Origin: Elusimicrobiota bacterium
GTDB taxonomy: Bacteria > Elusimicrobiota > Elusimicrobia > UBA1565
Length of the DNA stretch: 64,000 nt
Reading direction: 5' to 3'
Assembly (NCBI GenBank): GCA_041660925.1
Contig: JBAZVI010000003.1
Coordinates: 93,832 to 157,831 of the forward strand
Positions 1 through 64,000 of this stretch are shown in pieces. How positions within the stretch are numbered: the stretch's first letter is position 1; the number at the start of each line of letters is the position of its first letter. A program made the position numbers and the translations under genes. The notes beneath the pieces are model-generated. The model made no database searches. It was not told the origin of the DNA and saw only the letters and a list, made by a program, of their open reading frames with translations.

Positions 1-19
1 TAGACGTAGTCCAGGCGCC

Positions 20-75
20 GTTACTGCGAGTTTAGCCGGGCGATGTTACAAAAACAATAACGTGAGGGAGGTTTT
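20..75 (-). terminator. putative A/T-flanked hairpin (GCAAAAAC...GTTTTTGT) downstream of the first gene
   Basis: Imperfect inverted A/T tracts follow the stop at 81-83 on the minus strand. No strong GC stem. Confidence 0.2.
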
Positions 76-80
76 TGCGG

Positions 81-746
81 CTAGGGGACTTCGACGGTCT
101 GCTTCTTCGTGAGGTGGCGCTTGCCGTGGGCGTCGATGGCTTCGAACCGGTAGGCATAGGGGCTGCCGGACTTCAGGTAGACCGTCAGGCGCCATTCGCC
201 GGAGGAGTCCTTGAACATCGGCTTGCGGCCGTTGGTGCGGACGAGGAACGGACCGAGGAGGTAGACCTCCTTGGCCCCGGCGTCGGCATACGAGAAATCG
301 ACGGGTTTGGAGACCCCTCCGGCCGGACGGGCCGAGGCGCCGTTCGCCGGCTCGGCGGCCGGGGCCGCCGCTTTGGGTGCGGGAGGCGCCGGCTTTGCGG
401 CCTCCTTCGCGGCGGGGGTCTTCGAAGTCTTCGCGGGCTCCTTCTTCGTTTCGGGCGCGGCGGGCTTCGTCTCCTGCGGGGACTCCTCCTTCGCGGGAGT
501 CTTGGCTTCGGGGGCCGCGGCGGCGGGCTTGGCCGGCGTCCGGGCGACGACGAGCGGAGGCTGCGAGAGGTGACGGATCCGGGCGTAGAGGCCGCCGGCG
601 CAGAGCAGGAGGACGAGACCGATGACGGCGAGTAGGCCGCCCCAGAGGGTGCGGCTGCCGCCGTGCGCGGGACGGAGCGGGACGGTGTCCGCCGTCCCCG
701 TCTCGCGGGGAGGTTCGTTCTTCACGCCGAAGGGATCGAAGGCCAC
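81..746 (-). CDS. membrane-anchored protein with Pro/Ala/Lys-rich linker and C-terminal CBM48 / AMPK-beta glycogen-binding-like (E-set) domain
   Basis: Single N-terminal TM helix, low-complexity PAKE linker, C-terminal segment KEVYLLGPF...W....YAYRF matching the AMPK-beta/CBM48 pattern. Lies 10 nt downstream of the coiled-coil gene. Confidence 0.6.
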   Translation of the reverse strand: MAFDPFGVKNEPPRETGTADTVPLRPAHGGSRTLWGGLLAVIGLVLLLCAGGLYARIRHLSQPPLVVARTPAKPAAAAPEAKTPAKEESPQETKPAAPETKKEPAKTSKTPAAKEAAKPAPPAPKAAAPAAEPANGASARPAGGVSKPVDFSYADAGAKEVYLLGPFLVRTNGRKPMFKDSSGEWRLTVYLKSGSPYAYRFEAIDAHGKRHLTKKQTVEVP

Positions 747-755
747 GACGCGATT

Positions 756-3608
756 CTAGTCCATCCCGCCGTCGGGTGTCAATGTCGCGGAGGCCCGCCG
801 CCAGGGGAGAGGGCGCAGCCGCCAGAGAGGACGGGCGTGGAGCTGGTAGACGCCGTCGCGGCTGAACCAGAGCGTCTCCCCCCGCCAGGCGAGGGCGGAG
901 AGCGGCGCGGCGTCGTCGGGCAGAGGCGCGCGCAGGTCCGCGGAGGAGCTCCCCGCGGGGTCCGTCGGCGAACGCAGGCGCCCCGCGGCGTCGGCGGCCC
1001 AGAGGGCGCCGTCGCGCTGCGCGAGCGCGGCCGGCGCCAGTGCGAGGGGACGCTCCTCGAGCGGCGTGAGCGCGTCGTCGAGGGCTCGGCGGCGCAGGAC
1101 CCGGTCGGCGGCGTCGGCGACCCAGAGGTCGCGGCCGTCGTAGACGACGGCGCTCGGGCGCGAGCCGCCGGCCGGCCAGGAGCGCTCGGGCAGCAACGCG
1201 CCGTCCTGGACGCGCATGCGCGAGAGCGCCCGCGCGTCGGCGTCGAGCACGAAGACGGTCCCGTTCGCGCGGGTGAATCCGCTCAGGCGGACGCCCTGCA
1301 CCGGGAAGCGGGCCTCGGAGACCATCCCCTCCGGCGAGAGGTGCAGCCGGTAGAGGGCGTTCTCGGAAGCGTCGGCGACCCAGAGGACGTCCCCCTCCCA
1401 GAGCATGGCGGTCGGGTGCGAGAAAGGCACGGCGTAGTCCGCGCCCTGGAGCCCGAGGGCCCGGACGGCGGCGGCGGCGAGGCCGGCGGCGAGCGCGAGG
1501 ACGGCGAAGCGGCGCAGCCAGCGCCGCGGACGGTCCTCGGCGTCGACGTCGGGGAGCACCCCGTCCGGCGAAGGGGGCCGGCGCGCGAGCTCGGCTTTCA
1601 GTTCGGAGACCTGGCGGCGCAGGCGCGCGATCTCCGTTTCGGCCTCGTGCTTCTGGACGGCGAAGAGCTTCGAGTAGCCTCGGCGGGCCTCCTCGACCTG
1701 CTCGACGGTCTCGCGCAGGCGCTCGTTGCTGCGCTCGAGGAAGAAGCGCTCGACGCCGTGCAGCGCCTCCTCGAACTTCGCCAGGTCCTCGCGTCGGATG
1801 TTCGTCTGCTCCTCGAGCAGGGCCGCGCGCTCGACCTCGAAGCCTCCGCGCGCGGCGGCGAGCTCGGCGCGCAGGGCGGCGGACTCTTCGTCGCCGGCGC
1901 GGCGCATCTCCGTCTCTCGCGCGCGGTGCGACGCGTCGAGCGCGCGCAGGGCCTCGTCCTGGGACTCGAGCATCCTGCGCGTGCGCTCCGCGAAGGTCTT
2001 CTCGAGGCTTTGGAAGGCGACGGCGTGAGAGGCGGCGGCGGCCTCGCGCTCCTTCTCGATCTCCACGGAGATGGCGCGGCGCTCGGCGCGGAAATCCTCG
2101 CGCTGGCGGCGCAGCTCCTCGGCGAAGCGGTCGAGTTCGGCCCGATGGGCGTCGCGCAGGCGCGCGAGCTCCGCGGCGCCGGCCCCCTCGCGCTCGCCGG
2201 CGGCGGTGCGCAGCGAGTCGGCCAGGCGGCGGGCTTCCTCGGCCCGGTCCCCGAGCTCGCGCTCGTGGCGTTCGCGCATCGCGGAGAGCTCCGCACCGAG
2301 GCGGCCGGCGCGCTCGTCGTGCTCCTCGCGCAGGCGGCGCAGCTCGAGGGAGTGCTCCTCGCGCAGCCCGTTCTCCCGCTCCTCGGCGCGGCGCAGGAGC
2401 TCCGCCTCGCGCTCCTCGACGCGGCGTTGGAACTCCCCCGAGAGGGAGGCCTGGTCGACGAGGACCCGCTGCTGCCAGGAGGAGAGCTGTCCGCGCAGCG
2501 CGTCGAGGTCCGCGGCGTGGCGGTCCTCCTGGCGGCGGCGAAGTTCGGCCTGCTCGGCGAGGACGCGCTCGCGCTCGGCGGCGAGGACGTCCCCCTGCCG
2601 GGAGAGGTCGGCCTTCAGAGCGGAGATCTCCCCGGCCAGCCGGACGGCGACCCCCTCGGACTCGAGACGGAGGGCTTCGATGCGCGCGTGGAGATCGGAG
2701 CGCTCGCGCGCGAAGGCTTCCTCGGCTTTCCGGACGGCCGCTTCCTCCCGGGAGGCGGCGGCCGCCTCGGCGTCCGCGAGCGCCTGCCGGAGTTCGGCGA
2801 AGCGGTCCGCGCGGAGGGACAGCTCGGCCTCGAGCTGCCGCTTCTCGCCTTCGATGCCCGCGCGCAGCGCGGCGTGCAGGTCCCGCTCGCGCGCGAGCGC
2901 GAGGTCGTGCTCCTCCTGCAGGCGCGCGCGCAGGCGTCCCAGATCCTCCTCGAAGGCCGCGCGGCGGCGCGCGGTCTCCTGCTCGAGGAGCAGGGCCTTC
3001 TGGTGGGACTGGTCGGACTGCAGCCGGATCTCGGCGAGGGCGTCCTCGCGCGCGCGCTCGGCCTTGGCGCGCTCGGTCTCGACGGCCTCGCGCGCGGATT
3101 CCTCGCGGGCTTCGAGCTCCCCGTGATAGCGCGCCTGGGCTTCGGCGAGGGCGCGGGTGTAGGTGCCCTCCATCTCGGAGAGCATGCGGGCGTGGCCCTC
3201 GAGCTCGCGCTTGTGGGCCTCCTCCGCCTCGGCGAGGCGCTTTCGGACCTTCGCCTCGAGGACCTCCTGGGTCTTCTCGAGGTCCTGACGGCGACGGACG
3301 AACTCTTCGACCTGCAGCTCGCCCTTGAAGAGGCTGTTGAGGATGCCCTGCATCTCGGCGACGAAGCGTTCGCGCTCGGCCAGGCGCGTGAGGCGCTCGT
3401 CGACGGAAAGCCGGAAGCGCTCGAGCTCCTTGACCGCGTCCTCTCGTCCGAGGGCGGCGGCCTTGAGCAGCTCGCGCATCTCCCCCTGGCCGCTCTCGAG
3501 CATGCGCATGCGCTCGAGCGCCCAGCGCAGGGTCATGCGCGCGGTGTCGAGGTTGGCGACGCTGTCGAGCAGCTCTTCGGGGCCCTTCTCGGGCTGTTCA
3601 GCGCTCAT
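756..3608 (-). CDS. giant coiled-coil protein (about 660 aa of E/R/A/L-rich heptad-like sequence), one TM segment, C-terminal beta-propeller-like repeat domain
   Basis: 950-aa ORF. N-terminal two thirds is coiled-coil-like (SMC/myosin-tail-like composition). TM segment WLRRFAVLALAAGLAAAAV. C-terminal repeats with recurring LWVADA / ALWAADA motifs. Confidence 0.6.
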   Translation of the reverse strand: MSAEQPEKGPEELLDSVANLDTARMTLRWALERMRMLESGQGEMRELLKAAALGREDAVKELERFRLSVDERLTRLAERERFVAEMQGILNSLFKGELQVEEFVRRRQDLEKTQEVLEAKVRKRLAEAEEAHKRELEGHARMLSEMEGTYTRALAEAQARYHGELEAREESAREAVETERAKAERAREDALAEIRLQSDQSHQKALLLEQETARRRAAFEEDLGRLRARLQEEHDLALARERDLHAALRAGIEGEKRQLEAELSLRADRFAELRQALADAEAAAASREEAAVRKAEEAFARERSDLHARIEALRLESEGVAVRLAGEISALKADLSRQGDVLAAERERVLAEQAELRRRQEDRHAADLDALRGQLSSWQQRVLVDQASLSGEFQRRVEEREAELLRRAEERENGLREEHSLELRRLREEHDERAGRLGAELSAMRERHERELGDRAEEARRLADSLRTAAGEREGAGAAELARLRDAHRAELDRFAEELRRQREDFRAERRAISVEIEKEREAAAASHAVAFQSLEKTFAERTRRMLESQDEALRALDASHRARETEMRRAGDEESAALRAELAAARGGFEVERAALLEEQTNIRREDLAKFEEALHGVERFFLERSNERLRETVEQVEEARRGYSKLFAVQKHEAETEIARLRRQVSELKAELARRPPSPDGVLPDVDAEDRPRRWLRRFAVLALAAGLAAAAVRALGLQGADYAVPFSHPTAMLWEGDVLWVADASENALYRLHLSPEGMVSEARFPVQGVRLSGFTRANGTVFVLDADARALSRMRVQDGALLPERSWPAGGSRPSAVVYDGRDLWVADAADRVLRRRALDDALTPLEERPLALAPAALAQRDGALWAADAAGRLRSPTDPAGSSSADLRAPLPDDAAPLSALAWRGETLWFSRDGVYQLHARPLWRLRPLPWRRASATLTPDGGMD

Positions 3609-3661
3609 TCAGGATGTATATAGCAGGCCTGCGCCTCATTTTCAATGACGCGCTTGTTAAC

Positions 3662-3686
3662 GGGAATCCCCACTGGGGGATTCCCG
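3662..3686. promoter_or_regulatory. perfect palindrome GGGAATCCCC-act-GGGGGATTCCC, about 40 nt upstream of the coiled-coil gene start; candidate operator or 5' hairpin
   Basis: 11-12 bp perfect inverted repeat with a 3-nt loop, read directly from the sequence. Confidence 0.35.
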
Positions 3687-3732
3687 TTGGATGTTTCCGA
3701 TGGATGGATAGACCGTCCCACTATACTCCCCT

Positions 3733-3799
3733 CCGGGAAATTCGGCATGGAAAAAGCTGAATCGACGCTCGGCGGGACGAAGGCGGCCGAATTTCCCGG
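3733..3799. repeat. 14-bp perfect inverted repeats (CCGGGAAATTCGGC / GCCGAATTTCCCGG) separated by 39 nt, ending 1 nt before the wzc stop codon
   Basis: Exact reverse complements at 3733-3746 and 3786-3799. Function unknown; could be an RNA stem or terminator-like element. Confidence 0.7.
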
Positions 3800-3800
3800 A

Positions 3801-5525
3801 TTATGCCGACGGCTTCTTGTCCGAGTTCGAATAGCGGTAGTAGTAGTGATAGTCGCCGTAGTAGCGGCCGCCGCGTCCGGTGACCTGGTTGAGCACGGCC
3901 CCGGAGATGCGCAGGCCGCCTTCCTCGATCTTCTGGCGCGCGCGGCGCGCGAGCAGGGCGTGGGCTCCGCCGAACTTCGCGACGAAGACCGCGGCGTCGG
4001 CGTGCCGGCCCCAGAGGAGGGCGTCGGAGATGGGGAGGACGGGCGTCCCGTCGACGATGACGCGGTCGTAGCGTCCCCGGGCCCAGCCGATGAGGGCGTT
4101 CACGCGCGGGGTGCTCAGGAGTTCCGAGGGGTTCGGAGGGATGCGCCCGCACGGGAGCACGTCGAGATTGGCCACGCCCGAGGGGCGCACGAGGCCTTCG
4201 AGCTCGGAGACGTCCTTGCCGTGCGCGAGGAACCAGCTCACGCCGGACTCGTTGTTGACCGCGAAGCGCTTGTGCACGTTCGGCCGGCGCAGGTCGCCCT
4301 CGAGGAGCAGGACTTTCTCGCCGAGCTGCGCGAAGACGATGGCCAGGCTCATCGCGAGGAAGGTCTTCCCCTCCCCCTGCGTCGTGCTGGTGATGAGCAG
4401 GGTCTTGAGGTCCCTCCCCGCGCCGGCGAAGCCGAGCATCGTGCGGATGTTCCGCAGGGACTCCCCGGTGAAGGAGTCGGGCCCCGCGAGCACGTCGACG
4501 TAGGACTTCAAGGAGTCTCCCGCGAAGGTCGCGCGCGGTACGGCGCCGAGGAAGGGCAGGCCGAGCTTGCGCTCGACGTCCTCCTGCGAGCGCACGGTCT
4601 GGTCGAGGGCGTCGGCGCCGAGGGCGAGGAAGAAGCCCGCGAGCAGCCCGAGCAGCGCGGCGAGCGCGAGCGAACGCGCCTTGCGGGGCTTCGAGGGGGT
4701 TCGCGGGACCTCCGCCGGGTCGACGATGCGCACGTTGTTCCCGAGGAGCTGTCCCGAGAGCTCCGCTTTCATGCTCTGGACGATCTTCCCCGTCTCGTCC
4801 TGGATGCGGGAGCGCAGGGCCTCCATCTGGGACTTGAGGCGTATGACCTCGGGGTGCTCCGGGGTGTAGCGGCGCGAGAGGTCCCCCCAGCGCGCCTCGA
4901 GGCCGGCGTAGGAGGCCTTCAGCGTCTGGATGAGCTGGCTGTTGACGACGGCGGGCAGGGAGTCCGGGGAGACGTCGCGGGGGTCCTTCGCGGCGCCTCC
5001 GGGGTAGAGGGCGGCGAGGATCTCCTTGGAGATGAAGAGTTTGTTCTCGACGTTCTCCGCGACGAAGGAGGCGGCGACGGCGTTCGCGACGCCCGCGGCG
5101 AGCGCCGGGTCGTGGGATTCGACGGTCACGTTCACGAGGCGGCTGCGGCGCACCGGAGAGATCGCGACGGCGCGCTCGAGCGCCTCGACGCCGGAAGAGA
5201 AGTCCTCGGCCTTGGAGAGCGCGAGGTTCTGGTGGACCTTGCGCAGGAGACTTCGGCTCTTGAGCAGGCGGTACTGGGTCTGGTAGTAGTCGTCGTCGCT
5301 CGCCTCCACCATCGCGCCCTCGCTGTAGACCGGGGCGCGCCGCTCCTTCTCGATGAGGAGCAGGGCGGAGGCGGAGTAGACGGGGCGCGCCGTGAAGACG
5401 TAGAGGAGCGCGCCGAGGGTCGAGACGAGGAAGGCCGAGAGCACCACCCAGCGGCGGCGCACGAGGACCTGGAGATAGCTGGCGAGGTCGATGTCCGGGG
5501 CGTTCTCGGCGGGCTGCTCGTCCAT
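3801..5525 (-). CDS. wzc: polysaccharide co-polymerase / BY-family tyrosine autokinase (Wzc/GumC-like chain-length determinant plus tyrosine kinase)
   Basis: N-terminal Wzz-like region with a TM helix. Walker A motif TSTTQGEGKT. C-terminal Tyr cluster YYGDYHYYYRY. Confidence 0.85.
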   Translation of the reverse strand: MDEQPAENAPDIDLASYLQVLVRRRWVVLSAFLVSTLGALLYVFTARPVYSASALLLIEKERRAPVYSEGAMVEASDDDYYQTQYRLLKSRSLLRKVHQNLALSKAEDFSSGVEALERAVAISPVRRSRLVNVTVESHDPALAAGVANAVAASFVAENVENKLFISKEILAALYPGGAAKDPRDVSPDSLPAVVNSQLIQTLKASYAGLEARWGDLSRRYTPEHPEVIRLKSQMEALRSRIQDETGKIVQSMKAELSGQLLGNNVRIVDPAEVPRTPSKPRKARSLALAALLGLLAGFFLALGADALDQTVRSQEDVERKLGLPFLGAVPRATFAGDSLKSYVDVLAGPDSFTGESLRNIRTMLGFAGAGRDLKTLLITSTTQGEGKTFLAMSLAIVFAQLGEKVLLLEGDLRRPNVHKRFAVNNESGVSWFLAHGKDVSELEGLVRPSGVANLDVLPCGRIPPNPSELLSTPRVNALIGWARGRYDRVIVDGTPVLPISDALLWGRHADAAVFVAKFGGAHALLARRARQKIEEGGLRISGAVLNQVTGRGGRYYGDYHYYYRYSNSDKKPSA

Positions 5526-5545
5526 GGGGTCCTCCGGGAGAGCCC

Positions 5546-6799
5546 TTAGAAGAGGCTCTCCGGGATGATGACGACGTCGTTGGGCTGGAGGCGCAGGTCT
5601 TTGCTCTTGTCCCCGCGTTTGGTGATGGCCGTGATCTCGATGAGCAGGGTCTCGCTTCGGCCGTTGACGTTGCGGACGATGCGCGTGCGGTCGACGGCGG
5701 CGTAGGGCGTGAAGCCGCCGGCGAGCGTGACGGCCTCCAGGACCGTGAGCGGGGCCTCGGTGGGCAGCGGGTAGGAGCCGGGGTTCTTGACCTCTCCGAG
5801 GACGTAGACCTGCTTGTTGCCGTATTCCTGGATGAAGACGGAGACCTGGGGGTCGACGAGGTAGCGCTTGAGCTTCGCGAGCACCGCGGCCTCGGCCTCG
5901 GCGACCGTCAGGCCGGCCACCTTCACGGCTCCCGCCAGCGGCAGGGTGATGCCCCCCTCCGGGCTCACGCGGACTTTCCGGTCGAGGTCCTTCTCCTGAT
6001 AGACCGTGATCTCGAGCAGGTCGGCGGGACCGACGCGGTAGGAGGTCTGCTTCTGCTGGACGAACTGGAGGGCGTTCTTGAGCGCGGCCTCCTCGGCCTG
6101 TTCTCGCCGGACGCCCTTGGGAGCGGCGGGCTTGTCGGCGGCCGGTGCGGCGGCGTCCGTCGCGGGCGGGACGGCGGCCGAGGCCGCCTTCGCCTCGGCG
6201 TCCTCGGAGGACGGGACGCGGACGCTCACGCAGCCGGCGAGCGGCAGGAGGCCGGCGAGCAGGAGCAGCGCGGAGAAGCGGCGCAGCACGCCCGTCCAGG
6301 AGCCCCGGGACTTGAGGATGAGCTCGGCGACTTCGCGCACTGCGCCGTGCCCCCCGGGACGGCGGGTGACGAGATGGGCGAAGCGCCGGACCTCGGCGCG
6401 GGCGTTGGGGACGCAGACCGCGAGGCCGGCGCGGCGCAGTACGGGGACATCGGGGAGGTCGTCGCCGATGAAAGCCGCCTGCGAGGCCTTCAGGCCCGTC
6501 CGGCGCAGGATGTCCTCGAAGGCCGGGAGCTTCTCGAAGGTCCCGAGGACCACGTGGCGCATGCGCAGCATCTTCGCTCGGCCGACCACCCCTTCGGACT
6601 TGCGGCCGCTGATGAGGCCCGTCTCGACGCCGTTCTCCGAGAGCCAGATGAGGGCGATGCCGTCCTGGCTGTCGAAGCCCTTGAGCTCGACGAGCTTCCC
6701 GTCGCCGCCGCCGAAATGGAAGAGCCGGCCGTCGGTGAGCACGCCGTCGACGTCCATCAGCAGGAGGCGGATGCGTCGGGCGCGCTCGCGGAGGGTCAT
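5546..6799 (-). CDS. single ORF fusing KdsC-like HAD phosphatase (N-terminal, ~170 aa) to Wza-like polysaccharide export lipoprotein (Poly_export/SLBB) with an internal lipobox
   Basis: N-terminal DVDGVLTDG...GDDLPD HAD/KdsC motifs. Mid-protein LLLLAGLLPLAGC signal-anchor/lipobox. C-terminal Wza-like export domain. No in-frame stop between the parts. Confidence 0.7.
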   Translation of the reverse strand: MTLRERARRIRLLLMDVDGVLTDGRLFHFGGGDGKLVELKGFDSQDGIALIWLSENGVETGLISGRKSEGVVGRAKMLRMRHVVLGTFEKLPAFEDILRRTGLKASQAAFIGDDLPDVPVLRRAGLAVCVPNARAEVRRFAHLVTRRPGGHGAVREVAELILKSRGSWTGVLRRFSALLLLAGLLPLAGCVSVRVPSSEDAEAKAASAAVPPATDAAAPAADKPAAPKGVRREQAEEAALKNALQFVQQKQTSYRVGPADLLEITVYQEKDLDRKVRVSPEGGITLPLAGAVKVAGLTVAEAEAAVLAKLKRYLVDPQVSVFIQEYGNKQVYVLGEVKNPGSYPLPTEAPLTVLEAVTLAGGFTPYAAVDRTRIVRNVNGRSETLLIEITAITKRGDKSKDLRLQPNDVVIIPESLF

Positions 6800-7257
6800 C
6801 CGTCCTTCAGGAATTCCTTCTCGATGGCCTTGACCTTCTCCAGGCGCGTGCGGTGGCGGGTCGCGTCCGAGAAGCGGGCCTCGAGCCAGGCGTCGACGAT
6901 CGCGAGCGCGAGAGAGGAGCCGACGACGCGCGCTCCGAGGCAGAGGACGTTGACGTCGTCGTCCTCGACGCCCTGGCGGGCCGAGAAGGTGTCGTGGCAG
7001 AGCCCGGCGCGCACTCCGGGGAACTTGTTGGCGGCGACGCAGGCGCCGACCCCGCTGCCGCAGACCATGATGCCCCGCTCGCAGTCTCCGGAGCGCACGG
7101 ACGAGACGACCTTGCGCGCGTAGTCGGGGTAGTCGGCGGGAGGTTCGGACGCGTCCGTTCCGTGGTTCATCACCACGTGTCCCTTCTGTTCGAGGTGCAG
7201 GTGGATGATCCGCTTCAATTCATAGCCGGCGTGGTCGGCGCCGATGGAGATCTTCAT
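6796..7257 (-). CDS. rpiB: ribose-5-phosphate isomerase B
   Basis: 153 aa. MKISIGADHAGYELK...MVCGSGVG motif typical of RpiB/LacAB. Confidence 0.9.
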   Translation of the reverse strand: MKISIGADHAGYELKRIIHLHLEQKGHVVMNHGTDASEPPADYPDYARKVVSSVRSGDCERGIMVCGSGVGACVAANKFPGVRAGLCHDTFSARQGVEDDDVNVLCLGARVVGSSLALAIVDAWLEARFSDATRHRTRLEKVKAIEKEFLKDG

Positions 7258-8051
7258 GGCTGGGAGTCTAGCAAACTCAAGGCGGCTTCCTCCGGCGGCG
7301 GCCCGGGCGGCAGAACGCGGAAGCGCAGCGAGCGTCCGGCCAGGGCCCGGCGGAACTCCCGCGCGAAGAGCGGGCTGCGGAAGAGCCCCCCCGCGGCGGC
7401 GAGCGGGACCGGCGGGCGCAGGCGCAGAGCGCGGGCGGAGCTCTCGGCGAGCGCGGCGAGGTCGGCGCAGGCCGTGCGGACGATCCTTCGCGCGCGGGCG
7501 TCGCGCGGCGCGCGCCGCAGCACCTCGCGGGCACGGGCGGCCACCGCCCGGACGGGGGCCGGCTTCTTGACCGCGCGCAGGGCCGCCGGCTCGGGCCCGA
7601 GCCGCAGCCAGGCGCGGCCCATCCAGAAGGCCGAGCCCTCGTCGCCGAGCAGCGCGCCGAGGCCTCCGAAGCGGCCGACCTTCCCGCCGGGTCCGCGTCC
7701 GTAGGCGGCCGAGCCGGTGCCCGCGACGAGCAGCAGGCCCGGAGCGTCCCCGAAGGCGGCGCTGCGGGCGAGCTCGAGGTCGGAGAGCACGAGGGCTTTC
7801 CGGGCGAGGGGGCGCAGGCGCGCGCGCAGCGCGGCCTTCTCCCGCGGGAGCCAGACGCCGCGCGCGCCGAGCACGAGGCGTTCGACGCGGCGCAGCCCGA
7901 GTCGCCGCAAGGCGCGGGCGAGGGAGCGCTCCACGGGGTCGCCGAGCCGGAAGGGGATGCGCGTGCGCAGGAGGGCGCGGCGGCCGGGGACGCGGACGGC
8001 GACGCGCAGCCAGGTCCCGCCGACGTCGGCGGAGCAGACCGCTCCGGTCAT
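7254..8051 (-). CDS. BadF/BadG/BcrA/BcrD-type ATPase (N-acetylglucosamine kinase-like)
   Basis: DVGGTWLR N-terminal phosphate-1 motif, AGTGSAAYG, GDEGSAFWMGR motifs of the ASKHA-fold sugar kinase family. Confidence 0.55.
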   Translation of the reverse strand: MTGAVCSADVGGTWLRVAVRVPGRRALLRTRIPFRLGDPVERSLARALRRLGLRRVERLVLGARGVWLPREKAALRARLRPLARKALVLSDLELARSAAFGDAPGLLLVAGTGSAAYGRGPGGKVGRFGGLGALLGDEGSAFWMGRAWLRLGPEPAALRAVKKPAPVRAVAARAREVLRRAPRDARARRIVRTACADLAALAESSARALRLRPPVPLAAAGGLFRSPLFAREFRRALAGRSLRFRVLPPGPPPEEAALSLLDSQP

Positions 8052-8719
8052 GGGACGGGCTTGTAGGCGGGGAGGCGCTCGCGCTCGCCCTGCACGCGCA
8101 GGAGCGCCTGTTCGAGCGAGCGGGCCCAGCTGATGGCGCTGTCGCGCATATCCTGGGGGACCTTGGGGTCCATCATCATCCCGATGACCTCTTCGACGAG
8201 GAGGCGCCGCGTCGCGACGCTGGCGTCGAAGCGGACGATGACCTTCGGCCTCTCCCCCCGCTCGTAGGGCAGGAGCTGGATCTCGAGGACTCCCAGCGGG
8301 ACGACGCGCTTGGGGCGGACGTCGAGCTCGTCGAGGCGCAGGATGTCGCGGGGGAAGGGGACGCGGTAGGAGCGGCCCTGGACGACGACGCGCAGCTGCG
8401 GCTGGGCGGTCCCGAAGAGGTTGCGCGTGGGCCCGAGGCGGTAGACGCCCGGCTCGATGCGCAGCAGCTGAGCCCGTCCTGGGCGCAGGTCCAGGGCGTA
8501 GCGCTCGTCCTCCGATTCGAGGTTGATGCTGCCGGCTCCGTCCTTCGTCTCTCCGGAAGGCGCGAGGACCCTGCAGCCGACGATGACCGAGGAGAAGCCG
8601 AGGCTGGATTCGGCGTAGCGGATCGGGGAGGTCCCGCGGCAGGCCGCGAGGCCGAAGAGGGAGGCCGCGAAGAGGGCCGCGCTCGCTCGGAAGACGGTCG
8701 GGCGTCGTTCCATACGCAC
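8048..8719 (-). CDS. hypothetical lipoprotein
   Basis: Signal peptide ending in the lipobox LAAC. No recognisable domain. Confidence 0.5.
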   Translation of the reverse strand: MRMERRPTVFRASAALFAASLFGLAACRGTSPIRYAESSLGFSSVIVGCRVLAPSGETKDGAGSINLESEDERYALDLRPGRAQLLRIEPGVYRLGPTRNLFGTAQPQLRVVVQGRSYRVPFPRDILRLDELDVRPKRVVPLGVLEIQLLPYERGERPKVIVRFDASVATRRLLVEEVIGMMMDPKVPQDMRDSAISWARSLEQALLRVQGERERLPAYKPVP

Positions 8720-8892
8720 GCGCGAGTATAGCGCATCACTGTTACGGAAACAATGCCGGCGCCTCCAGCGCTTCCCGTAAATGTCGAGGCGCCCCTCACC
8801 CCCCGATTCCCCCTCTCCCGCACGGCGGGCGAGGGGGCTGTCGAGTGTACGGATTATGTCCAGAATTCCCGCATATGATATCTTCTCTTCAC

Positions 8893-9318
8893 ATGAAGCC
8901 GATGGACCGACTCATCGCCGTCGTGGACCGCCTGCGCGGACCGGGCGGCTGCCCCTGGGACCGCGCCCAGGACCACCGCTCCCTCATCCGCTACCTGCGC
9001 GAGGAGACCCGGGAGCTCGAGCACGCCCTGCGCCGGGGCGAGTGGCACGAGATCGAGGAGGAGCTCGGCGACGTGCTCCTGCAGGTGCTCCTGCACGCGC
9101 GCATCGAGTCGGAGAAGGGGCGCTTCAGCATACAGGACGTCGCCCGCGCGCAGGCGCTCAAGCTGGTTCGCCGGCACCCCCACGTGTTCGGCGGCCGCGC
9201 CCGCGTGCGGACCGCCGGCGAGGTCCTCGCCATCTGGCAGGACGTCAAGACGCGCGAAAAGACCCTCCGCCGCCGCGACGTCCGGCGGCGCGCGGTCCGC
9301 AAGCGCACGTCTCAGTAG
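8893..9318 (+). CDS. mazG: MazG-family nucleotide pyrophosphohydrolase (small single-domain type)
   Basis: RGPGGCPWDRAQDHRSL...EEL.DVLLQV motifs. Start among ATGs at 8845-8902 is uncertain. A-T rich TATGATAT -10-like box at about 8872. Confidence 0.8.
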   Translation: MKPMDRLIAVVDRLRGPGGCPWDRAQDHRSLIRYLREETRELEHALRRGEWHEIEEELGDVLLQVLLHARIESEKGRFSIQDVARAQALKLVRRHPHVFGGRARVRTAGEVLAIWQDVKTREKTLRRRDVRRRAVRKRTSQ

Positions 9319-11486
9319 CGGAGATTCCCGAGTTCCGTTCCGGGGTAGTAGGCCTGCAGGATCTCGGCGTAGGTCTGTCCGTACTCCGCGCGGCCCATCG
9401 CGCCGGACTGGCACATCCCCACGCCGTGCCCCCACCCCCCGCCGTAGAAGGTGAAGACCTTCGGCTTGCCGTCCTTGCCGTACTCGGTGTCCACCACGAA
9501 GAGTCCGGAGCGCTGGGAGCCGTCGCCGAGGAGGCCGCGGATGGCGATCTCCTTGGTGACGACCTTCGTCGCTTTCGAGCCCCGGACCGCCACCGCGTTG
9601 AGGTGGCCCGAGCGCGAGCGCGTGAGCGTGCGGACGGCGAGCAGCTTGCCGACCTTCAGGGTACGGTTGATGTGCTCCTCGAGGTCTTCGGCGGTGATGA
9701 CGCGCGTCCAGCGGAAGTGCGAGGGGTGCACGTAGCTCGAGCCGCGGCAGAAGGCGCTCGGCCGCGAGCGCAGCCACAGGCGCAGGGTCCAGGGCGAGTA
9801 GGGACGCTCGATCGCGCCGGGAGCGTCGAGGACGCCCTTCCAGTACGGCACGTCCCCCCAGCCCTGGAGCTCCTTGCCGCTTTGGGTGTGCCCGCCGCAG
9901 TTGGAGGCGTAGAGGACGTGCGCGATGCGGCCTCCGTAGGCGGCGACGCGTCCGCGCGTGGCCTCGACGACGGCGCGCGAGCGCGCGTTCTCGTTGCGCA
10001 CGCCCCAGTACACCTGGCAGTGCTGGCCGTCGCAGATGTCGAAGCCGTCCCTGGCGTGGCGCTTGGTGACGGTCTTGATGAAGAGCGCGTGACTGCGCGC
10101 GACGACGGCCTGGGCCTTGAGCGCCTCCATCGGCGAGCCGATGGGCATCTCGGAGGCGAGCACCCCGTGGGTATAGCTCTCGAGGTCGACGACGTTGACG
10201 AGGCTCAGGCCGCGGCGCATGAGGGCGACCTCGATCTCTCCGCGCAGGGGCCGGTCGCCCCCGCCGCGGGAGGAGGAGCCGTAGTCGGCGGGGACGTCGC
10301 GCAGGACCGTGACGCCGCCGGACGCGGCGTCGGGGCGGATGCGCAGGGAGCGGCTCGAGACGGCGCGTCGATGCCCGTTCTCGTCGAAGATTTCGATGCG
10401 CGAGGCCTTCTTCCCCGGGCGGATCTTCCAGGTCTCCCCGCGCGGCCCGGAGACGAGGAGCTTCCCGGTCTTCCCCTCGATGATGTTGAAGGCCCGGGTG
10501 CAGCGGAAGGCGAGCTCGCGCCGCGGCAGCGGCTTCCCCAGCCCGCTCGTGCCCAGCCCGACCCGGAGCACGGGGAGGCGGCCGACCGGCGGCAGCGGCG
10601 GCCCCAGCGGTTCGGCCTCCGCGCTCGTCTTCGGGGCCCCGCCGTTGGGGCGGGGTGCGTCCTCGGGCTCGGGCCGCGAGGATTCGATCGCGCGCTTGCT
10701 CACCCCGGCCAGCATTCCGCGGAACTTGCGGTTGCGGGGGTCGCTGTCCTGCAGGTGCATGACCTGCTTCCAGGCCTCGTAGAAGCGGTTCGAGCGCAGG
10801 TAGGCGCGTCCGAGCTGGTAGCGGGCGGTCGTGAAGTAGGAGTCCTTCTGCACGGCCCGCCGGTAGGCCTCGATGGAGCCGTCGCGGTCGCCGGCCGTCT
10901 CGCGCGCCTTCCCGAGCCAGTAGTGCGCCAGCGAGAGCTCGGGGGCGGTCTCGGCGGCCGTCTCGAGCGCGGCGGCGGCCTTGCGCGGCTCCCCGAGCGT
11001 GAGCCAGGCCCGCCCGCGCGCGATGAAGGCGTAGGGGTCGGGCGGGGCGTTGGAGATGAAGGCGTCGAGGACCTCGAGGGTGCGCGTGGCGCGCCCGAGG
11101 CGGAACTCGGCCTCCGCGAGCGCGGTGCGGACCTCCTGGTCCTGCGGCGCGAGCTCGAGCGCCTCGGCGAACCATTCGGCCGAGCGCCGGGCGTCGCCGA
11201 TCTCCGCCTGCACGATGGCGCCGTTGACCCAGGCCTCGAGGTTCTTCGGGTCGGCGCGCACGGCCTTCAGGTAGTTCTCGAGGGCCTTCGGATGGTCTCC
11301 GGTGTAGTAAAGCCGGTGCCCCTCGAGGACGTTCGTCTGGGGCAGGGGGCCGGGCGCCTGCGCCGGCGAGAGCGGCGCCGCCGAGAGGTGGAAGAGGTAC
11401 GCGCACGCCAGCACGCCCGCGATATGTCGCACTCGCGCGAGAGTATACCCGCGCGCTGTTAAATTACTGTGGCGAGCGCCGCTCAT
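9312..11486 (-). CDS. TPR-repeat protein with C-terminal SpoIID/LytB (amidase enhancer) domain
   Basis: N-terminal TPR repeats. C-terminal DGFDICDGQHCQVY and SpoIID-like motifs. Possible GTG start at 11429 giving a signal peptide. Confidence 0.8.
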   Translation of the reverse strand: MSGARHSNLTARGYTLARVRHIAGVLACAYLFHLSAAPLSPAQAPGPLPQTNVLEGHRLYYTGDHPKALENYLKAVRADPKNLEAWVNGAIVQAEIGDARRSAEWFAEALELAPQDQEVRTALAEAEFRLGRATRTLEVLDAFISNAPPDPYAFIARGRAWLTLGEPRKAAAALETAAETAPELSLAHYWLGKARETAGDRDGSIEAYRRAVQKDSYFTTARYQLGRAYLRSNRFYEAWKQVMHLQDSDPRNRKFRGMLAGVSKRAIESSRPEPEDAPRPNGGAPKTSAEAEPLGPPLPPVGRLPVLRVGLGTSGLGKPLPRRELAFRCTRAFNIIEGKTGKLLVSGPRGETWKIRPGKKASRIEIFDENGHRRAVSSRSLRIRPDAASGGVTVLRDVPADYGSSSRGGGDRPLRGEIEVALMRRGLSLVNVVDLESYTHGVLASEMPIGSPMEALKAQAVVARSHALFIKTVTKRHARDGFDICDGQHCQVYWGVRNENARSRAVVEATRGRVAAYGGRIAHVLYASNCGGHTQSGKELQGWGDVPYWKGVLDAPGAIERPYSPWTLRLWLRSRPSAFCRGSSYVHPSHFRWTRVITAEDLEEHINRTLKVGKLLAVRTLTRSRSGHLNAVAVRGSKATKVVTKEIAIRGLLGDGSQRSGLFVVDTEYGKDGKPKVFTFYGGGWGHGVGMCQSGAMGRAEYGQTYAEILQAYYPGTELGNLRY

Positions 11487-11667
11487 CGCCTCATGTTATA
11501 AATTTGTCCGCTCCCCTCGCCCGGAGAGAACCGATCGTTTGCGTCGAGCCCGCATCCGGCAACAACGCCGGCTAGGGCGCAAGATCGGACGAACCTGCGT
11601 CAAGGACCCATGGAACGGGACGAAGGCGCGGCTACAATCGTGGCATGCGGCGGATAAGGCACGCGAG

Positions 11668-14187
11668 ATGACTCTTCGACGGCGATTCCAGGCATCGATG
11701 GCCCTCATCCTGTTCCTGGACGTGCCGGGGACCGGTTTCTATTCCGTTTGGGCGCAGTCGATCCCCCGACAGGTCCCGACGCAAGGCCTCGTCGCTCCCC
11801 TCCAGGTCGTCCCTTCCGTTTCTGCGAGTGCGGATATCGGCGGTGGAGCGGGGCTCTCCCTCGGGGTCTCCCACCAGGCTCCGCTCGTGCCGGTCCGCTT
11901 CGACGTCCTGCCGAAGCTCGATATCCAGCCTCGGGCCATGCCGCCCGCCGCGAGCGCAGGCGTTCCCATCGGGCTCCTCGGGGCGGAGGCAACGCGAATC
12001 CCGCTCGCGGACGGAGCTCTTCCGATTTTTGCGGCGTGGAGCCGGCTTGCAGCGCGCAAGGAGAGCCCGCAGGACGGGGCGTTCCCCGTGCGGACGAAGT
12101 TCTCGGACGGAACGACCCCGACGCGAACAGGGGTGCGCCGGCTCGCCGGCGTTCTGCCTTCGGCGTTCTCGTTTCAGCAGGCTCTGAGCGCGCTTGCGGC
12201 ATGGGGTTCGCCCTCTGAGGCCTCCCCCGCGGCGGCGGCCTATGCGATGCCGCTCGTCGTCTCGCGGCGGTCGACGACGCGGTCGGACGACGCTCCGGCG
12301 GATGCGACGGTCCTGAGTCGACGTGCTCTTCCCATACCCCCGGAGCCGGCTCGCGCGCGAGCGGAGGTCCTGGATGCCGCCTATCGCTCTCGCCATCGGG
12401 AGGCCGCGGTCAAAACCGCCCTGGGGTACGCCGGTCTCTCGCTGCTGACCGCGATGAGCGCGTATCTTTTTCACATCGCCGCGTGTTCGATCGCTCCGGG
12501 ATATCTCCTTGCCTGCTTCCTCGGGCTCATGGTCCTGATGTTTGCACCTGGGGGCGGGACGGACAACTCCTTCACGGAGATGGACGAGCCGAGCAGAGCC
12601 GAACTCGAGCCTTTGGTCGGGGCTCTCGCTGCTCGGGCGTCCGTGGCGGTTCCGCGGCTGCTGCGTTCGGACTCCGAGGGGCCGAATGCCATGGTCGTGG
12701 GCGTGCCCCTCCCCTTCACGCGGGCGAGGACGCGTATGGCCTTCACCCGGAGCATTCTGCGGGCGGTCTCTCCCGACGGGTTGGGGGCGGTCGTCGGGCA
12801 CGAGCTCACGCATCTGCGCAACGGCGACATGCCTCGGCAGATCTTGTCCTCCCTCATCGTGGTCGCGGGGACGGTCCTGTCCTACGCCGCGCTCTCCGCT
12901 CCGGCGTCCTGGGTCACCGCCGCGGCGTTCTGCGGACTCGTTGCCGCGGCGTTCATCCACGCGGCGATCCTGCGGGAAAGCGAGAGCCTGGCGGATTTCG
13001 GTTCGGCGAGGCTCATGGGCGACGCCGATCCGATGTCCCGGAGCTTGCTGCGGCTCGATATTTGGAATCGCGTCGTGCGCGGGGAGAATGCGGCGCCCGT
13101 CAAAGCCTATACGTTCGCCGCGCTCCTCCAGGCGCATCCTCCGGTTCTCGCGCGCGTCGAATCCCTGCGCCGCTTGCAGACGCCCGGGGCTCCGCGACAG
13201 TCCGCTGCGCTCGGAGCGCGAGGGGGATGGCGGAGCTCAAGCATCCCTCTGCTGCACCTCCTCCTGGCGCCGGTCCTGGTCGCGGCGGGTGCGGCCGTCG
13301 GGGTCTCCGTGGGCGTCAGCATGGCGGCGGCCCTTCTCCTCGAAGGAGTCGCGATGCTCGCCGTCAAGCGATCGACCGCCCGTCGGGGAGGCGACGCATC
13401 GGCGCTCGCCCAGGACCGGCTTCAAGCCTACCTGAGCCATCCCGACCTCGTGCTCAGGCGTTGGAGCGCCCAGGCCCTGCGTTCGGCCGCGTTCCGCGCA
13501 GAATCCATATCGATCCTTCGCGGATTGCGGCGAGCGCTCCGGGACGCGCTCGGACGTGAGGAGGACGCCGGCGTCCAGGCGGAGCTTCGTTCCGCTGAAA
13601 GGCGCGCGCAGGCGCGCGAGCGCGCGGTGCTCAAGAAATCCGCCTCAAAGGAGGCCGGTTTCGAAAAAAGCATGGATTTCCTGAGCCGCATGCGGTCGCT
13701 TTCGACGGAAACGGCCGTGCCGCTCGATGAATCCTCCGCGGGCAGGCTCGGAAAGCCTTCGTTGGAATTCTATCGCGTCGATTCCGAGGATCGACGTCCC
13801 TATTTCAGCGGTCCATGGCTGATGCGGGGAGAGAGTTCGCATCTGTATGTCTTCTTCTATTCCGACGCGTCCACGGGGAAGATTTTCGTCTCAAAGTCCT
13901 TCTGGCGGGAACTCTCCCCCCGAGAGCGCATCGGCCTGCTCGTCCGCGAGCGGATGATGCTCGACGCCCGCAAGAAGTTCGTCGCGGAGGGCGGGATCTG
14001 GACGACGGAGAATCCCGACACGGTCTCCATTTTGAAGGGGATCGACGCCGAAGCTCGTTCCTACGGCTTCGACGCTGCGCGCCTTGCGAAGATCGGGGCG
14101 CGCCTGACCGACGAGACTCACGCGGAGGAGAAACGCGTCGCGAAAGAGCGCCGCGAGGAAGAAAAGCGTCGGGGACGCCGCGGCTGA
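11668..14187 (+). CDS. M48-family (HtpX-like) membrane zinc metallopeptidase with large N-terminal secreted region and ~300-aa C-terminal extension
   Basis: Signal peptide, multiple TM helices, HExxH (VGHELTHLRNGD). The ORF track start 11539 lies upstream of the likely start MTLRRR. Visibly lower GC and A/T-ending codons compared with neighbours. Confidence 0.7.
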   Translation: MTLRRRFQASMALILFLDVPGTGFYSVWAQSIPRQVPTQGLVAPLQVVPSVSASADIGGGAGLSLGVSHQAPLVPVRFDVLPKLDIQPRAMPPAASAGVPIGLLGAEATRIPLADGALPIFAAWSRLAARKESPQDGAFPVRTKFSDGTTPTRTGVRRLAGVLPSAFSFQQALSALAAWGSPSEASPAAAAYAMPLVVSRRSTTRSDDAPADATVLSRRALPIPPEPARARAEVLDAAYRSRHREAAVKTALGYAGLSLLTAMSAYLFHIAACSIAPGYLLACFLGLMVLMFAPGGGTDNSFTEMDEPSRAELEPLVGALAARASVAVPRLLRSDSEGPNAMVVGVPLPFTRARTRMAFTRSILRAVSPDGLGAVVGHELTHLRNGDMPRQILSSLIVVAGTVLSYAALSAPASWVTAAAFCGLVAAAFIHAAILRESESLADFGSARLMGDADPMSRSLLRLDIWNRVVRGENAAPVKAYTFAALLQAHPPVLARVESLRRLQTPGAPRQSAALGARGGWRSSSIPLLHLLLAPVLVAAGAAVGVSVGVSMAAALLLEGVAMLAVKRSTARRGGDASALAQDRLQAYLSHPDLVLRRWSAQALRSAAFRAESISILRGLRRALRDALGREEDAGVQAELRSAERRAQARERAVLKKSASKEAGFEKSMDFLSRMRSLSTETAVPLDESSAGRLGKPSLEFYRVDSEDRRPYFSGPWLMRGESSHLYVFFYSDASTGKIFVSKSFWRELSPRERIGLLVRERMMLDARKKFVAEGGIWTTENPDTVSILKGIDAEARSYGFDAARLAKIGARLTDETHAEEKRVAKERREEEKRRGRRG

Positions 14188-14310
14188 GCGAAGGGAATCG
14201 AACTATGAGGGCTCCGTCTTCCGCAAAGAAAGGCGCCTGTATGCCGCGCTACGCGGCTGCGCCCCGCGTCCATCCCTCGTCGTCGTGAATCGCTGTCAGC
14301 GGAATCCATC

Positions 14311-14423
14311 GGTTCGGCGGGTGACGCTCGGGAAGGCGGTCCGCCGACGAGGAGCGCAATGTCCGTTGCTGTCTGAGCACCGCAGTCGGCGGAAGGGGCC
14401 CGGGCGGCAGGCCCTGCCGAACC
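14311..14423. ncRNA. copy A of a ~110-nt conserved structured element (candidate small RNA, 3'-UTR element or REP-like element); strand undetermined
   Basis: Nested helices GGTTCGGC/GCCGAACC and CCGCCGAC/GTCGGCGG around the conserved loop GAGGAGCGCAAT...GTCTGAGCACCGCAG. Second copy at 36438-36543 has compensatory stem changes. Confidence 0.3.
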
Positions 14424-14465
14424 ATGAGGGTGTCCTTTTGTTGTGGAAAAGAACGATCGGCTGAA

Positions 14466-14536
14466 AGCGGGCGAAGGGAATCGAACCCTCGTCTAGAGCT
14501 TGGGAAGCTCCCGTTCTACCATTGAACCACGCCCGC
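14466..14536 (-). tRNA. tRNA-Gly (anticodon CCC)
   Basis: 71-nt cloverleaf folded by hand: acceptor GCGGGCG/CGCCCGC, D-stem GUUC/GAAC, anticodon stem GGAGC/GCUCU with loop UUCCCAA, T-stem GAGGG/CCCUU, T-loop UUCGAUU. No encoded CCA. Confidence 0.93.
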
Positions 14537-14632
14537 TTACAGCCGACCGGAAGAACGCCTCAAGTATAACAAACTCCCCGCAGCCCTTTCATCGGCAAAT
14601 CCATCGCCTGCAATAGCTCGTTTAGACGGACG

Positions 14633-14657
14633 AAAATCCGGACGTAGTCCGGATTTT
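14633..14657 (-). terminator. Rho-independent terminator of pgi (AAAATCCGGAC-gta-GTCCGGATTTT)
   Basis: Perfect 8-bp GC-rich stem flanked by A and T tracts; the T-tract overlaps the pgi stop codon. Confidence 0.8.
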
Positions 14658-16294
14658 CAGGCTTTCGCGGTGCGCGCGGCCTTCACGGCCTTCGTCAGCC
14701 GCTCGAGCCCCTTCTTCGGGTCGCCGACGAGGCGCACGAGCAGCGCACGGCGCTTCGCCCCTTCGAGCGCCTGGAAGTCCCCGATGGCCTGCGCGTTGAC
14801 GAGGTCCGCGAAGCCGTAGGGCTGATTCGGGATCGCGGCGTCCTGCGCCCCCTCGCGCAGGATGAGGAGGAAGAGCCCCTTGTCCGGCCCGCCCTTGTGC
14901 AGCTGTCCCGTCGAGTGCAGGTAGCGCGGACCGTAGCCCGTCTGCAGCGCGTTCATCGAGCCCGCGCGCAGCGCCTCGGCGAGCTTGGCGACGGCGGCGT
15001 CGTACTCTCCGAGCGTCGAGAGGAAGGGCAGCAGGCAGAGGTAGTCGCCCGGCTTCGCGAGGCCCAGGAAGCCCGCGAGCGCGGCCTCCGGGGTGTCCCC
15101 CCCCGCCTTCGCGGCGGCCTTCGAGAGAGTGAGCTTCATCCCCGCGTCGGCGACGTGCTGCTCGGTCGCGGGGAGCGCGCCGGTCTTCGCGCGGTGCTCC
15201 AGCACCGTCTTCGTCCGGTCCTTCGCCGACTGCACGTCGGGCTGGTCGAAGGGGTCGATGGCGAGCGCGTGCCCGAGCGCCGCGGTGGCGAACTCCCAGC
15301 GGAAGAACTCGGCGCCGAGCTCGAGGAGGTCGTCCATCTCGAGGACGAGGACGGGATGGCCTTCCTTGCGCGCCTTCGCCGCGAGCCTCTCGTGCTCCGC
15401 GTCCTTCTCGCCCTTGAGCTTCACGACGACGAAGACGCGGTCCTCTCCCCAGGCGCCCGCGGGTTCTCCCGCGACGGGGACGACGCCCTGCCCTTCCTTG
15501 CCGGTGCTCTCGGCGACGAGCTGTTCGAGCCAGAGGCCGAGGCTCTCCACCTCGCGGGGCAGCAGGAGCGTGAGCTTGTCGCGGCCCGCCTTCGCGTGCG
15601 CGCCGAGTTCGAGCCCCAGCAGGAGGCCCGGGTTCCCCGCGCCGTCGAGGGCGCAGTCTTTCGCCATCTTCCCCGCGCGCTCGAGGAGCGCGCGCACGTC
15701 GACGCCGATGAGCGCGGCCGGCACGAGGCCGAAGTAGGAGAGCGCCGAGAAGCGTCCGCCGATGTCCGGGAAGTTCTGGAAGACCTTTCGGAAGCCCCGC
15801 TCCTTCGCCTGGCCCTCGAGGAAGGAGCCGGGGTCGGTGATCGCGACGAAGTGGGCGCCCGCCTTCGCGCCGAGGGCGGATTGCGCGCGTCCCCAGAAGT
15901 AGTCGAAGAGGCGCAGAGGCTCGGTGGTGGTGCCCGACTTGCTCGCCACGATGTAGAGCGTATGTTCCGGCGGGCACGCACGGTCCGCGCCGGCGACCGC
16001 CTCCGGGTCGGTGCTGTCGAGGACGAGGAGCTCGGGGAAGCCGGCCTTCGCGCCGAAGACCCGGCGGAACACCTCGGGCGCGAGGCTCGAGCCGCCCATG
16101 CCGAGGAGGAGCGCCTTCGTGAAGCCGGCGCCGCGCGCGTCGGCGGCGAAGGCCTCGAGCTCGTCGGCGCGGCCGCGCATCGTCTCCGGCATGCCGAGCC
16201 AGCCCAGGGAGTTGAGGATGAGCTTGCGGTGCGCGGCATCGTCCTTCCAGAGCGCGGCGTCCTTGGCCCAGATGCGGGCGGCGAGTCCTTTCAT
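14657..16294 (-). CDS. pgi: glucose-6-phosphate isomerase
   Basis: 545 aa. PGI signature YGPRYLHSTGQLHKGG and SKSGTT. Confidence 0.9.
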   Translation of the reverse strand: MKGLAARIWAKDAALWKDDAAHRKLILNSLGWLGMPETMRGRADELEAFAADARGAGFTKALLLGMGGSSLAPEVFRRVFGAKAGFPELLVLDSTDPEAVAGADRACPPEHTLYIVASKSGTTTEPLRLFDYFWGRAQSALGAKAGAHFVAITDPGSFLEGQAKERGFRKVFQNFPDIGGRFSALSYFGLVPAALIGVDVRALLERAGKMAKDCALDGAGNPGLLLGLELGAHAKAGRDKLTLLLPREVESLGLWLEQLVAESTGKEGQGVVPVAGEPAGAWGEDRVFVVVKLKGEKDAEHERLAAKARKEGHPVLVLEMDDLLELGAEFFRWEFATAALGHALAIDPFDQPDVQSAKDRTKTVLEHRAKTGALPATEQHVADAGMKLTLSKAAAKAGGDTPEAALAGFLGLAKPGDYLCLLPFLSTLGEYDAAVAKLAEALRAGSMNALQTGYGPRYLHSTGQLHKGGPDKGLFLLILREGAQDAAIPNQPYGFADLVNAQAIGDFQALEGAKRRALLVRLVGDPKKGLERLTKAVKAARTAKA

Positions 16295-16348
16295 GTCTCT
16301 CCTCTCGATCCTCGGAGTCTTTGAGTCTTGCCCCGCGGGGGAGCCCGT

Positions 16349-16987
16349 TCAGCTCCCCCGCGCGAGCGCGAGGAACTCCTCGCGGGTGCGCGGGTCCTTC
16401 TGGAAGGCGCCTAGCATCGCGCTCGTCACGGTCGGCGAGAGCTGGCTGCGCACCCCCCGCATCTCCATGCAGAGGTGGCGCGCTTCGATGATGACGCCCA
16501 CTCCCTGGGGGGCGAGCGCGTTCATCAGCGTGTCGGCGATCTGGCGGGTCATGCGCTCCTGCACCTGCAGGCGCTTGGCGAAGACCCCGATGAGGCGCGG
16601 GATCTTCGAGAGGCCGAGGACCTTCTTCGTCGGGATGTAGGCGACGTGCACCTTGCCGAAGAAGGGCAGCAGGTGATGCTCGCAGAGCGAATAGAACTGG
16701 ACGTCCTTGACCACGACCATCTCGTCGTACTCGACGTCGAAGAGGGCTTCGTTGATGATCTCGTCGACGTCGGCGCGGTAGCCGGCGGTCAGCTCCGCGA
16801 AGGAGCGCGCGAAGCGCTCCGGCGTGCGGAGCAGCCCGTCGCGCGCGGGGTCCTCGCCGATCGCCGTCAGGATCGCGCGGACGTGTTCGGCGACGCCCGG
16901 GACCCCGCCGTTGTGGCGGCAGTATTCGGCGCCGCACTCGTCCCAGCGGCGGGTCTCCCCCTTCCGCGCGCCGTTCCTGGTCTTCAT
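16349..16987 (-). CDS. folE: GTP cyclohydrolase I
   Basis: C-terminal 212 aa of the longer ORF-track entry. FolE motifs YSLCEHHLLPFFGKVHVAY. ATG at 16987 overlaps the pepA stop. Confidence 0.9.
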   Translation of the reverse strand: MKTRNGARKGETRRWDECGAEYCRHNGGVPGVAEHVRAILTAIGEDPARDGLLRTPERFARSFAELTAGYRADVDEIINEALFDVEYDEMVVVKDVQFYSLCEHHLLPFFGKVHVAYIPTKKVLGLSKIPRLIGVFAKRLQVQERMTRQIADTLMNALAPQGVGVIIEARHLCMEMRGVRSQLSPTVTSAMLGAFQKDPRTREEFLALARGS

Positions 16988-18441
16988 CGCAGCCCCAGCA
17001 GCCACTCGGCGCTCGCGCGCACGAGCGCGCCCGTCCCGCCGGCCGGGCCGAGGTCGTTGCCGCCGTCGGTCCAGGCGGTGCCGGCGAAGTCGAAGTGCGC
17101 CCACGGGGTCTTCGGCGGGACGAACTCCTGAAGGAAGAGCCCTCCGATGATGCTCCCCGCCTCTCCGCGGGCCTTGCCGATGTTCTGCAGGTCGGCGAAG
17201 CGGCCCTTGATGTTCTCCTTGTATCCTTCGAAGAGCGGGAGCTCCCAGACCGGCTCGCCGCAGGACTTCGCGGCGGAGATGAAGCGCGCGAGGAGCGCGC
17301 GGTCGTTGGACATGGCGCCCGTGACCCCGCCGCCCAGGGCCGTCACGACGGCCCCGGTGAGCGTCGCGAAGTCGAGCAGCGCGTGCGGCTCCAGAAGGCC
17401 GGCGTAGCAGAGCGCGTCGGCGAGGATGAGCCGCCCCTCGGCGTCGGTGTTCAGGACCTCGATCGTCTTGCCGTTCATCGCCCGCAGGACGTCTCCCGGC
17501 TTGACGGCGTCCCCGTCGGGGAGGTTGTAGGCGAGCGGGGCGATGCCGTGCACCTCGGCCTTGACCTTCAGGCGCGCGAGGACCTTGAAGAGGCCGAGCA
17601 CGGTGGCGGCGCCGGCCATGTCGCACTTCATCGTCTCCATGCTCTGCGCCGGCTTGAGGGAGAGCCCGCCCGAGTCGAAGAGGACGCCCTTGCCGACGAG
17701 GGCGACGCGCGTCTTCGCCTTGCCCGAGGGCTTGTAGACGAGGTGGAGCAGCAGCGGCGGCTGCGCCGCTCCTCGCCCGACGCCGAGCAGCGCGCCCATG
17801 CCGAGCTTCTCGCAGTCGGCCTTCGTCAGGACCTTCACGCTCACGCCGCCGCCGGCGAGCGCCTTCGCGCGGGCCGCGACGGATTCGGGTGTCTTGTCGG
17901 AAGGCGCCTCGTTGACGAGGTCGCGGGTGAAGTGCACGGCCTCGGCGAGGAGGAGGGCCTTCTCGACGGCCGCCTCCGCCTTGCGCCGTTCGGAGGGCGC
18001 CGCGACGAGCACGCGCACGCCGGCGAGCTTGTCGGGGGTTTCGGGCTTCTTGTACTTCGTGAACGCGTAGGAGGAGAGCAGGAGCCCCTCGAGTTCCGGC
18101 CCGGCCGGGCGCGGGGAAAGCATCCCGAGGACCTCGTGGCGCGCGCGGGCGGCCTTCCAGAGCGCCGCGCCGGCCTTGCGCAGGGCCTCGCGGTCGGCGG
18201 AGGCCTTCGCTCCGAGGCCGACGAGGACGAAGCGGCGCTCGCGCGTCCCGTCGGAGGCCGGGAACGCGGCGGTCTCCCCCGCCTTGCCGGAGAAGCCTTC
18301 CTCGCGGGCCCGCTCGAAGAGGGCCTTGCGCGTCGCGGCGGAGACCCCCGGCGCGGCGATACCGTCTTCATAGGCGAAGAGGGCGAGGGGCTCCGTACCG
18401 GCGTGGAACTCCTTGAGCGTCGTGACGGTGATGCCGATCAT
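16984..18441 (-). CDS. pepA: leucyl aminopeptidase (M17)
   Basis: NTDAEGRL and GVGRG..PLLL M17 motifs. Likely start MIGITVTT at 18441; the ORF track extends it to 18591. Confidence 0.9.
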   Translation of the reverse strand: MIGITVTTLKEFHAGTEPLALFAYEDGIAAPGVSAATRKALFERAREEGFSGKAGETAAFPASDGTRERRFVLVGLGAKASADREALRKAGAALWKAARARHEVLGMLSPRPAGPELEGLLLSSYAFTKYKKPETPDKLAGVRVLVAAPSERRKAEAAVEKALLLAEAVHFTRDLVNEAPSDKTPESVAARAKALAGGGVSVKVLTKADCEKLGMGALLGVGRGAAQPPLLLHLVYKPSGKAKTRVALVGKGVLFDSGGLSLKPAQSMETMKCDMAGAATVLGLFKVLARLKVKAEVHGIAPLAYNLPDGDAVKPGDVLRAMNGKTIEVLNTDAEGRLILADALCYAGLLEPHALLDFATLTGAVVTALGGGVTGAMSNDRALLARFISAAKSCGEPVWELPLFEGYKENIKGRFADLQNIGKARGEAGSIIGGLFLQEFVPPKTPWAHFDFAGTAWTDGGNDLGPAGGTGALVRASAEWLLGLR

Positions 18442-19112
18442 GTCTTTCTCCTGAGCACCCATTGCGAGAAGGCGATGCCGACGAAGGCGCCGGCCAGCGG
18501 TCCCGCCCAGTAGACGTAGTGGAGCGTCCAGTATCCGGTCGCGGTCGCCGGGCCGAAGGCGCGCGCCGGGTTCATGAGGGCTCCGGTCCATCCGCCGGCC
18601 ATGAGCGCGGCCGACGCGCAGAAGGCTCCGACGGCGAGCGCGGCGCCGGCGCCGCCCTCCTCCGCCGCCCGGCGCGAGAGCACCGCGAGGAAGAAGGCCA
18701 GCACGGCCTCCACGAGCGTCGCGGCCCGGTAGCCGAGCGCGGGCGCTCCCGCCCCGAGGAACGGCGCCGTCGAGAGCAGGTCGGGCGCGGCCCGGCCCAC
18801 GACGGCGGCGAGGAAGGTCCCCGCCAGCGCCGCCGCGAGCAGCTGCGAGACGAGGCAGAGCAGGGCCCGCGTCGGCGGCAGAGACTTGGTCAGCGCGAGC
18901 GCGACGGTGCAGGCGGGGTTCAGCAGACCGGCGGAGCCGCGACCGAAGGCTGCGAAGGCCGCGGCGGCGGCCGCGCCCTGGGCGAGCGCGACGCCGACGG
19001 GGCCGAGCCGGCCGCCCGACATCGCGTCGGCGCAGACCGCCCCCGCCCCGAGGGAGACCCAGAGGAAGGTCCCGACGAACTCCGTCAGCAGCGCGCGCAG
19101 CGTGCCGGCCAT
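18438..19112 (-). CDS. aqpZ: aquaporin / MIP-family channel
   Basis: Two NPA boxes (NPAC, NPARAF) and six hydrophobic helices. Confidence 0.85.
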   Translation of the reverse strand: MAGTLRALLTEFVGTFLWVSLGAGAVCADAMSGGRLGPVGVALAQGAAAAAAFAAFGRGSAGLLNPACTVALALTKSLPPTRALLCLVSQLLAAALAGTFLAAVVGRAAPDLLSTAPFLGAGAPALGYRAATLVEAVLAFFLAVLSRRAAEEGGAGAALAVGAFCASAALMAGGWTGALMNPARAFGPATATGYWTLHYVYWAGPLAGAFVGIAFSQWVLRRKT

Positions 19113-19597
19113 CAGGCCAGCGTCTTGAGGAAGCGCTCCACCTCGGAGTAGTCGCGTTCCTTGGTGATGTCCGCGTTGACCTTCACGAACGCGACCTTGC
19201 CGTCCTTCCCGAGGATCACGGTGGCGCGCTGGCCGATGTTCGCCGGCGCGAAGTACATCCCGTAGGCCTTGAGGACCGAGCGGTGCATGTCCGAGAGGAG
19301 GCGGTGCTTGAGCTTGAGCTGCTCGGCCCAGGCCTTGTGCGACCAGACCGAGTCCACCGAGATCGCGGCGACCTCGCCGTACTTGCCGAAGCGCGAGAGG
19401 TCCTGCGAGAAGCAGACGTTCTCGTTGGTGCAGGTCGGGCTCCAGTCGAGCGGGTAGAAGAAGAGGATGACGGGCTTCTTCCCGAGATGGTCGGCGAGGC
19501 GGAAGTCCTGGTCGTTCTGGTCCTTGAGGGTGAAGTCCGGAGCGGGCGTCCCGACGGCGATGGGGGTCGTCTCCTTCGAGGCGGCGGTGACGGTCAT
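19112..19597 (-). CDS. peroxiredoxin (AhpC/TSA family thiol peroxidase)
   Basis: 161 aa. FYPLDWSPTCT peroxidatic Cys motif. C-terminal portion of a longer shadow-extended ORF. Confidence 0.85.
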   Translation of the reverse strand: MTVTAASKETTPIAVGTPAPDFTLKDQNDQDFRLADHLGKKPVILFFYPLDWSPTCTNENVCFSQDLSRFGKYGEVAAISVDSVWSHKAWAEQLKLKHRLLSDMHRSVLKAYGMYFAPANIGQRATVILGKDGKVAFVKVNADITKERDYSEVERFLKTLA

Positions 19598-20691
19598 GGT
19601 TTTCCTCCCGATGCGGCTGCCGGCGCGGCTTCGCGCGCTCGGCGGTTGTGGTTCTGCAGGCTGACCTGCGCGGCGACCTGCCGCGCGAGGGAACGGAAAG
19701 CGGCGGCGGCGGCGCTCTCCGGATGCGAGAGCACGACGGGGACTCCCCTCTCCCCGCCTTCGCACACGAGGGGGTCCAGCGGGATGCTCCCGAGGTCGGG
19801 GATGCGGAAGTCCTCGGAGAGGCCCTTCCCTCCGCCCGCGCCGAAGAGGCGGGACGCCTTCCCGCAGTGCGGGCAGGCGAAGACGCTCATGTTCTCGACG
19901 ACGCCGAGGACGGGCACCTCGAGCTTGCGGAACATCGCGACCGCCTTGCGCACGTCCGAGACCGCGATCGACTGCGGGGTCGTTACGACGAGGGCGCCGA
20001 CGATGGGGGCGGACTGGCAGAGCGAGAGCTGGACGTCGCCGGTGCCGGGAGGGAGGTCCACGAGAAGGTAGTCGAGCTCGCCCCAGAGGACCTCGGCGAG
20101 GAACTGCCGGACGGCCCCGTGGAGCATCGGGCCGCGCCAGATGACCGGGGTGTCGTCGTCCATGAGGAAGCCCATGGACATGAGCCGGACCCCGTGGTTC
20201 TCGAGGGGAAGGATGCGGTTCTCGGCGTCGACCTTCGGCCGGCGTCCCCCCAGTCCGAGCATCTGCGGCTGGTTCGGGCCGTAGACGTCGGCGTCGAGCA
20301 GGCCGACGCGGGCGCCCTCGCGGGCCAGCGCGGCCGCGAGGTTGACGCTGACGCTGGACTTCCCCACCCCGCCCTTGCCGCTGCCCACGGCCACGACGTT
20401 GCGCACGCCGGGCGGCAGGACCGACTCGAGCCGGGCGTCCTTCTGGACCTCGGCGTCCATGCGGACGCGCACCTCGCGCACGCCGGGAACGCGCAGCACC
20501 GCGGCGCGCGCCTCCTCCTCCATGCGGCCCTTGAGCGGGCAGGCGGGGGTCGTGAGAACGAGGTCGAAGGAGACGGTCCCCTCCTCGATGCGGACGGCGC
20601 GGATCATCCCGAGGGAGACGAGGTCTCGTCCGAGTTCGGGGTCCTTGCAGGTCCTCAGCGCGTCGAGGACGTCTTTCTCGGTGGGCTTCAT
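19594..20691 (-). CDS. mrp: Mrp/ApbC/NBP35-family Fe-S cluster carrier ATPase
   Basis: N-terminal DUF59-like region, Walker A GKGGVGKS, CPHCG motif. Confidence 0.9.
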   Translation of the reverse strand: MKPTEKDVLDALRTCKDPELGRDLVSLGMIRAVRIEEGTVSFDLVLTTPACPLKGRMEEEARAAVLRVPGVREVRVRMDAEVQKDARLESVLPPGVRNVVAVGSGKGGVGKSSVSVNLAAALAREGARVGLLDADVYGPNQPQMLGLGGRRPKVDAENRILPLENHGVRLMSMGFLMDDDTPVIWRGPMLHGAVRQFLAEVLWGELDYLLVDLPPGTGDVQLSLCQSAPIVGALVVTTPQSIAVSDVRKAVAMFRKLEVPVLGVVENMSVFACPHCGKASRLFGAGGGKGLSEDFRIPDLGSIPLDPLVCEGGERGVPVVLSHPESAAAAAFRSLARQVAAQVSLQNHNRRAREAAPAAASGGKP

Positions 20692-20799
20692 CGGAGCTCT
20701 CGCGCCATCCTACAAAATGGAGAGCGCAAGGGGAGCCTACCAATCCTGACTTAAATAGTCAAGTAGTCCGTCCTCGCCGCGCGCGGCGAGGCGGGCGGC

Positions 20800-21774
20800 T
20801 CAGAAGCGGTAGGTGAAAGCGAAGCGGTGGGCCTGGCCGAGCACGCCGTAGGGGGCCCAGGCGTAGTCGAAGCCCCCCCCGGCCAGGCGGGCGCCGAAGC
20901 CGAAGGAGAAGCCGGTGATGCCGTCGAGGTCCGACATCATCGTGCGGCCCGACCAGCCGGCGCGCACGAAGGCCGTGGCGTCGGTGAAGGGCCAGGAGGT
21001 CTCGCTGCCCACGTTCGCGTAAGGGCGGCCGTCGCTCGGACCGACGGCGTCCACGGCGAGCAGCCAGTTGCGCATGAGCCGCAGGGACTGGCCGAAGCGG
21101 AGCACGGTCGGCAGCTGCTCGGTCTTCTCGCGATAGCGCAGGCGCCCTCCGAAGTTGCTTCCCGAGAAGGCGGCGACGTAGGGCCACTGGTCGCCGAGCA
21201 GGGTGTGCCAGCGCAGGCCGGCGTCGGCGGCGCCCGAGCGCGCGGAGCGCGTGATCCGGGAGTCGATGAACTTGATCGCGATGCCGGCGTCGAGGTGTTC
21301 GCTCAGGGACGCTCCCCAGCCGGCCATGACCGCCAGGTCGTAGGGTTTGACCGACCCGCCGGTCGCGGTGCCCGAGTTGTCCATCTCCGGGATGTCTCCG
21401 GCGCTGAGGTAGAGCGCTCCGAGGGCGAGCGTCCCCAGCCCGCTGGGCCGGAACTCGCGCCGGCGCGGGGCGGCGGCGGGACTCAGCGGACAGGCGAAGA
21501 CGGCCAGGTCCGCGTAGAGGGACTGATAGAGGAAGGCGTGCGAGAGCAGGACCTCGCGCTTCTCGAGCGCGGCCAGTCCGGCCGGGTTCCAGTAGAGGGC
21601 CGAGGCGTCCTCCGCCGCCGCGCCGACGGCCTCTCCCATGCCCGCCGAGCGCGCGTCCGCGCCGAGCTTGAGGAACTGCCCCGTCGCCGTGCCCGCCGAG
21701 CTCGAATCGAAGGCGGCCCGCGCCTCCGGGACCGGGGCGAGCGCGAGGAGGACGGCGAGGAGGAGGACTCTCAT
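20800..21774 (-). CDS. outer-membrane beta-barrel protein of the PorV/UPF0164-like family (YWNPAGLA motif), paralog 1
   Basis: Signal peptide MRVLLLAVLLALAPVPEARA. Conserved YWNPAGLA motif. Ends ...FTYRF (aromatic C-terminus typical of OMPs). Lies directly downstream of the CTD-bearing giant protein. Confidence 0.6.
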   Translation of the reverse strand: MRVLLLAVLLALAPVPEARAAFDSSSAGTATGQFLKLGADARSAGMGEAVGAAAEDASALYWNPAGLAALEKREVLLSHAFLYQSLYADLAVFACPLSPAAAPRRREFRPSGLGTLALGALYLSAGDIPEMDNSGTATGGSVKPYDLAVMAGWGASLSEHLDAGIAIKFIDSRITRSARSGAADAGLRWHTLLGDQWPYVAAFSGSNFGGRLRYREKTEQLPTVLRFGQSLRLMRNWLLAVDAVGPSDGRPYANVGSETSWPFTDATAFVRAGWSGRTMMSDLDGITGFSFGFGARLAGGGFDYAWAPYGVLGQAHRFAFTYRF

Positions 21775-24700
21775 CGTTCGATGACGAGCTTGAGGACGGT
21801 CGACGACCCGCCTTGCGAGGACTTCACGTAGGCGAAGTAGACGCCGCTGGCGCACTCGCGGCCCGCTCGGTTGCGTCCGTCCCACACCACGGTGCCCACG
21901 TTCGCGGCGGAGAAGGGGACGTCGGCCACGAACTCGGCGGCGAGATTGAAGATCTTGATGGCTCCCTCGGTGGGGAGGTTGTCGAAGATGATGCCGCTCT
22001 TGCCGAGGAAGGAGGCCGAGTCGAAGCGGCCGGCGCTGCCCGGCTGCCAGGGGATGGGGTAGACGCGGACCTGGTCCGTGTTCGGGCGGATGCCGCTGGG
22101 GCCGAAGACCGCGAAGACGGAGAAGTGGGGGGTCTGCCCGAGGACGCGTCTGTTGGCGAGGTCCACCGAGGTGGGCAGCGCGGTCCAGCGCACGACCGTC
22201 TCATCGAGCGTGTACATCCTCAGACCGGCGGCCGGGATGGGCGGGATCGTGTTGTCGATGAGGCCGTTCCCGTCGTCGTCCGTATAGGGGAGGGAGACGG
22301 TGACGGTCGACGCGAAGTTCCCGGTGAGCGGGAGCCCCCCCACGCTCGCGACCAGTTCGACGAGCGTCCCGGGGATGAGCGCCTGCCCGGTCGGCGGGGC
22401 GGAGAGGGCCGAGAGCACGGTCGCCGCGGAGGCCTGGATGGGCGCCGCGGACGGGTCGGCGGAGGCGTAGATGTCCGCGGGACCGCCGAAGGTGTCGGGC
22501 GGGATGATGAGATGCGTCGAGGCGTTGGGCCAGGGAAGGGAGAGTTCCGAGGACCTGCTCGCAGTCCATGAGGCGGCGACTTCCGACGCGGTCATGGCGC
22601 GTCCGGCGAGATTGACCTCGTCGATGAGGCCGTTGAAGGGGCTGTCGTAACCGGCGGCGAGCGGCTGGCGGGCGCCGATCGAGACGAGGTGGGCGTCGTT
22701 GTAGCGCGCCGCGGGGATTCCGACGCTGTTGACGGCGGAGAGGGTGCCGTCGACGTAGATGCGCAGCGTGCGCGCCGCCGCGTCGTAGACGCCGGCCAGG
22801 TGCGTCCACTGTCCGACCCGGATGGACTGCGTCGAGCTGACCTGATAGAGCCCGAGTCCGGCGTCGCGCAGGAAGAAGCGCCACTTCCCGGCGGTGATGA
22901 CGAGCGCGAAGGACTCCTTCGTCCCCTCTCCTTTGGCGACGAGGCCGGCGTCGGCGACCTGATTGACGTTCTCGGGGTTCACCCATGCCTGCACCGTCAG
23001 CGAGCCGGTCCCGGCCAGGTTCGCCGCGTGCGGCACGCGGCAGTAGGTGTTGGGGATCCCGCTGAAGCGGACGGCCTTCCCGAGCCCGGTCTGCCCCGTC
23101 GTGTAGGTCGGCGTCGAACAGGCGACGAAGGTGCAGGTCAGCTGCCCGTCGTTGGCCAGGCCCGAGGCGTCGACCGCCTTCGTGCCTCCGCCCTCGTCGA
23201 AGTGCCAGGTCCCTAGGGCTCCGGCGATGGGGGCGTAGGGCGTCTGGGGCGTCGACGCGGAGGAGACGATGATCGAGGCGGCGGTCTGCTGGGTGACGAC
23301 CGCCGTCGGCGCCGTCGCCACGCCGTTGCCGTTGACGGCGCGGGCGCGCAGGGCGTAGTTGGTCGCGGGGAGCAGGCCGCTGAGGGTCAGGTTGGTCGCC
23401 GACACCGAGTAGGTGGAGACGCGGCCGGAGAAGCCCGCATCGGTCGTCAGGAAGACCTCGTAGAGGGTCGCGGCGGGCGGGTTCCCGCTGCCGGACCAAC
23501 TCACGGAGATCGTGTTGGAGGTGACCGCCGTGATGCTCAGCGGGCCCGGCGCGGCGGCCAGCGTGTAGATGCGCGCCTCGGCGCCGTCCGGCCCGACGCC
23601 GGAGGCGTTGCGCACCCGCAGGGTCGCGCCGTACTCCGTGTTCTGCGAGAGGCCTCCCTGGTCGAAGAGCGTCCCGGCGGTCGTGGTGAGGGTCCCCAAT
23701 CCGGTCCCGACCAGCGTGTAGTCGAGCGCGCTCGGGGAGGCGGTCCAGCTCCAGCGGATGGAGGTGAGCCCCTGCGCCAGGCCGACGAGACCGTTCTGGA
23801 TCCCGAAGGTCGGGACCGTCGTGCTCGCGAAGGCGGTGAAGACCTCCCCGAGGGTGTTCCCGTCGGAGGCGTTTCCGTTGAAGGCGCGCACGCGCAGGTA
23901 GTACGTCGTCTGCGGGGAGAGGGAGACCACGGCCTTCGAGAGCCCGGTGTAGTTGGCCGTCGTCGGGACCGGGCTCGAACGGAGGGTGGCGAAGTTGTTG
24001 AGCGAGTCGCTGAGCTCCCAGCGCGTGTAGCCGGGGTTGCCGTTGTCCCCCCACGTGACGACGAGGCTGCCGGTCGAGACGAAGGACGCCCCGAAGGCCG
24101 CCGGCGGGTTGGCCCAGGTGTAGACGCTCGTCGGCGCGGAGAGGGAGCTCTCCCCGTACATCGTGACCGCGCTGATGCGCCGGCAGTTCAGCGAGTTCGG
24201 CCCGTAGCCGGCCTCCGGGTAGCTGAGGCCTCCGAGGCCCGAGGCGATGGGAACGCCGCTCAGGCACGAGTAGAATCGGTAGGTCCCTCCCGTGCAGAGA
24301 CCCGGAGAGGCGGACCAGTTCCAGGTGATGCCGGTCGCGGAGGTCGGCGTCCCCGAGAAGCCCCCCGGCTGCGAGGGCGGCGCCGTCTGCACGTTGATGA
24401 CGCGGTCCTGCTGGATGGTGTTCCCCGAGCGGTCCTGGAAGGTGAAGCGGATGTAGTTGTTCCCGGAGCGCAGGGGCACCGCCGCGGCGGTATAGGTGTG
24501 CTTCGCGACCGAGCCGTTGGAGCCGGCGGGCGAGTAGTCTCCGCCCGCGATATAGCGCGTCGTGAAGGGACCGTTCGAGCTCGTGGAGGAGTACTTGAAC
24601 TGCCCGGCATAGTAGTCGTTGGCGACGCCCTCGGCCCCGAGCGCGGCGGTGAGGACGCGTACCTCGTCGATATATCCGTAGAAGGTGTATCCCCCGCCCG

Positions 24701-25484
24701 TCGGGCGGTGGCCCACGTAGAGGTCCCCGTCCACCCGCAGCGGCAGCATCTCCGGGATGACGGTCTCCCCCACCTTCACGTCGTTGACGTAGACGCGCAG
24801 GATCTTGTTCATGCCCGAGTTGCCGAGGGTCATGGTGACGAGGTTCCAGGCGTTCTGCGTCATGACCGCGTAGCTCGTCGAGGAGAGGTGGTTCACGCCG
24901 TCGCTGCTGATGGCGTTGGCGTAGATGTTCCCGGCGGTGCCGACGCTGTGCCAGAGGAGGACGCCGACGTTCGTGCCGTCGTTGAACTCGAGGATGGGGC
25001 GCTGGGTGAGATCCTGCGGGTAGACCCACGCCTGGAGCGTGAGTTGGTCGGTGGCGCTGGCCAGCGTCGCGGACCGGAGGGCGCGCACGTACTCGGGATT
25101 CACGTTGGGCCAGGCGCCCGCCTGGGAGAAGTTCGCCTGCGAGGCGACGTAGGTGACGCCGGCGGTCTTCTCGGTGCTCTGCGGGGCGCTCCGGTCGTCG
25201 GCGATGCTGTTGTCGAAGTGCATCATCAGGACGGTGGGCGTCAGCGCGGAGGCGCCGGCCAGGTGCGGCTGGGCGCCCACGCGCAGGCCCCCTCCCGTGT
25301 CCTGGACGTCGATCTGGAAGCTCGGCGTCCCCGTCGAGGTGAGGCTGGACAGGGAGTAGGTCCCGTTGCAGCTCGTGAGCTGGAAGTTGGAGAGGGCCGG
25401 GAGCGCGTCGTCGGCGGCGGCGGCGGGAGCGGCGGCGGCGAGCCGCAGCAGCGCGAGCAGGAGCGCGGGCAGGAAACTCCTCAC
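21771..25484 (-). CDS. 1237-aa secreted cell-surface protein: signal peptide, 2x LamG/ConA-like lectin domains, about 4 FN3-like domains, C-terminal T9SS-type sorting domain (Por_Secre_tail-like)
   Basis: LTLQAWVYPQD and LTVQAWVNPEN LamG_3-like cores. FN3-like repeats. C-terminus VRVYPIPW...VVWDGRNRAGRECASGVYFAYVKS...KLVIER matches the T9SS CTD consensus. Confidence 0.85.
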   Translation of the reverse strand: MRSFLPALLLALLRLAAAAPAAAADDALPALSNFQLTSCNGTYSLSSLTSTGTPSFQIDVQDTGGGLRVGAQPHLAGASALTPTVLMMHFDNSIADDRSAPQSTEKTAGVTYVASQANFSQAGAWPNVNPEYVRALRSATLASATDQLTLQAWVYPQDLTQRPILEFNDGTNVGVLLWHSVGTAGNIYANAISSDGVNHLSSTSYAVMTQNAWNLVTMTLGNSGMNKILRVYVNDVKVGETVIPEMLPLRVDGDLYVGHRPTGGGYTFYGYIDEVRVLTAALGAEGVANDYYAGQFKYSSTSSNGPFTTRYIAGGDYSPAGSNGSVAKHTYTAAAVPLRSGNNYIRFTFQDRSGNTIQQDRVINVQTAPPSQPGGFSGTPTSATGITWNWSASPGLCTGGTYRFYSCLSGVPIASGLGGLSYPEAGYGPNSLNCRRISAVTMYGESSLSAPTSVYTWANPPAAFGASFVSTGSLVVTWGDNGNPGYTRWELSDSLNNFATLRSSPVPTTANYTGLSKAVVSLSPQTTYYLRVRAFNGNASDGNTLGEVFTAFASTTVPTFGIQNGLVGLAQGLTSIRWSWTASPSALDYTLVGTGLGTLTTTAGTLFDQGGLSQNTEYGATLRVRNASGVGPDGAEARIYTLAAAPGPLSITAVTSNTISVSWSGSGNPPAATLYEVFLTTDAGFSGRVSTYSVSATNLTLSGLLPATNYALRARAVNGNGVATAPTAVVTQQTAASIIVSSASTPQTPYAPIAGALGTWHFDEGGGTKAVDASGLANDGQLTCTFVACSTPTYTTGQTGLGKAVRFSGIPNTYCRVPHAANLAGTGSLTVQAWVNPENVNQVADAGLVAKGEGTKESFALVITAGKWRFFLRDAGLGLYQVSSTQSIRVGQWTHLAGVYDAAARTLRIYVDGTLSAVNSVGIPAARYNDAHLVSIGARQPLAAGYDSPFNGLIDEVNLAGRAMTASEVAASWTASRSSELSLPWPNASTHLIIPPDTFGGPADIYASADPSAAPIQASAATVLSALSAPPTGQALIPGTLVELVASVGGLPLTGNFASTVTVSLPYTDDDGNGLIDNTIPPIPAAGLRMYTLDETVVRWTALPTSVDLANRRVLGQTPHFSVFAVFGPSGIRPNTDQVRVYPIPWQPGSAGRFDSASFLGKSGIIFDNLPTEGAIKIFNLAAEFVADVPFSAANVGTVVWDGRNRAGRECASGVYFAYVKSSQGGSSTVLKLVIER

Positions 25485-25524
25485 GACCCGAGTATAGCAG
25501 GCGGGACGGGGGTGCGGGTTACGG

Positions 25525-27075
25525 CTATGTTAACTTCTTAGAGACGTCTTTGGCGGGAGGGAGGCGGCGCAGGAACGCCAGCGCGTCCTCGCGCGTGCGC
25601 ACGCGTCCCTCGGCCTGGGCTTCCTCGAGCAGGGCGAGGGCTTCGCCGACCCGAGGACTCGGCGGGATGCCCAGTGTCTTCATGACCTCCTTGCCGTCGA
25701 GGAGACGCTCGGGCCGCGCGGTCGCGGGCGCGAGGAACCAGCGGCTCATCAGCCAGGAGACGAGCTGGAGGTGGCGCAGGGTCTTGGCGGTGTCGGCGTC
25801 GAGGGCGCGCGGCGGGCGGAAGCCGTGCGGGTCCTCCGCCGCCCAGCGCAGGACGCGGCGCAGGGCCGCGGGCGGGAGGTAGCTGGCGTGGTCGGCCCAG
25901 CAGAGCAGGAGCTGCGGCACCCCGAGCGGCCCGAGGTCGCGGAAGAAGCGGTAGACCGCCTTGTCGCTGACGACGTCCGCCGCGGCCAGGTTGCCGGGGC
26001 GCAGATGGTGCTCGGCGAGCAGGGCGGCGACGCGGACCTCTTCGCGCGAGCAGCGCAGGCGGCGCAGGATCTCGGCGGCCATCCGTCCGCCGAGCAGGTC
26101 GTGTCCGAAGAAGCGGAGGCGGCCGTCGATGCGGCGGGCGGTCGCGGGCTTGGCGACGTCGTGGAGCAGCGCGGCGAGCTTGAGGAAGGCCGGGTCCCCC
26201 GCGGGTGCGCCGAGCCCTCGGAGATGTTCGCGCACGCGCGCGCCGAGCGCGCCGAAGACGGCCTCGAGGTCGGAGAGGACGAAGTCCATGCGCGCGACCA
26301 CTTCGAGGGCGTGCTTGAGGACGCCGCCGGCCCCGTAGTAGACCTTCGCGCAGGTCCGGGAGGATTCGAGCTCGGGCAGCAGCGCCGTGAGGAGGCGGAC
26401 CTCGTCCATGGCCTTGAGCCAGGGAGCGCTGTCGGGGACCGCGAGCAGGGTCAGCAGCTCCGCGCGCGCGCGTTCGGACGCCGAGCGCCGCAGGAGCCCC
26501 CGCTCACGGCGGACGGCCGAGAGAGTCGCCGGCTCGACGCGGAGGCCGCACTGCGCCGCGATGCGGAAGACGCGGAGCATGCGCAGCGGGTCGTCGCGGA
26601 AGACCTTCGTCGTCGTCCGGCGCAGGCGCCGCCGTCGGAGGTCGGCGAGGCCGCCGTGCGGGTCGAGGAGCGGGGCTCCGGCCGCGAGCGGGAGCTCGAG
26701 CGCAAGGGCGTTGAGGGTGAAGTCGCGCCGCCCGAGGTCCGAGAGGATGTCCTTCCCTTGGAGTTCGGCGACGTCGACGTGGGGGCCTCCGCCCCGCGGG
26801 ACGACGCGGTAGACGCCGTTCTCGGCGTCCAGGACCACGCAGGAGGCTTTCGTCTGCCGCGCCAGGCGCTGCGCGAGGAGGTGCGCTCCGACGGCGGCCG
26901 CGTCGAGGTCGAGGACCGGGCGTCCGAGGAGGGCGTCGCGCAGTGCCCCTCCGACGAGCCAGACGCCTCTCGCCGGGGCGGCTGCGCGGGAGCACTCCTC
27001 GAGCGCGGCGAGCAGGGGGTGCGCGCGCAGGGCCTTCGCGGCCGTCGCGGGGAGACGCGTCGCGCGGGGCTTCAC
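25525..27075 (-). CDS. cca: CCA-adding tRNA nucleotidyltransferase / poly(A) polymerase-family enzyme with HD domain
   Basis: GGALRD..LG....DLD nucleotidyltransferase head. RDFTLNALA. HD motif (LLHDVAK). Probable GTG start at 27075 overlapping the fadD-like stop. Confidence 0.8.
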   Translation of the reverse strand: MKPRATRLPATAAKALRAHPLLAALEECSRAAAPARGVWLVGGALRDALLGRPVLDLDAAAVGAHLLAQRLARQTKASCVVLDAENGVYRVVPRGGGPHVDVAELQGKDILSDLGRRDFTLNALALELPLAAGAPLLDPHGGLADLRRRRLRRTTTKVFRDDPLRMLRVFRIAAQCGLRVEPATLSAVRRERGLLRRSASERARAELLTLLAVPDSAPWLKAMDEVRLLTALLPELESSRTCAKVYYGAGGVLKHALEVVARMDFVLSDLEAVFGALGARVREHLRGLGAPAGDPAFLKLAALLHDVAKPATARRIDGRLRFFGHDLLGGRMAAEILRRLRCSREEVRVAALLAEHHLRPGNLAAADVVSDKAVYRFFRDLGPLGVPQLLLCWADHASYLPPAALRRVLRWAAEDPHGFRPPRALDADTAKTLRHLQLVSWLMSRWFLAPATARPERLLDGKEVMKTLGIPPSPRVGEALALLEEAQAEGRVRTREDALAFLRRLPPAKDVSKKLT

Positions 27076-28706
27076 GAGACCCTCCGGTCGAGCTCGCGGC
27101 GCCGGAGCTCGCGCTTGAGGACCTTCTGCAGGGAGTTCTTCGGCATCTCGCCGAGAACCTCGATGTCGCGGGGACGCTTGTACGGGTCGAGGCGCTGGCG
27201 GCAGTGTTGGAGCAGGTCGGACTTCGTCGCCTTCGACCCCGGCCGGAGCACGACGAAGGCCTTGATCGTCTCGTCGCCCACGTCGTCGGGGATCCCCACG
27301 ACCGCGGCTTCCTGGACGCCGGGGTGCTCGAGGATCGCCGCCTCGACCTGGGCCGAGAAGACCTTCAGCCCCTTGATGATGATCATGTCTTTGATGCGGT
27401 CGCGGATGTGGAGGAAGCCGTCCGCGTCGACGATCCCCACGTCGCCGGTGCGCAGCCAGCCGTCCTCCGAGAGTACGGCGCGGGTGTCCTCCGGGCGGTT
27501 CAGATAGCCCTTCATGATGTTGTGGCCGCGGACGCAGATCTCCCCCTCTTCGCCCGGCGGGAGCTCGCAGCCCTGCCCGTCGACGATGCGGAGGCTCACC
27601 CCGTCGATGGGCGGGCCCGCGCTGCCGCGGCGGCTGCGGCCGGGCCGGTTGACGCTCACGATCGGGGAGGTCTCGGTGAGTCCGTAGCCCTCGAGGATCT
27701 CGTGGCCGACCGCGCGGAGGAAGTCCCGCGAGACGCGCTCGGGCAGCGGGGCCGCTCCGGCGACGCAGAAGCGGACCTTGCGGAACACGTACCAGCGCAG
27801 GACCCAGCGCTTGAGGCCGGTCGCCTGCTTGGCCAGCACCGCGTAGAGCTGCGGCACGGCGAAGAAGCAGGTCACCCCGTGGCGCGCCATGCGCATGAGC
27901 CAGGGCTTCGGCGGCGTGATCGAGGTGACGACGACGACCTTCGCTCCGATGCGCAGCGGGAGGACGATGCAGGCGGTCCAGGCGAAGGTGTGGAACATCG
28001 GGAGGAGGCACAGGAAGACGTCGTTCTCGCTGAGATCGAAGAACAGGATCGAGGAATCGGCGTTGGCGACCATGTTCGCGTGCGTGAGCATCACGCCCTT
28101 GGGCTCGCCGGTGGTCCCGGAGGTATAGAGCACCGCGGCGACGTCGTCGGGGGCGGCGGCGTCCTCGGCGTCCTCCCCCGCCCCGCACTTCGGACACTGG
28201 GGCGTACGCGCGTCGGCGAGGGCGGCCCAGAAGTCCCGCGTCCCTTCGCAGGGGCCTTCGGTCATCCAGACGGTCTCCAGGGCGGCCAGACCTACGCGCG
28301 CGGCGTTCACCTCGCGCAGGAAGGCGCGCTGGGTCACGATGGCGCGGGCGCCGCAGTCGGAGAGCATGTAGCGCAGCTCCGAGGACTTCTGCACCATGAA
28401 GTTGATGGGCACGGCCACGGCGCCCAGGCGCAGGAGGCCGAAGTACGCGACGACGAAGCCCAGTCCGTTGCGGTGGAGGATGGCGACCCGGTCGCCGCGG
28501 GCGATCCCGCTGGCGCGGAAGGCCTCCGCCGCGCGGAGCACGAGGCAGCGCAGCTCGTCGTAGGCGACCGCGTGCTCGGAGCCGGCGACGTCGCGTTTCC
28601 GGCAGCAGGGCGAGACGTGCTCGTGGGCCGGCCCCTCTTCGACGAGCAGCGCGATCCGCGCCGGCCAGCGCAGAGAGGCCTCGTCGAGCAGGGCGTTGAG
28701 CGTCAT
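27072..28706 (-). CDS. fadD: long-chain fatty-acid--CoA ligase (AMP-dependent synthetase)
   Basis: AMP-binding motif LYTSGTTGEPKGV. GYGLTETS, GDVG..D.DGF, KGLKVFSAQVE motifs. Start MTLNALL at 28706. Confidence 0.85.
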   Translation of the reverse strand: MTLNALLDEASLRWPARIALLVEEGPAHEHVSPCCRKRDVAGSEHAVAYDELRCLVLRAAEAFRASGIARGDRVAILHRNGLGFVVAYFGLLRLGAVAVPINFMVQKSSELRYMLSDCGARAIVTQRAFLREVNAARVGLAALETVWMTEGPCEGTRDFWAALADARTPQCPKCGAGEDAEDAAAPDDVAAVLYTSGTTGEPKGVMLTHANMVANADSSILFFDLSENDVFLCLLPMFHTFAWTACIVLPLRIGAKVVVVTSITPPKPWLMRMARHGVTCFFAVPQLYAVLAKQATGLKRWVLRWYVFRKVRFCVAGAAPLPERVSRDFLRAVGHEILEGYGLTETSPIVSVNRPGRSRRGSAGPPIDGVSLRIVDGQGCELPPGEEGEICVRGHNIMKGYLNRPEDTRAVLSEDGWLRTGDVGIVDADGFLHIRDRIKDMIIIKGLKVFSAQVEAAILEHPGVQEAAVVGIPDDVGDETIKAFVVLRPGSKATKSDLLQHCRQRLDPYKRPRDIEVLGEMPKNSLQKVLKRELRRRELDRRVS

Positions 28707-28777
28707 CGGCTCGGGAGGGTTCCTCTGCCGGGAACAGCTCGGGTCTAATCCGGCGGCGGTCACGTCGAGACCGCCGC

Positions 28778-29011
28778 CTAGATGACGGTCGTGACGAGGG
28801 TCTCGGTGGAGAGGACCCCGGGGATGGAGCGGATGTCGTTGACGACGATGCTCGAAAGGCTCGGCATGTCGTCGGTCTCCATGTCGAGAACGAGGTCCCA
28901 GCGCCCGAAGACGGCGGAGACGTGGGAGACCCCTTTGGTCTGCTTGATCTTCTGCAGGACCGATTGCTCGCGGCCGGCGGTCAGACGGACGAGGACGAGA
29001 CCTGTCACCAT
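28778..29011 (-). CDS. small Lrp/AsnC C-terminal (RAM) domain-only protein
   Basis: 77 aa. Beta-alpha-beta-beta-alpha-beta RAM-like pattern (VLVRL...VSHVSAVFGRWDLVL...TETLV). Confidence 0.65.
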   Translation of the reverse strand: MVTGLVLVRLTAGREQSVLQKIKQTKGVSHVSAVFGRWDLVLDMETDDMPSLSSIVVNDIRSIPGVLSTETLVTTVI

Positions 29012-29080
29012 GGGAGGAAACCTCGCTCGAAGAACGATGTCGTCGACGGGGAAAGTATACTAAAATCACGCCCGGCCCCC

Positions 29081-29527
29081 ATGCGCCTGGTCCTGCAGCG
29101 CGTCCTCGAGGCGTCCGTGGAGCTCCCCGGAGGGGAGCGCCGCGGCGTGGGCCCCGGCCTCCTGGTACTGGCCGGCGTCGGGCCGCGCGACGACGAGGCC
29201 TCCGCCGTCCGCATGGCCGAGAAGACGGCCAACCTGCGGATCTTCTCCGACGAGCGCGGGAAGTTCGACCGCTCCCTCCTCGACGTGCGCGGGGAGGCGC
29301 TCGTCATCAGCCAGTTCACCCTCTTCGGCGACTGCCGGCGCGGACGCCGTCCCGACTTCACCGGCGCCATGGAGCCCTTGCGCGCCGAGGCGCTCTATCG
29401 CGCCTACGCGGCCGCCCTCGCCGGACTCGGCGTCGCGGTGAAGACCGGCGAGTTCGGGGCGCACATGAAGGTCGCGCTCGTCAACGACGGACCCGTCACG
29501 ATATGGATCGATTCCGACCAGGCCTGA
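29081..29527 (+). CDS. dtd: D-aminoacyl-tRNA deacylase
   Basis: 148 aa. MRLVLQRV...SQFTLFGD...GPVT Dtd motifs. TATACT -10-like box about 25 nt upstream. Confidence 0.9.
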   Translation: MRLVLQRVLEASVELPGGERRGVGPGLLVLAGVGPRDDEASAVRMAEKTANLRIFSDERGKFDRSLLDVRGEALVISQFTLFGDCRRGRRPDFTGAMEPLRAEALYRAYAAALAGLGVAVKTGEFGAHMKVALVNDGPVTIWIDSDQA

Positions 29528-31056
29528 ACCTCCTCGGCCTGGTGCTCGCGGTCTACGCGGCTTTCTTCATCGGCTACCGCCTCTCCCGCTCCTGGGGCGC
29601 CGTCCGCCTGGACGCGGTGCGCCCCGCTTACCACCACGACGAGTTCGTCGAGCCCCGCCTGCGCACGCGCGACCCGGCGCTTCGCGCGCGCTGGCGCGCG
29701 CACGCGCCGCGCGTGCGCGTCCTCAAGGACGGCCGGCCCGTGACGACGGTCGGGGGGCTCCTCGAGCTTCCCCTGAGCTGGGACGCCTCGCGGGCCGCCT
29801 GGATCGGGCGCTGGCCCTGCCCTTGGAACGCCCCGGCCGGGCGCTACGCGCTCGAGCTCTCCGAGCCTCTCGAGGCGACCAAGGCGCTGCGCACCGGCGG
29901 CTTCGAGATCCTCCGCCGCGTCCCGCGCCCCATGCCCCGGCGGATGGCCGTCGCGACCTGGGAGAGCGCGCGGCCCCTGGCCTCCCTCAAGGTGAAGGCG
30001 CCCGACGGGACGCTCAAGGACTGGCGCGGCCTGCTCGATTGGGCGCAGTTCATGGGGGCGGACGCCTTCTGGATGCTCGGCGGTCAGACCCCCGGCCAGG
30101 GCCGGGGCGAGACCTGGGTCGCGCACAACCTCCCGCTCATCCCGGAGGTGGCGCGCGAGTGTCACCGGCGCGGGCTCAAGTTCGGCGTCTGGGCGATGTT
30201 CTCCCTGACGATGTCGTCCGAGAACCGCGTCCCCGGCTACGAGTACGCGCTCGAGATCGAGGACGGCCGCCCGAAGACGACCCGCGCGATCTCCATCCGT
30301 GACGAGCGGCGCGCGAAGGACGTGGCCCGGCTCCTGCGCGGCTTCGCCGCCATCCCCGAGGTGGATTTCGTCGGGCTCGACTACATCCGCAACGCGCTGG
30401 GCGGCTACGAGCTCGTCGACGACTTCATGGCCGAGATGCCCGAGGTCCCCCGCCCCGCGAACTGGGAGCGCATGAGCCGCGAGGAGCGCATGGCCGACTT
30501 CGCGAAGCGCAAGATCGCCCGCAAGGACATGCGGCTCGTCGACTCCTGGCAGTGGTGGCGGGCTCATCGCACCGCGCAGGCCATCCGCCTCATCCGGCGC
30601 GGCCTGCGCTCGGACAAGCCGCTGTGGGCCTTCACGCTCACCTGGGACCGCGGCCGGCATCACGGGCAGGACCCGGTGATGTTCACCGACGCGGGCGCGG
30701 ACGCCTGCGCTCTCATGATGTACGAGGCGGACCGGACGCAGTACGCTCAGATCCTCAAGGACTGGCACGCCTACGCGCGCGTCGGCGAGGTCCGCCTCAT
30801 CGTCGGGAACATCGTCGACTGGGGCCTGCATCAGCGCGCGAAGGACGGCCCCGGGGAGTTCCGACGGCGCCTGGACGCGGCCGTCGGCGGGATCTACGCC
30901 GACGGCGCCGCGGAGGGCCTGTTCGTCCACGACCTCGAGCGCGCGCTCAACGGACGGCTCGGCGCGTGGAGCACGCGCGACTGGCTCGATGCCGCCCGCG
31001 CGGCGGTCCTCCGGATGAAGGCGCTCCCCGCTTCCGGGGAGAAGGCGCGCGGATGA
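29503..31056 (+). CDS. membrane-anchored putative glycoside-hydrolase-like (TIM-barrel, GHL10/DUF4015-like) protein
   Basis: N-terminal TM helix. Large extracytoplasmic domain with conserved acidic/aromatic positions. Family assignment is tentative. Confidence 0.45.
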   Translation: MDRFRPGLNLLGLVLAVYAAFFIGYRLSRSWGAVRLDAVRPAYHHDEFVEPRLRTRDPALRARWRAHAPRVRVLKDGRPVTTVGGLLELPLSWDASRAAWIGRWPCPWNAPAGRYALELSEPLEATKALRTGGFEILRRVPRPMPRRMAVATWESARPLASLKVKAPDGTLKDWRGLLDWAQFMGADAFWMLGGQTPGQGRGETWVAHNLPLIPEVARECHRRGLKFGVWAMFSLTMSSENRVPGYEYALEIEDGRPKTTRAISIRDERRAKDVARLLRGFAAIPEVDFVGLDYIRNALGGYELVDDFMAEMPEVPRPANWERMSREERMADFAKRKIARKDMRLVDSWQWWRAHRTAQAIRLIRRGLRSDKPLWAFTLTWDRGRHHGQDPVMFTDAGADACALMMYEADRTQYAQILKDWHAYARVGEVRLIVGNIVDWGLHQRAKDGPGEFRRRLDAAVGGIYADGAAEGLFVHDLERALNGRLGAWSTRDWLDAARAAVLRMKALPASGEKARG

Positions 31057-31529
31057 GGCTCCTCCTCGGAGCGCTCTTCCTGCTCGCCGCGCCCTGCGCG
31101 GCCCAGCAGTCGGTGGATTTCGGCACCGCCTTCGGCCCCGACGCGTTCGGCGCTCGCGGAGGGGTCGAGCGCGCCACCGCCGCGCCGGTCGGACTCGCGC
31201 TCGCGCTGAGCTACGACGCGACGACTTGGCTGCGCGTCGGGATCTCGACGACCTCTCCGTCCGGCGACCTCGAACCCCTCGTCGCGCGAGGCTTCTACCG
31301 GCTCGAACTCTGCCAGCTCGTGCGCCTGGCCGAGGGCGGGGGCAAGACCCTCTCCTATCTGGCTGGTCGGCGCGAGAAGGGCGCCGCCCTGCGCGCTCTG
31401 GCCGGGGAGCTGGCCCTCGATTTCGACAAATCCTATGATGCGGCACGGGAGGACGACCGGCGCGTGCTCGAGCGTCTGCGCTCGCTCCAGTCGGTCGAAC
31501 CCCTGCCGCCGCCCGGAGGACGCCCATGA
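31053..31529 (+). CDS. hypothetical secreted protein
   Basis: Signal peptide MRLLLGALFLLAAPCAAQQ. Overlaps the upstream stop (ATGA). Confidence 0.4.
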   Translation: MRLLLGALFLLAAPCAAQQSVDFGTAFGPDAFGARGGVERATAAPVGLALALSYDATTWLRVGISTTSPSGDLEPLVARGFYRLELCQLVRLAEGGGKTLSYLAGRREKGAALRALAGELALDFDKSYDAAREDDRRVLERLRSLQSVEPLPPPGGRP

Positions 31530-32068
31530 GGACCCTGTTCGCGCTGTCCGTTCTCGTCGCGCTCGCCGCCTGTTCCGTGAAGAAGGATGAGTCGCGCGCC
31601 GGTCCCCCTCCCGGCGTCCCGCAGCCGCAGGCCCTCATCGCCCCCGTGCCGCTCTCCGCGCAGAAGATGTCTCTGCTGGCGAAGGCCAACATCGTCCTGC
31701 CCGATCGGGCGCTGCTCGTCGCCGACGTCGTGGACACGCCCGAAGCGCGGGAGACCGGCCTCATGTTCCGCGAGAAGCTCGCCCCCGACTACGGCATGCT
31801 CTTCGTCTTCCCGAAGGCGGAGCGCCTCGAGTTCTGGATGAAGAACACCTACGTCGACCTCGACATGGTCTGGCTCGACGCCGCGCGGAGGGTCGCGGTC
31901 GTGCACCGCGACGTGCCGCGCTCGGCGAAGGACACGCCGGAAGAGAAGATCGCGCGCCGCGGAGGCGAGGGCCTCTACGTGCTCGAGCTCCCCGCCGGCG
32001 CCGCGATGCGCCACAAGATCAAGGTCGGCGACGTCCTCGACTTCAAGGTCCCGGCAGCGGTGCGTTGA
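31526..32068 (+). CDS. DUF192 (COG1430) domain lipoprotein
   Basis: Lipobox ALAAC. Conserved DTPEARETGLMFR...GMLFVF...FWMKNT DUF192 core. Confidence 0.7.
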   Translation: MRTLFALSVLVALAACSVKKDESRAGPPPGVPQPQALIAPVPLSAQKMSLLAKANIVLPDRALLVADVVDTPEARETGLMFREKLAPDYGMLFVFPKAERLEFWMKNTYVDLDMVWLDAARRVAVVHRDVPRSAKDTPEEKIARRGGEGLYVLELPAGAAMRHKIKVGDVLDFKVPAAVR

Positions 32069-32137
32069 CGGCCCTCCTCCCGCACCGTCCTTCCGGCGGC
32101 TCGGGCGCCGTCGGAAGGGCGGCGCGCTGATCGGGCC

Positions 32138-32764
32138 ATGGACGTCCTCTGCGGACGGCTGCGCTCCGCGGAGCACTGGGCCGCGGCCCGCGAGCTCTGC
32201 GGCGCGCTCGCGCGCGAGGGCCGCGGCGTCGGAGACGGCGAGAAGGACTTCTTCGCGGAGTTCTGGGTCGACCCCTACCGGCTCCTGCGTCCCGGCTGGA
32301 CGTTCGCGGCGCTCGTCGACGGCCGCTTCGCCGGCTACCTCACCGGCTGTCCCGACACCCCGCGCTTCCGCCGCGAGCGGCGCTTGCGCCAGCGCCTCCC
32401 CCTCGTACTCGGCGCGCTCTCCGGCCGCTGGGGCCGCTCCGCCGCCGTGCGCTCCTTCCTGCGCCGCTCCTTCGCGCTGGAAGTCGACCCGGGGGAGCTG
32501 CCGCCCTCGGAGCGGGAGCGCATCGAGGCGCGCTATCCCGCGCACCTGCATATGAACGTGTCCCCGGCCTTCCAGCGCCGGGGCGTCGGGCGGGTCCTGC
32601 TGGGGAGGCTCTTCGAGGAGCTCGGGAGCGCCGGCGTACCGGGCGCGCACCTGATCTGCGGGGCGGGCGCGGAGGGGTTCTATGCGCGCGCGGGCTTCGA
32701 GACGCTGACCCGATGGGAGCCCGTGCCGGGCGTGACCCTGCGCGCGATGGGTCGTCCTACCTGA
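32138..32764 (+). CDS. GNAT-family N-acetyltransferase
   Basis: C-terminal HLHMNVSPAFQRRGVGRVLL acetyl-CoA binding motif. Confidence 0.6.
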   Translation: MDVLCGRLRSAEHWAAARELCGALAREGRGVGDGEKDFFAEFWVDPYRLLRPGWTFAALVDGRFAGYLTGCPDTPRFRRERRLRQRLPLVLGALSGRWGRSAAVRSFLRRSFALEVDPGELPPSERERIEARYPAHLHMNVSPAFQRRGVGRVLLGRLFEELGSAGVPGAHLICGAGAEGFYARAGFETLTRWEPVPGVTLRAMGRPT

Positions 32765-33398
32765 AGAAGTCGCGCACCATCCGTGTCAGGCCCTCGGTGG
32801 CCTTCTCCGGGATCTCCTCGCCTTCCCAGCTGATCGAGAAGTGGGCGTTCCTCTGCGTGGGCTTCACGTAGTCCTCGTACATCGGCAGCACCGTGGTCAG
32901 GATCTGGTGCTTGGAGCCCTGGATGTCGCGGCCGCGCTCCTCGATGTCGCGCTGCAGGCGGCGCAGGACGGCGGTGGCGAGGCCGGTGGAGACGAAGATG
33001 CGGTAGTGATAGAGCGGCAGGAAGTCGGCGGGGTAGAGCGCGTAGAGGCCCTCGACGATGAGCAGACGGGTGGGCTCGCAGCGGTGCGTGCGCTCTTCGC
33101 GCGCGGAGGTCTTGAAGTCGTAGATCGGCTGCTCGATCGCCTCTCCGGCGCAGAGCTGCTTGAGCTGGCGGAGAGCGAGCTTGAAATCGAGCGCGTCGGG
33201 GTGGTCGAAGTTGTAGGCCTTCTTCTCCTCGAGACTCAGGTTCTCGAGCGGCTTGTAGTAGTTGTCGAGCGAGAAGATCTGTCCGGAGATGCCGGCCTTG
33301 CGGCTCTCCTCGAGGACCCGGCGAGCGAAGGTCGTCTTTCCCGAGCCCGAGCCTCCGGCGACGGCGACGACGAAGCGCTTGCCAACGGCGGATGTCAT
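32757..33398 (-). CDS. udk: uridine kinase
   Basis: P-loop VAGGSGSGKTT. LDNYYK, FDHPDALDF, LIVEGLYAL motifs. Start MTSAVGKR at 33398. Confidence 0.8.
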   Translation of the reverse strand: MTSAVGKRFVVAVAGGSGSGKTTFARRVLEESRKAGISGQIFSLDNYYKPLENLSLEEKKAYNFDHPDALDFKLALRQLKQLCAGEAIEQPIYDFKTSAREERTHRCEPTRLLIVEGLYALYPADFLPLYHYRIFVSTGLATAVLRRLQRDIEERGRDIQGSKHQILTTVLPMYEDYVKPTQRNAHFSISWEGEEIPEKATEGLTRMVRDFFR

Positions 33399-33943
33399 GG
33401 CGTGCCTCCCGGCGCGGGATAGACGAAGAGGAATTCGGCGCTCCCGCAGCGCGAGCAGTTCCCGGAGGGCTTGCCGGCCTCGTCGAGCACGGCGTAGGAG
33501 GCCCCGGCCGCCTCCATCCACTCGAGGTTCTGGAAACTCTCGGGCATGGGCCGGCCGCAGGAAGCGCAGACCGGCACGGTGCGGTGCAGAAGGGCCGTCA
33601 TCGTCCGGCGCTCCTGGACGTCGCGGCTGCCGAGGATCTCGGCGATGAGGCGGCGCATGACGTCCTTCCCCCCCTTCACCGCGGCGCGCTTATGCGTCTC
33701 GCAGAGGGAATAGAACTCGGATGCCTTGAGGACGTCGAGCGCCTCGGCGAGCGGATAGCGCTCTCCGCCGACTTCGACGGTGCGCGGGGGCGCCCATGGC
33801 CAGCGCAGATAGAGGACGCGGCAGCCGGCTCCGGCGGCAAGGAGGGCTCCGACGGCCCACCACCAGCGCGGGGAGTGGAAGAGCGCCGCGAGCAGCGCGC
33901 AGAGGAAAGGGACGCCGAAGGCGAGGAGTCGCTCGATCATGGG
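33395..33943 (-). CDS. hypothetical membrane protein with C-terminal Cys-rich (CxxC...CxxC) zinc-ribbon-like segment
   Basis: Two hydrophobic helices. CASCG...CSRCG. Likely start MIERLL. Confidence 0.4.
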   Translation of the reverse strand, partial: PMIERLLAFGVPFLCALLAALFHSPRWWWAVGALLAAGAGCRVLYLRWPWAPPRTVEVGGERYPLAEALDVLKASEFYSLCETHKRAAVKGGKDVMRRLIAEILGSRDVQERRTMTALLHRTVPVCASCGRPMPESFQNLEWMEAAGASYAVLDEAGKPSGNCSRCGSAEFLFVYPAPGGTP

Positions 33944-35496
33944 GTCCGCACCCGCAGCAGGACCTCGAGCGCCCGGTCCTCGAGCTCCTTGAAGCGCTCG
34001 TTGACGTCGGTGCTCCGCTTCCATTCGGCCTCGGACTCTCGCTGGAGCGCGGTCCAGCCGGCGGTGCGGCGCAGGCCCTCCGCGTCGTTGGCCATGAGCG
34101 CGAAGGCGAAGGGGCGCCCTCCGGCGTCGACGCCGTAGCCGGAGACCGAATGGACGTAGTCGATCATGCCGCTCTTCCCCGCGATCCGCAGGACGGAGGA
34201 GGAGCCGACGAGCCGCCGGCGCAGGGTCCCCGACCAGCCGGCGATGGGGAGCGAGCTCTCGAGGGCGCCGTCGAGGTCGCGGCGGGCGCGCATGTAGGTG
34301 AGCAGACGGGTGAGCTGGGCGGGGCTGACGCGCGCCGCCCGGGAGAGGCCGGAGCCGTTGGGGACGACGAAGCTTCCTTCCTTCCAGCCGGCCTTGCGCA
34401 CGAGGAAGCGCGAGAGAGCCGCGAGGCCGTCCTCGCGCGTGCGGCCGCCGGTCTTCGCTGCGAGCGCGAGCACGAGATGCTCGGCCATCTGGTTGTCGCT
34501 CTCGAGGTTCATCGCGCGCAGGAGTTCCCGCAGGGGGCGGCTCGGCCGCGACAGCAGGGGCCGCGCGCCGCGCGGCGTCGTCCCGCGGGCGACGCTGCGG
34601 ACCTCGACGCCGGAGGAGCGGGCGACCCGGGCGAAGACCCGCCCGAAGTGCTCGCTGGCGCGGCGCACCGGCAGGGTGAAGCGGCCGGGCTCGAGCGGCG
34701 GATAGAGGGTGATGACGTGCAGGCCGCGGCCCTCGTCGAAGGAGACGGAGTACTGCGGCTTGTAATGGGGTTCGAAGGAGAGCGGCCGCGAGGCGATTTC
34801 GACCGCGAAGCCCTCGGGGTCGGGGGCCACGAGCGCCGCGAGGCCTTTTCCGGGCCGCTCGGCGAGCTGCAGGGTGACGCGGCTGTGATCGACGGCGAGC
34901 GCGCCGTAGGACGTGTTCGACCAGGCGGAGTCGAGGAAGTCGGGGTCGATGCGGTCGTAGACCGGGAAGTCGGAATCGTCGAGGACGACGTCGCCTCCGA
35001 ACTCCTTGAGCGCGTCCTTCCCGCGCAGGTCGCGCAGGCGCGCGAGCATCGCCTTGAAATCGGCGGCCTCGATGCTCGGGTCGGCGTGGCCCTCGACGTA
35101 GAGCTTCCCGCCCTCGAGCTTGAGCTCGGTGCGGAAGCGGAAGTCGGGGCCGAGGAGGTCGAGCGCCGCCGCGGAGAGCGGGAGCTTCATGTTCGAGGCC
35201 GGGATCATCGGGCGCTCGGGCTCGAGCTCCCAGAGGGCCTCTCCCTTCGGCAGGCTCACGGCGCTCGCGGCGAAGTCTCCGGGAGCCAGCCCGTACGCGG
35301 CGACGAGCTTGTCGAGCTCCGCGCGGGCGGCTTCCGGGGTCAGTTCCGGGGCCGTCTCGTCGGCGACGAGATGCCAGGGCCCGGACGAGGACGGAGCGCG
35401 GCGGACGGAGGAGGTCGGGGCGGAGCAGGCGGCCAGGGCGAGGAGGAGCGGAAGGATGCGCAGGCGGGGGCTCATCACTGACGGGAAGGATAGCAA
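33937..35496 (-). CDS. dacB: D-alanyl-D-alanine carboxypeptidase/endopeptidase (PBP4, S13 family)
   Basis: Lipoprotein signal. SNMK (SxxK), SDN and KSG motifs of PBP4. Confidence 0.85.
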   Translation of the reverse strand: MLSFPSVMSPRLRILPLLLALAACSAPTSSVRRAPSSSGPWHLVADETAPELTPEAARAELDKLVAAYGLAPGDFAASAVSLPKGEALWELEPERPMIPASNMKLPLSAAALDLLGPDFRFRTELKLEGGKLYVEGHADPSIEAADFKAMLARLRDLRGKDALKEFGGDVVLDDSDFPVYDRIDPDFLDSAWSNTSYGALAVDHSRVTLQLAERPGKGLAALVAPDPEGFAVEIASRPLSFEPHYKPQYSVSFDEGRGLHVITLYPPLEPGRFTLPVRRASEHFGRVFARVARSSGVEVRSVARGTTPRGARPLLSRPSRPLRELLRAMNLESDNQMAEHLVLALAAKTGGRTREDGLAALSRFLVRKAGWKEGSFVVPNGSGLSRAARVSPAQLTRLLTYMRARRDLDGALESSLPIAGWSGTLRRRLVGSSSVLRIAGKSGMIDYVHSVSGYGVDAGGRPFAFALMANDAEGLRRTAGWTALQRESEAEWKRSTDVNERFKELEDRALEVLLRVRTP

Positions 35497-35517
35497 AACG
35501 GCCGCTTCCCCGTCAGG

Positions 35518-36066
35518 TCAGGGGGAGCGGAGGAGGGCCTTGGCGCGCTCGACGCCGGAGGGACTCAGGCGGTAGCGCTTGCGCGCCTGCTTCGTCTTCC
35601 CCCCCTTGCGCAGCGAGACGACGAGGGCGCGCTCCATGAGGGAGGAGAGCGTCTTGGTCACGTTTGGGAGCCCTTCTCCGTGCCCCTTGAGGGCGCGGTT
35701 GACGGAGAAGGCGTCGAAGTCGGTCTCTCCCCGCACGACTTGATGCCAGAAGCCCGCCAGGAGGGCCCGCTCGGCGCTGCCCGATGTGCCCGCCGCCGCG
35801 AGGAGGGCTCCCGGGTCCGGGAAATCGAGGCTCTCTCTGCGGAGGTCCCCGCCGCGGGCGGCTCCTTCCAAGCGGGTCAGCCCGTGTGCTTCCGCCGCCC
35901 AGCGCAGGACCCGGCTCACGCCGTCCCGGTCGAGCTCCTTGAGCGCCTCCGTCACGGCGGCCAGGGCCCGGGCCTGCTCCGTCGGAGTCGTGTCCCGGCG
36001 CTTGCTCTCTTTGAGAGGGCTGCAAGCGCCGGGCCAGATGGGTCTTGTCTCCTTGGAATGAGTCAT
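35518..36066 (-). CDS. hypothetical protein, possibly winged-helix DNA-binding
   Basis: 182-aa ORF with balanced composition and an AT-rich upstream region. No firm domain match. Confidence 0.4.
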   Translation of the reverse strand: MTHSKETRPIWPGACSPLKESKRRDTTPTEQARALAAVTEALKELDRDGVSRVLRWAAEAHGLTRLEGAARGGDLRRESLDFPDPGALLAAAGTSGSAERALLAGFWHQVVRGETDFDAFSVNRALKGHGEGLPNVTKTLSSLMERALVVSLRKGGKTKQARKRYRLSPSGVERAKALLRSP

Positions 36067-36386
36067 ATTCGAGGAATATTATGGCTCATAAACGGCTCAT
36101 GTTGAAGCAATAAATCGGAACGCCGGACGACAGCAGAACCGGATCCCAGACGGGATGCGGGGAATGAGGTTTAAATCTTGAGTGGGTGCAGCTGCGCGCG
36201 AGCCGTGGCGATCAAAAAGAGGGCGTATTGGTTGATGGCACCCCCCCCGGCGCCAGAGGGCGGGGTGGTTACCCCACGCATCCGCCGCGCGCCTGCAGTC
36301 GTACCCATGATCGGCGGGCGTTGACATAGGCATGGTGTCGTGCAAATGCCGCCAGGAAGTCGCCGCCCTCTCCCTCCGAAGTCGAT

Positions 36387-36430
36387 AAACGAGAAGCCGC
36401 CCGCTTCGGAAAGCGGGCGGCTTCTCGTTT
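36387..36430. terminator. perfect 20-bp palindrome (AAACGAGAAGCCGCCCGCTT-cgga-AAGCGGGCGGCTTCTCGTTT); bidirectional terminator-like hairpin
   Basis: Exact inverted repeat flanked by A/T on both sides. Downstream of pccB and the conserved element on the minus strand. Confidence 0.6.
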
Positions 36431-36437
36431 GTTAGAC

Positions 36438-36543
36438 GGCGAGGGGTGGCCCAAGGAAGGCCCCGTCGCCGAGGAGCGCAATTGCCGTCGTCGTCTGAGC
36501 ACCGCAGGCGACGGGAGGTCGCCTTGGGACAGGCCCCCTCGCC
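36438..36543. ncRNA. copy B of the ~110-nt conserved structured element (see 14311-14423)
   Basis: Helices GGCGAGGGG/CCCCTCGCC, GGCCCAAGG/CCTTGGGAC, CGTCGCC/GGCGACG around the same conserved loop. Ends 3 nt before the pccB stop codon. Confidence 0.3.
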
Positions 36544-36545
36544 GT

Positions 36546-38153
36546 TTAGAGCGGGATGTTCCCCCGGTTCGGGAGTTCTCCCGGCTTCCTTTTATCGGCC
36601 AGGAATTGGAAGGCGCGGATGACCGTGTAGCGGATCTGCGTCGGCTCGATGACTTCGTCGACCGACCCGGTCGAGGCCGTCTGGTAGGGCGCTGCGAAGC
36701 GCTCCTCGTACTCTTTGGAGAGCTTGAGGCGCAGCCCGTCCTTGTCCTCCGCCGCGGAGATGTCGCGCGAGTAGAGGATCTCGATGGCCCCGCGCGGGCC
36801 CATGACCGCGATCTCGGCGCAGGGCAGCGCGTAGTTGAAGTCGCCGCGCATGAGCTTGGAGCTCATCGCGATGTAGGCGCCGCCGTAGGCCTTGCGCAGG
36901 ACGACGGTCACCTTCGGCACCGTCGCTTCGGCGTAGGCGTGCAGCAGCTTCGCGCCGTGGCGGATGATGCCGGCGTGCTCCTGCTCGACGCCCGGCCAGT
37001 AGCCGGGGACGTCGACGAGGGTCAGGATGGGGATGTTGAAAGCGTTGAGGAAGCGGATGAAGCGCGCGGCCTTGTCGGAGGAGTCGATGTCGAGCGCGCC
37101 GGCCTTGTGGGCCGGGTTGTTCGCGATGACGCCGACGACCTCCCCCCCGAGGCGGATGAAGCCCACGACGATGTTCTTGGCGAACTCCGCGTGGATCTCG
37201 TAGAACTTGTGCTCGTCGGCGATCTGCCAGACGACGTGGTGCACGCGGTAGGGCTTGCGCGGGTCCACTTCGCAGAGGGCCTCGAGGACGGGCGTCGTGC
37301 GCCGGATGGGGTCCGGGCTGGGGACGTGCGGCGGCTTCTCGAAGCGGCTCTGCGGGAGGTAGCTGACGAGCTCCTTGATCTGGCGGAAGCAGTCCTGCTC
37401 GGAGGCGGCGACCACGTGGCAGACGCCGGACTTCGAGGAGTGCGGCTTCGAGCCGCCGAGGTCGTCGAAGGTCACGACCTCCCCGGTCGCCGCCTTCACG
37501 ACGTCGGGACCGGTCACGAACATGTGGCTGATGCCGTCGACCATGAACACGAAGTCCGTCAGGGCCGGGGAGTAGACGGCCCCGCCCGCGCACGGCCCGA
37601 GGATGACGGAGATCTGCGGGATGACGCCCGAGCACTTCACGTTCCGATAGAAGATCTCTCCGTAGCCGTCGAGCGAGTCCACGCCTTCCTGGATGCGCGC
37701 CCCGCCCGAGTCGAGCAGGCCGATGAGCGGCACGCGGTTCTCGTAGGCGAGGTCCATGACGCGGCAGATCTTCTTGGCCTGCTCGAGCCCGAGCGAGCCC
37801 CCGAGCACCGTGAAGTCCTGGGAGAAGACCGCGACCTCGCGGCCGTTGATGCGGCCGAAGCCGGTGATGGCGCCGTCGCCGGGGATGTCCTTCTCGCGCA
37901 GTCCGAAGTCGTTGCAGCGGGTCTTCACGAGGAGCCCGATCTCCTGGAAGCTCCCCTCGTCGAGGAGGTAGTGGATGCGCTCGCGGGCGGTGAGCTTGCC
38001 TTTCTTCTTCTGGGCTTCGATGCGCTTGGGGTCGCCGCCGGCGCGGGCCTTCTCGACGAGCTCGCGCATGCGTCCCACGTTCGTGGGGACCATGCGGTGC
38101 TTCTTCGGGGCCTTCTGGACCGGGGTCGGGGGAGTGCTCTCGGGGGCGTTCAT
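36546..38153 (-). CDS. pccB: acyl-CoA carboxylase carboxyltransferase beta subunit (propionyl-CoA carboxylase beta / methylmalonyl-CoA carboxyltransferase family)
   Basis: 535 aa. Characteristic GGAYIAMSS, VPGYWPG, and duplicated crotonase-fold CT domains. Confidence 0.9.
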   Translation of the reverse strand: MNAPESTPPTPVQKAPKKHRMVPTNVGRMRELVEKARAGGDPKRIEAQKKKGKLTARERIHYLLDEGSFQEIGLLVKTRCNDFGLREKDIPGDGAITGFGRINGREVAVFSQDFTVLGGSLGLEQAKKICRVMDLAYENRVPLIGLLDSGGARIQEGVDSLDGYGEIFYRNVKCSGVIPQISVILGPCAGGAVYSPALTDFVFMVDGISHMFVTGPDVVKAATGEVVTFDDLGGSKPHSSKSGVCHVVAASEQDCFRQIKELVSYLPQSRFEKPPHVPSPDPIRRTTPVLEALCEVDPRKPYRVHHVVWQIADEHKFYEIHAEFAKNIVVGFIRLGGEVVGVIANNPAHKAGALDIDSSDKAARFIRFLNAFNIPILTLVDVPGYWPGVEQEHAGIIRHGAKLLHAYAEATVPKVTVVLRKAYGGAYIAMSSKLMRGDFNYALPCAEIAVMGPRGAIEILYSRDISAAEDKDGLRLKLSKEYEERFAAPYQTASTGSVDEVIEPTQIRYTVIRAFQFLADKRKPGELPNRGNIPL

Positions 38154-38991
38154 GGTCGGCCTTCCGTGCTCGTGTAGGCGATGCTCAGGGTCTCCTCGCC
38201 GCGGAGGAGGGTCTCGAATCGGATCTCGGGGCTGCCGAGCGCTTCCCAGCGGGCCCGCGCGCGATTGTGCAATTCGAGCCGCAGGTCGTCGAGGCGCGGG
38301 CAGTTCTCCTTTCGCATCGCCCCGGACGCGCTCTGGGAAGCGGACGGGGGCTCCACTCGGCTCGCCCCTGCGGCGCCCCGCGAAGCGGGGGCAGGGTCCG
38401 ACGCAGGGGCCAGCTGCAGATCAGGAACGAAGCGCACGTCCCAGAGGTCCACCGAGAGGCCGAGGGTCAGGAGCTTGAGCACGGCCTCCTTCAGCGTCCA
38501 CAGGCGCGTCTGCGCCTGCGGGGTGTCGAGCGCGGGGCGCTCGCTGGGGTGCGCGAAGATGGTGAGGAACGACTGCGGGCGTTCGGCGACGCGCTCGACG
38601 TCCACGCCGACGCGGCCGTTGGCGGGAGCGGCCGCGGCGACGGCCCCGCCCGGTCCGTGGGAGATGGACAGGAACGGGGCGCCGGCTTCGGGGTCGCCGG
38701 GCAGCGCCGCGTAGGGCGAGCCGTCGCGGCGGTTGAGGATGGCCACCTCGCAGAGGCGGTCGGAGCGCCCCTTCTCGGCGAGAAGCGCGCAGACCAAGCG
38801 CTTGGCCGCGAGGCGGCCGGAGAGCCAGTCCTTGCGGCGCTTGGGCACCTTGAACGCCGCGAGCTGCGCGAGCTCCGCGGCGCCGAGCTGCTCCGAGAGG
38901 TCTTCTCCCCCCTCGTAGCGCTCGGCCCAGCGCGCGGCTTCCTCAGGGCTCAGGCGCAGGAGGCGGCAGGGTCCGACGCGTTCGGTGAGGC

Positions 38992-38995
<4 letters not shown>
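38150..38995 (-). CDS. Sfp/HetI/PfaE-type 4'-phosphopantetheinyl transferase
   Basis: DWLSGRLAAKRL, GVDVE and WTLKEAVLK motifs. Its ATG overlaps the megasynthase stop (ATGA). Confidence 0.85.
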
Positions 38996-47793
<8,798 letters not shown>

Positions 47794-48143
47794 GATTTGT
47801 CGGGTTTCCTGGTCCGGGGAGAGCGGACAATAGTGGACCGGCGGTTGGGGATGCTCGGCATCTTGAAAGATGGTAGCACAGAGCCCGATTCCATGTCAAC
47901 ATTTTTGAGTGCCAGACTTTAAATAGTGATAGCTATTCAAAAGACATGATATACCTATTGATATCGCCGCAACAGGAGAAGTGTGCCAGACTTTATGTAT
48001 TTAAAGATTTCCATTCCCTTTGAGTCTTCTGGCGGTCCGCGACCGTCCGACGCGCTTCATTCTCCTCCTCCGCCGTGTGTCGGCGAGAGTATATGGTACG
48101 CAGTATTGACAGGAGTCGAAAAATTGCTATAACTTCCCCCGAC
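47794..48143. promoter_or_regulatory. AT-rich divergent promoter region between the megasynthase operon and the 48144 gene; sigma70-like TTGACA-N16-TATAAC at 48106-48133; 13-nt direct repeats GTGCCAGACTTTA at 47909-47921 and 47983-47995; several TGATA motifs
   Basis: Local GC drop in a ~70% GC background. Motifs read directly from the sequence. Confidence 0.5.
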
Positions 48144-49247
48144 ATGAGCGCGCTTCTCACCGATGTATGGGCGTTGTCGTATGTCGCAGGCCTGCTTCTG
48201 GGCCTCGTCGCGTTCGTCTTCGTCTTCAAGCATTACCGCGCCGCCGCCGAGGACGAGGCGCCGCTCGACGAACCCCTCAGCACTCCGGCGCCGGAGAAAG
48301 CTTCGCCGAGCGAGCCGGTCCCCGTCGTCTCGCTGAAGGACGCTTTGCAGAAGCTCCCGGCCGTCGAGACGAAGGCCGCCCCTGCGCCGACGCCTCTGTC
48401 CGAGACGACGCTGGGAAAGATGGAGATCAAGAGCTCGACCGGCTCCGTGAGTCCCGCGGTCGTCTACCTGCAGAACCTCAAGACGCAGATGGAGCATTTC
48501 GAGAAGGAGATCCAGGCGCTCCAGGGCGAGCTCACCGGCTTCGTGCAGCGCCATGACAACCAGTTCGACGCGCTGCTTTCCCGCCTCGGGGACCTCCAGC
48601 AGGACCTTCATCAGCAGGTGAGCGCGCACGTCGACGCCGCGGCGATGCAGCCTGTTCCCGCCCCGACCTCTCGGCAGAGCTCGGGGCCGGTCCCGAGCGT
48701 CGTCGAGGGACCGAAGCCGCAGTCCGTTCCGAAGCCTGCTCCGAAGCCGGTCGCGAAGCCGCAGCCCGCGCCCGTCGTGAAGTCGGAGCTCCCTTCGGCG
48801 GGCCAGAGCGCCGAAGGTCCGTCGCGGAAGGAAGACGAACAGCGCGACGGACACGCCGCACCCCCGAGCGCGTCAGGGACGGCGCGAGAGGAGAAGGGCC
48901 AGCGCGCCGCCGCGCCGAAGCCGGAGCCCTCCGCACCCGTCGTGAAGGCGGAGCTCGCGCCGGCGCCCCAGGCGAACGCTCCGGTCCCGGCCGAGGAGAC
49001 TCTTCCCGGACGCCGCGGCGAGCCGGTGCGCATCCCGCTCCCGGCGGGCGCCAAGTCCGTGCCGGTGGAATCGATACCCCTCCCCGCGCAAGAGAAGAAA
49101 GCCGAGGAGACGGAAGCTCCCAGGCCCGCGCCGGCTCCGACCGAGCCTTCCCCCGTTCCCGCCGACTTGCGCGCCGACGAGACTCTGGTCCTCAAGCCGA
49201 GCGGCGAGATGGAGCCGAAGAAGCGAGGCCCGGTCTGGCCCGTCTAG
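48144..49247 (+). CDS. membrane-anchored coiled-coil and Pro/Ala-rich protein (hypothetical)
   Basis: N-terminal TM helix, coiled-coil segment, long PAPK-rich region containing an in-frame copy of the palindromic repeat. Probably leaderless: ATG sits about 10 nt after the -10 box. Confidence 0.6.
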   Translation: MSALLTDVWALSYVAGLLLGLVAFVFVFKHYRAAAEDEAPLDEPLSTPAPEKASPSEPVPVVSLKDALQKLPAVETKAAPAPTPLSETTLGKMEIKSSTGSVSPAVVYLQNLKTQMEHFEKEIQALQGELTGFVQRHDNQFDALLSRLGDLQQDLHQQVSAHVDAAAMQPVPAPTSRQSSGPVPSVVEGPKPQSVPKPAPKPVAKPQPAPVVKSELPSAGQSAEGPSRKEDEQRDGHAAPPSASGTAREEKGQRAAAPKPEPSAPVVKAELAPAPQANAPVPAEETLPGRRGEPVRIPLPAGAKSVPVESIPLPAQEKKAEETEAPRPAPAPTEPSPVPADLRADETLVLKPSGEMEPKKRGPVWPV

Positions 49248-50203
49248 CTCGTATTCTCCCCCTCGTCGCGCTGTTCTTCGCCGCCCCCGCGCGGGCGAAG
49301 CTTTTCCCCGACGGCCCCTTCTCCGGGAAAGCGGCGGGCACGACGGGCGCGGCGTTCCTTCGGCTGCCGGCGGGGGCGCGCGCGCTGGCTCTCGGCGGCT
49401 CGGGGGTCGCCGCGGTCCGCGATTCCGAATCCATGTTCTGGAACCCGGCCGGGCTCGCCGTGCTCGAGGAGCACGGACTCTCCGACGTCAGCGCGGCCTA
49501 CAACATGCTGCTCGAGACGTCCTACGCGGGCTCAATCGCCTACGGGCGCCCCCTGGGGGGAGGACGCGGCGCCCTCGGAGCCTCCCTGGTCTACTTCTCC
49601 CAGTCGGCCCTGCAGGGCTACGACGCGAAGGGCGATCCGACCTCCTCCTTCACGCCGAGCGACCTCGCGTTCGGGCTGGGCTACGGCCGCGTCGTCGGGC
49701 CGGTGAGGGCGGGCGCGGGGCTCAAGTTCATCCGCTCCGAGCTCGCCGGCGCGAGCGGGACCACCTTCGCCGTGGACCTCGGCGTCCAGGCCGAGCGCGT
49801 CACCGAGATGGGGGAGGGGCCGCTCGACGTCGGGGCCTCGCTCGTCAACCTCGGCCCGCCGCTCAAGCTCGGCGGCGCCTCCGATCCCCTCCCCTTCAAG
49901 GTCCAGCTGGGGACGCTGTGGCACATCAACCCGCGCCTCAACGGCATGCTCGACGGGCACCTGCCCGTCGACGACGACCCGTACGCCAGCTTCGGTCTCG
50001 AATTCCGCCAGGTTTTCGCGGAGGACTTCCGCGCGTCCCTGCGCGGGGGCTACAACGTCCGCAACGAGCGCGGCGTCGACGGCCTTGCGGGGATGTCGGC
50101 CGGGTTCGGAGTGGAACTGCTGCGCGGCCGCATCGACTACGCCTGGGTCCCTTTCGGGGACCTGGGGATGACGCACCGCATCACCCTCGGATTCAAGTTC
50201 TGA
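49235..50203 (+). CDS. PorV/UPF0164-like outer-membrane beta-barrel protein, paralog 2
   Basis: MFWNPAGLA motif and alignment to the 20800-21774 paralog. The signal peptide LARILPLVALFFAAPARA lies upstream of the first ATG with no in-frame ATG/GTG/TTG, so the start is uncertain. Ends ...LGFKF. Confidence 0.55.
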   Translation: MARLARILPLVALFFAAPARAKLFPDGPFSGKAAGTTGAAFLRLPAGARALALGGSGVAAVRDSESMFWNPAGLAVLEEHGLSDVSAAYNMLLETSYAGSIAYGRPLGGGRGALGASLVYFSQSALQGYDAKGDPTSSFTPSDLAFGLGYGRVVGPVRAGAGLKFIRSELAGASGTTFAVDLGVQAERVTEMGEGPLDVGASLVNLGPPLKLGGASDPLPFKVQLGTLWHINPRLNGMLDGHLPVDDDPYASFGLEFRQVFAEDFRASLRGGYNVRNERGVDGLAGMSAGFGVELLRGRIDYAWVPFGDLGMTHRITLGFKF

Positions 50204-50227
50204 TCTATTAGCGTCTCTTTTCCCTAT

Positions 50228-50365
50228 TTCCTCTCCCCACGGGAGAGGGTCGGGAGAGGGGCGATCTCTGCGGCGTTCTCTCCCCACGGGCGTCCGCATT
50301 CCGTGTAGCGGACCTGGCGCTATCAGCGCCGGGGCGCCAGCGAGGGTCGGGAGAGGGGCGATCCT
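50228..50365. repeat. intergenic direct repeats (GAGGGTCGGGAGAGGGGCGATC x2; CTCTCCCCACGGG x2) plus palindrome GGCGCTatcAGCGCC
   Basis: Read directly from the sequence. Followed by a C6-T-G6-containing hairpin at about 50385-50425. Confidence 0.5.
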
Positions 50366-50449
50366 TGTTGGGGTACCCCCCTCACCCTGCCCTCCCCCCT
50401 GGGGGGAGGCAGTGAGGAAAGGTCGTTCCTCAAAACTTCGAGAACACCC

Positions 50450-52009
50450 TCATAGAAGAGGCCGCATCACGCGCAGCATCTGCGCGTGGATGCGGCCGTT
50501 GCTGGCGAGGGTCTGCCGGCCGAAGGACTCCGGTTCGTTCCAGGGGAGACCGTCGAAGGCGGTGACCTTCCCCCCGGCCTCCTGCACGAGCAGCGCGCCG
50601 GCCGCCACGTCCCAGGGGTTCAGGGAGAACTCCCAGTAGCCGTCCACCCTTCCCGCCGCCGTCCAGGCGAGGTCGAGCGCGGCCGATCCCGAGCGGCGCA
50701 CGTCGTGGCAGCGCTTCATGAACGCGCTGTAGAACCGCAGGAGATAGTCGGCGCGCCGGGCCCGGTCGTAGGCGAAGCCGGTGAGCAGGAGAGAGTCCTC
50801 GACGCGCCCCGCGGCGCTCACGCGCAGCGGGCGTCCGTTGAGCGTCGCCCCGCGGCCGAGCTCGGCGAAGAAGAGCTCCCCGCGGCTCGGGTCGTAGACC
50901 CCTCCCATGAACGGGCGGCCCCGGCGGAGGAGTCCGATGGAGACGCAGAAGGCGGGGAAGCCGTGGGCGTAGTTCGTGGTGCCGTCGAGCGGGTCGATGA
51001 CCCAGGTGAAATCGGACGCGGTCGTGCGCGGGGCGCGCTCCTCGGTCAGGAAGGAGTGGTCCGGGAAGCGGGCGAGCACGATGTCGAGGACGCGCTGCTC
51101 GCTCGCGTGGTCGGCCTCGGTGACGAGGTTCGCGCGGCCCTTGTAGCGGATGTGCACCTTCCCGAAGCGCGCGCGCAGGACGGCGCCCCCCGCACGAAGC
51201 GCCTCATGGAGCGTGCGGCGCAGGAGCGCACGGGGGACGGCTTCCCGGCGGGCGACGGCGCCGGCGAGTTCCTCGGCGCCTCGCCGCCCGGCCTCGGCCG
51301 CGGGCTCGATTCCGCGCCGGCGCAGGGCGGCCGACGTCGTCGGGCCGATGGAGGCCGCGCGCGCGGCGGCGAGGAAGCCCCGAGCGGCCGGCGCGCCCAG
51401 CGCGGAGAAGAAGGCCTCGACCGCCGAGGGCGAGGCGAAAACGGTCCAATCGGGGGTCTCCCCGCGCCGCGTCAGCGCGCGCAGGGCCCGGAGTCCTTCC
51501 GGGTCCGGGACCGTGCGGTAGGCCGGGGCGACGACGAGCCGGGCGCCGGCCCGGCGCAGCGCGCGCGGAAGCTCTTCTCGTCCCTCGAGCGCCCGCGGCA
51601 GGAGGATCCTCGCGCCGCGGACCTTCCCCATCCGGCGGGCGAGCGCACGCGCCTCATGCCTCTCGGGGACGGCGGCGGCGTTCCAACCCCGCTCCCGGAG
51701 GGCGGCGGCGGTGGCCGGGCCCACGGCGTAGAGGCGCCGGGGCGGCCGGGGCCGCAGGCCGAGGGTGCGGGCGCGGCCGAAGAAGGCCGAGACGGCGCTG
51801 GCGCTCGCGAAGACGACGGCGTCGAAGTCCGGGAGCTCCCGCAGGGCTCGGTCGAGCGCGGACCAGCTCGGCGGCGGGACGGTCCGGATCAGCGGCGCGT
51901 GCACGACTCGCGCGCCTTTGCGCGCGAGCGCGCGCGTGAGTCCTTCGGCGCGGGCCTTCGGGCGGGTCAAGAGGACGGTCTTTCCCCTGAGAGGGAGCAT
52001 CCCTCCCAT
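50450..52009 (-). CDS. single ORF fusing uroporphyrinogen-III synthase (HemD, N-terminal ~250 aa) to inositol monophosphatase-family protein (SuhB-like, C-terminal ~260 aa)
   Basis: HemD duplicated halves (AVVFASASAV / WTVFASPSAV). IMPase motifs VTEADHASE, WVIDPLDGTTNY, WDVAAGALLV. No stop between them. Confidence 0.75.
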   Translation of the reverse strand: MGGMLPLRGKTVLLTRPKARAEGLTRALARKGARVVHAPLIRTVPPPSWSALDRALRELPDFDAVVFASASAVSAFFGRARTLGLRPRPPRRLYAVGPATAAALRERGWNAAAVPERHEARALARRMGKVRGARILLPRALEGREELPRALRRAGARLVVAPAYRTVPDPEGLRALRALTRRGETPDWTVFASPSAVEAFFSALGAPAARGFLAAARAASIGPTTSAALRRRGIEPAAEAGRRGAEELAGAVARREAVPRALLRRTLHEALRAGGAVLRARFGKVHIRYKGRANLVTEADHASEQRVLDIVLARFPDHSFLTEERAPRTTASDFTWVIDPLDGTTNYAHGFPAFCVSIGLLRRGRPFMGGVYDPSRGELFFAELGRGATLNGRPLRVSAAGRVEDSLLLTGFAYDRARRADYLLRFYSAFMKRCHDVRRSGSAALDLAWTAAGRVDGYWEFSLNPWDVAAGALLVQEAGGKVTAFDGLPWNEPESFGRQTLASNGRIHAQMLRVMRPLL

Positions 52010-52056
52010 TCTAGTCTTTTCCCCCCTATTTTGGTATCATGAAAAGACCAAATTAA

Positions 52057-52614
52057 ATGACTTTAGGCTGGTTTCGCAAGAAGGACGGCAAGGCCGCAGC
52101 GTCGTCCAACTCCTCCCCGAGCCCGTCCCCCGCTCCCGCAGCCCTAAACAGCAGCGTGCGCATCGGACAGCTTTTGACCGAAGATCTCATCCTCCGCCTG
52201 CCGGCCGGCAAGACCAAGGAGCAGCTCATCAAGGTCCTCATCGAGCGCCTTTGCCGCATCCGCAAGCTGGGCGACCCCGGCCGCTTTTACGCCAAGGTCA
52301 TCGAGCGCGAGCAGGGCATGAGCACGACCCTCGACACGGGGATGGCGATCCCGCACGCCCGCATGGACGGGCTGGACTCCATCGTCGCCGTCCTGGGGCT
52401 GCTCCCGCAGGGCCTGCCCGACCCGAAGCAGCCCGATTACATCATCCGGGCGATGTGCATCTTCTTCTCCCCGAACCGGCAGGAGGTCTTCACCCAGCAC
52501 CTCCACCTCCTGCGCGGCGTCTCCGCGCTCTTCCAGCCCGCCCTCCTCGACGAGGTCTCCGCCCTGGAGTCCCCCGCCGAGGTCCTCCGGGTCCTCGCCT
52601 CCCGAGAGCAGTAA
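52057..52614 (+). CDS. ptsN: PTS EIIA type-2 domain protein (PtsN / nitrogen-regulatory EIIA-like)
   Basis: DTGMAIPHAR active-site His region. AT-rich TGGTATCAT promoter-like element upstream. Confidence 0.75.
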   Translation: MTLGWFRKKDGKAAASSNSSPSPSPAPAALNSSVRIGQLLTEDLILRLPAGKTKEQLIKVLIERLCRIRKLGDPGRFYAKVIEREQGMSTTLDTGMAIPHARMDGLDSIVAVLGLLPQGLPDPKQPDYIIRAMCIFFSPNRQEVFTQHLHLLRGVSALFQPALLDEVSALESPAEVLRVLASREQ

Positions 52615-52621
52615 GGGCTTC

Positions 52622-53134
52622 ATGATCCTCCGCATCACCAAGCACGGCGAGCCCGTCCTCAAGGGCCGCGCCGAACCCGCGGACTATGAGCTCCTTCGCA
52701 AGGACCTCCCGGCCCTGCTCCGGGACATGTGGGCGACCATGTACGCGGCCAGGGGCGTCGGCCTCGCCGCGCCGCAGGTCGGGCTGCCGCTGCGGCTCGC
52801 GGTCATCGACGTGAAGACCGCCGAGGGCAAGCCGGACCGGCTCGTCCTCATCAATCCCGAGGTCGTCGCGCGGGAAGGCGCGGTCGTCGAGGAGGAGGGC
52901 TGCCTCTCCGTCCCCGGCGTCTATGCGCGGGTCCGCCGCCACTCGCGCGTGCGCGTGCGCGCCTTCGACGAGAAGGGCCGCGTCTGGGAGCGCACCGGGA
53001 CCGGTCTGCTCGCACGCGCCTTCGAGCACGAGGTCGACCATCTCGACGGCAAGCTCTTTCTCGACCGCCTGGACCTCGTGCAGCGCCTGAAGGTCGCCGG
53101 GCTCCTCCGGGACCTGAAGAAGAACTGGAAATGA
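52622..53134 (+). CDS. def: peptide deformylase
   Basis: GLAAPQVG, EGCLS and HEVDHL motifs. Confidence 0.92.
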   Translation: MILRITKHGEPVLKGRAEPADYELLRKDLPALLRDMWATMYAARGVGLAAPQVGLPLRLAVIDVKTAEGKPDRLVLINPEVVAREGAVVEEEGCLSVPGVYARVRRHSRVRVRAFDEKGRVWERTGTGLLARAFEHEVDHLDGKLFLDRLDLVQRLKVAGLLRDLKKNWK

Positions 53135-54072
53135 GGCTGCTCTTCCTCGGTTCGCCGCAGGAGGCCGTTCCCTTCCTCGAGGCCTGCGCCCGCGCGCATG
53201 AGGTCGTCGCGGTGCTCACCCAGCCCGACCGCCCCTCCGGGCGCGGCCTGCGCCCGACCCCCCCGCCCGTCAAGGACGCCGCGCTGCGCCTGGGCCTGCG
53301 CGTCCTCCAGCCGGCGCGGCCCTCCGAAGCCGCCGACGAACTGAAGGCGCTCGGGGCGGACATGGCGGTCGTCGTCGCCTACGGGCGGATCCTTTCCGCG
53401 AAGACCCTCGCGGCGACGCGGCACGGCTTCCTCAACGTACACTTCTCCCTGCTCCCGCGCTGGCGCGGCGCCGCGCCGGTCGCCTGGGCGCTCATGGAGG
53501 GCGACGCCCGCACGGGGGTCACCCTGTTCTGGATCGACGAGGGGCTCGACACCGGCCCCGTCCAGCGCATGGCCGAGGAGGACGTGCGGCCGGAGGACGA
53601 CGCGCGGACCCTGATGTCCCGGCTCGTGTCGCTCGGGGTGCGGGAGCTCGAGGGGGCCCTCGCGGACGTCGCGCTCGGCCGCGTCCGGCGCGAGCCGCAG
53701 ACGGGGGCGCAGACCCGCGCGCCCAAGCTCGGCCCCGAGCACGCGCGCCTCGATTTCTCCCTCGACGCGTCCGTCTTCCACAACCGCGTGAGGGCCCTCG
53801 CCGGAGGCCCGCGGCCGTTCCTGCGGCTGGCGACCCCGCGCGGTCCGCTGCGCGCCGCCGTCCTGAGCACCTTCCCGGGCGAGGCGGAGGTCGGCGGCGA
53901 CCCCGGCTCGGTCGCGCGCGTTGAACGCGCGCGAGGGGTTTTAGTAGAATGCCGCCTCGGCAGCGTCTGGCTCCGCGAAGTCCAACCCGAAGGGAAGAAG
54001 CCGATGTCCGCGGCGGATTTCCTCAACGGTTTGCGCACGGGGCCGGGCGACCGACTGGAGATCATCCCCTGA
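53131..54072 (+). CDS. fmt: methionyl-tRNA formyltransferase
   Basis: MRLLFLGSP...HGFLNVHFSLLPRWRGAAP motifs. ATG overlaps the def stop. Confidence 0.9.
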   Translation: MRLLFLGSPQEAVPFLEACARAHEVVAVLTQPDRPSGRGLRPTPPPVKDAALRLGLRVLQPARPSEAADELKALGADMAVVVAYGRILSAKTLAATRHGFLNVHFSLLPRWRGAAPVAWALMEGDARTGVTLFWIDEGLDTGPVQRMAEEDVRPEDDARTLMSRLVSLGVRELEGALADVALGRVRREPQTGAQTRAPKLGPEHARLDFSLDASVFHNRVRALAGGPRPFLRLATPRGPLRAAVLSTFPGEAEVGGDPGSVARVERARGVLVECRLGSVWLREVQPEGKKPMSAADFLNGLRTGPGDRLEIIP

Positions 54073-55022
54073 AGGATTTCAAGCCGACGGTCGTCGAACT
54101 CGTCCTCGCCGCTCTCGCGGTGCTCGTCGTCTCCGTCTTCGCGCTGCGATGGGGCCTCGAAGGGGCCGTGCACAACCGCAAGGTCCAGGTCGTCCCCGAC
54201 CTGCGCGGGAAGTCGCTGGCCGGGGCGATGAGCATGCTCGCCCCGCTCGACCTTCCGCTGCTCAAGGAAAGCGAGGAGTTCAACGGCGCCGTCCCCATCG
54301 GCTCCATCCTGCGTCAGCGCCCGCCGGCCGGCACGAAGGTGCGCGAGGGCAAGACGGTCCGCGTCGTCGTCAGTCAGGGAGGAGAGACCGTCTTCACCCC
54401 CTCCCTCATCGGGCTCCCGCTGCGCAACGCCGAGATGCTCCTTCGCCAGGGCCAGCTCGCCCTTGGAGAGATGACGGAGTCGTACTCGCTGCGCTTCGAG
54501 AAGGGGCTCGTGCTCTCCCAGGACCCCAAGGCCGAGTCGAGCGTCGAGAAGAACACGCTCGTCAACGTCGTGGTCTCCGCCGGGCAGCCGCCCGAGAGCA
54601 TCGTGCTCATGCCCGACTTCCTGCGCAAGAACTCCGCGGAAGCGGAGCCCTGGGCCTCCAGGCACGGCGTCGCGCTCGAGCTCGTCAAAGACTCGAACTC
54701 GCTCTTCCCCTACGGCACGGTGCTCGACCAGCAGCCGCAGCCCGACGCGGTCGTCTCCGAGTCCGCGCGGGTGCGCCTGACCATCAGCTCCCGCCCCGGA
54801 GCGCGCACGGAGGCGCGCTCCTCGGATTTCGTCTATCAGGTGCCGCAGGGCTCCTCCGAGAGCCTCGTGCGCATCGTCCTCGTCGACCAGCACGGCGAGC
54901 GCGAGCTCTTCAACGGCCTGCGCGCGCCGGGCTCCCGCGTCGAGCTTCCCCTGCCCTCCGCCGGGCGCGCCCGCGTCAAGATCTTCCTCAACGGCATCCT
55001 CGTCGAGGAGCGCGACCTTTGA
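53949..55022 (+). CDS. PASTA-domain membrane protein (TM helix plus 3 PASTA repeats) lacking a kinase or PBP domain
   Basis: TM helix VVELVLAALAVLVVSVFAL. Three PASTA-like repeats. The only in-frame ATG is 53949, overlapping fmt by ~120 nt, with no GTG/TTG alternative before the TM. Confidence 0.65.
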   Translation: MPPRQRLAPRSPTRREEADVRGGFPQRFAHGAGRPTGDHPLKDFKPTVVELVLAALAVLVVSVFALRWGLEGAVHNRKVQVVPDLRGKSLAGAMSMLAPLDLPLLKESEEFNGAVPIGSILRQRPPAGTKVREGKTVRVVVSQGGETVFTPSLIGLPLRNAEMLLRQGQLALGEMTESYSLRFEKGLVLSQDPKAESSVEKNTLVNVVVSAGQPPESIVLMPDFLRKNSAEAEPWASRHGVALELVKDSNSLFPYGTVLDQQPQPDAVVSESARVRLTISSRPGARTEARSSDFVYQVPQGSSESLVRIVLVDQHGERELFNGLRAPGSRVELPLPSAGRARVKIFLNGILVEERDL

Positions 55023-55714
55023 AGGCGCGGCGCCCCCTTCCCGACGGCCAGGTGCGCGTCGTCCCCTCGCTGCTCGCCGCCGACCCCGGCGCGCTGCGCG
55101 CCTCGCTCTCGCGCGTCGCCTCGGCCGGCTGGTGCTCGCTCGACGTCATGGACGGCCGCTTCGTGCCGAACCTGAGCTACGGCCCCGACGTCCTGCGCGC
55201 CCTCGACGGCTGCGGCGCGCGCATCGACGCGCATCTCATGGTCGAGGACCCCGAGACCTACGGCCCCGTCTTCGCGAAGGCCGGGGCCGACTGGGTCGTC
55301 TTCCACGCCGAGACCTGCCCGAAGCCGGTCCCCCTTCTCCGCCGCCTGCGCCGCATGGGCGTCGGCGCGGGCCTCGCGCTCAAGCCCCGCACCCCCGCCT
55401 CCGCCGTCCTGCCCTGGCTCGACGAGCTCGACCTCGTCCTGGTCATGACGGTCGAGCCGGGCTTCGGCGGACAGTCGTTCATGGAGCGCATGCTGCCCAA
55501 GATCCGCGCCCTGCGCTCCGCCATCGATCGGTCCGGACGGAAGGTCTGGCTGCAGACCGACGGGGGCATCGGGCCGAAGACCGCCCCGCTCGCCGCCGGC
55601 GCCGGCTCCGACAGCCTGGTCTCCGGGACCGGCGTGTTCGGCGCGGCGGACCCGCTCGCGGCGCTGCGCACCATGCGCCGGGCGGCGCAGGAAGCTTTTA
55701 ATCGGCGGGGATAG
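55019..55714 (+). CDS. rpe: ribulose-phosphate 3-epimerase
   Basis: SLLAAD, LDVMDGRFVPN and VMTVEPGFGGQ motifs. Probable TTG start at 55019 overlapping the PASTA gene stop. Confidence 0.85.
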   Translation: MKARRPLPDGQVRVVPSLLAADPGALRASLSRVASAGWCSLDVMDGRFVPNLSYGPDVLRALDGCGARIDAHLMVEDPETYGPVFAKAGADWVVFHAETCPKPVPLLRRLRRMGVGAGLALKPRTPASAVLPWLDELDLVLVMTVEPGFGGQSFMERMLPKIRALRSAIDRSGRKVWLQTDGGIGPKTAPLAAGAGSDSLVSGTGVFGAADPLAALRTMRRAAQEAFNRRG

Positions 55715-55744
55715 AATTCCCCGCGCGAAACAGGAGGACGCACC

Positions 55745-56014
55745 ATGGCCGTGAGCATCAGGCTGCAGAGGATCGGGAAGCCGCACCAGAGCTACTACCG
55801 TCTGGTCGCCATCGAGAAGACGCGCGGACCGCACGGGAAGCCGCTCGAAGTGCTCGGTTCCTATAACCCCCGCGGCGAGAAGATGAAGGACAAGCTGCAG
55901 GTCAAGACGGAGCGCGTGGACCATTGGAAGAAGAACGGCGCTCAGCCCACCGAGACCGTCGCGTCCCTGCTGAAGGCGTACGCGAAGCAGGAGAAGGCCG
56001 GGGCGAAGGCATGA
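55745..56014 (+). CDS. rpsP: 30S ribosomal protein S16
   Basis: MAVSIRLQRIGKPHQSYYRLVA. AGGAGG RBS 8 nt upstream. Confidence 0.95.
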   Translation: MAVSIRLQRIGKPHQSYYRLVAIEKTRGPHGKPLEVLGSYNPRGEKMKDKLQVKTERVDHWKKNGAQPTETVASLLKAYAKQEKAGAKA

Positions 56015-56238
56015 AGGAGCTCGCGCTCTACATCGCGAAGCAGATCGTCGACCAGCCGGACAAGGTCGAGGTCACGGCGAGCGAAGAGGGCGGCGTGACG
56101 CGCCTGATGCTTCGCGTGGCCGAGGAAGACAAGGGCAAGATCATCGGCAAGCAGGGCAAGGTCATCAAAGCCATCCGCGCGGTCGTCGGCGTCGCCGCCG
56201 CGAAGGCCGAGAAGTCCGTCGTCGTCGACGTGGAGTAG
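56011..56238 (+). CDS. KH-domain RNA-binding protein (UPF0109/YlqC-like)
   Basis: 75 aa. GKIIGKQGKVIKAIR KH motif. ATG overlaps the rpsP stop. Confidence 0.8.
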   Translation: MKELALYIAKQIVDQPDKVEVTASEEGGVTRLMLRVAEEDKGKIIGKQGKVIKAIRAVVGVAAAKAEKSVVVDVE

Positions 56239-56240
56239 CC

Positions 56241-56972
56241 GTGGTCCGAGCGCGCGCTCGGGCCCCGGGGCCTTTGCGCATCGACTTCGTCACGCTCTTC
56301 CCCCGGATGTTCGAGGGGCCGCTCTCCGAGAGCATCCTCCGGCGGGCGGCCGAGCGCGGCCTCGTCGAGTTCGCCTTCACCGATCCTCGGGAGTTCTCCG
56401 AGGACCGCCACCATACGGTCGACGACCGGCCCTACGGCGGCGGCGCGGGGATGGTGATGATGGCCGAGCCGCTCTACCGCGCGTTGAAGAAGGTCCGCAA
56501 GAGGGGTTCCAAGGTCGTCCTGCTCTCGGCGCAGGGCGCGCGCTACGACCAGCGTACGGCCGAGCGCCTCTCCCGGGAGAAGCACCTCGTCCTGGTCTGC
56601 GGGCACTATGAAGGGGTCGACGAGCGCATCCTCGAGCATGTGGACCTCGAGCTCTCGGTCGGGGACTACGTTCTCACGGGAGGCGAGATCCCCGCGATGG
56701 TCGTCGCGGATTCGGTGACCCGCCTCATCCCCGGGGTCCTGAAGAAGCCGGACGCTTCGGCACGCGAGTCTTTCTCGACGGGGCTCCTCGATTACCCTCA
56801 GTACACCCGCCCGAGCGTCTGGCGGGGCCGGAAGGTCCCCGAGATCCTCCTCGGAGGCGACCACGCGAAGATCGAGGCGTGGCGGCTCGAGGCGGCGCTC
56901 GCGGCGACGAAGAGGAAGCGTCCGGACCTCCTGGCCGCCGCGGGGGTTGGCAAACGCCGCCGGAAAAGCTAG
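56241..56972 (+). CDS. trmD: tRNA (guanine37-N1)-methyltransferase
   Basis: DFVTLFP, YGGGAGMVM and LVCGHYEGVDER motifs. Confidence 0.9.
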   Translation: MVRARARAPGPLRIDFVTLFPRMFEGPLSESILRRAAERGLVEFAFTDPREFSEDRHHTVDDRPYGGGAGMVMMAEPLYRALKKVRKRGSKVVLLSAQGARYDQRTAERLSREKHLVLVCGHYEGVDERILEHVDLELSVGDYVLTGGEIPAMVVADSVTRLIPGVLKKPDASARESFSTGLLDYPQYTRPSVWRGRKVPEILLGGDHAKIEAWRLEAALAATKRKRPDLLAAAGVGKRRRKS

Positions 56973-57007
56973 AATAAATCGTTCATCTCATCGTGTGAGG
57001 ACGTGAC

Positions 57008-57436
57008 ATGGCATCTATCAAGATCCCCCAGCCGGAAAAACGACAGCTCCCCGCGTTCCGCGCGGGCGACACGCTCAAGGTGCACCTGAAGGTCACCGAA
57101 GGCGACAGCGAGCGCACCCAGGTCTTCGAGGGCACGGTCATCAAGCGCCGCGGCGTCGGCGTGGGCGAGACCTTCACCGTGCGCAAGATCTCCTTCGGCG
57201 TGGGCGTCGAGCGAACCTTCCCCGTCTACTCCCCGCGCGTGCAGAAGATCGAGGTCGTCCGCACCGGCAAGGCCCGGCGCGCGCGCCTCTTCTACCTCCG
57301 CGGGCTCGCCGGCAAGGCCGCCCGCCTGAGCGAGGATAACCGCGAGATCGAGGTCATGGCGGACGAGCCCGCCGCGGCCGCTCCCGCGGCCGAGAAGCCG
57401 GCCCCGGCCGCCAAGACCGAGGCCCCCAAGGCCTGA
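57008..57436 (+). CDS. rplS: 50S ribosomal protein L19
   Basis: [10 protein letters not shown]...[14 protein letters not shown] motifs. Confidence 0.95.
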
Positions 57437-57453
57437 TCCGTATCCCCCACACC

Positions 57454-58080
57454 GTGGGCCAGAGCCCGCTCGGAACCTTCGACAAGGAACTCCGCAGCGG
57501 GCTCGGCTTTTCCGCCCTGCTCGGAGTCGACGAGGCCGGGCGCGGCCCTCTCGCCGGGCCCGTGGTCGCCGCCGCCGTTCTTCTGCCGCCCGGGCTCGAG
57601 GGGTTCGAGGGCGTGCGCGACTCCAAGACCCTCACCCCCCGCCGCCGCGACGAGCTCTTCTCCGTGATCCGCGCGCGCGCCGCCGCGGTCGGCGTCGGCT
57701 GGGCGCTGCGCGAGGAGATCGACCGGCTCAACGTGCTCAACGCGACTCTGCTCGCCATGCGCCGCGCGGTCGAGCGCGCGCGCCCCGGCCCCGGGACCCT
57801 CGTCGTCGTCGACGGCAACCGCCGGGTCCCGGGCCTACGCCGGCCGCAGAGGGTCGTCGTCGACGGCGACGCTCTTTCGCTCTGCGTCGCCGCGGCGAGC
57901 GTCGTCGCGAAGGTCGTCCGGGACCGCTGGATGCGGGTGCTCGACCGGCGTCATCCCGGCTACGGCTTCCTCCGGCACAAGGGCTACGGGACGCCGGCGC
58001 ACCTTTCGGCCCTGCGCCGGCTCGGCCCCTCGCCGGAGCATCGGCGCAGCTTCTCCCCTGTTGCGGAGGTCCTCGCATGA
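57454..58080 (+). CDS. rnhB: ribonuclease HII
   Basis: GVDEAGRGPLAGPVV and DSK motifs. GTG start. Confidence 0.9.
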   Translation: MGQSPLGTFDKELRSGLGFSALLGVDEAGRGPLAGPVVAAAVLLPPGLEGFEGVRDSKTLTPRRRDELFSVIRARAAAVGVGWALREEIDRLNVLNATLLAMRRAVERARPGPGTLVVVDGNRRVPGLRRPQRVVVDGDALSLCVAAASVVAKVVRDRWMRVLDRRHPGYGFLRHKGYGTPAHLSALRRLGPSPEHRRSFSPVAEVLA

Positions 58081-58439
58081 ACGGCCGGAAATCCCTCGGA
58101 GCCCGCGGCGAGGAGCTCGCGGTCGAACACCTGAAGGCGAAGGGGCTGCGCATCCTGCAGCGCGGCTACCGTTCCCCCTTCGGCGAGGCCGACATCGTCG
58201 CTCGCGACGGCGAGGACGTCGTCTTCGTCGAGGTGAAGACGCGCGCCGGCGCGTCGCATGGCCCGGCCGAGGAGGCCGTAGGACCGGCCAAGCAGGAGCG
58301 TCTGGGACGCATCGCGCAGGCCTGGCTCGAAGAACGCGGGCTCGCGGACGCGCGCGTGCGCTTCGACGTGGTCGCTGTGCAGGACGGCGAGGTGCGCCAT
58401 CATCGCGACGCCTTCCGTGCGGAGGGCTGGACGCGATGA
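58077..58439 (+). CDS. yraN: YraN-family (UPF0102) endonuclease
   Basis: GEELAVEHLKAKG...GEADIVA...VFVEVKTR. Confidence 0.85.
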   Translation: MNGRKSLGARGEELAVEHLKAKGLRILQRGYRSPFGEADIVARDGEDVVFVEVKTRAGASHGPAEEAVGPAKQERLGRIAQAWLEERGLADARVRFDVVAVQDGEVRHHRDAFRAEGWTR

Positions 58440-58984
58440 AGTGTCCGGCCTGCGGTTTCGAGACGCCCGACGCTCAGGGCTGGTGCGACTTCTGCAAGGA
58501 ACCGTTCCGGCGGACGCAGAAGGACGCTCCTGCGTCCGCCGAACCTGCTCACGCCGCGCCGCCCGCTCCCGTCGTCCCGGCGCCCGCGCCGGCGAAGTCT
58601 CCGGCGATCGTCCCTTCGGCTCCGGCCGCGGTTCCGGCAAGCCCTGCGGGTTCCGCTTCGACGGAACCCGCACCGAAGCTGACGCCCGAGCAGGCCTTCG
58701 AGCTCCTGCGGCTCGACCCCGGGGAGCGCATCCCCCCCGTCTCGCCCGCCTTGCGCTACGCGGCGTACGGCTTCCTGCTCGTCTGCCTGCTCTGGGCGGC
58801 CGCGATGACGATGATCCTGATGAACCGGGCCCAGCGCATGCAGACGGCGCCTCCTCCGGCCGAGGCGTCCGCGGAGGTGCCCGTCCCTGCGTCGGACGTA
58901 GGTGCCGGCGAAGCCGGCACGAACGCCGCAGGGACGACGCGAGAGGCGGACGGCTCGCGCGTCGACCCCGCGATGACGCGCTGA
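58436..58984 (+). CDS. zinc-ribbon (CPACG...CDFC) membrane protein with Ala/Pro-rich region; C-terminus carries a copy of the palindromic repeat
   Basis: MKCPACGFETPDAQGWCDFC. One TM helix. ATG overlaps the yraN stop. Confidence 0.6.
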   Translation: MKCPACGFETPDAQGWCDFCKEPFRRTQKDAPASAEPAHAAPPAPVVPAPAPAKSPAIVPSAPAAVPASPAGSASTEPAPKLTPEQAFELLRLDPGERIPPVSPALRYAAYGFLLVCLLWAAAMTMILMNRAQRMQTAPPPAEASAEVPVPASDVGAGEAGTNAAGTTREADGSRVDPAMTR

Positions 58985-59006
58985 CCGGGGCTCTCCCGGT
59001 CGGATC

Positions 59007-59843
59007 CTAAGACGGCTTCTTTCGGGAGGAGCGGCCCGCGCTCTTGCGTGCGGCCGAGCCTTCGCGCGTGAGGCGCGCGATCTCGTCTTCGGCGTTGCGG
59101 TGGGCGGTGATGTCGATGACGTAGCCGTGGAAGCGTGCGATGCCTCCTCCGTCGTCGCGCTTCACGACGGAGAACTGCCGCACCCAGCGATAGATCCCGT
59201 CGGCGTGGCGCAGACGGTATTCCTGCTCGTAGGACGGGAGTCCGTCGGCGCAGAAGCGTGCGACCTCGTCCTTCACGCGCGGCAGGTCCTCGGGGTGCAC
59301 GAGGTCCATGTAGCGGATCCTCCCGCTGAGGAGGTCTCCGACCTCGTAGCCGAGCGCCTCCCGGACGTTCGGCGAGGCGTACTCGACCGGCCAGCCGTTC
59401 TCCGCTCCCCAAGCGAGGACGACGGTCGGCCCGCCGGTGAAGAGCTCCCGCTCCGCGAGGAGCGCCTCCGCGACGAGCTTGTGGACGGTGATGTCCCGGA
59501 TGAGGGTGACGACGCCTGCGCGGCCGTCGGGCAGGACGAGCGGGGTCTTCTTCGTCTCGGTGTGGATGCGCCGGCTGCCGAGGACGTTCAGCTCCTCGGT
59601 GATGAGCGTCTCCTTCCCCTCCAGCACCCGGCGGTACTCCTCGCGCACGCATGGGCCGAGGAAGGGGAACGCCTCCTCCAGGGTCATCCCGACGATGTCG
59701 GCGGTGAGCCCCAGCTCGGCGTTGAGCTGGCGGAAGGCCTTGTTCATGACGAGGATGCGGAAGTCGGCGTCCATCACGTGGAGGGGGTCGGGGAGCGTGT
59801 CGATGAGGACCTGAAAGTCCGGGTGTTCGAAGAGCGGCTGCAT
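59007..59843 (-). CDS. tandem PAS-domain sensor protein (no output domain)
   Basis: Two PAS-like modules (LHVMDADFRILVMN... and ...YRLRHADGIYRWVRQF). Confidence 0.75.
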   Translation of the reverse strand: MQPLFEHPDFQVLIDTLPDPLHVMDADFRILVMNKAFRQLNAELGLTADIVGMTLEEAFPFLGPCVREEYRRVLEGKETLITEELNVLGSRRIHTETKKTPLVLPDGRAGVVTLIRDITVHKLVAEALLAERELFTGGPTVVLAWGAENGWPVEYASPNVREALGYEVGDLLSGRIRYMDLVHPEDLPRVKDEVARFCADGLPSYEQEYRLRHADGIYRWVRQFSVVKRDDGGGIARFHGYVIDITAHRNAEDEIARLTREGSAARKSAGRSSRKKPS

Positions 59844-59892
59844 GAAGGGAGTCTAGCATAGCCGGACTCCGTGGTATCATAGGCGCGGAGCC

Positions 59893-60846
59893 ATGATCCT
59901 CGTCTCGGACCTCGGAGGCACCCACGCGCGCCTCGCCCTCTTCGAAGGAGGGCTCCTGCGCGCCGACAAGACCTATCCGACCCGTTCTCATTCGGACTTC
60001 GGAGCGGTCGTGCGCCTGTTCCTGCGCGAGCACCCCGCGAGCGTCGAGTCCGCCTGCTTCGGCGTGCCGGGTCCCGTCTGCGGCGAGCGCGTCGTCCTTC
60101 CCAACCTCCCATGGGTCATCGAGCGCGCCGAGCTCGTCGAGGCCGCCGGGACCGGACGCGTGCGTCTGGCCAACGACCTGGAGTGCGCCGCGCGCGGTCT
60201 CCCCCTCCTGAGTTTGGAGAAGACCGCCGCGCTCCGTCCCGCGTCCGGCCCGGAGCGCGGGATCCGCGCCGTGGTCGCGGCGGGCACCGGTCTCGGGGAG
60301 GCCGTCCTCGTCCCCGCCGGCGCCGGCTGGCGGGCGCTGGCCAGCGAGGGCGGGCACACGGACTTCGGGCCGCTCGATGAACTCCAGGCGGAGTTCCTCC
60401 GCTGGATGTGGAGGGAGCATCCGCGCCCGACCTACGAGCTCGTGCTCTCCGGCCCCGGGCTGACCCGCATCGCCCGCTTCCTGCGCGAGCGCGGCGGCGA
60501 GGCCGCGGATCCCGCCCTCGACGCCCATGACGCCGGCTCCGCCGTCATCGAGCTGGGGATGAGCGGGCGCAGCGCGCTCTGCCGGCATGCGCTGGAGCTC
60601 TTCGCGGCCGTCTACGTCGCCGAGGCGGCGAACGTCGCCGTGCAGTACCTCGCGTCGGGCGGGGTCTTCCTGTGGGGCGGCATCGCCCCGCGCATCCTCC
60701 CCCTGCTCCGGAAGGTCGTCGACGACGGAGCATTCACGGCCAAGGTGAAGATGCGGGGCTTCCTCGAAGGGGTGCCGCTGCGCGTCGTCCTCGACGAACG
60801 GCTGGGGCTGCTCGGCGCCGCGGCGCTCGCCTCCGAGCAGGAGTAG
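59893..60846 (+). CDS. glk: glucokinase
   Basis: MILVSDLGGTHARLAL N-terminal motif and GLK-family pattern throughout. Confidence 0.85.
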   Translation: MILVSDLGGTHARLALFEGGLLRADKTYPTRSHSDFGAVVRLFLREHPASVESACFGVPGPVCGERVVLPNLPWVIERAELVEAAGTGRVRLANDLECAARGLPLLSLEKTAALRPASGPERGIRAVVAAGTGLGEAVLVPAGAGWRALASEGGHTDFGPLDELQAEFLRWMWREHPRPTYELVLSGPGLTRIARFLRERGGEAADPALDAHDAGSAVIELGMSGRSALCRHALELFAAVYVAEAANVAVQYLASGGVFLWGGIAPRILPLLRKVVDDGAFTAKVKMRGFLEGVPLRVVLDERLGLLGAAALASEQE

Positions 60847-60853
60847 CCCTTCC

Positions 60854-61768
60854 TCAGGGAGCGCGGACCTCGGCGAGGTTGATCCCGAGGACGCGCCAGG
60901 ACGAGCCCTTGAGGCGGGCGAAGTACTCCGGCGCCGGAACGTCCTCGACGGCCTTCCCGAACGCGGCGTGCCGTACGACCTTCCCTTGCGGGCCGTCCAT
61001 GATGAAGAACTGGTGAGTGACGAGCGTGGGCTTGTCCGGCCGGCCCTCGCGTACGAGGCTCGCCACGGTCCCCGACGGGATGGCGGGCAGGAGCTCTTCG
61101 AGGACCTCGACCGGCAGATAGGGCAGCGCGGTCTTCTCGTCGGGCATCTCCTCTCCGCGCGCGCGCAGGCGGCTCAGTCGCGCGCGATGCGCGGCCGGCG
61201 GCTCGGCGTCGAAACCCTTGAGGTCCTTCTCGGTCTTCCCGCGGTACCAGGCGCGCTTGGAGAGGACCTTGGTCGCGACGCGGACGCGTTCGCCCGCGAC
61301 GGCTCCCGTGACGTCCGCGAGGAAGCCGGCGGCCCTCAGGTTGGGCAGCCAGTCCGTCTCGGGGAAGTGGTTGCGCGTCTCGTAGCTCACGATCCCGTCG
61401 CGGTAGCGGATGCGGCGGAGGAGGTCGAGGCCCTCCGCGTAGCTCCCGGCCAGCGCGAAGGCCATCGTCTCCTCGACGAAGGTCGTGCAGTCGAGCGCGG
61501 AGAAGCTGACGAGCGGGCCGCGGTCGAACTCCCCCTGCGGACCCTCTCCGAGCGGGCCGAGCACGTAGGGCGTGCCCAGGAAGCGCCGGCTGACGAGGGC
61601 CAGGCGGTCGGCGAGCTCCGCGGGCTTCGCGAGGTCGTCGTTCATGAGCGCCGCGACCTGCTCCGACGAGCCGAGCGCATGGAAGCTCACGGGGCGGCCG
61701 GCGTCGTCGGCGCCGAGCGCGGGCGCGGACAGGGCGAGCGTCAGAAGCGCGGCGGGAAGCGTTCTCAT
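60854..61768 (-). CDS. DUF1460-family secreted protein (amidase-like fold)
   Basis: Signal peptide MRTLPAALLTLALSAPALG. LDCTTFVE motif typical of DUF1460. Confidence 0.55.
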   Translation of the reverse strand: MRTLPAALLTLALSAPALGADDAGRPVSFHALGSSEQVAALMNDDLAKPAELADRLALVSRRFLGTPYVLGPLGEGPQGEFDRGPLVSFSALDCTTFVEETMAFALAGSYAEGLDLLRRIRYRDGIVSYETRNHFPETDWLPNLRAAGFLADVTGAVAGERVRVATKVLSKRAWYRGKTEKDLKGFDAEPPAAHRARLSRLRARGEEMPDEKTALPYLPVEVLEELLPAIPSGTVASLVREGRPDKPTLVTHQFFIMDGPQGKVVRHAAFGKAVEDVPAPEYFARLKGSSWRVLGINLAEVRAP

Positions 61769-62430
61769 CGTCCCTCCTTCAGCAGTCGCAGCACGAGCAG
61801 GATGAAGCGTCCGGTGTCCCGCAGAGGGCGGATGCGGCTGCGCCGCCCCTCGAGGTAGACCGTGCGCACCGGCACGAAGGCCAGGCGCGCCCCGGCGCGC
61901 GCCGCGCGCACGAGGGCTTCGCTCTCGGCGGCGAACCCTCCGCTGCGGGGGCGGATGCGCGGCCAGAGCGCGAGGCGCACGAGCCGGTAGCCGCACTGGG
62001 TGTCGCCGAGCGGGCGGCCCGCGATGCGGGAGAGCAGCCAGCTCTGAAAACGGTTGGTCATGCGGCGCACGAAGGGCATGCGCTCATCGAAGCTCCGGCA
62101 GCCGACCACGAGGTCGGCGCCGTCCCGGAGCGCGGCGAGGAAGAGCGGGAGCTCGGCGGGGTCGTGCTGGCCGTCCGCGTCGAGGAAGACGACGGCCTCG
62201 CAGCCCTCGGAGGCGGCCCGCTCGGCGCCGCTCTCGATCGCGCGGCCTTTTCCGAGGTTGCGCTCGTGGCGGAGCACCTCCGCGCCCGCGGCGCGGGCGC
62301 GCGCGGCGGTCGCGTCGGTGGAGCCGTCGTCGACGACGCAGACGCTCAGGCCCGCGCGGCGGCAGCCGGCCACCACGGCGGGCAAGGCGGCTTCTTCGTT
62401 GTAGGCGGGGATGACGCAGGCCGTCTTCAT
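61765..62430 (-). CDS. family 2 glycosyltransferase (Dpm1/polyprenyl-phosphate glycosyltransferase-like)
   Basis: CVIPAYNEE, VVDDGSTD and LDADGQH motifs (DxD). Confidence 0.8.
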   Translation of the reverse strand: MKTACVIPAYNEEAALPAVVAGCRRAGLSVCVVDDGSTDATAARARAAGAEVLRHERNLGKGRAIESGAERAASEGCEAVVFLDADGQHDPAELPLFLAALRDGADLVVGCRSFDERMPFVRRMTNRFQSWLLSRIAGRPLGDTQCGYRLVRLALWPRIRPRSGGFAAESEALVRAARAGARLAFVPVRTVYLEGRRSRIRPLRDTGRFILLVLRLLKEGR

Positions 62431-63038
62431 TCGAAGTTGAACCACATCGCGAGGCCGAGCTGGCCGGTGATCGCGTCGAAGTCCCCGTGCGTGCTCTTCG
62501 GGCGCTTGTAGCCGTTCCAGCGGGTCTCGAAGAACATGCTGAGCCCGCGCATCACGAAGAACTCGAGCCCGCCGCCCGCGGAGAACGCGGGACCGGTCGT
62601 CTTCTCGGAGAGGGAGGGCGCCGTCGAGCGGAGCGGCGGCGTGGACTTGAGGCTGAAGCTGTTGAAGCCGATCCCCCCCAGCATGTACGGGGTCCAGCTC
62701 GTCTCGCGCAGGAGGTTGAGGCGCAGCACGGTCTGGAAGGCGATCGCGCTGGTCTGGTACGCGGTGCCGTCGGGGGCCGTCATCTTGCCGTACATGTTCA
62801 TCCCGAGGTCGGCGCCGACGGCGATCCAGTCGCTCGTGTAGTAGCGGTACTGGAACCCGATCGCGGGCCCGCGCTTGGCCTTGCTCGAGAAGCCGCCGCT
62901 CTCCATCGGGTTGGCGACCCCGAGGGCCATCCCTCCCGAGTGCATCCCCTTGTCGAAGACCGGGAGGTAGGGCGGCGGAGCCTGCGCGTGCAGCGCGGCG
63001 GGCAGGAGCAGCGCCGCCAGGAGCGCGGCGGCTCTCAC
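62427..63038 (-). CDS. small outer-membrane beta-barrel protein (OmpW/OmpA-like)
   Basis: GTG start and signal peptide VRAAALLAALLLPAALHAQA. Alternating amphipathic strands. C-terminal ...AMWFNFE. Confidence 0.55.
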   Translation of the reverse strand: MRAAALLAALLLPAALHAQAPPPYLPVFDKGMHSGGMALGVANPMESGGFSSKAKRGPAIGFQYRYYTSDWIAVGADLGMNMYGKMTAPDGTAYQTSAIAFQTVLRLNLLRETSWTPYMLGGIGFNSFSLKSTPPLRSTAPSLSEKTTGPAFSAGGGLEFFVMRGLSMFFETRWNGYKRPKSTHGDFDAITGQLGLAMWFNFE

Positions 63039-63973
63039 AGGTTGCGGATGCAGGCCTCGGCGATGTGCGCGGCGGAAAGCCCGTGCTTCTCGTAGAGCTC
63101 CTCGCTCAGGCCCGACTCGCCGAAAGAGCGCACGCCGAGGCGGACGACCGGGACCCCGCCGACGCGCGAGGCGGCCTCGCAGAGCGCTCCGCCGAGCCCG
63201 CCGTTCTCGTTGTGGTCCTCGACGCTCACCAGGCGCTGGCTGTCGGCGCAGGCCTTCGCGACGGCCTCGGCGTCGAAGGGCGCGAGGCTCGCGCAGTTGA
63301 GGACGCGCACGGCGAAGCCGCGGCTCTCGAGGCCGCGCGCCGCTTCCACCGCCTCTCCGACGGTCCCGCCGCTGGCGAAGACCGTCGCCTGCAGCTTCGG
63401 CGAGCGCTTCGCGGGCTCGAAGACGGCGTCGGCCCGGCCGGGCTGGAAGCGGTAGTCGGCCGCGTGCACGTCGGGCACTTTCTGCCGCGTCAGGCGCAGG
63501 TAGACCGGGCCGTCGTGGGCGAGCATCCACTCCACGGCCTGGCGCGTCTCGAGGTCGTCGGCCGGCTGGAGCACCGTCATCCCGGGCAGGGCGCGCATGG
63601 CGGCGATGTCCTCGAGGGCCATCTGCGAGGCCCCGTCGTCGCCGATGCCGATGCCGGCGTGCGTGCCGACGAGCTTGACGTTGGTCTTCATGTAGGCCAC
63701 CGAGATGCGGATGCTCTCGAGGCGGCCGGTCAAAAAGCAGGCGAAGCTCGTGACCACCGGGACCTTCCCGCAGAGGGCGAGGCCGGCGGCGGCGCCGATC
63801 ATGTTGCTCTCGGCGATGCCGAACTCGAAGTGCCGCTCCGGGAAGCGCTTCGCGAAGGGCAGCGACATCGTGGACTTCGCGAGGTCGGCGTCGAGGACGA
63901 CGATGCGCGGGTCCTTCGCCCCGAGCTCGGCGAGCGCTTCGCCGAACGACTGACGCGTGGCCTTGGCGGTCAT
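63035..63973 (-). CDS. transketolase, C-terminal section (split tkt, subunit B)
   Basis: 312 aa matching the pyrimidine-binding and C-terminal domains of transketolase (GIAESNMIGAAAG, THAGIGIGDDG). Confidence 0.9.
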   Translation of the reverse strand: MTAKATRQSFGEALAELGAKDPRIVVLDADLAKSTMSLPFAKRFPERHFEFGIAESNMIGAAAGLALCGKVPVVTSFACFLTGRLESIRISVAYMKTNVKLVGTHAGIGIGDDGASQMALEDIAAMRALPGMTVLQPADDLETRQAVEWMLAHDGPVYLRLTRQKVPDVHAADYRFQPGRADAVFEPAKRSPKLQATVFASGGTVGEAVEAARGLESRGFAVRVLNCASLAPFDAEAVAKACADSQRLVSVEDHNENGGLGGALCEAASRVGGVPVVRLGVRSFGESGLSEELYEKHGLSAAHIAEACIRNL

Positions 63974-64000
63974 GACTTCCCTCCCTCGAGCTCCCGCAGG
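63970..64000 (-). CDS. 3' end of upstream gene, probably transketolase N-terminal subunit; partial, runs off the window
   Basis: Open frame ending in TGA overlapping the tktB ATG (ATGA). Only about 10 codons are visible. Confidence 0.3.
   Translation of the reverse strand, partial: LRELEGGKS

What the first reader, a model, noticed from the sequence alone, without database searches (positions are those of the whole stretch)
14311..14423. Two copies of a ~110-nt element with compensatory base-pair changes: candidate structured RNA
The elements at 14311-14423 and 36438-36543 share a conserved 37-nt loop (GAGGAGCGCAAT..GTCTGAGCACCGCAG) and a flanking GGAAGG motif. They differ in their stems: CCGCCGAC/GTCGGCGG versus CGTCGCC/GGCGACG, and outer helices GGTTCGGC/GCCGAACC versus GGCGAGGGG/CCCCTCGCC. 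Base pairing is preserved throughout. That covariation pattern is what a functional RNA fold would show, although a DNA-level palindromic element is also possible. Copy A sits about 40 nt from the tRNA-Gly 3' end, downstream of the M48 gene. Copy B sits between the pccB stop and a 20-bp perfect terminator hairpin.
Basis: seen in the sequence. Interest (0 to 1): 0.65.

Follow-up and report, generated by a model that had tools for sequence, protein, structure and literature searches.

The report
Conserved-apex hairpin repeat in Elusimicrobiota
A ~110-base hairpin with an almost invariant tip and freely co-varying stems occurs at least three times next to gene ends in one uncultivated Elusimicrobiota genome; it is real, matches no catalogued RNA family, but is so far confined to that one organism and its job (RNA or DNA level) is unresolved.

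Summary
Both window copies (14311-14423, 36436-36545) exist as described. I found a third copy in the same MAG (L014:2321-2427, minus strand). All three share one architecture: helices P1, P2 and P3 of differing sequence, small purine-rich internal loops, and a 36-nt apex of which 31 nt are invariant. In the modelled structure, 69 of 69 base-pair cells are paired. Eleven of 23 pairs carry double compensatory changes, and none has a one-sided change.

No Rfam 15 family matches. The RNA interpretation is only partly supported:
- The element is absent downstream of pccB and of the deoxyhypusine synthase gene in relatives, and from about 135 kb of relatives' DNA.
- No shared promoter is present.
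- Its position relative to canonical terminators differs between copies.
- Only one G·U occurs in about 78 pairs, so the strand is unresolved.
- Copy A lies between the tRNA-Gly gene and a duplicated 16-nt piece of that tRNA's 3' half. Copy B is flanked by TTAGA repeats.

Best reading (0.42): a lineage-specific, inserted, REP/TRIT-like gene-end element whose fold is under selection and whose invariant apex is a recognition module. A dedicated ncRNA gene and a single-stranded-DNA site remain live rivals. Interest is moderate.

The parts
14311..14423 (+). Copy A, whole element (113 nt). It lies between the M48 peptidase gene (stop codon 14185-14187) and the 3' end of tRNA-Gly (14465).
   Evidence: The covariance model R1 scores it 86.4 bits, E 1e-14. 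An identical sequence is present in the independent Logan assembly L017.
14311..14321 (+). Copy A, P1 5' arm GGTTCGGCGGG. It pairs with 14412-14423 (CCCTGCCGAACC, one bulged T). The inner GGG/CCC is invariant in all copies.
14325..14332 (+). Copy A, P2 5' arm CGCTCGGG. It pairs with 14399-14406 (CCCGGGCG) and contains the only G·U pair in the family.
14340..14348 (+). Copy A, P3 5' arm TCCGCCGAC. It pairs with 14385-14393 (GTCGGCGGA).
14349..14384 (+). Copy A, conserved apex GAGGAGCGCAAT-GTCCGTTGCT-GTCTGAGCACCGCA. It is predicted to form an internal helix P4 (G3-C33, G4-C32, G6-C30, C7-G29, C9-G27, A10-U26). It also reads as GAGGAG, 5 nt, then ATG TCC GTT GCT GTC TGA.
36436..36545 (+). Copy B, whole element (110 nt). 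It lies between the pccB stop codon (36546-36548, - strand) and the bidirectional terminator.
   Evidence: R1 scores it 100 bits, E 2e-17. An identical sequence is present in the JGI contig L012.
36436..36446 (+). Copy B, P1 5' arm ACGGCGAGGGG. It pairs with 36535-36545 (CCCCTCGCCGT).
36450..36456 (+). Copy B, P2 5' arm CCCAAGG. It pairs with 36522-36528 (CCTTGGG).
36462..36470 (+). Copy B, P3 5' arm CCCGTCGCC. It pairs with 36507-36515 (GGCGACGGG).
36471..36506 (+). Copy B, conserved apex GAGGAGCGCAAT-TGCCGTCGTC-GTCTGAGCACCGCA.
36387..36430 (.). Perfect 20-bp hairpin with an A-tract and a T-tract, i.e. a bidirectional intrinsic terminator. It is adjacent to copy B but not part of the repeat.
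36432..36436 (.). TTAGA, repeated at 36546-36550. These are direct repeats immediately flanking copy B. Removing the element plus one repeat places the pccB stop codon directly on the terminator.
   Evidence: Seen in the sequence; not seen at copies A or C.
14188..14203 (.). GCGAAGGGAATCGAAC, an exact 16-nt duplicate of part of the tRNA-Gly 3' half (T-loop to acceptor stem, 14471-14486). It sits right after the M48 stop codon, and copy A lies in the 267 nt between the two copies.
   Evidence: (D3, D7).

Best explanation
This is a small, lineage-restricted family of ~105-113-nt rod-shaped hairpin elements. At least three loci occur in one Elusimicrobiota MAG. The elements sit in non-coding DNA at the 3' ends of genes.

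Shown:
- The three helices (P1-P3) differ in sequence between copies but are always fully paired.
- The 36-nt apex and the short purine-rich internal loops (UGR, AAGGC, A(A)GG, RCAGG) are nearly invariant.
- The fold and the apex sequence are therefore both under selection.
- The loci are not shared with related species.

Inferred:
- The copies arrived by insertion into 'safe' gene-end sites rather than by vertical inheritance.
- They are carried passively into the 3' ends of the neighbouring transcripts (the tRNA-Gly trailer, the pccB 3'UTR, the M48 3'UTR). There they form a very stable hairpin in either orientation.
- The variable stems act as a scaffold that presents the invariant apex to a sequence-specific trans-acting factor. 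That factor could be the protein that propagates the element or a host nucleic-acid-binding protein.

Functionally it behaves like REP/BIME or mycobacterial TRIT elements. It does not behave like a riboswitch or a classical promoter-to-terminator sRNA gene.
For: - Three copies share identical architecture, and 31/36 apex positions are invariant.
- 69/69 cells are paired, 11/23 pairs have compensatory changes, none is one-sided, and 0/500 shuffles reach this. RNAalifold finds the same helices independently.
- All copies are intergenic and within 0-53 nt of the 3' end of a gene: tRNA-Gly, pccB and DHS.
- Two of three copies sit beside a canonical bidirectional terminator, but on opposite sides of it with respect to the adjacent gene end.
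- The element is absent downstream of pccB in relatives L006, L009, L010 and L025. It is absent downstream of DHS in L016, which has only a terminator there, and in L018. There are no covariance-model hits in about 135 kb of relatives' DNA.
- Exact 20-nt apex scans of GTDB species representatives and of JGI metagenomes return only chance hits plus copy C.
- Copy A lies between tRNA-Gly and a duplicated tRNA-Gly 3' fragment, and copy B has TTAGA flanks.
- There is almost no G·U, and copies B and C are equally stable on both strands.
- Protein accessions MFA6029296, MFA6029317 and MFA6029973 place all three loci in one MAG.
Against: - Only three loci are known, so this is not the tens to hundreds of copies typical of REP or TRIT.
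- In known mobile palindromes the stems or termini are the conserved, recognised part. Here they are the variable part.
- No transposase, RAYT or integrase gene was seen near any copy.
- Flanking direct repeats are seen at one copy only.
- Copies in independent assemblies are identical, so no presence/absence polymorphism was observed.
- No true 'empty site' could be aligned, because synteny downstream of pccB is broken in relatives.
- Purine-rich loops and the lower energy of copy A on the + strand hint at a strand-specific RNA.
- No expression data were available.
Confidence: 0.42

Rival explanations
1. A dedicated family of paralogous structured non-coding RNAs read from the + strand. The purine-rich loops and the apex would bind a protein, or would mimic a Shine-Dalgarno site.
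For: - The pattern of conserved loops with covarying stems is the classical signature of a structured RNA.
- Copy A is 11 kcal/mol more stable on the + strand, and its one wobble pair is G·U on +.
- Unpaired segments are purine-rich on the + strand.
- Copy C on that strand is followed by a hairpin plus UUCCUCUUUG.
- There is no Rfam match, so it would be a new family.
Against: - No promoter-like site is shared upstream.
- Copy B on the + strand lies just after a terminator and runs straight into antisense pccB with no terminator of its own.
- One G·U in about 78 pairs is unusually few for an RNA, by my own knowledge of typical helices.
- The element is not conserved in relatives.
- Only three sequences are known, so no R-scape-grade statistics are possible.
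Confidence: 0.25
2. A site that works as folded single-stranded DNA or as a cruciform. It would be a recognition hairpin for a recombinase or transposase, or a priming signal left by integrated mobile DNA. This is analogous to ssoA origins, where a conserved loop and an internal site sit in an otherwise variable hairpin.
For: - Stems are almost purely Watson-Crick, and B and C are equally stable on both strands.
- Copy A lies inside a 283-bp interval bounded by a 16-nt tRNA-Gly direct repeat typical of att sites.
- TTAGA repeats flank copy B.
- The element is absent from orthologous sites.
- ssoA-type origins are large ssDNA hairpins with conserved RSB and orientation dependence (PMC5703833).
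Against: - No recombinase or Rep gene is nearby.
- There is no match in plasmid, phage or viral collections.
- The loci are ordinary chromosomal housekeeping intergenic regions.
- Direct repeats are not consistent across copies.
Confidence: 0.2
3. The apex is a translated mini-gene: a Shine-Dalgarno-like GAGGAG, a 5-nt spacer, AUG, four codons and UGA, presented on a stable stem.
For: - Copies A and C both read AUG UCC GUN GCN GUC UGA (MSVAV).
- Their only two differences in the variable decamer fall on third codon positions and are synonymous.
Against: - Copy B has AUU instead of AUG and two amino-acid changes.
- Two synonymous differences have a chance probability of about 0.1.
- The GAGGAG and UGA are predicted to be paired in P4.
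- There is no precedent or test here.
Confidence: 0.05
4. Nothing special: ordinary GC-rich terminator hairpins or chance palindromes in a 71% GC genome.
For: - Many inverted repeats exist in the window (118 pairs).
- The elements are at gene ends.
Against: - A 27-nt exact shared core has zero expectation in shuffles.
- Covariance-model E-values are 1e-14 to 1e-17.
- No U-tract follows the hairpin on either strand, and two copies sit beside a genuine terminator, which makes a terminator role redundant.
Confidence: 0.02

Closest known systems
TRIT (Tuberculosis Rho-independent terminator motif) of Mycobacterium
   Same: Both are lineage-restricted, GC-rich, largely palindromic motifs with conservation of both sequence and structure. 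Both are positioned tightly at gene termini and are usable in both directions. The TRIT authors also proposed that a factor binds the conserved motif (PMC3152330). Copy B here abuts the pccB stop codon.
   Different: TRIT has 147 copies per genome and its conserved sequence is in the stem. Here only 3 loci are known, the stems vary, and the apex is conserved. There is no sequence similarity, and the phylum is different. Two copies here sit next to a separate canonical terminator.
REP / BIME / REPIN elements of Proteobacteria
   Same: Both are intergenic, lie at the 3' ends of genes, are hairpin-forming, are transcribed passively with neighbouring genes and are lineage-specific. BIMEs can carry a conserved central protein-binding motif between inverted arms (own knowledge).
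   Different: REP arms are 20-40 nt and are conserved in sequence because the RAYT transposase recognises them. They occur in hundreds of copies. Here the arms are the variable part, the copy number is low, and no RAYT was seen.
ssoA-type single-strand origins of rolling-circle plasmids
   Same: Both are ~130-160-nt orientation-dependent hairpins in which short conserved sites sit in an otherwise poorly conserved but structurally maintained fold (PMC5703833).
   Different: ssoA origins are plasmid-borne, lie next to rep/dso and are typical of Firmicutes. No sequence match or plasmid context is present here.
Multicopy sRNA families with conserved loop 'seeds' (e.g. Qrr, alpha-proteobacterial cuckoo/ar families, Rsm/Csr sponges)
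   Same: Both have several paralogues per genome with invariant single-stranded motifs on covarying stems. GGA/GGAG-like motifs occur on the + strand and CCUCC-like motifs on the - strand.
   Different: Those sRNAs have their own promoter and terminator and are conserved across related species. cmscan gives only noise-level scores here (RsmW 13.8 bits against a gathering score of 52; ar7 17.2 against 60).

Membership tests
Any Rfam 15 family | A score at or above the family's gathering threshold against its covariance model. | tested here: not met
   Only tRNA-Gly passes in the window. At E<=10 the best hits over the elements are far below threshold. L014 has none at E<=0.01.
Intrinsic (Rho-independent) terminator | A GC-rich hairpin immediately followed by a U-tract. 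| tested here: not met
   No T-run follows the outer stem on either strand in A, B or C. The scanner calls the neighbouring hairpins, not the element.
REP/REPIN | Arm (stem) sequence conserved between copies. | tested here: not met
   P2 and outer P1 differ at most positions between copies. 11/23 pairs changed on both sides.
REP/REPIN | High copy number (tens to hundreds) and a cognate RAYT gene in the genome. | not testable with these tools
   The rest of the source MAG could not be fetched. Only 3 loci were seen, and there is no transposase among the neighbours.
MITE | Terminal inverted repeats conserved between copies. | tested here: not met
   The outer P1 arms differ between the copies: GGTTCGGC, ACGGCGAG and GCGGC.
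MITE | Target-site duplication at every copy. | tested here: inconclusive
   TTAGA flanks copy B only. There is no clean repeat at A or C.
Integron attC site | Conserved inverted core sites R''(RYYYAAC)/R'(GTTRRRY) at the base of the hairpin, with a variable centre. | tested here: not met
   The pattern here is the opposite: variable base and conserved centre. The flanks of B are direct repeats, not inverted.
TRIT | Mycobacterium-restricted conserved stem sequence overlapping the stop codon. | tested here: not met
   The host is an Elusimicrobiota MAG. The stems are not conserved. The definition is taken from PMC3152330. No TRIT model was available to score.
tRNA-targeted integrative element (att-flanked) | A direct repeat of the tRNA 3' part bounding the inserted DNA. 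| tested here: met
   This holds for locus A only. The 16-nt exact repeat lies at 14188-14203 and 14471-14486, with further similarity on both sides. The interval is only 283 bp and has no integrase, so at most it is a remnant.
Csr/Rsm sponge RNA | Multiple GGA motifs in the apical loops of short hairpins, and an Rfam clan CL00106 match. | tested here: not met
   RsmW scores 13.8 bits, E 2.8, against a gathering score of 52. The GGA motifs lie in internal loops or the P4 helix, not in short hairpin loops.

The most novel reading that the evidence does not exclude
A previously undescribed class of structured nucleic-acid element in which an invariant ~36-nt apical module is the recognised part and three freely covarying helices are only scaffold. 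The module carries an SD-AUG-4-codon-UGA reading. The element would be either a new protein- or ribosome-binding ncRNA class specific to uncultivated Elusimicrobiota, or a new kind of mobile hairpin recognised through its apex rather than its termini.
Probability: 0.2. Interest if true: 0.6.

Novelty: new member of a known kind. Interest (0 to 1): 0.36.

Why it matters
If the fold is read as RNA, this would be a new orphan structured-RNA family from a phylum with almost no characterised non-coding RNAs. Its invariant apex gives a ready handle for pull-downs.

If it is a mobile or DNA-level hairpin, its inverted conservation logic (conserved tip, variable termini) would point to an unfamiliar recognition mode.

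Either way, it marks gene-end insertion sites and a decayed tRNA-Gly att scar in this MAG.

The practical weight is limited: three loci in one uncultivated organism, and no functional data.

Tried and rejected
1. Rfam at gathering score and at permissive thresholds on the window, both loci and L014 returned nothing.

2. An exact-pattern scan with GGAGCGCAATN{8,12}GTCTGAGCAC of GTDB species genomes gave 5 hits. I judged them chance: about 5 were expected, they lie in unrelated taxa, they lack the flanking architecture, and the model scores them at most 22 bits. Two orthologous Cryptobacteroides hits do sit in a hairpin, but Rfam does not call them.

3. The JGI metagenome scan returned one real extra copy (L014) and one coding chance hit (L013, a carbonic-anhydrase-like ORF).

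4. The viral, plasmid and phage collections returned nothing.

5. Orthologous loci reached via pccB and DHS homologues lack the element.

6. The M48 homologue search was wasted on an E-value cut that was too strict and returned only the query itself.

7. Attempts to reach the rest of the source MAG failed or added only about 2 kb. The collections evidently do not serve the source contigs. 'Absent elsewhere' therefore refers only to other organisms and to an exact 20-nt apex.

8. No flanking similarity exists between the copies beyond the hairpin.

9. A K-turn or C/D-box reading of the CUGA...GA in the apex was rejected by inspection, because the required GA is not adjacent to the closing stem.

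10. An attC reading was rejected, because the flanking repeats are direct rather than inverted.

11. The 182-aa ORF downstream of copy B is not homologous to the gene after pccB in L010, so no empty-site alignment was possible.

12. A literature search for the apex strings found only unrelated primers.

Full report
**Observation.** The two elements are present as described. The core GAGGAGCGCAAT-N10-GTCTGAGCACCGCAG occurs exactly twice in the 64-kb window. Both occurrences are on the + strand, even when 3 mismatches are allowed, and none of 100 dinucleotide shuffles gives a match. Each copy folds on its own into three nested helices, with z-scores of -3.8 (A) and -4.1 (B) on the + strand. The context statements hold:
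- tRNA-Gly(CCC) lies at 14465-14537 on the - strand.
- The M48 peptidase ORF ends at 14187.
- pccB (36546-38153, - strand) ends 0-2 nt from copy B.
- A perfect 20-bp hairpin with A and T tracts lies at 36387-36430.

**Anatomy.** Reading the + strand, the parts run in this order (coordinates):
- P1, 8-11 bp. The inner GGG/CCC is invariant.
- An internal loop: UGR on the 5' side and RCAGG(N) on the 3' side.
- P2, 6-8 bp: CGCUCGGG in A, CCCAAGG in B, CGGCGG in C.
- An internal loop: AAGGC(GG) on the 5' side and A(A)GG(NN) on the 3' side.
- P3, 9 bp, consensus YCCGNCRMC.
- A 36-nt apex.

In the apex, 31 of 36 positions are invariant. The central decamer keeps CCGU and one G. RNAalifold predicts that the apex is itself a helix with two purine-purine mismatches (G3-C33, G4-C32, G6-C30, C7-G29, C9-G27, A10-U26) closing a ~15-nt loop. 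Because these positions never vary, this P4 has no covariation support.

**A third copy.** Scanning JGI metagenomes with a 20-base apex pattern returned one genuine new locus. It is L014:2321-2427 on the - strand, downstream of a deoxyhypusine synthase (DHS) gene. Its stems are GCGGCGGG, CGGCGG and CCCGGCACC, a third set of sequences, all perfectly paired. The NCBI protein accessions are MFA6029296.1 (M48), MFA6029317.1 (pccB) and MFA6029973.1 (DHS). The numbering is close enough to indicate that all three loci belong to one Elusimicrobiota MAG, on contigs of 354,779 and 329,053 nt. Copies A and B were recovered unchanged in independent assemblies: L017 from Logan SRR18595301 and L012 from JGI 3300014208.

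**Covariation.** I built a covariance model from the three copies after trimming helix and loop lengths by hand to a common 100 columns. This was used as a search device only. The real sequences score 86-100 bits, with E-values of 1e-14 to 2e-17. On the resulting structural alignment:
- 69/69 cells form standard pairs.
- 11 of 23 pairs have changes on both sides.
- No pair has a one-sided change and none is broken.
- No shuffle out of 500 reaches the observed values.
- Sliding the 3' partners by 1-3 columns lowers pairing to 35-52%.

This alignment is fitted to the model, which biases it toward the structure. However, the single-sequence folds and RNAalifold give the same helices. The fold is therefore maintained by selection, and so is the apex sequence, which stayed fixed while the stems turned over.

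**What it is not.** No Rfam 15 family matches at gathering score. At E<=10 only noise appears, for example RsmW at 13.8 bits against a threshold of 52. It is not an intrinsic terminator. No U-tract follows the outer stem on either strand, and copies B and C sit beside a separate canonical bidirectional terminator. It is not a typical REP or MITE, because the arms are the variable part. It is not attC-like, because the conservation pattern is inverted and the flanks of B are direct repeats. Nothing similar is found in the plasmid, phage or viral collections.

**Distribution.** The host is an Elusimicrobiota bacterium. The exact apex pattern gave only chance-level hits among the GTDB species representatives. 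Relatives with 80-87% identical pccB or DHS proteins lack the element at the same gene ends:
- L006 has a 20-nt spacer after pccB.
- L010 has a 36-nt spacer.
- L025 has a 4-nt spacer.
- L009 carries an unrelated palindrome there.
- L016 has only a terminator after DHS.

The model finds nothing in about 135 kb of relatives' DNA or in the rest of the window. The source genome's own contigs were not retrievable. The true copy number in that genome is therefore unknown, and is at least 3.

**Strand and transcription.** This could not be resolved.

In favour of the + strand:
- Copy A is 11 kcal/mol more stable on + (-66.3 vs -55.0).
- Its one wobble pair is G·U on +.
- The unpaired segments are purine-rich on +.

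Against any strand-specific RNA:
- Copies B and C are equally stable on both strands.
- Only one G·U occurs in about 78 pairs.
- There is no shared promoter-like site.
- The order relative to terminators conflicts. In B it is pccB, then element, then terminator. In C it is DHS, then terminator, then element.

On the - strand, all three copies lie downstream of a gene: tRNA-Gly at 41 nt, pccB at 2 nt and DHS at about 53 nt. With n=3 this is not significant.

**Signs of insertion.** Copy A lies in the 267 nt between the intact tRNA-Gly and an exact 16-nt duplicate of the tRNA's T-loop-to-acceptor segment (14188-14203 vs 14471-14486). Weaker similarity extends on both sides: AGACG upstream, and TCAGCCG after a 6-nt gap. 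A second repeat, CGAACYATGAGGG, links that fragment to the 3' boundary of the element. This is the layout of an att scar at a tRNA gene. Copy B is flanked by TTAGA on both sides. Deleting the element and one repeat puts the pccB stop codon directly on its terminator. Copy C shows no flanking repeat, and the three loci share no flanking sequence.

**Mechanism.** I commit to the following, at 0.42. This is a lineage-specific, inserted, gene-end structured element, analogous in behaviour to REP/BIME and to the mycobacterial TRIT motif (PMC3152330). Its stems serve as a scaffold kept paired by selection, and its invariant apex is a sequence-specific recognition module for an unidentified factor.

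Shown:
- The fold and its covariation.
- Apex invariance.
- Intergenic gene-end positions.
- Absence from relatives' orthologous sites.

Inferred:
- Insertion as the origin of the copies.
- Passive transcription with the neighbouring genes.
- Protein recognition of the apex.

The rivals are:
- A dedicated + strand ncRNA family (0.25).
- A single-stranded-DNA or cruciform site left by mobile DNA, comparable in logic to ssoA origins (PMC5703833) (0.20).
- A translated SD-AUG-4-codon-UGA mini-gene in the apex (0.05). Copies A and C both encode MSVAV and differ only at two synonymous third positions, but B has AUU as its first codon.
- Chance or ordinary terminators (0.02).

**Novelty and score.** The element has no catalogued family and an unusual conservation logic (conserved tip, variable arms). 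However, the general kind, a lineage-restricted structured intergenic repeat at gene ends, is well known. Only three loci in one uncultivated organism are available, with no expression or functional data. I rate it as a new member of a known kind, with interest 0.36. The most novel surviving reading is a new apex-recognised RNA or mobile-hairpin class, with probability about 0.2 and interest 0.6 if true.

Noticed in passing
window 14188-14211 vs 14471-14486 and 14418-14430: An exact 16-nt duplicate of the tRNA-Gly 3' half (GCGAAGGGAATCGAAC) sits immediately after the M48 stop codon, 283 nt from the real tRNA. Similarity extends beyond it (AGACG upstream, TCAGCCG after a 6-nt gap). A second repeat, CGAACYATGAGGG, ties it to the edge of element A. 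The layout looks like a decayed att scar of an integrative element at tRNA-Gly.
   Followed up: partly
window 14454-14473 with 14530-14549: The tRNA-Gly acceptor stem is extended by about 12 further base pairs between the 5' leader and the 3' trailer (20-nt arms, 90% complementary). This is an unusually long leader-trailer helix for a bacterial pre-tRNA.
   Followed up: no
window 36432-36436 and 36546-36550: TTAGA direct repeats immediately flank element B. The right-hand one contains the pccB stop codon. Excising the 114-bp unit would join the stop codon directly to the terminator hairpin.
   Followed up: partly
window 14349-14376, 36471-36498; L014:2367-2394 (-): The conserved apex reads as a Shine-Dalgarno-like GAGGAG, 5 nt, AUG (AUU in copy B), four codons and UGA. 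Copies A and C both give MSVAV and differ only at two synonymous third positions.
   Followed up: partly
L009:4552-4690 (+): In a relative (GCA_016212885.1), the spacer after pccB holds an unrelated 139-nt element. It folds into a 16-bp outer stem enclosing three hairpins, a cloverleaf-like shape, at -60.8 kcal/mol with z = -5.2. The covariance model does not hit it.
   Followed up: partly
L014:2540-2660 (-): About 100-200 nt upstream of copy C there is a cluster of further GC-rich hairpins (GGCCCTCCCGC...GCGGGAGGGCC, CCCACCTCC...GGAGGGTGGG, GGGGGA...TCCCCC), folding at -57.8 kcal/mol with z = -3.05. Their nature is unknown.
   Followed up: no
window 36067-36386: A ~320-nt stretch with no convincing ORF lies between the terminator next to copy B and the next - strand gene. 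A sigma-70-like site on the + strand (36053-36082) points into it, and the bidirectional terminator lies at its far end. It may be an unannotated small transcript.
   Followed up: no
L001:5914-6032 (+) and L005 (- strand, around 76-104): Two Candidatus Cryptobacteroides MAGs share a near-identical hairpin that happens to contain GGAGCGCAAT-N9-GTCTGAGCAC. Rfam does not call it, and the element model scores it below 15 bits. The apex match is probably chance, but the locus is conserved between the two species.
   Followed up: partly
window 36546-47793 (-): A giant PKS-like gene (2933 aa), a 4'-phosphopantetheinyl transferase and pccB form a cluster. Its order is conserved in relatives (L009, L010), while everything downstream of pccB differs between genomes.
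   Followed up: no

Follow-up and report, generated by a model that had tools for sequence, protein, structure and literature searches.

A type-IX-like tail protein and a PorV/PorQ-family barrel encoded as an overlapping, conserved gene pair in Elusimicrobiota

The 64,000-nt stretch of DNA analysed here (hereafter, the window) lies on a 354,779-bp contig of an Elusimicrobiota MAG and contains two minus-strand genes, one for a large multi-domain protein (the cargo) and one for a putative outer-membrane barrel, which the first-pass annotation had read as a cargo and shuttle pair of a type IX secretion system (T9SS) or T9SS-like system outside classical Bacteroidota. The host phylum lies outside not only Bacteroidota, as had been suggested, but also the FCB group, and the question raised by this locus is whether a tail and a barrel of this kind form a dedicated unit there and, if so, what the barrel may do for its cargo. 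Both ORFs were confirmed in position and strand (Table 1), and the C-terminal sequence of the cargo (...VYPIPWQPG...VVWDGRNRAGRECASGVYFAYVKSSQGGSSTVLKLVIER) is as originally quoted. The two genes are not separated by 3 nt, as was first described; they overlap by 4 nt, with the ATG of the barrel gene lying on the stop codon of the cargo gene (ATGA, read from the sequence in the context cgATGAga), and they probably form a translationally coupled module in this Elusimicrobiota bacterium. When the locus was scanned for promoters and terminators, no promoter-like sites were found, and terminator-like sites were no commoner there than in shuffled sequence. Short Logan contigs from the same sample extended the sequence beyond the window, by ~6 kb to the left and by ~2 kb to the right. 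A further pair, consisting of a Kelch-tail protein and a barrel, is present in the same genome just past the left edge of the window.

Table 1. Positions of the features of the cargo/barrel locus and of the second barrel gene within the window
Feature	Position	Strand	Description
Cargo gene	21771..25484	-	1237 aa, predicted secreted multi-domain surface protein, GTG start
Cargo signal peptide	25413..25484	-	residues 1-24, VRSFLPALLLALLRLAAAAPAAAA, read from the sequence
LamG jelly-roll domain 1	24606..25118	-	residues 123-293; self-profile search
FN3/Ig-like repeat region	23280..24371	-	residues 372-735; self-profile search and Pfam
LamG jelly-roll domain 2	22560..23072	-	residues 805-975; self-profile search; best PF13385 stretch 812-970
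Pre-tail domain	22089..22532	-	cargo residues 985-1132, ending in ...TPHFSVFAVFG
C-terminal tail domain (CTD)	21774..22088	-	residues 1133-1237, predicted Ig-like beta-sandwich, type IX type-A / PorZ-like
Barrel gene	20800..21774	-	324 aa, predicted PorV/PorQ-family outer-membrane beta-barrel, FadL-type fold
YWNPAGLA motif	21571..21594	-	barrel residues 61-68 (LYWNPAGLA, 60-68)
Second barrel gene	49235..50203	+	predicted PorV/PorQ-family paralog, without an upstream tail-bearing gene

The cargo, named 'LamG-like jellyroll fold domain-containing protein' by NCBI, is encoded by an ORF in which GC content varies over the codon positions as in genuine genes (GC3 0.95), and its orthologs, sharing 38-49% identity, are confined to Elusimicrobia. 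Its signal peptide is predicted to be of the Sec type. Both lectin-like domains postulated in the first-pass annotation were recovered, i.e. PF13385 (Laminin_G_3) aligned to two stretches of the protein with an E-value of 5.6e-47 and 160.1 bits, above the gathering cut-off of 27.6. The repeat region includes two clear FN3 domains (residues 460-551 and 645-735, with a Pfam fn3 match at residues 645-731, E 1e-15), and two weaker repeats between and before them were identified by self-profile search. No PorU or gingipain-type peptidase signature was detected in the cargo using Pfam and NCBIfam models. The two LamG domains suggest that the protein may function in adhesion or glycan binding.

The type IX character that had been claimed for the C-terminal tail was borne out in comparison with PorZ and in the predicted fold, but not by the curated sorting-domain models. 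The tail aligned to positions 669-755 of the 757 positions of the PorZ model NF052228 (E 1.5e-10), and its best Foldseek matches were PorZ (5m11, E 1.5e-5), PorU (6za2), the NucA CTD (8glk_D, TM 0.70 on the target), and the RgpB CTD (7pq4), the tail part of the predicted model having a pLDDT of about 80-94. The two models originally proposed as a check did not recognize it: TIGR04183 gave 16.0 bits on the isolated tail against a cut-off of 23, and PF18962 gave no match at E<=10. CHU_C (PF13585, type B) also stayed below its threshold (17.3 bits against 27), as did FlgD_ig, with a score about equal to those of the type IX models. Because of the PorZ-tail match and of the best structural matches (PorZ, PorU, NucA-CTD, and RgpB-CTD), the tail is specifically type-IX-like, beyond a generic Ig fold. 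PorZ and PorU are type IX proteins with tails retained on PorQ and PorV, respectively (PMC12365241, PMC10202324). A tail-only search of a 5.8-billion-protein index returned a single protein, the word prefilter being too weak for a 105-aa query, and tail relatives were counted instead by a full HMMER scan, in which phmmer identified 1826 relatives among 1.84 billion representatives. In nearly all of the 150 relatives listed from these 1826, the tail ends at, or a few residues from, the C-terminus, and all full-length matches to a home-made tail HMM, found in proteins of 76-3098 aa, end at the last residue.

The pre-tail domain that precedes the tail matched no Pfam or NCBIfam family, even at E<=10. 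Part of it was modelled as beta strands (pLDDT about 70-80). Using jackhmmer, the domain was found to be common to 21 Elusimicrobiota cargo proteins, whatever their passenger, and always ends 91-122 residues before the C-terminus of Elusimicrobiota cargos; it was never found in FCB-group loci. On these sequence comparisons, the pre-tail domain appears to be lineage-specific and to travel with the tail and the barrel.

The barrel, which carries the putative signal peptide MRVLLLAVLLALAPVPEARA, scored 144.9 bits against the PorV/PorQ family model NF033709 (cut-off, 90), with an alignment that runs over barrel residues 31-324 and takes in positions 3-326 of the 326-position profile, and it also passed PF19572 (PorV; 31.7 bits against 27), which was the barrel half of the check proposed for the pair. 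Its AlphaFold model (pLDDT 87.2, pTM 0.83) is closest to PorV of F. johnsoniae (8gl6_F, TM 0.70, E 2e-12), followed by PorV 6h3i_F (TM 0.68), with the FadL-type channels FadL, TodX, and TbuX trailing at TM about 0.55; PorV was also the best sequence match of the barrel family profile in the PDB (E 4.4e-30). The barrel is, by sequence and predicted fold, a true member of the PorV/PorQ family. The term PorV-like is thus apt at the level of the family and not of the ortholog: the PorV equivalog NF033710 gave 68.6 bits against 250, with only the N-terminal two-thirds aligned, the PorQ equivalog NF033711 gave 80.5 bits against 220, and the PorV2 ortholog cut-off was likewise not reached, so that the barrel is no ortholog of PorV. 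Since the barrel reaches no ortholog cut-off, the label 'PorQ-like' would rest on small score differences. TIGR03519 (PorP/SprF) did not match the barrel, and PF03349 (Toluene_X) gave 19.2 bits against 29.7, at residues 40-78 only. The YWNPAGLA motif named in the first-pass annotation is present, and W62, N63, P64, and A65 vary little or not at all across the barrel family (alignment A1). The structural matches of the barrel include the FadL mutants N33A, P34A, and delta-NPA, and we take the WNPAG motif to be tied to the FadL hatch. The motif is the counterpart of the FadL NPA motif and, therefore, cannot on its own separate PorV from FadL.

At the Elusimicrobiota loci, a barrel is encoded immediately downstream of 24 of 26 tail-bearing proteins, whatever their passenger, and a tail-bearing protein stands directly upstream of 24 of 27 barrels; the loci were chosen via the barrel, which inflates the latter share and affects the former less. 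Among the passengers, which include LamG/FN3, NHL, CARDB/Big_5, and Kelch domains, at least three unrelated families were distinguished, in addition to singletons. No other conserved neighbour gene was found at the Elusimicrobiota loci. The adjacency is counted as more than chance because it is shared by 24 of the 26 Elusimicrobiota tail proteins, and the cargo/barrel pair is dedicated, as the first-pass annotation had supposed, and conserved. Unpaired tail-bearing proteins occur at 0.57 per 100 kb in the Elusimicrobiota flanks versus 4.75 in the other phyla sampled, mostly of the FCB group, i.e. at a rate about 8 times lower. Tail and barrel are inherited together across passengers, and their distances are correlated (r 0.70-0.77, Mantel p 0.001), as simple co-inheritance of neighbouring genes would also predict. 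A merely coincidental neighbourhood, in which the C-terminal domain would be a generic Ig- or FlgD-like fold functionally unrelated to the barrel, agrees with the failure of every curated sorting-domain model on the tail and with the similar FlgD_ig score. However, the C-terminal domain is matched best by type IX tails and not by FlgD, in sequence as well as in fold, and tail-protein/barrel adjacency is kept in 57 pairs across many phyla, in addition to the 4-nt overlap seen here; we regard coincidence as very improbable.

At about 30 loci of FCB-group phyla, a TonB-dependent receptor-like gene directly precedes the genes for a conserved tail protein and a related barrel. These uncharacterized trios resemble the pair described here in having the same barrel family and a tail-bearing protein encoded directly upstream of it; they differ in that the passenger is a single conserved family without a Pfam domain, linked to the TonB receptor, in that the Elusimicrobiota pre-tail domain is absent, and in that their barrels form a clade separate from that of the Elusimicrobiota barrels. 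The identification of the FCB-group upstream tail gene as PorU was rejected (no NF033707 match; weak match of the family profile to the PorU tail in the PDB, E 0.14), and so was its identification as PorZ, NF052228 aligning at the tail only. The trios are one reason to consider an uptake complex, in which the barrel would take up a small substrate, hydrophobic or derived from a glycan, in the manner of FadL, and the LamG protein would be its tail-tethered capture partner. LamG domains often bind carbohydrate, and the barrel shares with FadL, TodX, and TbuX the superfamily fold and an N-terminal plug with the NPA motif, and it gives a weak Toluene_X match. PorV is, however, clearly the better match in both sequence and fold, those channels have no tail-bearing protein partner, no TonB-dependent receptor linked to the pair was found at the Elusimicrobiota loci, and Kelch, NHL, CARDB, and FN3 passengers are too varied for a single substrate class. 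We consider an uptake function improbable.

How the cargo would cross the outer membrane is a separate matter. No SprA/Sov, PorK/L/M/N (GldK-N), PorU, PorW/SprE, or PorT was found among the ~54 genes of the window or in the ~8 kb of flanks, and no type IX core genes were found beside the pairs at the Elusimicrobiota loci. Long non-tail ORFs at these loci were considered as SprA-sized candidates and rejected, as they encode only a histidine kinase, a coiled-coil protein, and a membrane protein. Our literature search found no report linking Elusimicrobia with type IX secretion, and none in which barrels of the PorV/PorQ family form pairs with tail-bearing proteins outside Bacteroidota. We know of no translocon in Elusimicrobiota, and surface exposure of the cargo is for this reason an assumption.

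These observations bear on two export routes. In a classical type IX pathway, a full T9SS would be encoded elsewhere in the genome, a PorV-type shuttle would carry the cargo from SprA to the PorU sortase, and the tail would be cleaved, leaving the cargo released or linked to LPS. The tail and the barrel do belong to T9SS families, and barrels of this kind are also found in FCB-group phyla, which possess T9SS. Several findings nevertheless weigh against this route: the barrel score falls well short of the PorV ortholog cut-off, the gene upstream of the barrel is not PorU either here or in the relatives, a separate barrel for each cargo is needless for a general shuttle, unpaired tail proteins are rare in Elusimicrobiota, no T9SS core gene occurs in the window or its flanks, and surveys confine T9SS to Bacteroidota or the FCB group (PMC4793230, PMC11205867). 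We judge the classical route unlikely, and the shuttle role first given to the barrel fits the 1:1 pairing less well than that of a cognate anchor. Alternatively, export may be self-contained and independent of type IX secretion, with the barrel, assisted by BAM or another helper, moving and anchoring its own cargo in a logic like that of Slam/type XI or two-partner secretion and the tail and pre-tail serving as the recognition signal. The strict 1:1 pairing and near absence of unpaired Elusimicrobiota tail proteins speak for this, as do the lineage-specific pre-tail domain accompanying tail and barrel, the lack of reports of T9SS in Elusimicrobiota, and the lack of another conserved neighbour at their loci. 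FadL-fold barrels, however, have 14 strands and an N-terminal plug, the barrel here retains the plug motif, and to our knowledge no barrel of this fold passes a 130-kDa folded protein. Self-contained export seems rather unlikely, if slightly less so than the classical route.

The interpretation that we favour, with a confidence a little above even, is that the two genes encode a cargo and its cognate anchor, which would operate in the manner of PorZ-PorQ or SprB-SprF and not via a general PorV shuttle. The first gene would encode a Sec-exported surface protein composed of two LamG domains, FN3 spacers, the pre-tail domain, and a PorZ-like tail of ~100 residues, and the second a private barrel of the PorV/PorQ family with a FadL-type fold, serving as anchor or carrier for its own cargo. 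The passenger would be captured through its tail, probably jointly with the pre-tail domain, and non-covalent binding would then keep it on the external face of the cognate barrel, with the tail retained and not cleaved. The outer membrane would be crossed through an SprA-type translocon encoded elsewhere or by another route. Points that count against this interpretation are the failure of TIGR04183 and PF18962 on the tail, the ortholog cut-offs that the barrel does not reach, and the second barrel of the window, which lacks a tail-bearing partner. Binding, exposure, tail retention, and the adhesin role are all inferred from the features described above.

Among known systems, the PorZ-PorQ attachment complex of P. 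gingivalis is comparable in that a surface protein keeps a type-A-like tail held by a PorV/PorQ-family barrel (PMC12365241, PMC10202324). The tail from the window matches the PorZ tail best in both sequence and fold, and the PorQ model gives the barrel a slightly better score than the PorV model does, albeit one far below the PorQ cut-off (80.5 versus 220). The passenger is LamG/FN3 here and consists of beta-propellers in PorZ, the host is an elusimicrobial one, many pairs rather than one are present per genome, and the pre-tail domain is an addition. We also take porZ and porQ to be non-adjacent in P. gingivalis, in contrast to the overlapping genes here. The neighbouring porU and porV genes of Bacteroidota offer a parallel in gene order, i.e. 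a large tail-bearing protein encoded directly upstream of a PorV-family barrel, PorV being also the solved structure nearest to the barrel. PorU retains its tail and is bound to PorV, as is proposed for the cargo; the upstream protein here, by contrast, has no PorU/gingipain peptidase signature, and the barrel fails the PorV model (68.6 versus 250). In SprB-SprF and PG1035-PorP, adjacent genes encode a cargo and its cognate barrel, and an uncleaved type B tail is bound non-covalently to a 14-stranded FadL-family barrel (PMC9143113). These share with the present pair the adjacency, the use of one barrel per cargo, and the operating logic that we propose. They differ in that the tail here is not of type B (CHU_C, 17.3 versus 27) and TIGR03519 does not match the barrel, and in that those systems depend on SprA.

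A more speculative extension, which we hold to be improbable though marginally less so than either export route above, is that the two genes constitute a minimal type-IX-like display system, in which the barrel would recognize the pre-tail and tail of its own cargo and deliver and anchor it without SprA or PorU. Such a module would have radiated into many private pairs per genome and may be an ancestral or stripped-down form of type IX attachment.

In type IX secretion, the way in which PorV-like barrels recruit and retain proteins with a tail is a less understood step. On the cognate-pair reading, the Elusimicrobiota loci would present the tail and barrel unit on its own outside the FCB group, with one barrel per cargo, an extra conserved adaptor domain, and diverse passengers, and would provide a natural library of cognate and non-cognate combinations for studying tail-barrel recognition. 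They would also make it possible to test directly if attachment can take place without the translocon. If the phylum proves to have SprA, the result would be more modest, i.e. the range of T9SS would be extended and the 'cognate carrier' idea generalized from type B to type-A-like tails. The pairing may also yield a rule for annotating hundreds of large surface proteins in Elusimicrobiota, which are now named by their passenger domains only.

The window contains a second barrel gene (Table 1), whose product matched a home-made barrel HMM with an E-value of 3e-77 and NF033709 with 158.9 bits. No ATG, GTG, or TTG precedes the M codon at 49433, yet the sequence before this codon encodes an intact signal peptide, and the gene probably starts at the CTG at 49235.

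The interval 20800..25484 is filled by two minus-strand genes, one for a LamG/FN3 protein with a type IX-style C-terminal tail (the cargo) and one for an outer-membrane barrel, and GC3-based gene calls gave the same boundaries. Both genes and the C-terminal sequence of the cargo lie where the first-pass annotation had placed them, but instead of the 3-nt gap that it described, the ATG of the barrel gene overlaps the stop codon of the cargo gene (cgATGAga), and the two are therefore translationally coupled. NCBI holds both proteins with identical sequences in a record for an Elusimicrobiota MAG ('LamG-like jellyroll fold domain-containing protein' and 'PorV/PorQ family protein'), i.e. automatic annotation at the family level already exists for both products. 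The main result is their pairing; what is new is a conserved one-to-one tail/barrel module, its adaptor domain, and the radiation of this module in a phylum that does not belong to the FCB group (Bacteroidota and allied phyla).

Positions of the features discussed, in window nucleotides unless stated otherwise
Feature	Position	Strand	Description
Cargo gene	21771..25484	(-)	GTG start, 1237 aa; upstream member of the pair
Cargo signal peptide	residues 1-24		
Cargo LamG jelly-roll domain 1	residues 123-293		Laminin_G_3, overall E 5.6e-47
Cargo FN3/Ig-like domain run	residues 460-551 and 645-735 clear		Pfam fn3, E 1e-15
Cargo LamG jelly-roll domain 2	residues 805-975		
Pre-tail	residues 985-1132; 22089..22532	(-)	148 residues, directly before the tail
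Tail	residues 1133-1237		
Barrel gene	20800..21774	(-)	324 aa, signal peptide; downstream member of the pair
LYWNPAGLA motif	barrel residues 60-68		
Kelch pair	3570..9825 of contig L085	as cargo and barrel	just beyond window coordinate 1
Coiled-coil protein gene	756..3608	(-)	950 aa
Small beta-domain protein gene	81..746	(-)	221 aa
Pro/Ala-rich protein gene	48144..49247	(+)	367 aa; stop at 49245-49247
Third barrel gene	49235..50203	(+)	
Polysaccharide export pair	3801..6799	(-)	
TPR/SpoIID protein gene	9312..11414	(-)	700 aa
Multi-domain synthase gene	38150..47793	(-)	2933 aa

The barrel exceeded the cut-off of the PorV/PorQ family model NF033709 over its full length (144.9 bits; cut-off, 90) and that of PF19572 (31.7; cut-off, 27), in line with its initial description as PorV-like, but lay below the ortholog-level cut-offs for PorV (68.6 versus 250), PorQ (80.5 versus 220), and PorV2 (44.9 versus 325). 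The structures nearest to its AlphaFold model, which was built from 37 homologs (pLDDT 87.2, pTM 0.83), were chains of translocon structures representing Flavobacterium johnsoniae PorV (8gl6_F and 6h3i_F; TM 0.70 and 0.68; E 2e-12), with FadL, TodX, and TbuX ranking lower (TM ~0.55); PorV in the PDB was also matched by the barrel family profile at E 4.4e-30. In FadL, the counterpart of the WNPAG sequence is the NPA motif, and FadL mutants of this motif (N33A, P34A, and delta-NPA) appear in the structural matches; WNPAG is insufficient by itself to identify PorV.

The tail, previously described as matching the type IX sorting consensus, scored below the cut-offs of TIGR04183 (16.0 versus 23), FlgD_ig (18.8 versus 27), and CHU_C (17.3 versus 27), and PF18962 gave no match. 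It nevertheless aligns with the PorZ model NF052228 over the final 87 positions of that model (E 1.5e-10). In a predicted model of the last 259 cargo residues (pLDDT 80-94 across the tail), the top PDB match of the tail was PorZ (5m11; E 1.5e-5), followed by PorU (6za2), the translocon-bound NucA tail (8glk_D; TM 0.70 on target), and the RgpB tail, with FlgD ranking lower. When 1.84 billion representatives were scanned in full with HMMER, 1826 relatives were found at E<=0.001; among the 150 listed (72 to 4065 aa), the match nearly always reaches the last residue. Based on the PorZ-model and PDB matches, this C-terminal placement, and the failure of the curated models, the tail truly belongs to the type IX tail-domain superfamily, as a divergent subtype. 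The tails nearest to it are the two known as retained, not cleaved: those of PorU and PorZ are kept, with anchoring via PorV and PorQ (PMC12365241).

The barrel profile, searched against a single genome of each species, identified 80 loci, ~24 of them from Elusimicrobiota and the others mostly from FCB-group or allied candidate phyla (Ignavibacteria, Calditrichota, Zixibacteria, Krumholzibacteriia, Eisenbacteria, Marinimicrobia, Cloacimonadota, and Bacteroidota). The HMM of the tail that was derived from these loci matches exact C-termini only. In the Elusimicrobiota loci, 24/26 tail-bearing proteins are followed at once by a same-strand barrel, compared with 33/74 in other phyla; conversely, 24/27 and 33/63 barrels, respectively, have a tail-bearing protein directly before them, fractions that are biased upward by finding the loci through the barrel. 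Unpaired tail-bearing proteins number 0.57 and 4.75 per 100 kb of flank, respectively. Of the two exceptions in Elusimicrobiota, one (L008) has its barrel adjoining but in convergent orientation. Adjacency of cargo and barrel by chance is thus very improbable. Passengers in Elusimicrobiota (LamG/FN3, NHL propellers, FN3-rich, and CARDB/Big_5) comprise three or more unrelated families as well as singletons, in proteins of 365 to 3098 aa. The pre-tail, which matched nothing in Pfam or NCBIfam, is common to 21 cargo proteins from Elusimicrobiota that span every passenger type (~100-148 aa), always adjoining the tail, and was never found in FCB-group loci; the conserved unit is therefore pre-tail, tail, and barrel. 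Tail and barrel distances are correlated (r 0.77 for 57 pairs; r 0.70 for those of Elusimicrobiota alone; Mantel p 0.001), which fits co-inheritance as a cassette and is no proof of binding. Most barrels from Elusimicrobiota group together in a neighbour-joining tree, in a single clade apart from FCB-group barrels; NCBI taxonomy places Elusimicrobiota outside the FCB group.

About 30 FCB-group loci carry a conserved trio, in this order: a TonB-dependent receptor-like gene (CarboxypepD_reg and Plug), a tail-bearing protein gene, and a barrel gene (L015, L018, L026, L031-L033, L036, L041, L042, L048, L054, L055, L058, L062, L069, L070, L080, L082, L083, and others, including allied phyla). Their tail-bearing proteins form one conserved family (670-1250 aa) with no Pfam domain, and their identification as PorU or PorZ was rejected by sequence. 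All tested barrels, from Elusimicrobiota and the FCB group alike, reach the generic PorV/PorQ family cut-off only. The trio has the appearance of an uptake-linked surface complex yet to be characterised; that cargo and barrel themselves form an uptake complex is improbable.

The genes around the pair have housekeeping functions (CCA-adding enzyme, acyl-CoA ligase, Mrp/ApbC ATPase, peroxiredoxin, aquaporin, and leucyl aminopeptidase), and no type IX core gene was found among essentially all ~54 genes of the window. Surveys place the T9SS (type IX secretion system) in Bacteroidota or the FCB group only (PMC4793230, PMC11205867), and our literature search found no paper on T9SS in Elusimicrobia. 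The classical reading, in which the cargo crosses the outer membrane via a SprA translocon encoded elsewhere in the genome, appears unlikely, and a self-contained route across this membrane is a little less so; both rank above an uptake complex and chance adjacency. The first-pass interpretation as a T9SS cargo with a PorV-like shuttle is supported in part: it holds for a PorV/PorQ-family barrel and a type IX-superfamily tail, but not at the level of PorV orthologs or curated tail models. There are published precedents for barrels that hold tails: type B tail proteins, SprB and PG1035 among them, each have an adjacent PorP/SprF-like barrel of their own that holds them at the surface (PMC9143113), and cognate PorV-like barrels have been proposed in a review to shield PorU- and PorZ-type tails from cleavage (PMC10202324). 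Together, the PorZ/PorU-like tail, the strictly one-to-one overlapping genes, the cassette-like spread over unrelated passengers, and the scarcity of orphan tails suggest, on balance, that cargo and barrel are a private cargo/anchor pair, in which the barrel would serve as the docking site of its LamG/FN3 passenger by way of the tail and the adaptor (pre-tail) domain.

A second pair of the same organism lies on L085, a same-sample Logan contig overlapping the left end of the window. Its cargo, a Kelch-repeat protein of 1743 aa, carries the same tail at the exact C-terminus (E 8e-26) and is followed after 1 nt by a 340-aa PorV-family barrel (E 1e-94). Directly upstream, on the same strand, are two unannotated genes. 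In the 950-aa product of one, a coiled coil of ~700 aa is accompanied by a single membrane helix, and the periplasmic end is propeller-like, weakly matching virginiamycin B lyase (E 3e-5). The 221-aa product of the other, which matches GltJ weakly, carries a membrane helix and a small beta domain along with a spacer rich in Pro, Ala, and Lys. Both look like proteins that span the envelope and may go together with the Kelch pair. No tail-bearing partner accompanies the third PorV/PorQ-family barrel of the genome (NF033709, 158.9 bits), whose frame encodes an intact signal peptide, ARLARILPLVALFFAAPARA, with no ATG, GTG, or TTG ahead of the M residue at 49433. Its start is likely the CTG at 49235, which overlaps the stop codon of the preceding gene. 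The product of the latter, which has a membrane helix at its N-terminus as well as a coiled coil and a long region rich in Pro and Ala, may be the partner of this barrel.

Elsewhere in the window, one member of the polysaccharide export pair is a Wzc-like chain-length/tyrosine-kinase protein, and the other is an exporter resembling Wza (Poly_export and SLBB, with a HAD-hydrolase-like region at the N-terminus). Many TPR repeats and a SpoIID domain (stage II sporulation, lytic transglycosylase-like) occur together in another protein, a combination that is unusual in a non-sporulating diderm. The synthase contains two ketosynthase stretches, acyltransferase, ketoreductase, and dehydratase domains, and several phosphopantetheine-carrier repeats (two PP-binding stretches by Pfam, about four visible in the sequence); its layout resembles that of a polyunsaturated fatty acid synthase, and its gene is followed by phosphopantetheinyl transferase and carboxyl transferase genes.

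What the first reader, a model, noticed from the sequence alone, without database searches (positions are those of the whole stretch)
36546..47793. Megasynthase operon with non-canonical PfaA-like architecture (KS-AT-KS'-4xACP-KR-DH) plus coupled PPTase and carboxyltransferase
The 2933-aa protein resembles PUFA-synthase PfaA but carries an extra full KS-like domain between the AT and the ACP array. This second KS has a Cys in NAACASTT and both His motifs, plus a ~110-aa insertion. No ER, thioesterase or PfaC/PfaD-like partner genes are in the window. The product would be an unsaturated or polyene-type chain. The Sfp-type PPTase start overlaps the synthase stop (ATGA), and an acyl-CoA carboxyltransferase beta subunit follows, which suggests dedicated extender-unit supply. 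Such pfa-like 'secondary lipid' clusters are largely uncharacterised outside Proteobacteria.
Basis: partly seen in the sequence, partly recalled or inferred. Interest (0 to 1): 0.85.

Follow-up and report, generated by a model that had tools for sequence, protein, structure and literature searches.

The report
Type R lipid synthase with threonine carriers
This is a real three-gene operon for a giant fatty-acid/polyketide-type synthase of a class catalogued in 2011 and found in hundreds of species, but its product is still unknown and all its carrier domains carry threonine where every known carrier has the essential serine.

Summary
ORF 38992-47793(-) encodes a 2933-aa KS-AT-KS'-4xACP-KR-DH synthase. 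It is joined by ATGA overlaps to an Sfp-type PPTase and then to a PccB-type carboxyltransferase. No ER, TE, PfaC or PfaD lies in the 64 kb.

The architecture is not new. It is the 'Type R secondary lipid synthase' of Shulse & Allen 2011 (KS-MAT-'CLF'-ACP3-6-KR plus PPTase), reported in Elusimicrobium, Acidobacteria and Roseiflexus. The window comes from an Elusimicrobiota MAG. At least 578 species genomes encode the KS' domain, and all 80 loci fetched show the same domain order. No paper I could search names a product.

Three points go beyond the 2011 description:
- The 'CLF' is a catalytically intact, very divergent FabF-like KS. Cys, His, Lys and His are each at least 95% conserved.
- A carboxylase is a conserved partner across phyla. 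Outside Elusimicrobia and Thermoplasmatota, an acyl-CoA dehydrogenase, and in Acidobacteria also ETF, lies directly upstream of the synthase.
- Every ACP carries Thr at the canonical phosphopantetheinyl-Ser position (4/4 here, 216/216 in the 80 loci), and a dedicated PPTase is adjacent or fused wherever enough DNA is held.

Verdict: a new member of a known but uncharacterised family. Interest is moderate and rests mainly on the Thr carriers.

The parts
47870..47899 (-). sigma-70-like promoter (TTGACA-18-TACCAT with a TG extension), about 77 nt upstream of the synthase ATG
   Evidence: This is a consensus match only: 3 sites were found in the region against 0.4 expected.
38992..47793 (-). 2933-aa iterative type I synthase with domains KS1-AT-KS'-ACPx4-KR-DH (Type R PfaA homologue). 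It is identical to NCBI MFA6029319.1 from an Elusimicrobiota MAG.
   Evidence: Codon-position GC is 0.68/0.48/0.94.
46375..47772 (-). KS1 (aa 8-473), a PfaA/PKS-type ketosynthase with Cys213, His350 and His387-type motifs
45004..45984 (-). AT (aa 604-930) with GHSLGE and HAFH, the motifs of a malonyl-specific acyltransferase
   Evidence: Of the related loci, 75/75 have GHSLGE and 70/75 have HAFH.
43189..44796 (-). KS' (aa about 1000-1535), a divergent FabF-like ketosynthase with intact Cys1256, His1404, Lys1440 and His1445. It has an extra helical hairpin and an extra beta-hairpin.
41614..42966 (-). Four tandem ACP domains (aa about 1612-2062). Each carries DLGIDTV, with Thr at the canonical phosphopantetheinyl-Ser position. 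The Thr codons are at 42853-42855, 42445-42447, 42061-42063 and 41743-41745.
40099..40773 (-). KR (aa 2341-2565) with YATAN. A structural sub-domain of about 125 aa precedes it.
38995..39801 (-). PKS-type double-hotdog DH (aa 2665-2933) with the HxxxGxxxxP motif (HSISGVPYIP)
38150..38995 (-). 281-aa Sfp-type phosphopantetheinyl transferase. Its start overlaps the synthase stop as ATGA.
   Evidence: Codon-position GC is 0.75/0.55/0.90.
36546..38153 (-). Acyl-CoA carboxylase carboxyltransferase (beta) subunit of the PccB/MmdA type. Its ATG 38153 overlaps the PPTase stop as ATGA. An alternative start is ATG 38093.
36397..36416 (-). Terminator-like hairpin about 130 nt after the carboxyltransferase stop; probable end of the operon
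   Evidence: consensus match only

Best explanation
This is a three-gene operon (promoter, synthase, PPTase, carboxyltransferase, terminator) encoding a 'Type R' secondary-lipid synthase. Type R is an iterative type I FAS/PKS related to the PfaA subunit of PUFA synthases.

Shown by the sequence and by comparison:
- All catalytic motifs of KS1, AT, KS', KR and DH are intact.
- KS' is a genuine ketosynthase, not a chain-length factor.
- The four ACPs carry Thr at the prosthetic-group position.
- The PPTase and a carboxylase are conserved partners of this synthase.

Inferred working model:
1. The carboxyltransferase, together with biotin carboxylase and BCCP encoded elsewhere, makes malonyl-CoA.
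2. The AT loads malonyl units onto the tandem ACPs.
3. The ACPs are activated only by the co-translated PPTase, most likely by O-phosphopantetheinylation of the Thr.
4. KS1 and KS' divide the elongation cycles between them, for example short versus long chains, as KS-A and KS-C do in PUFA synthases.
5. KR and DH turn each beta-keto group into an enoyl group.
6. The enoyl groups are reduced in trans. Other phyla have an adjacent acyl-CoA dehydrogenase with or without ETF for this. In Elusimicrobia the reductase is unidentified.
7. The product is a long-chain, mostly saturated or partly unsaturated acyl chain that an unlinked acyltransferase passes into a lipid.

The chemical product is unknown.
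For: Family and architecture:
- Pfam and NCBIfam domain calls.
- The same KS1-AT-KS'-ACP(2-6)-KR-DH order in every one of the 80 related loci that holds enough DNA.
- It matches the published Type R description, including a downstream PPTase and occurrence in Elusimicrobia.

KS' is active:
- Cys, His, Lys, His and the GFGSQ motif are each at least 95% conserved in 105 sequences.
- It has a FabF-like fold.

Operon:
- Two ATGA overlaps, a promoter-like site and a terminator-like hairpin.

Malonyl supply:
- The AT has HAFH.
- The carboxyltransferase is closest to short-chain PccB-type enzymes: 606 bits, against 390 for AccD4 and 164 for long-chain ACC.
- A carboxylase is linked in several phyla. 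Chloroflexi have CT followed by a biotin carboxylase gene. Acidobacteria and Acidimicrobiia have a fused BC-BCCP-CT protein. Thermoplasmatota have CT upstream.

Thr as the attachment site:
- HMMER aligns the Thr with the Ser of solved ACPs.
- All 216 ACPs in the 80 loci have Thr, encoded by all four Thr codons.
- Among long representatives, 39 of 40 KS'-containing synthases have Thr. The one exception has Ser, which is also a hydroxyl residue. All 21 PfaA-like proteins without KS' have Ser.
- The PPTase keeps the Sfp catalytic motifs. It is adjacent in 30 loci, fused in 2 and just beyond the carboxylase gene in 8.

Trans enoyl reduction:
- An ACAD that is 59-76% identical across phyla lies directly upstream, on the same strand, in about 37 loci outside Elusimicrobia and Thermoplasmatota.
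- Acidobacteria add EtfAB and an FeS/CCG oxidoreductase.
Against: - No product is known for any member of the family.
- This window and all 32 Elusimicrobia-type loci lack the ACAD, ETF and biotin carboxylase within their flanks. A trans ER is therefore assumed here, not shown. Without it the product would be a polyene.
- No TE or acyltransferase for release is present.
- Phosphopantetheinylation of Thr has no precedent that I could find. E. coli AcpP S36T is used as an inactive ACP (PMC9456370).
- The division of labour between KS1 and KS' is by analogy only.
Confidence: 0.6

Rival explanations
1. Polyene synthase. With KR and DH but no ER, the enzyme iteratively builds a conjugated polyene or polyenoic chain, as the enediyne PKSE does. 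This would be a pigment or specialised metabolite rather than a membrane acyl chain.
For: - No ER domain in the protein and no ER, ACAD or PfaD gene in 64 kb or in any Elusimicrobia locus.
- The domain order KS-AT-(ACP)-KR-DH(-PPTase) resembles PKSE (my own knowledge).
- The PPTase is fused to the C-terminus in Thermoplasmatota and in many representative proteins.
Against: - In most other phyla a highly conserved ACAD, with or without ETF, is co-oriented directly upstream of the orthologous synthase. This suggests that enoyl/acyl redox chemistry is part of the ancestral pathway.
- There is no PKSE-type thioesterase or enediyne cassette.
- Multiple tandem ACPs and a linked ACC are typical of high-flux lipid synthases.
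Confidence: 0.22
2. Primary fatty-acid synthase. In Elusimicrobia and some other lineages this megasynthase plus its carboxylase is the main fatty-acid synthase of the cell, replacing or backing up type II FAS.
For: - It is present in 30 species-level genomes labelled Elusimicrobia among the top 80 loci alone.
- It is embedded among housekeeping genes with the same GC and codon bias.
- It is always linked to a carboxylase.
Against: - There is no ER.
- Shulse & Allen describe these clusters as coexisting with type II FAS (PMC3098273). The JACS Au 2026 paper says the same of secondary lipid synthases in general.
- I could not inspect whole genomes for fab genes.
Confidence: 0.1
3. The second KS is an inactive chain-length factor, as labelled in 2011, and only shapes the chain length of KS1 products.
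For: - Shulse & Allen call this domain 'CLF'.
- Its Pfam KS scores are weak (52 and 26 bits).
Against: - The defining CLF feature, loss of the active-site Cys, is absent. Cys, both His and Lys are at least 95% conserved in 105 sequences from many phyla, and the signature motifs are present in 64-78 of 80 loci.
- The fold is a complete FabF-like KS.
Confidence: 0.03
4. The Thr-ACPs are not phosphopantetheinylated at Thr. Either the carriers are decoys or scaffolds, or they are modified elsewhere or differently.
For: - I found no precedent for Thr as the acceptor.
- E. coli AcpP S36T behaves as inactive.
Against: - No Ser-type ACP occurs anywhere in these synthases, yet all condensing and processing domains are intact.
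- A PPTase with intact catalytic motifs is adjacent, fused or two genes away wherever enough flank is held.
- The only alternative residue seen at this site in the family is Ser (P0202).
Confidence: 0.15

Closest known systems
Type R secondary lipid synthase cluster (Shulse & Allen 2011, PLoS One 6:e20146; PMC3098273)
   Same: - One pfaA homologue with KS-MAT-second KS-like domain-ACP(3-6)-KR, followed by a PPTase gene.
- Found in Elusimicrobia, Acidobacteria and Chloroflexi.
- An ACC gene was noted inside the Koribacter cluster.
- The product is uncharacterised.
   Different: - The 2011 description calls the second domain a CLF. Here it is a catalytically intact KS.
- The 2011 description lists neither the C-terminal DH nor the Thr-type ACPs.
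- It treats the carboxylase as a Koribacter peculiarity, whereas the carboxylase is a family-wide partner.
PfaA of PUFA synthases (PfaABCDE; TIGR02813)
   Same: - KS-AT-tandem ACP-KR-DH order.
- KS1 is most similar to the PfaA model (419 bits for KS1 alone).
- Iterative lipid-type logic and a dedicated Sfp-type PPTase.
   Different: - The whole-protein score is just below the family cut-off (977.7 versus 1010.1).
- There is an extra KS between the AT and the ACPs.
- There are no PfaB, PfaC or PfaD partners, and so no FabA-type DH/isomerases and no ER.
- The ACPs carry Thr, whereas PfaA-like representatives carry DLGIDSIKRVEI with Ser.
Enediyne polyketide synthase PKSE (KS-AT-ACP-KR-DH-PPTase); own knowledge
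   Same: - Iterative KS-AT-ACP-KR-DH without an ER.
- The PPTase is fused to the C-terminus in the Thermoplasmatota members and in many other family representatives.
   Different: - PKSE has one ACP and no second KS.
- PKSE needs a hotdog thioesterase and the enediyne cassette, none of which is present here.
FabF (KAS II) of type II FAS
   Same: - It is the best sequence and structure match of KS' (129 bits to TIGR03150; Foldseek TM 0.85).
- It has the same Cys-His-His-Lys constellation.
   Different: - Only about 20% identity, far below the FabF cut-off of 494 bits.
- KS' is about 110-140 aa longer.
- KS' has family-specific motifs (SHETYTPARGGSA, NTKGFTGH, PFDRRRHG).
- KS' is embedded in a megasynthase.
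Pks13 / AccD4 mycolic condensation system
   Same: A condensing enzyme is genetically linked to an acyl-CoA carboxylase beta subunit.
   Different: - The carboxyltransferase here is of the PccB/short-chain type: 606 bits, against 390 for the AccD4 chain.
- The AT is malonyl-type.
- There is no FadD32-like ligase in the operon.
- I considered this analogy and rejected it.

Membership tests
Type R secondary lipid synthase (Shulse & Allen 2011) | A single pfaA homologue with KS-MAT-(KS-like 'CLF')-ACP(3-6)-KR | tested here: met
   The architecture is KS-AT-KS'-4xACP-KR(-DH) in one 2933-aa ORF.
Type R secondary lipid synthase (Shulse & Allen 2011) | A PPTase gene directly downstream | tested here: met
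   A 281-aa protein with ACPS and 4PPT_N domains, joined by an ATGA overlap.
Type R secondary lipid synthase (Shulse & Allen 2011) | Orthology with the published members (Elusimicrobium minutum, Roseiflexus, Acidobacteria) | tested here: met
   KS' relatives with the same domain order occur in an E. minutum MAG (L021), a Roseiflexus MAG (L054) and many Acidobacteriota.
Canonical PUFA synthase (PfaABCDE) | PfaA reaches the TIGR02813 cut-off | tested here: not met
   977.7 bits against a cut-off of 1010.1.
Canonical PUFA synthase (PfaABCDE) | Partner genes PfaB (AT), PfaC (KS-CLF-DH/I x2) and PfaD (ER) | tested here: not met
   None in the 64 kb and none in the flanks of related loci.
Chain-length factor (CLF) | Loss of the active-site Cys (usually Gln) in a KS-like fold | tested here: not met
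   Cys1256 is present. Cys, His, Lys and His are at least 95% conserved.
Enediyne PKSE | A single ACP, a fused PPTase and the associated TE/enediyne cassette | tested here: not met
   There are four ACPs, an extra KS, a separate PPTase and no TE.
Canonical acyl carrier protein (PF00550; Ser-phosphopantetheine) | Ser at the start of helix II (D-S-L/I motif) as the attachment site | tested here: not met
   All four domains match PF00550 but have DLGIDTV. The Thr aligns with the Ser of solved ACPs.
Canonical acyl carrier protein (PF00550; Ser-phosphopantetheine) | The domain is actually phosphopantetheinylated | not testable with these tools
   This needs mass spectrometry of the ACP co-expressed with the PPTase.
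Acyl-CoA carboxylase beta subunit (PccB/AccD5 type) | Full-length Carboxyl_trans domain with close similarity to solved PCC beta subunits | tested here: met
   PF01039 at 595 bits. 606 bits to 3n6r_B over residues 21-535.
Acyl-CoA carboxylase beta subunit (PccB/AccD5 type) | Partner biotin carboxylase/BCCP subunit | tested here: not met
   No BC or BCCP in the window. One is present next to the carboxyltransferase in Chloroflexi loci and is fused to it in Acidobacteria.

The most novel reading that the evidence does not exclude
Type R synthases use O-phosphopantetheinyl-threonine carrier domains that only their own linked or fused PPTase can activate. That would make the carrier and PPTase an orthogonal pair. 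Together with the second active KS, a dedicated carboxylase and, in most phyla, a flavin (ACAD/ETF)-based enoyl reductase, they would form a self-contained, previously unrecognised kind of fatty-acid synthase. It would be spread across Elusimicrobia, Acidobacteria, Chloroflexi, Actinomycetota and even Thermoplasmatota archaea.
Probability: 0.4. Interest if true: 0.75.

Novelty: new member of a known kind. Interest (0 to 1): 0.5.

Why it matters
- The family sits in hundreds of genomes of abundant but poorly cultured phyla from soil, groundwater, gut and hot springs, and nobody knows what lipid it makes. Its product could be an unassigned environmental biomarker lipid.
- If the Thr carriers are modified, this would be the first natural Thr-linked phosphopantetheine that I am aware of. 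It would explain why the PPTase never leaves the synthase.
- It would also give a naturally orthogonal ACP/PPTase pair for engineering.
- Annotation rules that demand Ser at this position would wrongly score these ACPs as dead.

Tried and rejected
Literature:
None found a product or a biochemical study of Type R.
- None found a report of Thr-phosphopantetheinylation or of the DLGIDTV motif.
- One search was too broad and returned only noise.
- Herlemann 2009, the E. minutum genome paper, is not held.

Hypotheses considered and rejected:
- KS' as a recent duplicate of KS1. BLASTP between the two gives only E of about 0.01.
- KS' as a CLF. The catalytic residues are conserved.
- The carboxyltransferase as an AccD4-like long-chain enzyme feeding a Pks13-like head-to-head condensation by KS'. 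It is clearly PccB-type.

Genes considered as possible cluster members and rejected:
- orf182 (35518-36066) and the PBP4 gene. They have no homologues next to the synthase in any related locus and lie beyond the terminator-like hairpin.
- orf390 (48075-49247). It is divergently transcribed and conserved only in the closest Elusimicrobia.
- The AMP-binding gene at 27072-29069. It is not conserved near the cluster.

Checks without a useful result:
- The PPTase has no PDB sequence match and no NCBIfam match.
- tRNA and Rfam scans found only one tRNA-Gly.

Not done:
- I could not test whether the source genome has type II FAS, an ER or the ACAD elsewhere.
Full report
**1.

The window is about 70% GC. 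It comes from an Elusimicrobiota MAG contig of 354,779 bp. The 2933-aa protein and the PPTase are identical to NCBI MFA6029319.1 and MFA6029318.1.

ORF 38992..47793(-) has the following domains (Pfam; motifs):
- KS, aa 8-416.
- AT, aa 604-930.
- A second KS at about aa 1000-1535. It gives weak PF00109 and PF02801 hits plus an ACP_syn_III hit.
- Four PP-binding domains.
- KR, aa 2341-2565.
- A PKS-type DH, aa 2665-2933.

The catalytic motifs are intact: DAACAAS, EAHGTST and KSQIGH in KS1; GHSLGE and HAFH in the AT; YATAN in the KR; HSISGVPYIP in the DH.

The NCBIfam PfaA model scores 977.7 bits, just below its cut-off of 1010.1.

The synthase stop and the PPTase start overlap as ATGA. So do the PPTase stop and the carboxyltransferase start. 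A sigma-70-like promoter lies at 47899-47870, and a terminator-like hairpin lies at 36416-36397. This delimits a three-gene operon.

Pfam scans of 48 other predicted ORFs of the window, including all longer than about 130 aa, found only housekeeping or unannotated genes. There is no ER, TE, PfaB/C/D, ACAD or biotin carboxylase (tblastn).

**2. The second KS is a real, very divergent ketosynthase**

- HMMER aligns KS' with FabF so that Cys1256, His1404, Lys1440 and His1445 fall on the FabF Cys, His, Lys and His.
- Its best curated family is FabF, at 129 bits against a cut-off of 494. It has no family of its own.
- It is barely alignable with KS1 (BLASTP E of about 0.01), so it is not a recent duplicate.
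- An AlphaFold model built on 27 homologues has pLDDT 88 and pTM 0.89. It is a complete thiolase fold, nearest to FabF (TM-target 0.85, about 20% identity).
- The extra length is a poorly conserved helical hairpin (domain residues 170-228), a conserved beta-hairpin (132-150), and N- and C-terminal additions.
- In 105 full-length sequences from many phyla, several motifs are at least 95% conserved: the Cys and both His, Lys, PFDRRR, SHETYTPARGGSA, NTKGFTGH and AGFGSQ.
- It is therefore not a chain-length factor in the accepted sense.

**3. The carrier domains are the real oddity**

- All four ACPs read DLGIDTV. HMMER alignments to solved ACPs put the Thr exactly on the phosphopantetheinylated Ser of DLGADSL, DLGVDSI and DLGIDSV.
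- In the 80 related loci, all 216 ACP domains have LG[IV]DTV, and none has Ser. All four Thr codons are used: ACC 122, ACG 74, ACT 12, ACA 8. Ser is one nucleotide away, so Thr is being selected.
- I searched 1.84 billion representative proteins with one ACP and inspected the best 150.
  - Among proteins longer than 2000 aa, 39 of 40 KS'-containing synthases have only Thr-type ACPs.
  - The single exception, P0202, has DLGIDSV with Ser.
  - All 21 PfaA-like proteins without KS' have the classical DLGIDSIKRVEI.
- The only residue that ever replaces Thr is thus the other hydroxyl residue. This argues that Thr is the attachment point.
- The PPTase keeps the Sfp-type motifs G.P, S.SH, G.D.E and W..KE...K, but has no NCBIfam or PDB sequence match.
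- The PPTase is adjacent in 30 loci, fused to the synthase C-terminus in 2 Thermoplasmatota loci and in many representative proteins, and lies just beyond the carboxylase gene in 8 Acidobacteria loci.
- In E. coli, AcpP S36T is used as an inactive ACP (PMC9456370).
- I found no paper that reports a Thr-linked phosphopantetheine or this motif. Shulse & Allen do not mention it.

**4. Comparative genomics**

The KS' domain has 837 relatives with E <= 1e-5 among the 8,000 candidate proteins scored in the clustered protein database.

The best 80 loci span Elusimicrobia, Acidobacteriota, Chloroflexota, Acidimicrobiia, Myxococcota and other 'delta' lineages, a Spirochaetia MAG, and five Thermoplasmatota archaeal MAGs.

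Every locus with enough DNA shows KS1-AT-KS'-ACP(2-6)-KR-DH.

A carboxylase is a conserved partner:
- Elusimicrobia and Chloroflexi have a PccB-type carboxyltransferase after the PPTase. In Chloroflexi a biotin carboxylase gene follows it.
- Thermoplasmatota have the carboxyltransferase directly upstream.
- Acidobacteria and Acidimicrobiia have a fused BC-BCCP-ACC_central-CT protein of about 1880 aa directly downstream.

The window's carboxyltransferase is closest to short-chain PCC/ACC beta subunits. It scores 606 bits, against 390 for an AccD4 chain, 352 for AccD6 and 164 for long-chain ACC.

Outside Elusimicrobia and Thermoplasmatota, a long (about 550-600 aa) acyl-CoA dehydrogenase that is 59-76% identical across phyla lies directly upstream on the same strand. 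Acidobacteria add a WS/DGAT, an FeS/CCG oxidoreductase, EtfB and EtfA.

The Elusimicrobia loci, including this window, lack these genes within their flanks.

**5. What is already known**

Shulse & Allen 2011 (PMC3098273) defined 'Type R' as follows:
- One pfaA homologue with KS-MAT-CLF-ACP(3-6)-KR, followed by a PPTase gene.
- Found in Koribacter, Solibacter, Elusimicrobium minutum and Roseiflexus.
- Product uncharacterised.
- An ACC gene inside the Koribacter cluster.

A 2026 survey still lists only heterocyst glycolipids, phenolic lipids, zeamines and megapolipeptins as known secondary-lipid products (PMC13291983).

**6. Most likely mechanism, and what is inference**

Shown:
- A coupled operon.
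- Intact catalytic motifs.
- An active-type second KS.
- Thr carriers.
- Conserved PPTase and carboxylase partnership.

Inferred:
1. The carboxyltransferase, with BC and BCCP encoded elsewhere, supplies malonyl-CoA.
2. The AT loads the ACPs, which only the cognate PPTase can activate, at the Thr.
3. KS1 and KS' share the elongation cycles.
4. KR and DH give enoyl intermediates.
5. Enoyl reduction is done in trans. The ACAD with or without ETF would do this in other phyla. The agent is unknown here.
6. Release needs an unlinked acyltransferase.

Rivals:
- A polyene product, because no ER is linked in Elusimicrobia.
- A role as the primary FAS.
- The ACPs are not modified at Thr.
- The CLF reading is contradicted by the sequence.

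**7. Verdict**

- The locus is real and correctly described.
- It is a new member of a known, widespread and still uncharacterised family. It is not a new architecture.
- The residual interest lies in three family-wide features that the 2011 description did not record: Thr at the prosthetic-group site of every ACP together with an inseparable PPTase, an active second KS, and dedicated carboxylase and flavin-dehydrogenase partners. All are directly testable.

Noticed in passing
window 41743-42855 (Thr codons at 42853-42855, 42445-42447, 42061-42063, 41743-41745); also L001-L080: All four ACPs have Thr (DLGIDTV) at the canonical phosphopantetheinyl-Ser position. The same holds for all 216 ACPs in the 80 related loci. 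PfaA-like proteins without KS' keep Ser.
   Followed up: yes
L033:794-10096, L038:6728-16171, also L036, L065, L080: Thermoplasmatota archaeal MAGs carry the same synthase. In L033 and L038 the PPTase is fused to its C-terminus and a biotin carboxylase gene lies downstream. The carboxyltransferase lies directly upstream in L033, L036, L038 and L065. I did not check whether these contigs are truly archaeal.
   Followed up: partly
L042:76-6901, L058:1292-21635 and about 15 other Acidobacteriota loci: An extended conserved cluster: WS/DGAT, FeS/CCG oxidoreductase, EtfB, EtfA, ACAD, synthase, fused BC-BCCP-CT carboxylase (about 1880 aa, eukaryote-like ACC_central domain), PPTase. This suggests a flavin-based enoyl reduction and a wax-ester or TAG-type off-loading.
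   Followed up: partly
P0202 (3234 aa): This is the only KS'-containing synthase seen with Ser-type ACPs (DLGIDSVKVAE). Its PPTase is fused. It offers a natural Ser/Thr comparison for experiments.
   Followed up: partly
L079:6007-14814; also P0150, P0163, P0179, P0193, P0204, P0227, P0257: Domain-shuffled variants have one or more Thr-ACPs placed before KS1 or between KS1 and the AT (for example KS1-ACP-ACP-AT-KS'-ACP-KR-DH).
   Followed up: no
window 50450-52009 (-): A single 519-aa ORF fuses uroporphyrinogen-III synthase (HemD, aa 24-248) with an inositol-monophosphatase-family domain (aa 266-494). Homologous sequence lies near the synthase in several related Elusimicrobia loci (L002, L003, L013, L018, L020, L030).
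   Followed up: no
window 49433-50203 (+) and 20800-21885 (-): Two paralogous outer-membrane-type proteins. tblastn of the cluster-9 protein gives 57% and 33% identity to these two sites. The second one has a weak PorV hit. The first is syntenic with the synthase in close Elusimicrobia relatives.
   Followed up: no
window 756-3608 (-), 29503-31056 (+), 48075-49247 (+): Large ORFs with strong coding GC3 (950, 517 and 390 aa) have no Pfam family. The 390-aa ORF is divergently transcribed from the synthase promoter region and is conserved in L001, L003, L005 and L009.
   Followed up: no
L024 (CAVKWQ010000003.1, labelled Muribaculaceae): The locus is collinear with the Avelusimicrobium locus L020, with domain coordinates within about 12 bp. 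The Bacteroidota label is probably a binning error.
   Followed up: no
window 14465-14537 (-): tRNA-Gly(CCC) is the only RNA gene detected in the window. The region 11486-14657 around it has few convincing ORFs.
   Followed up: no
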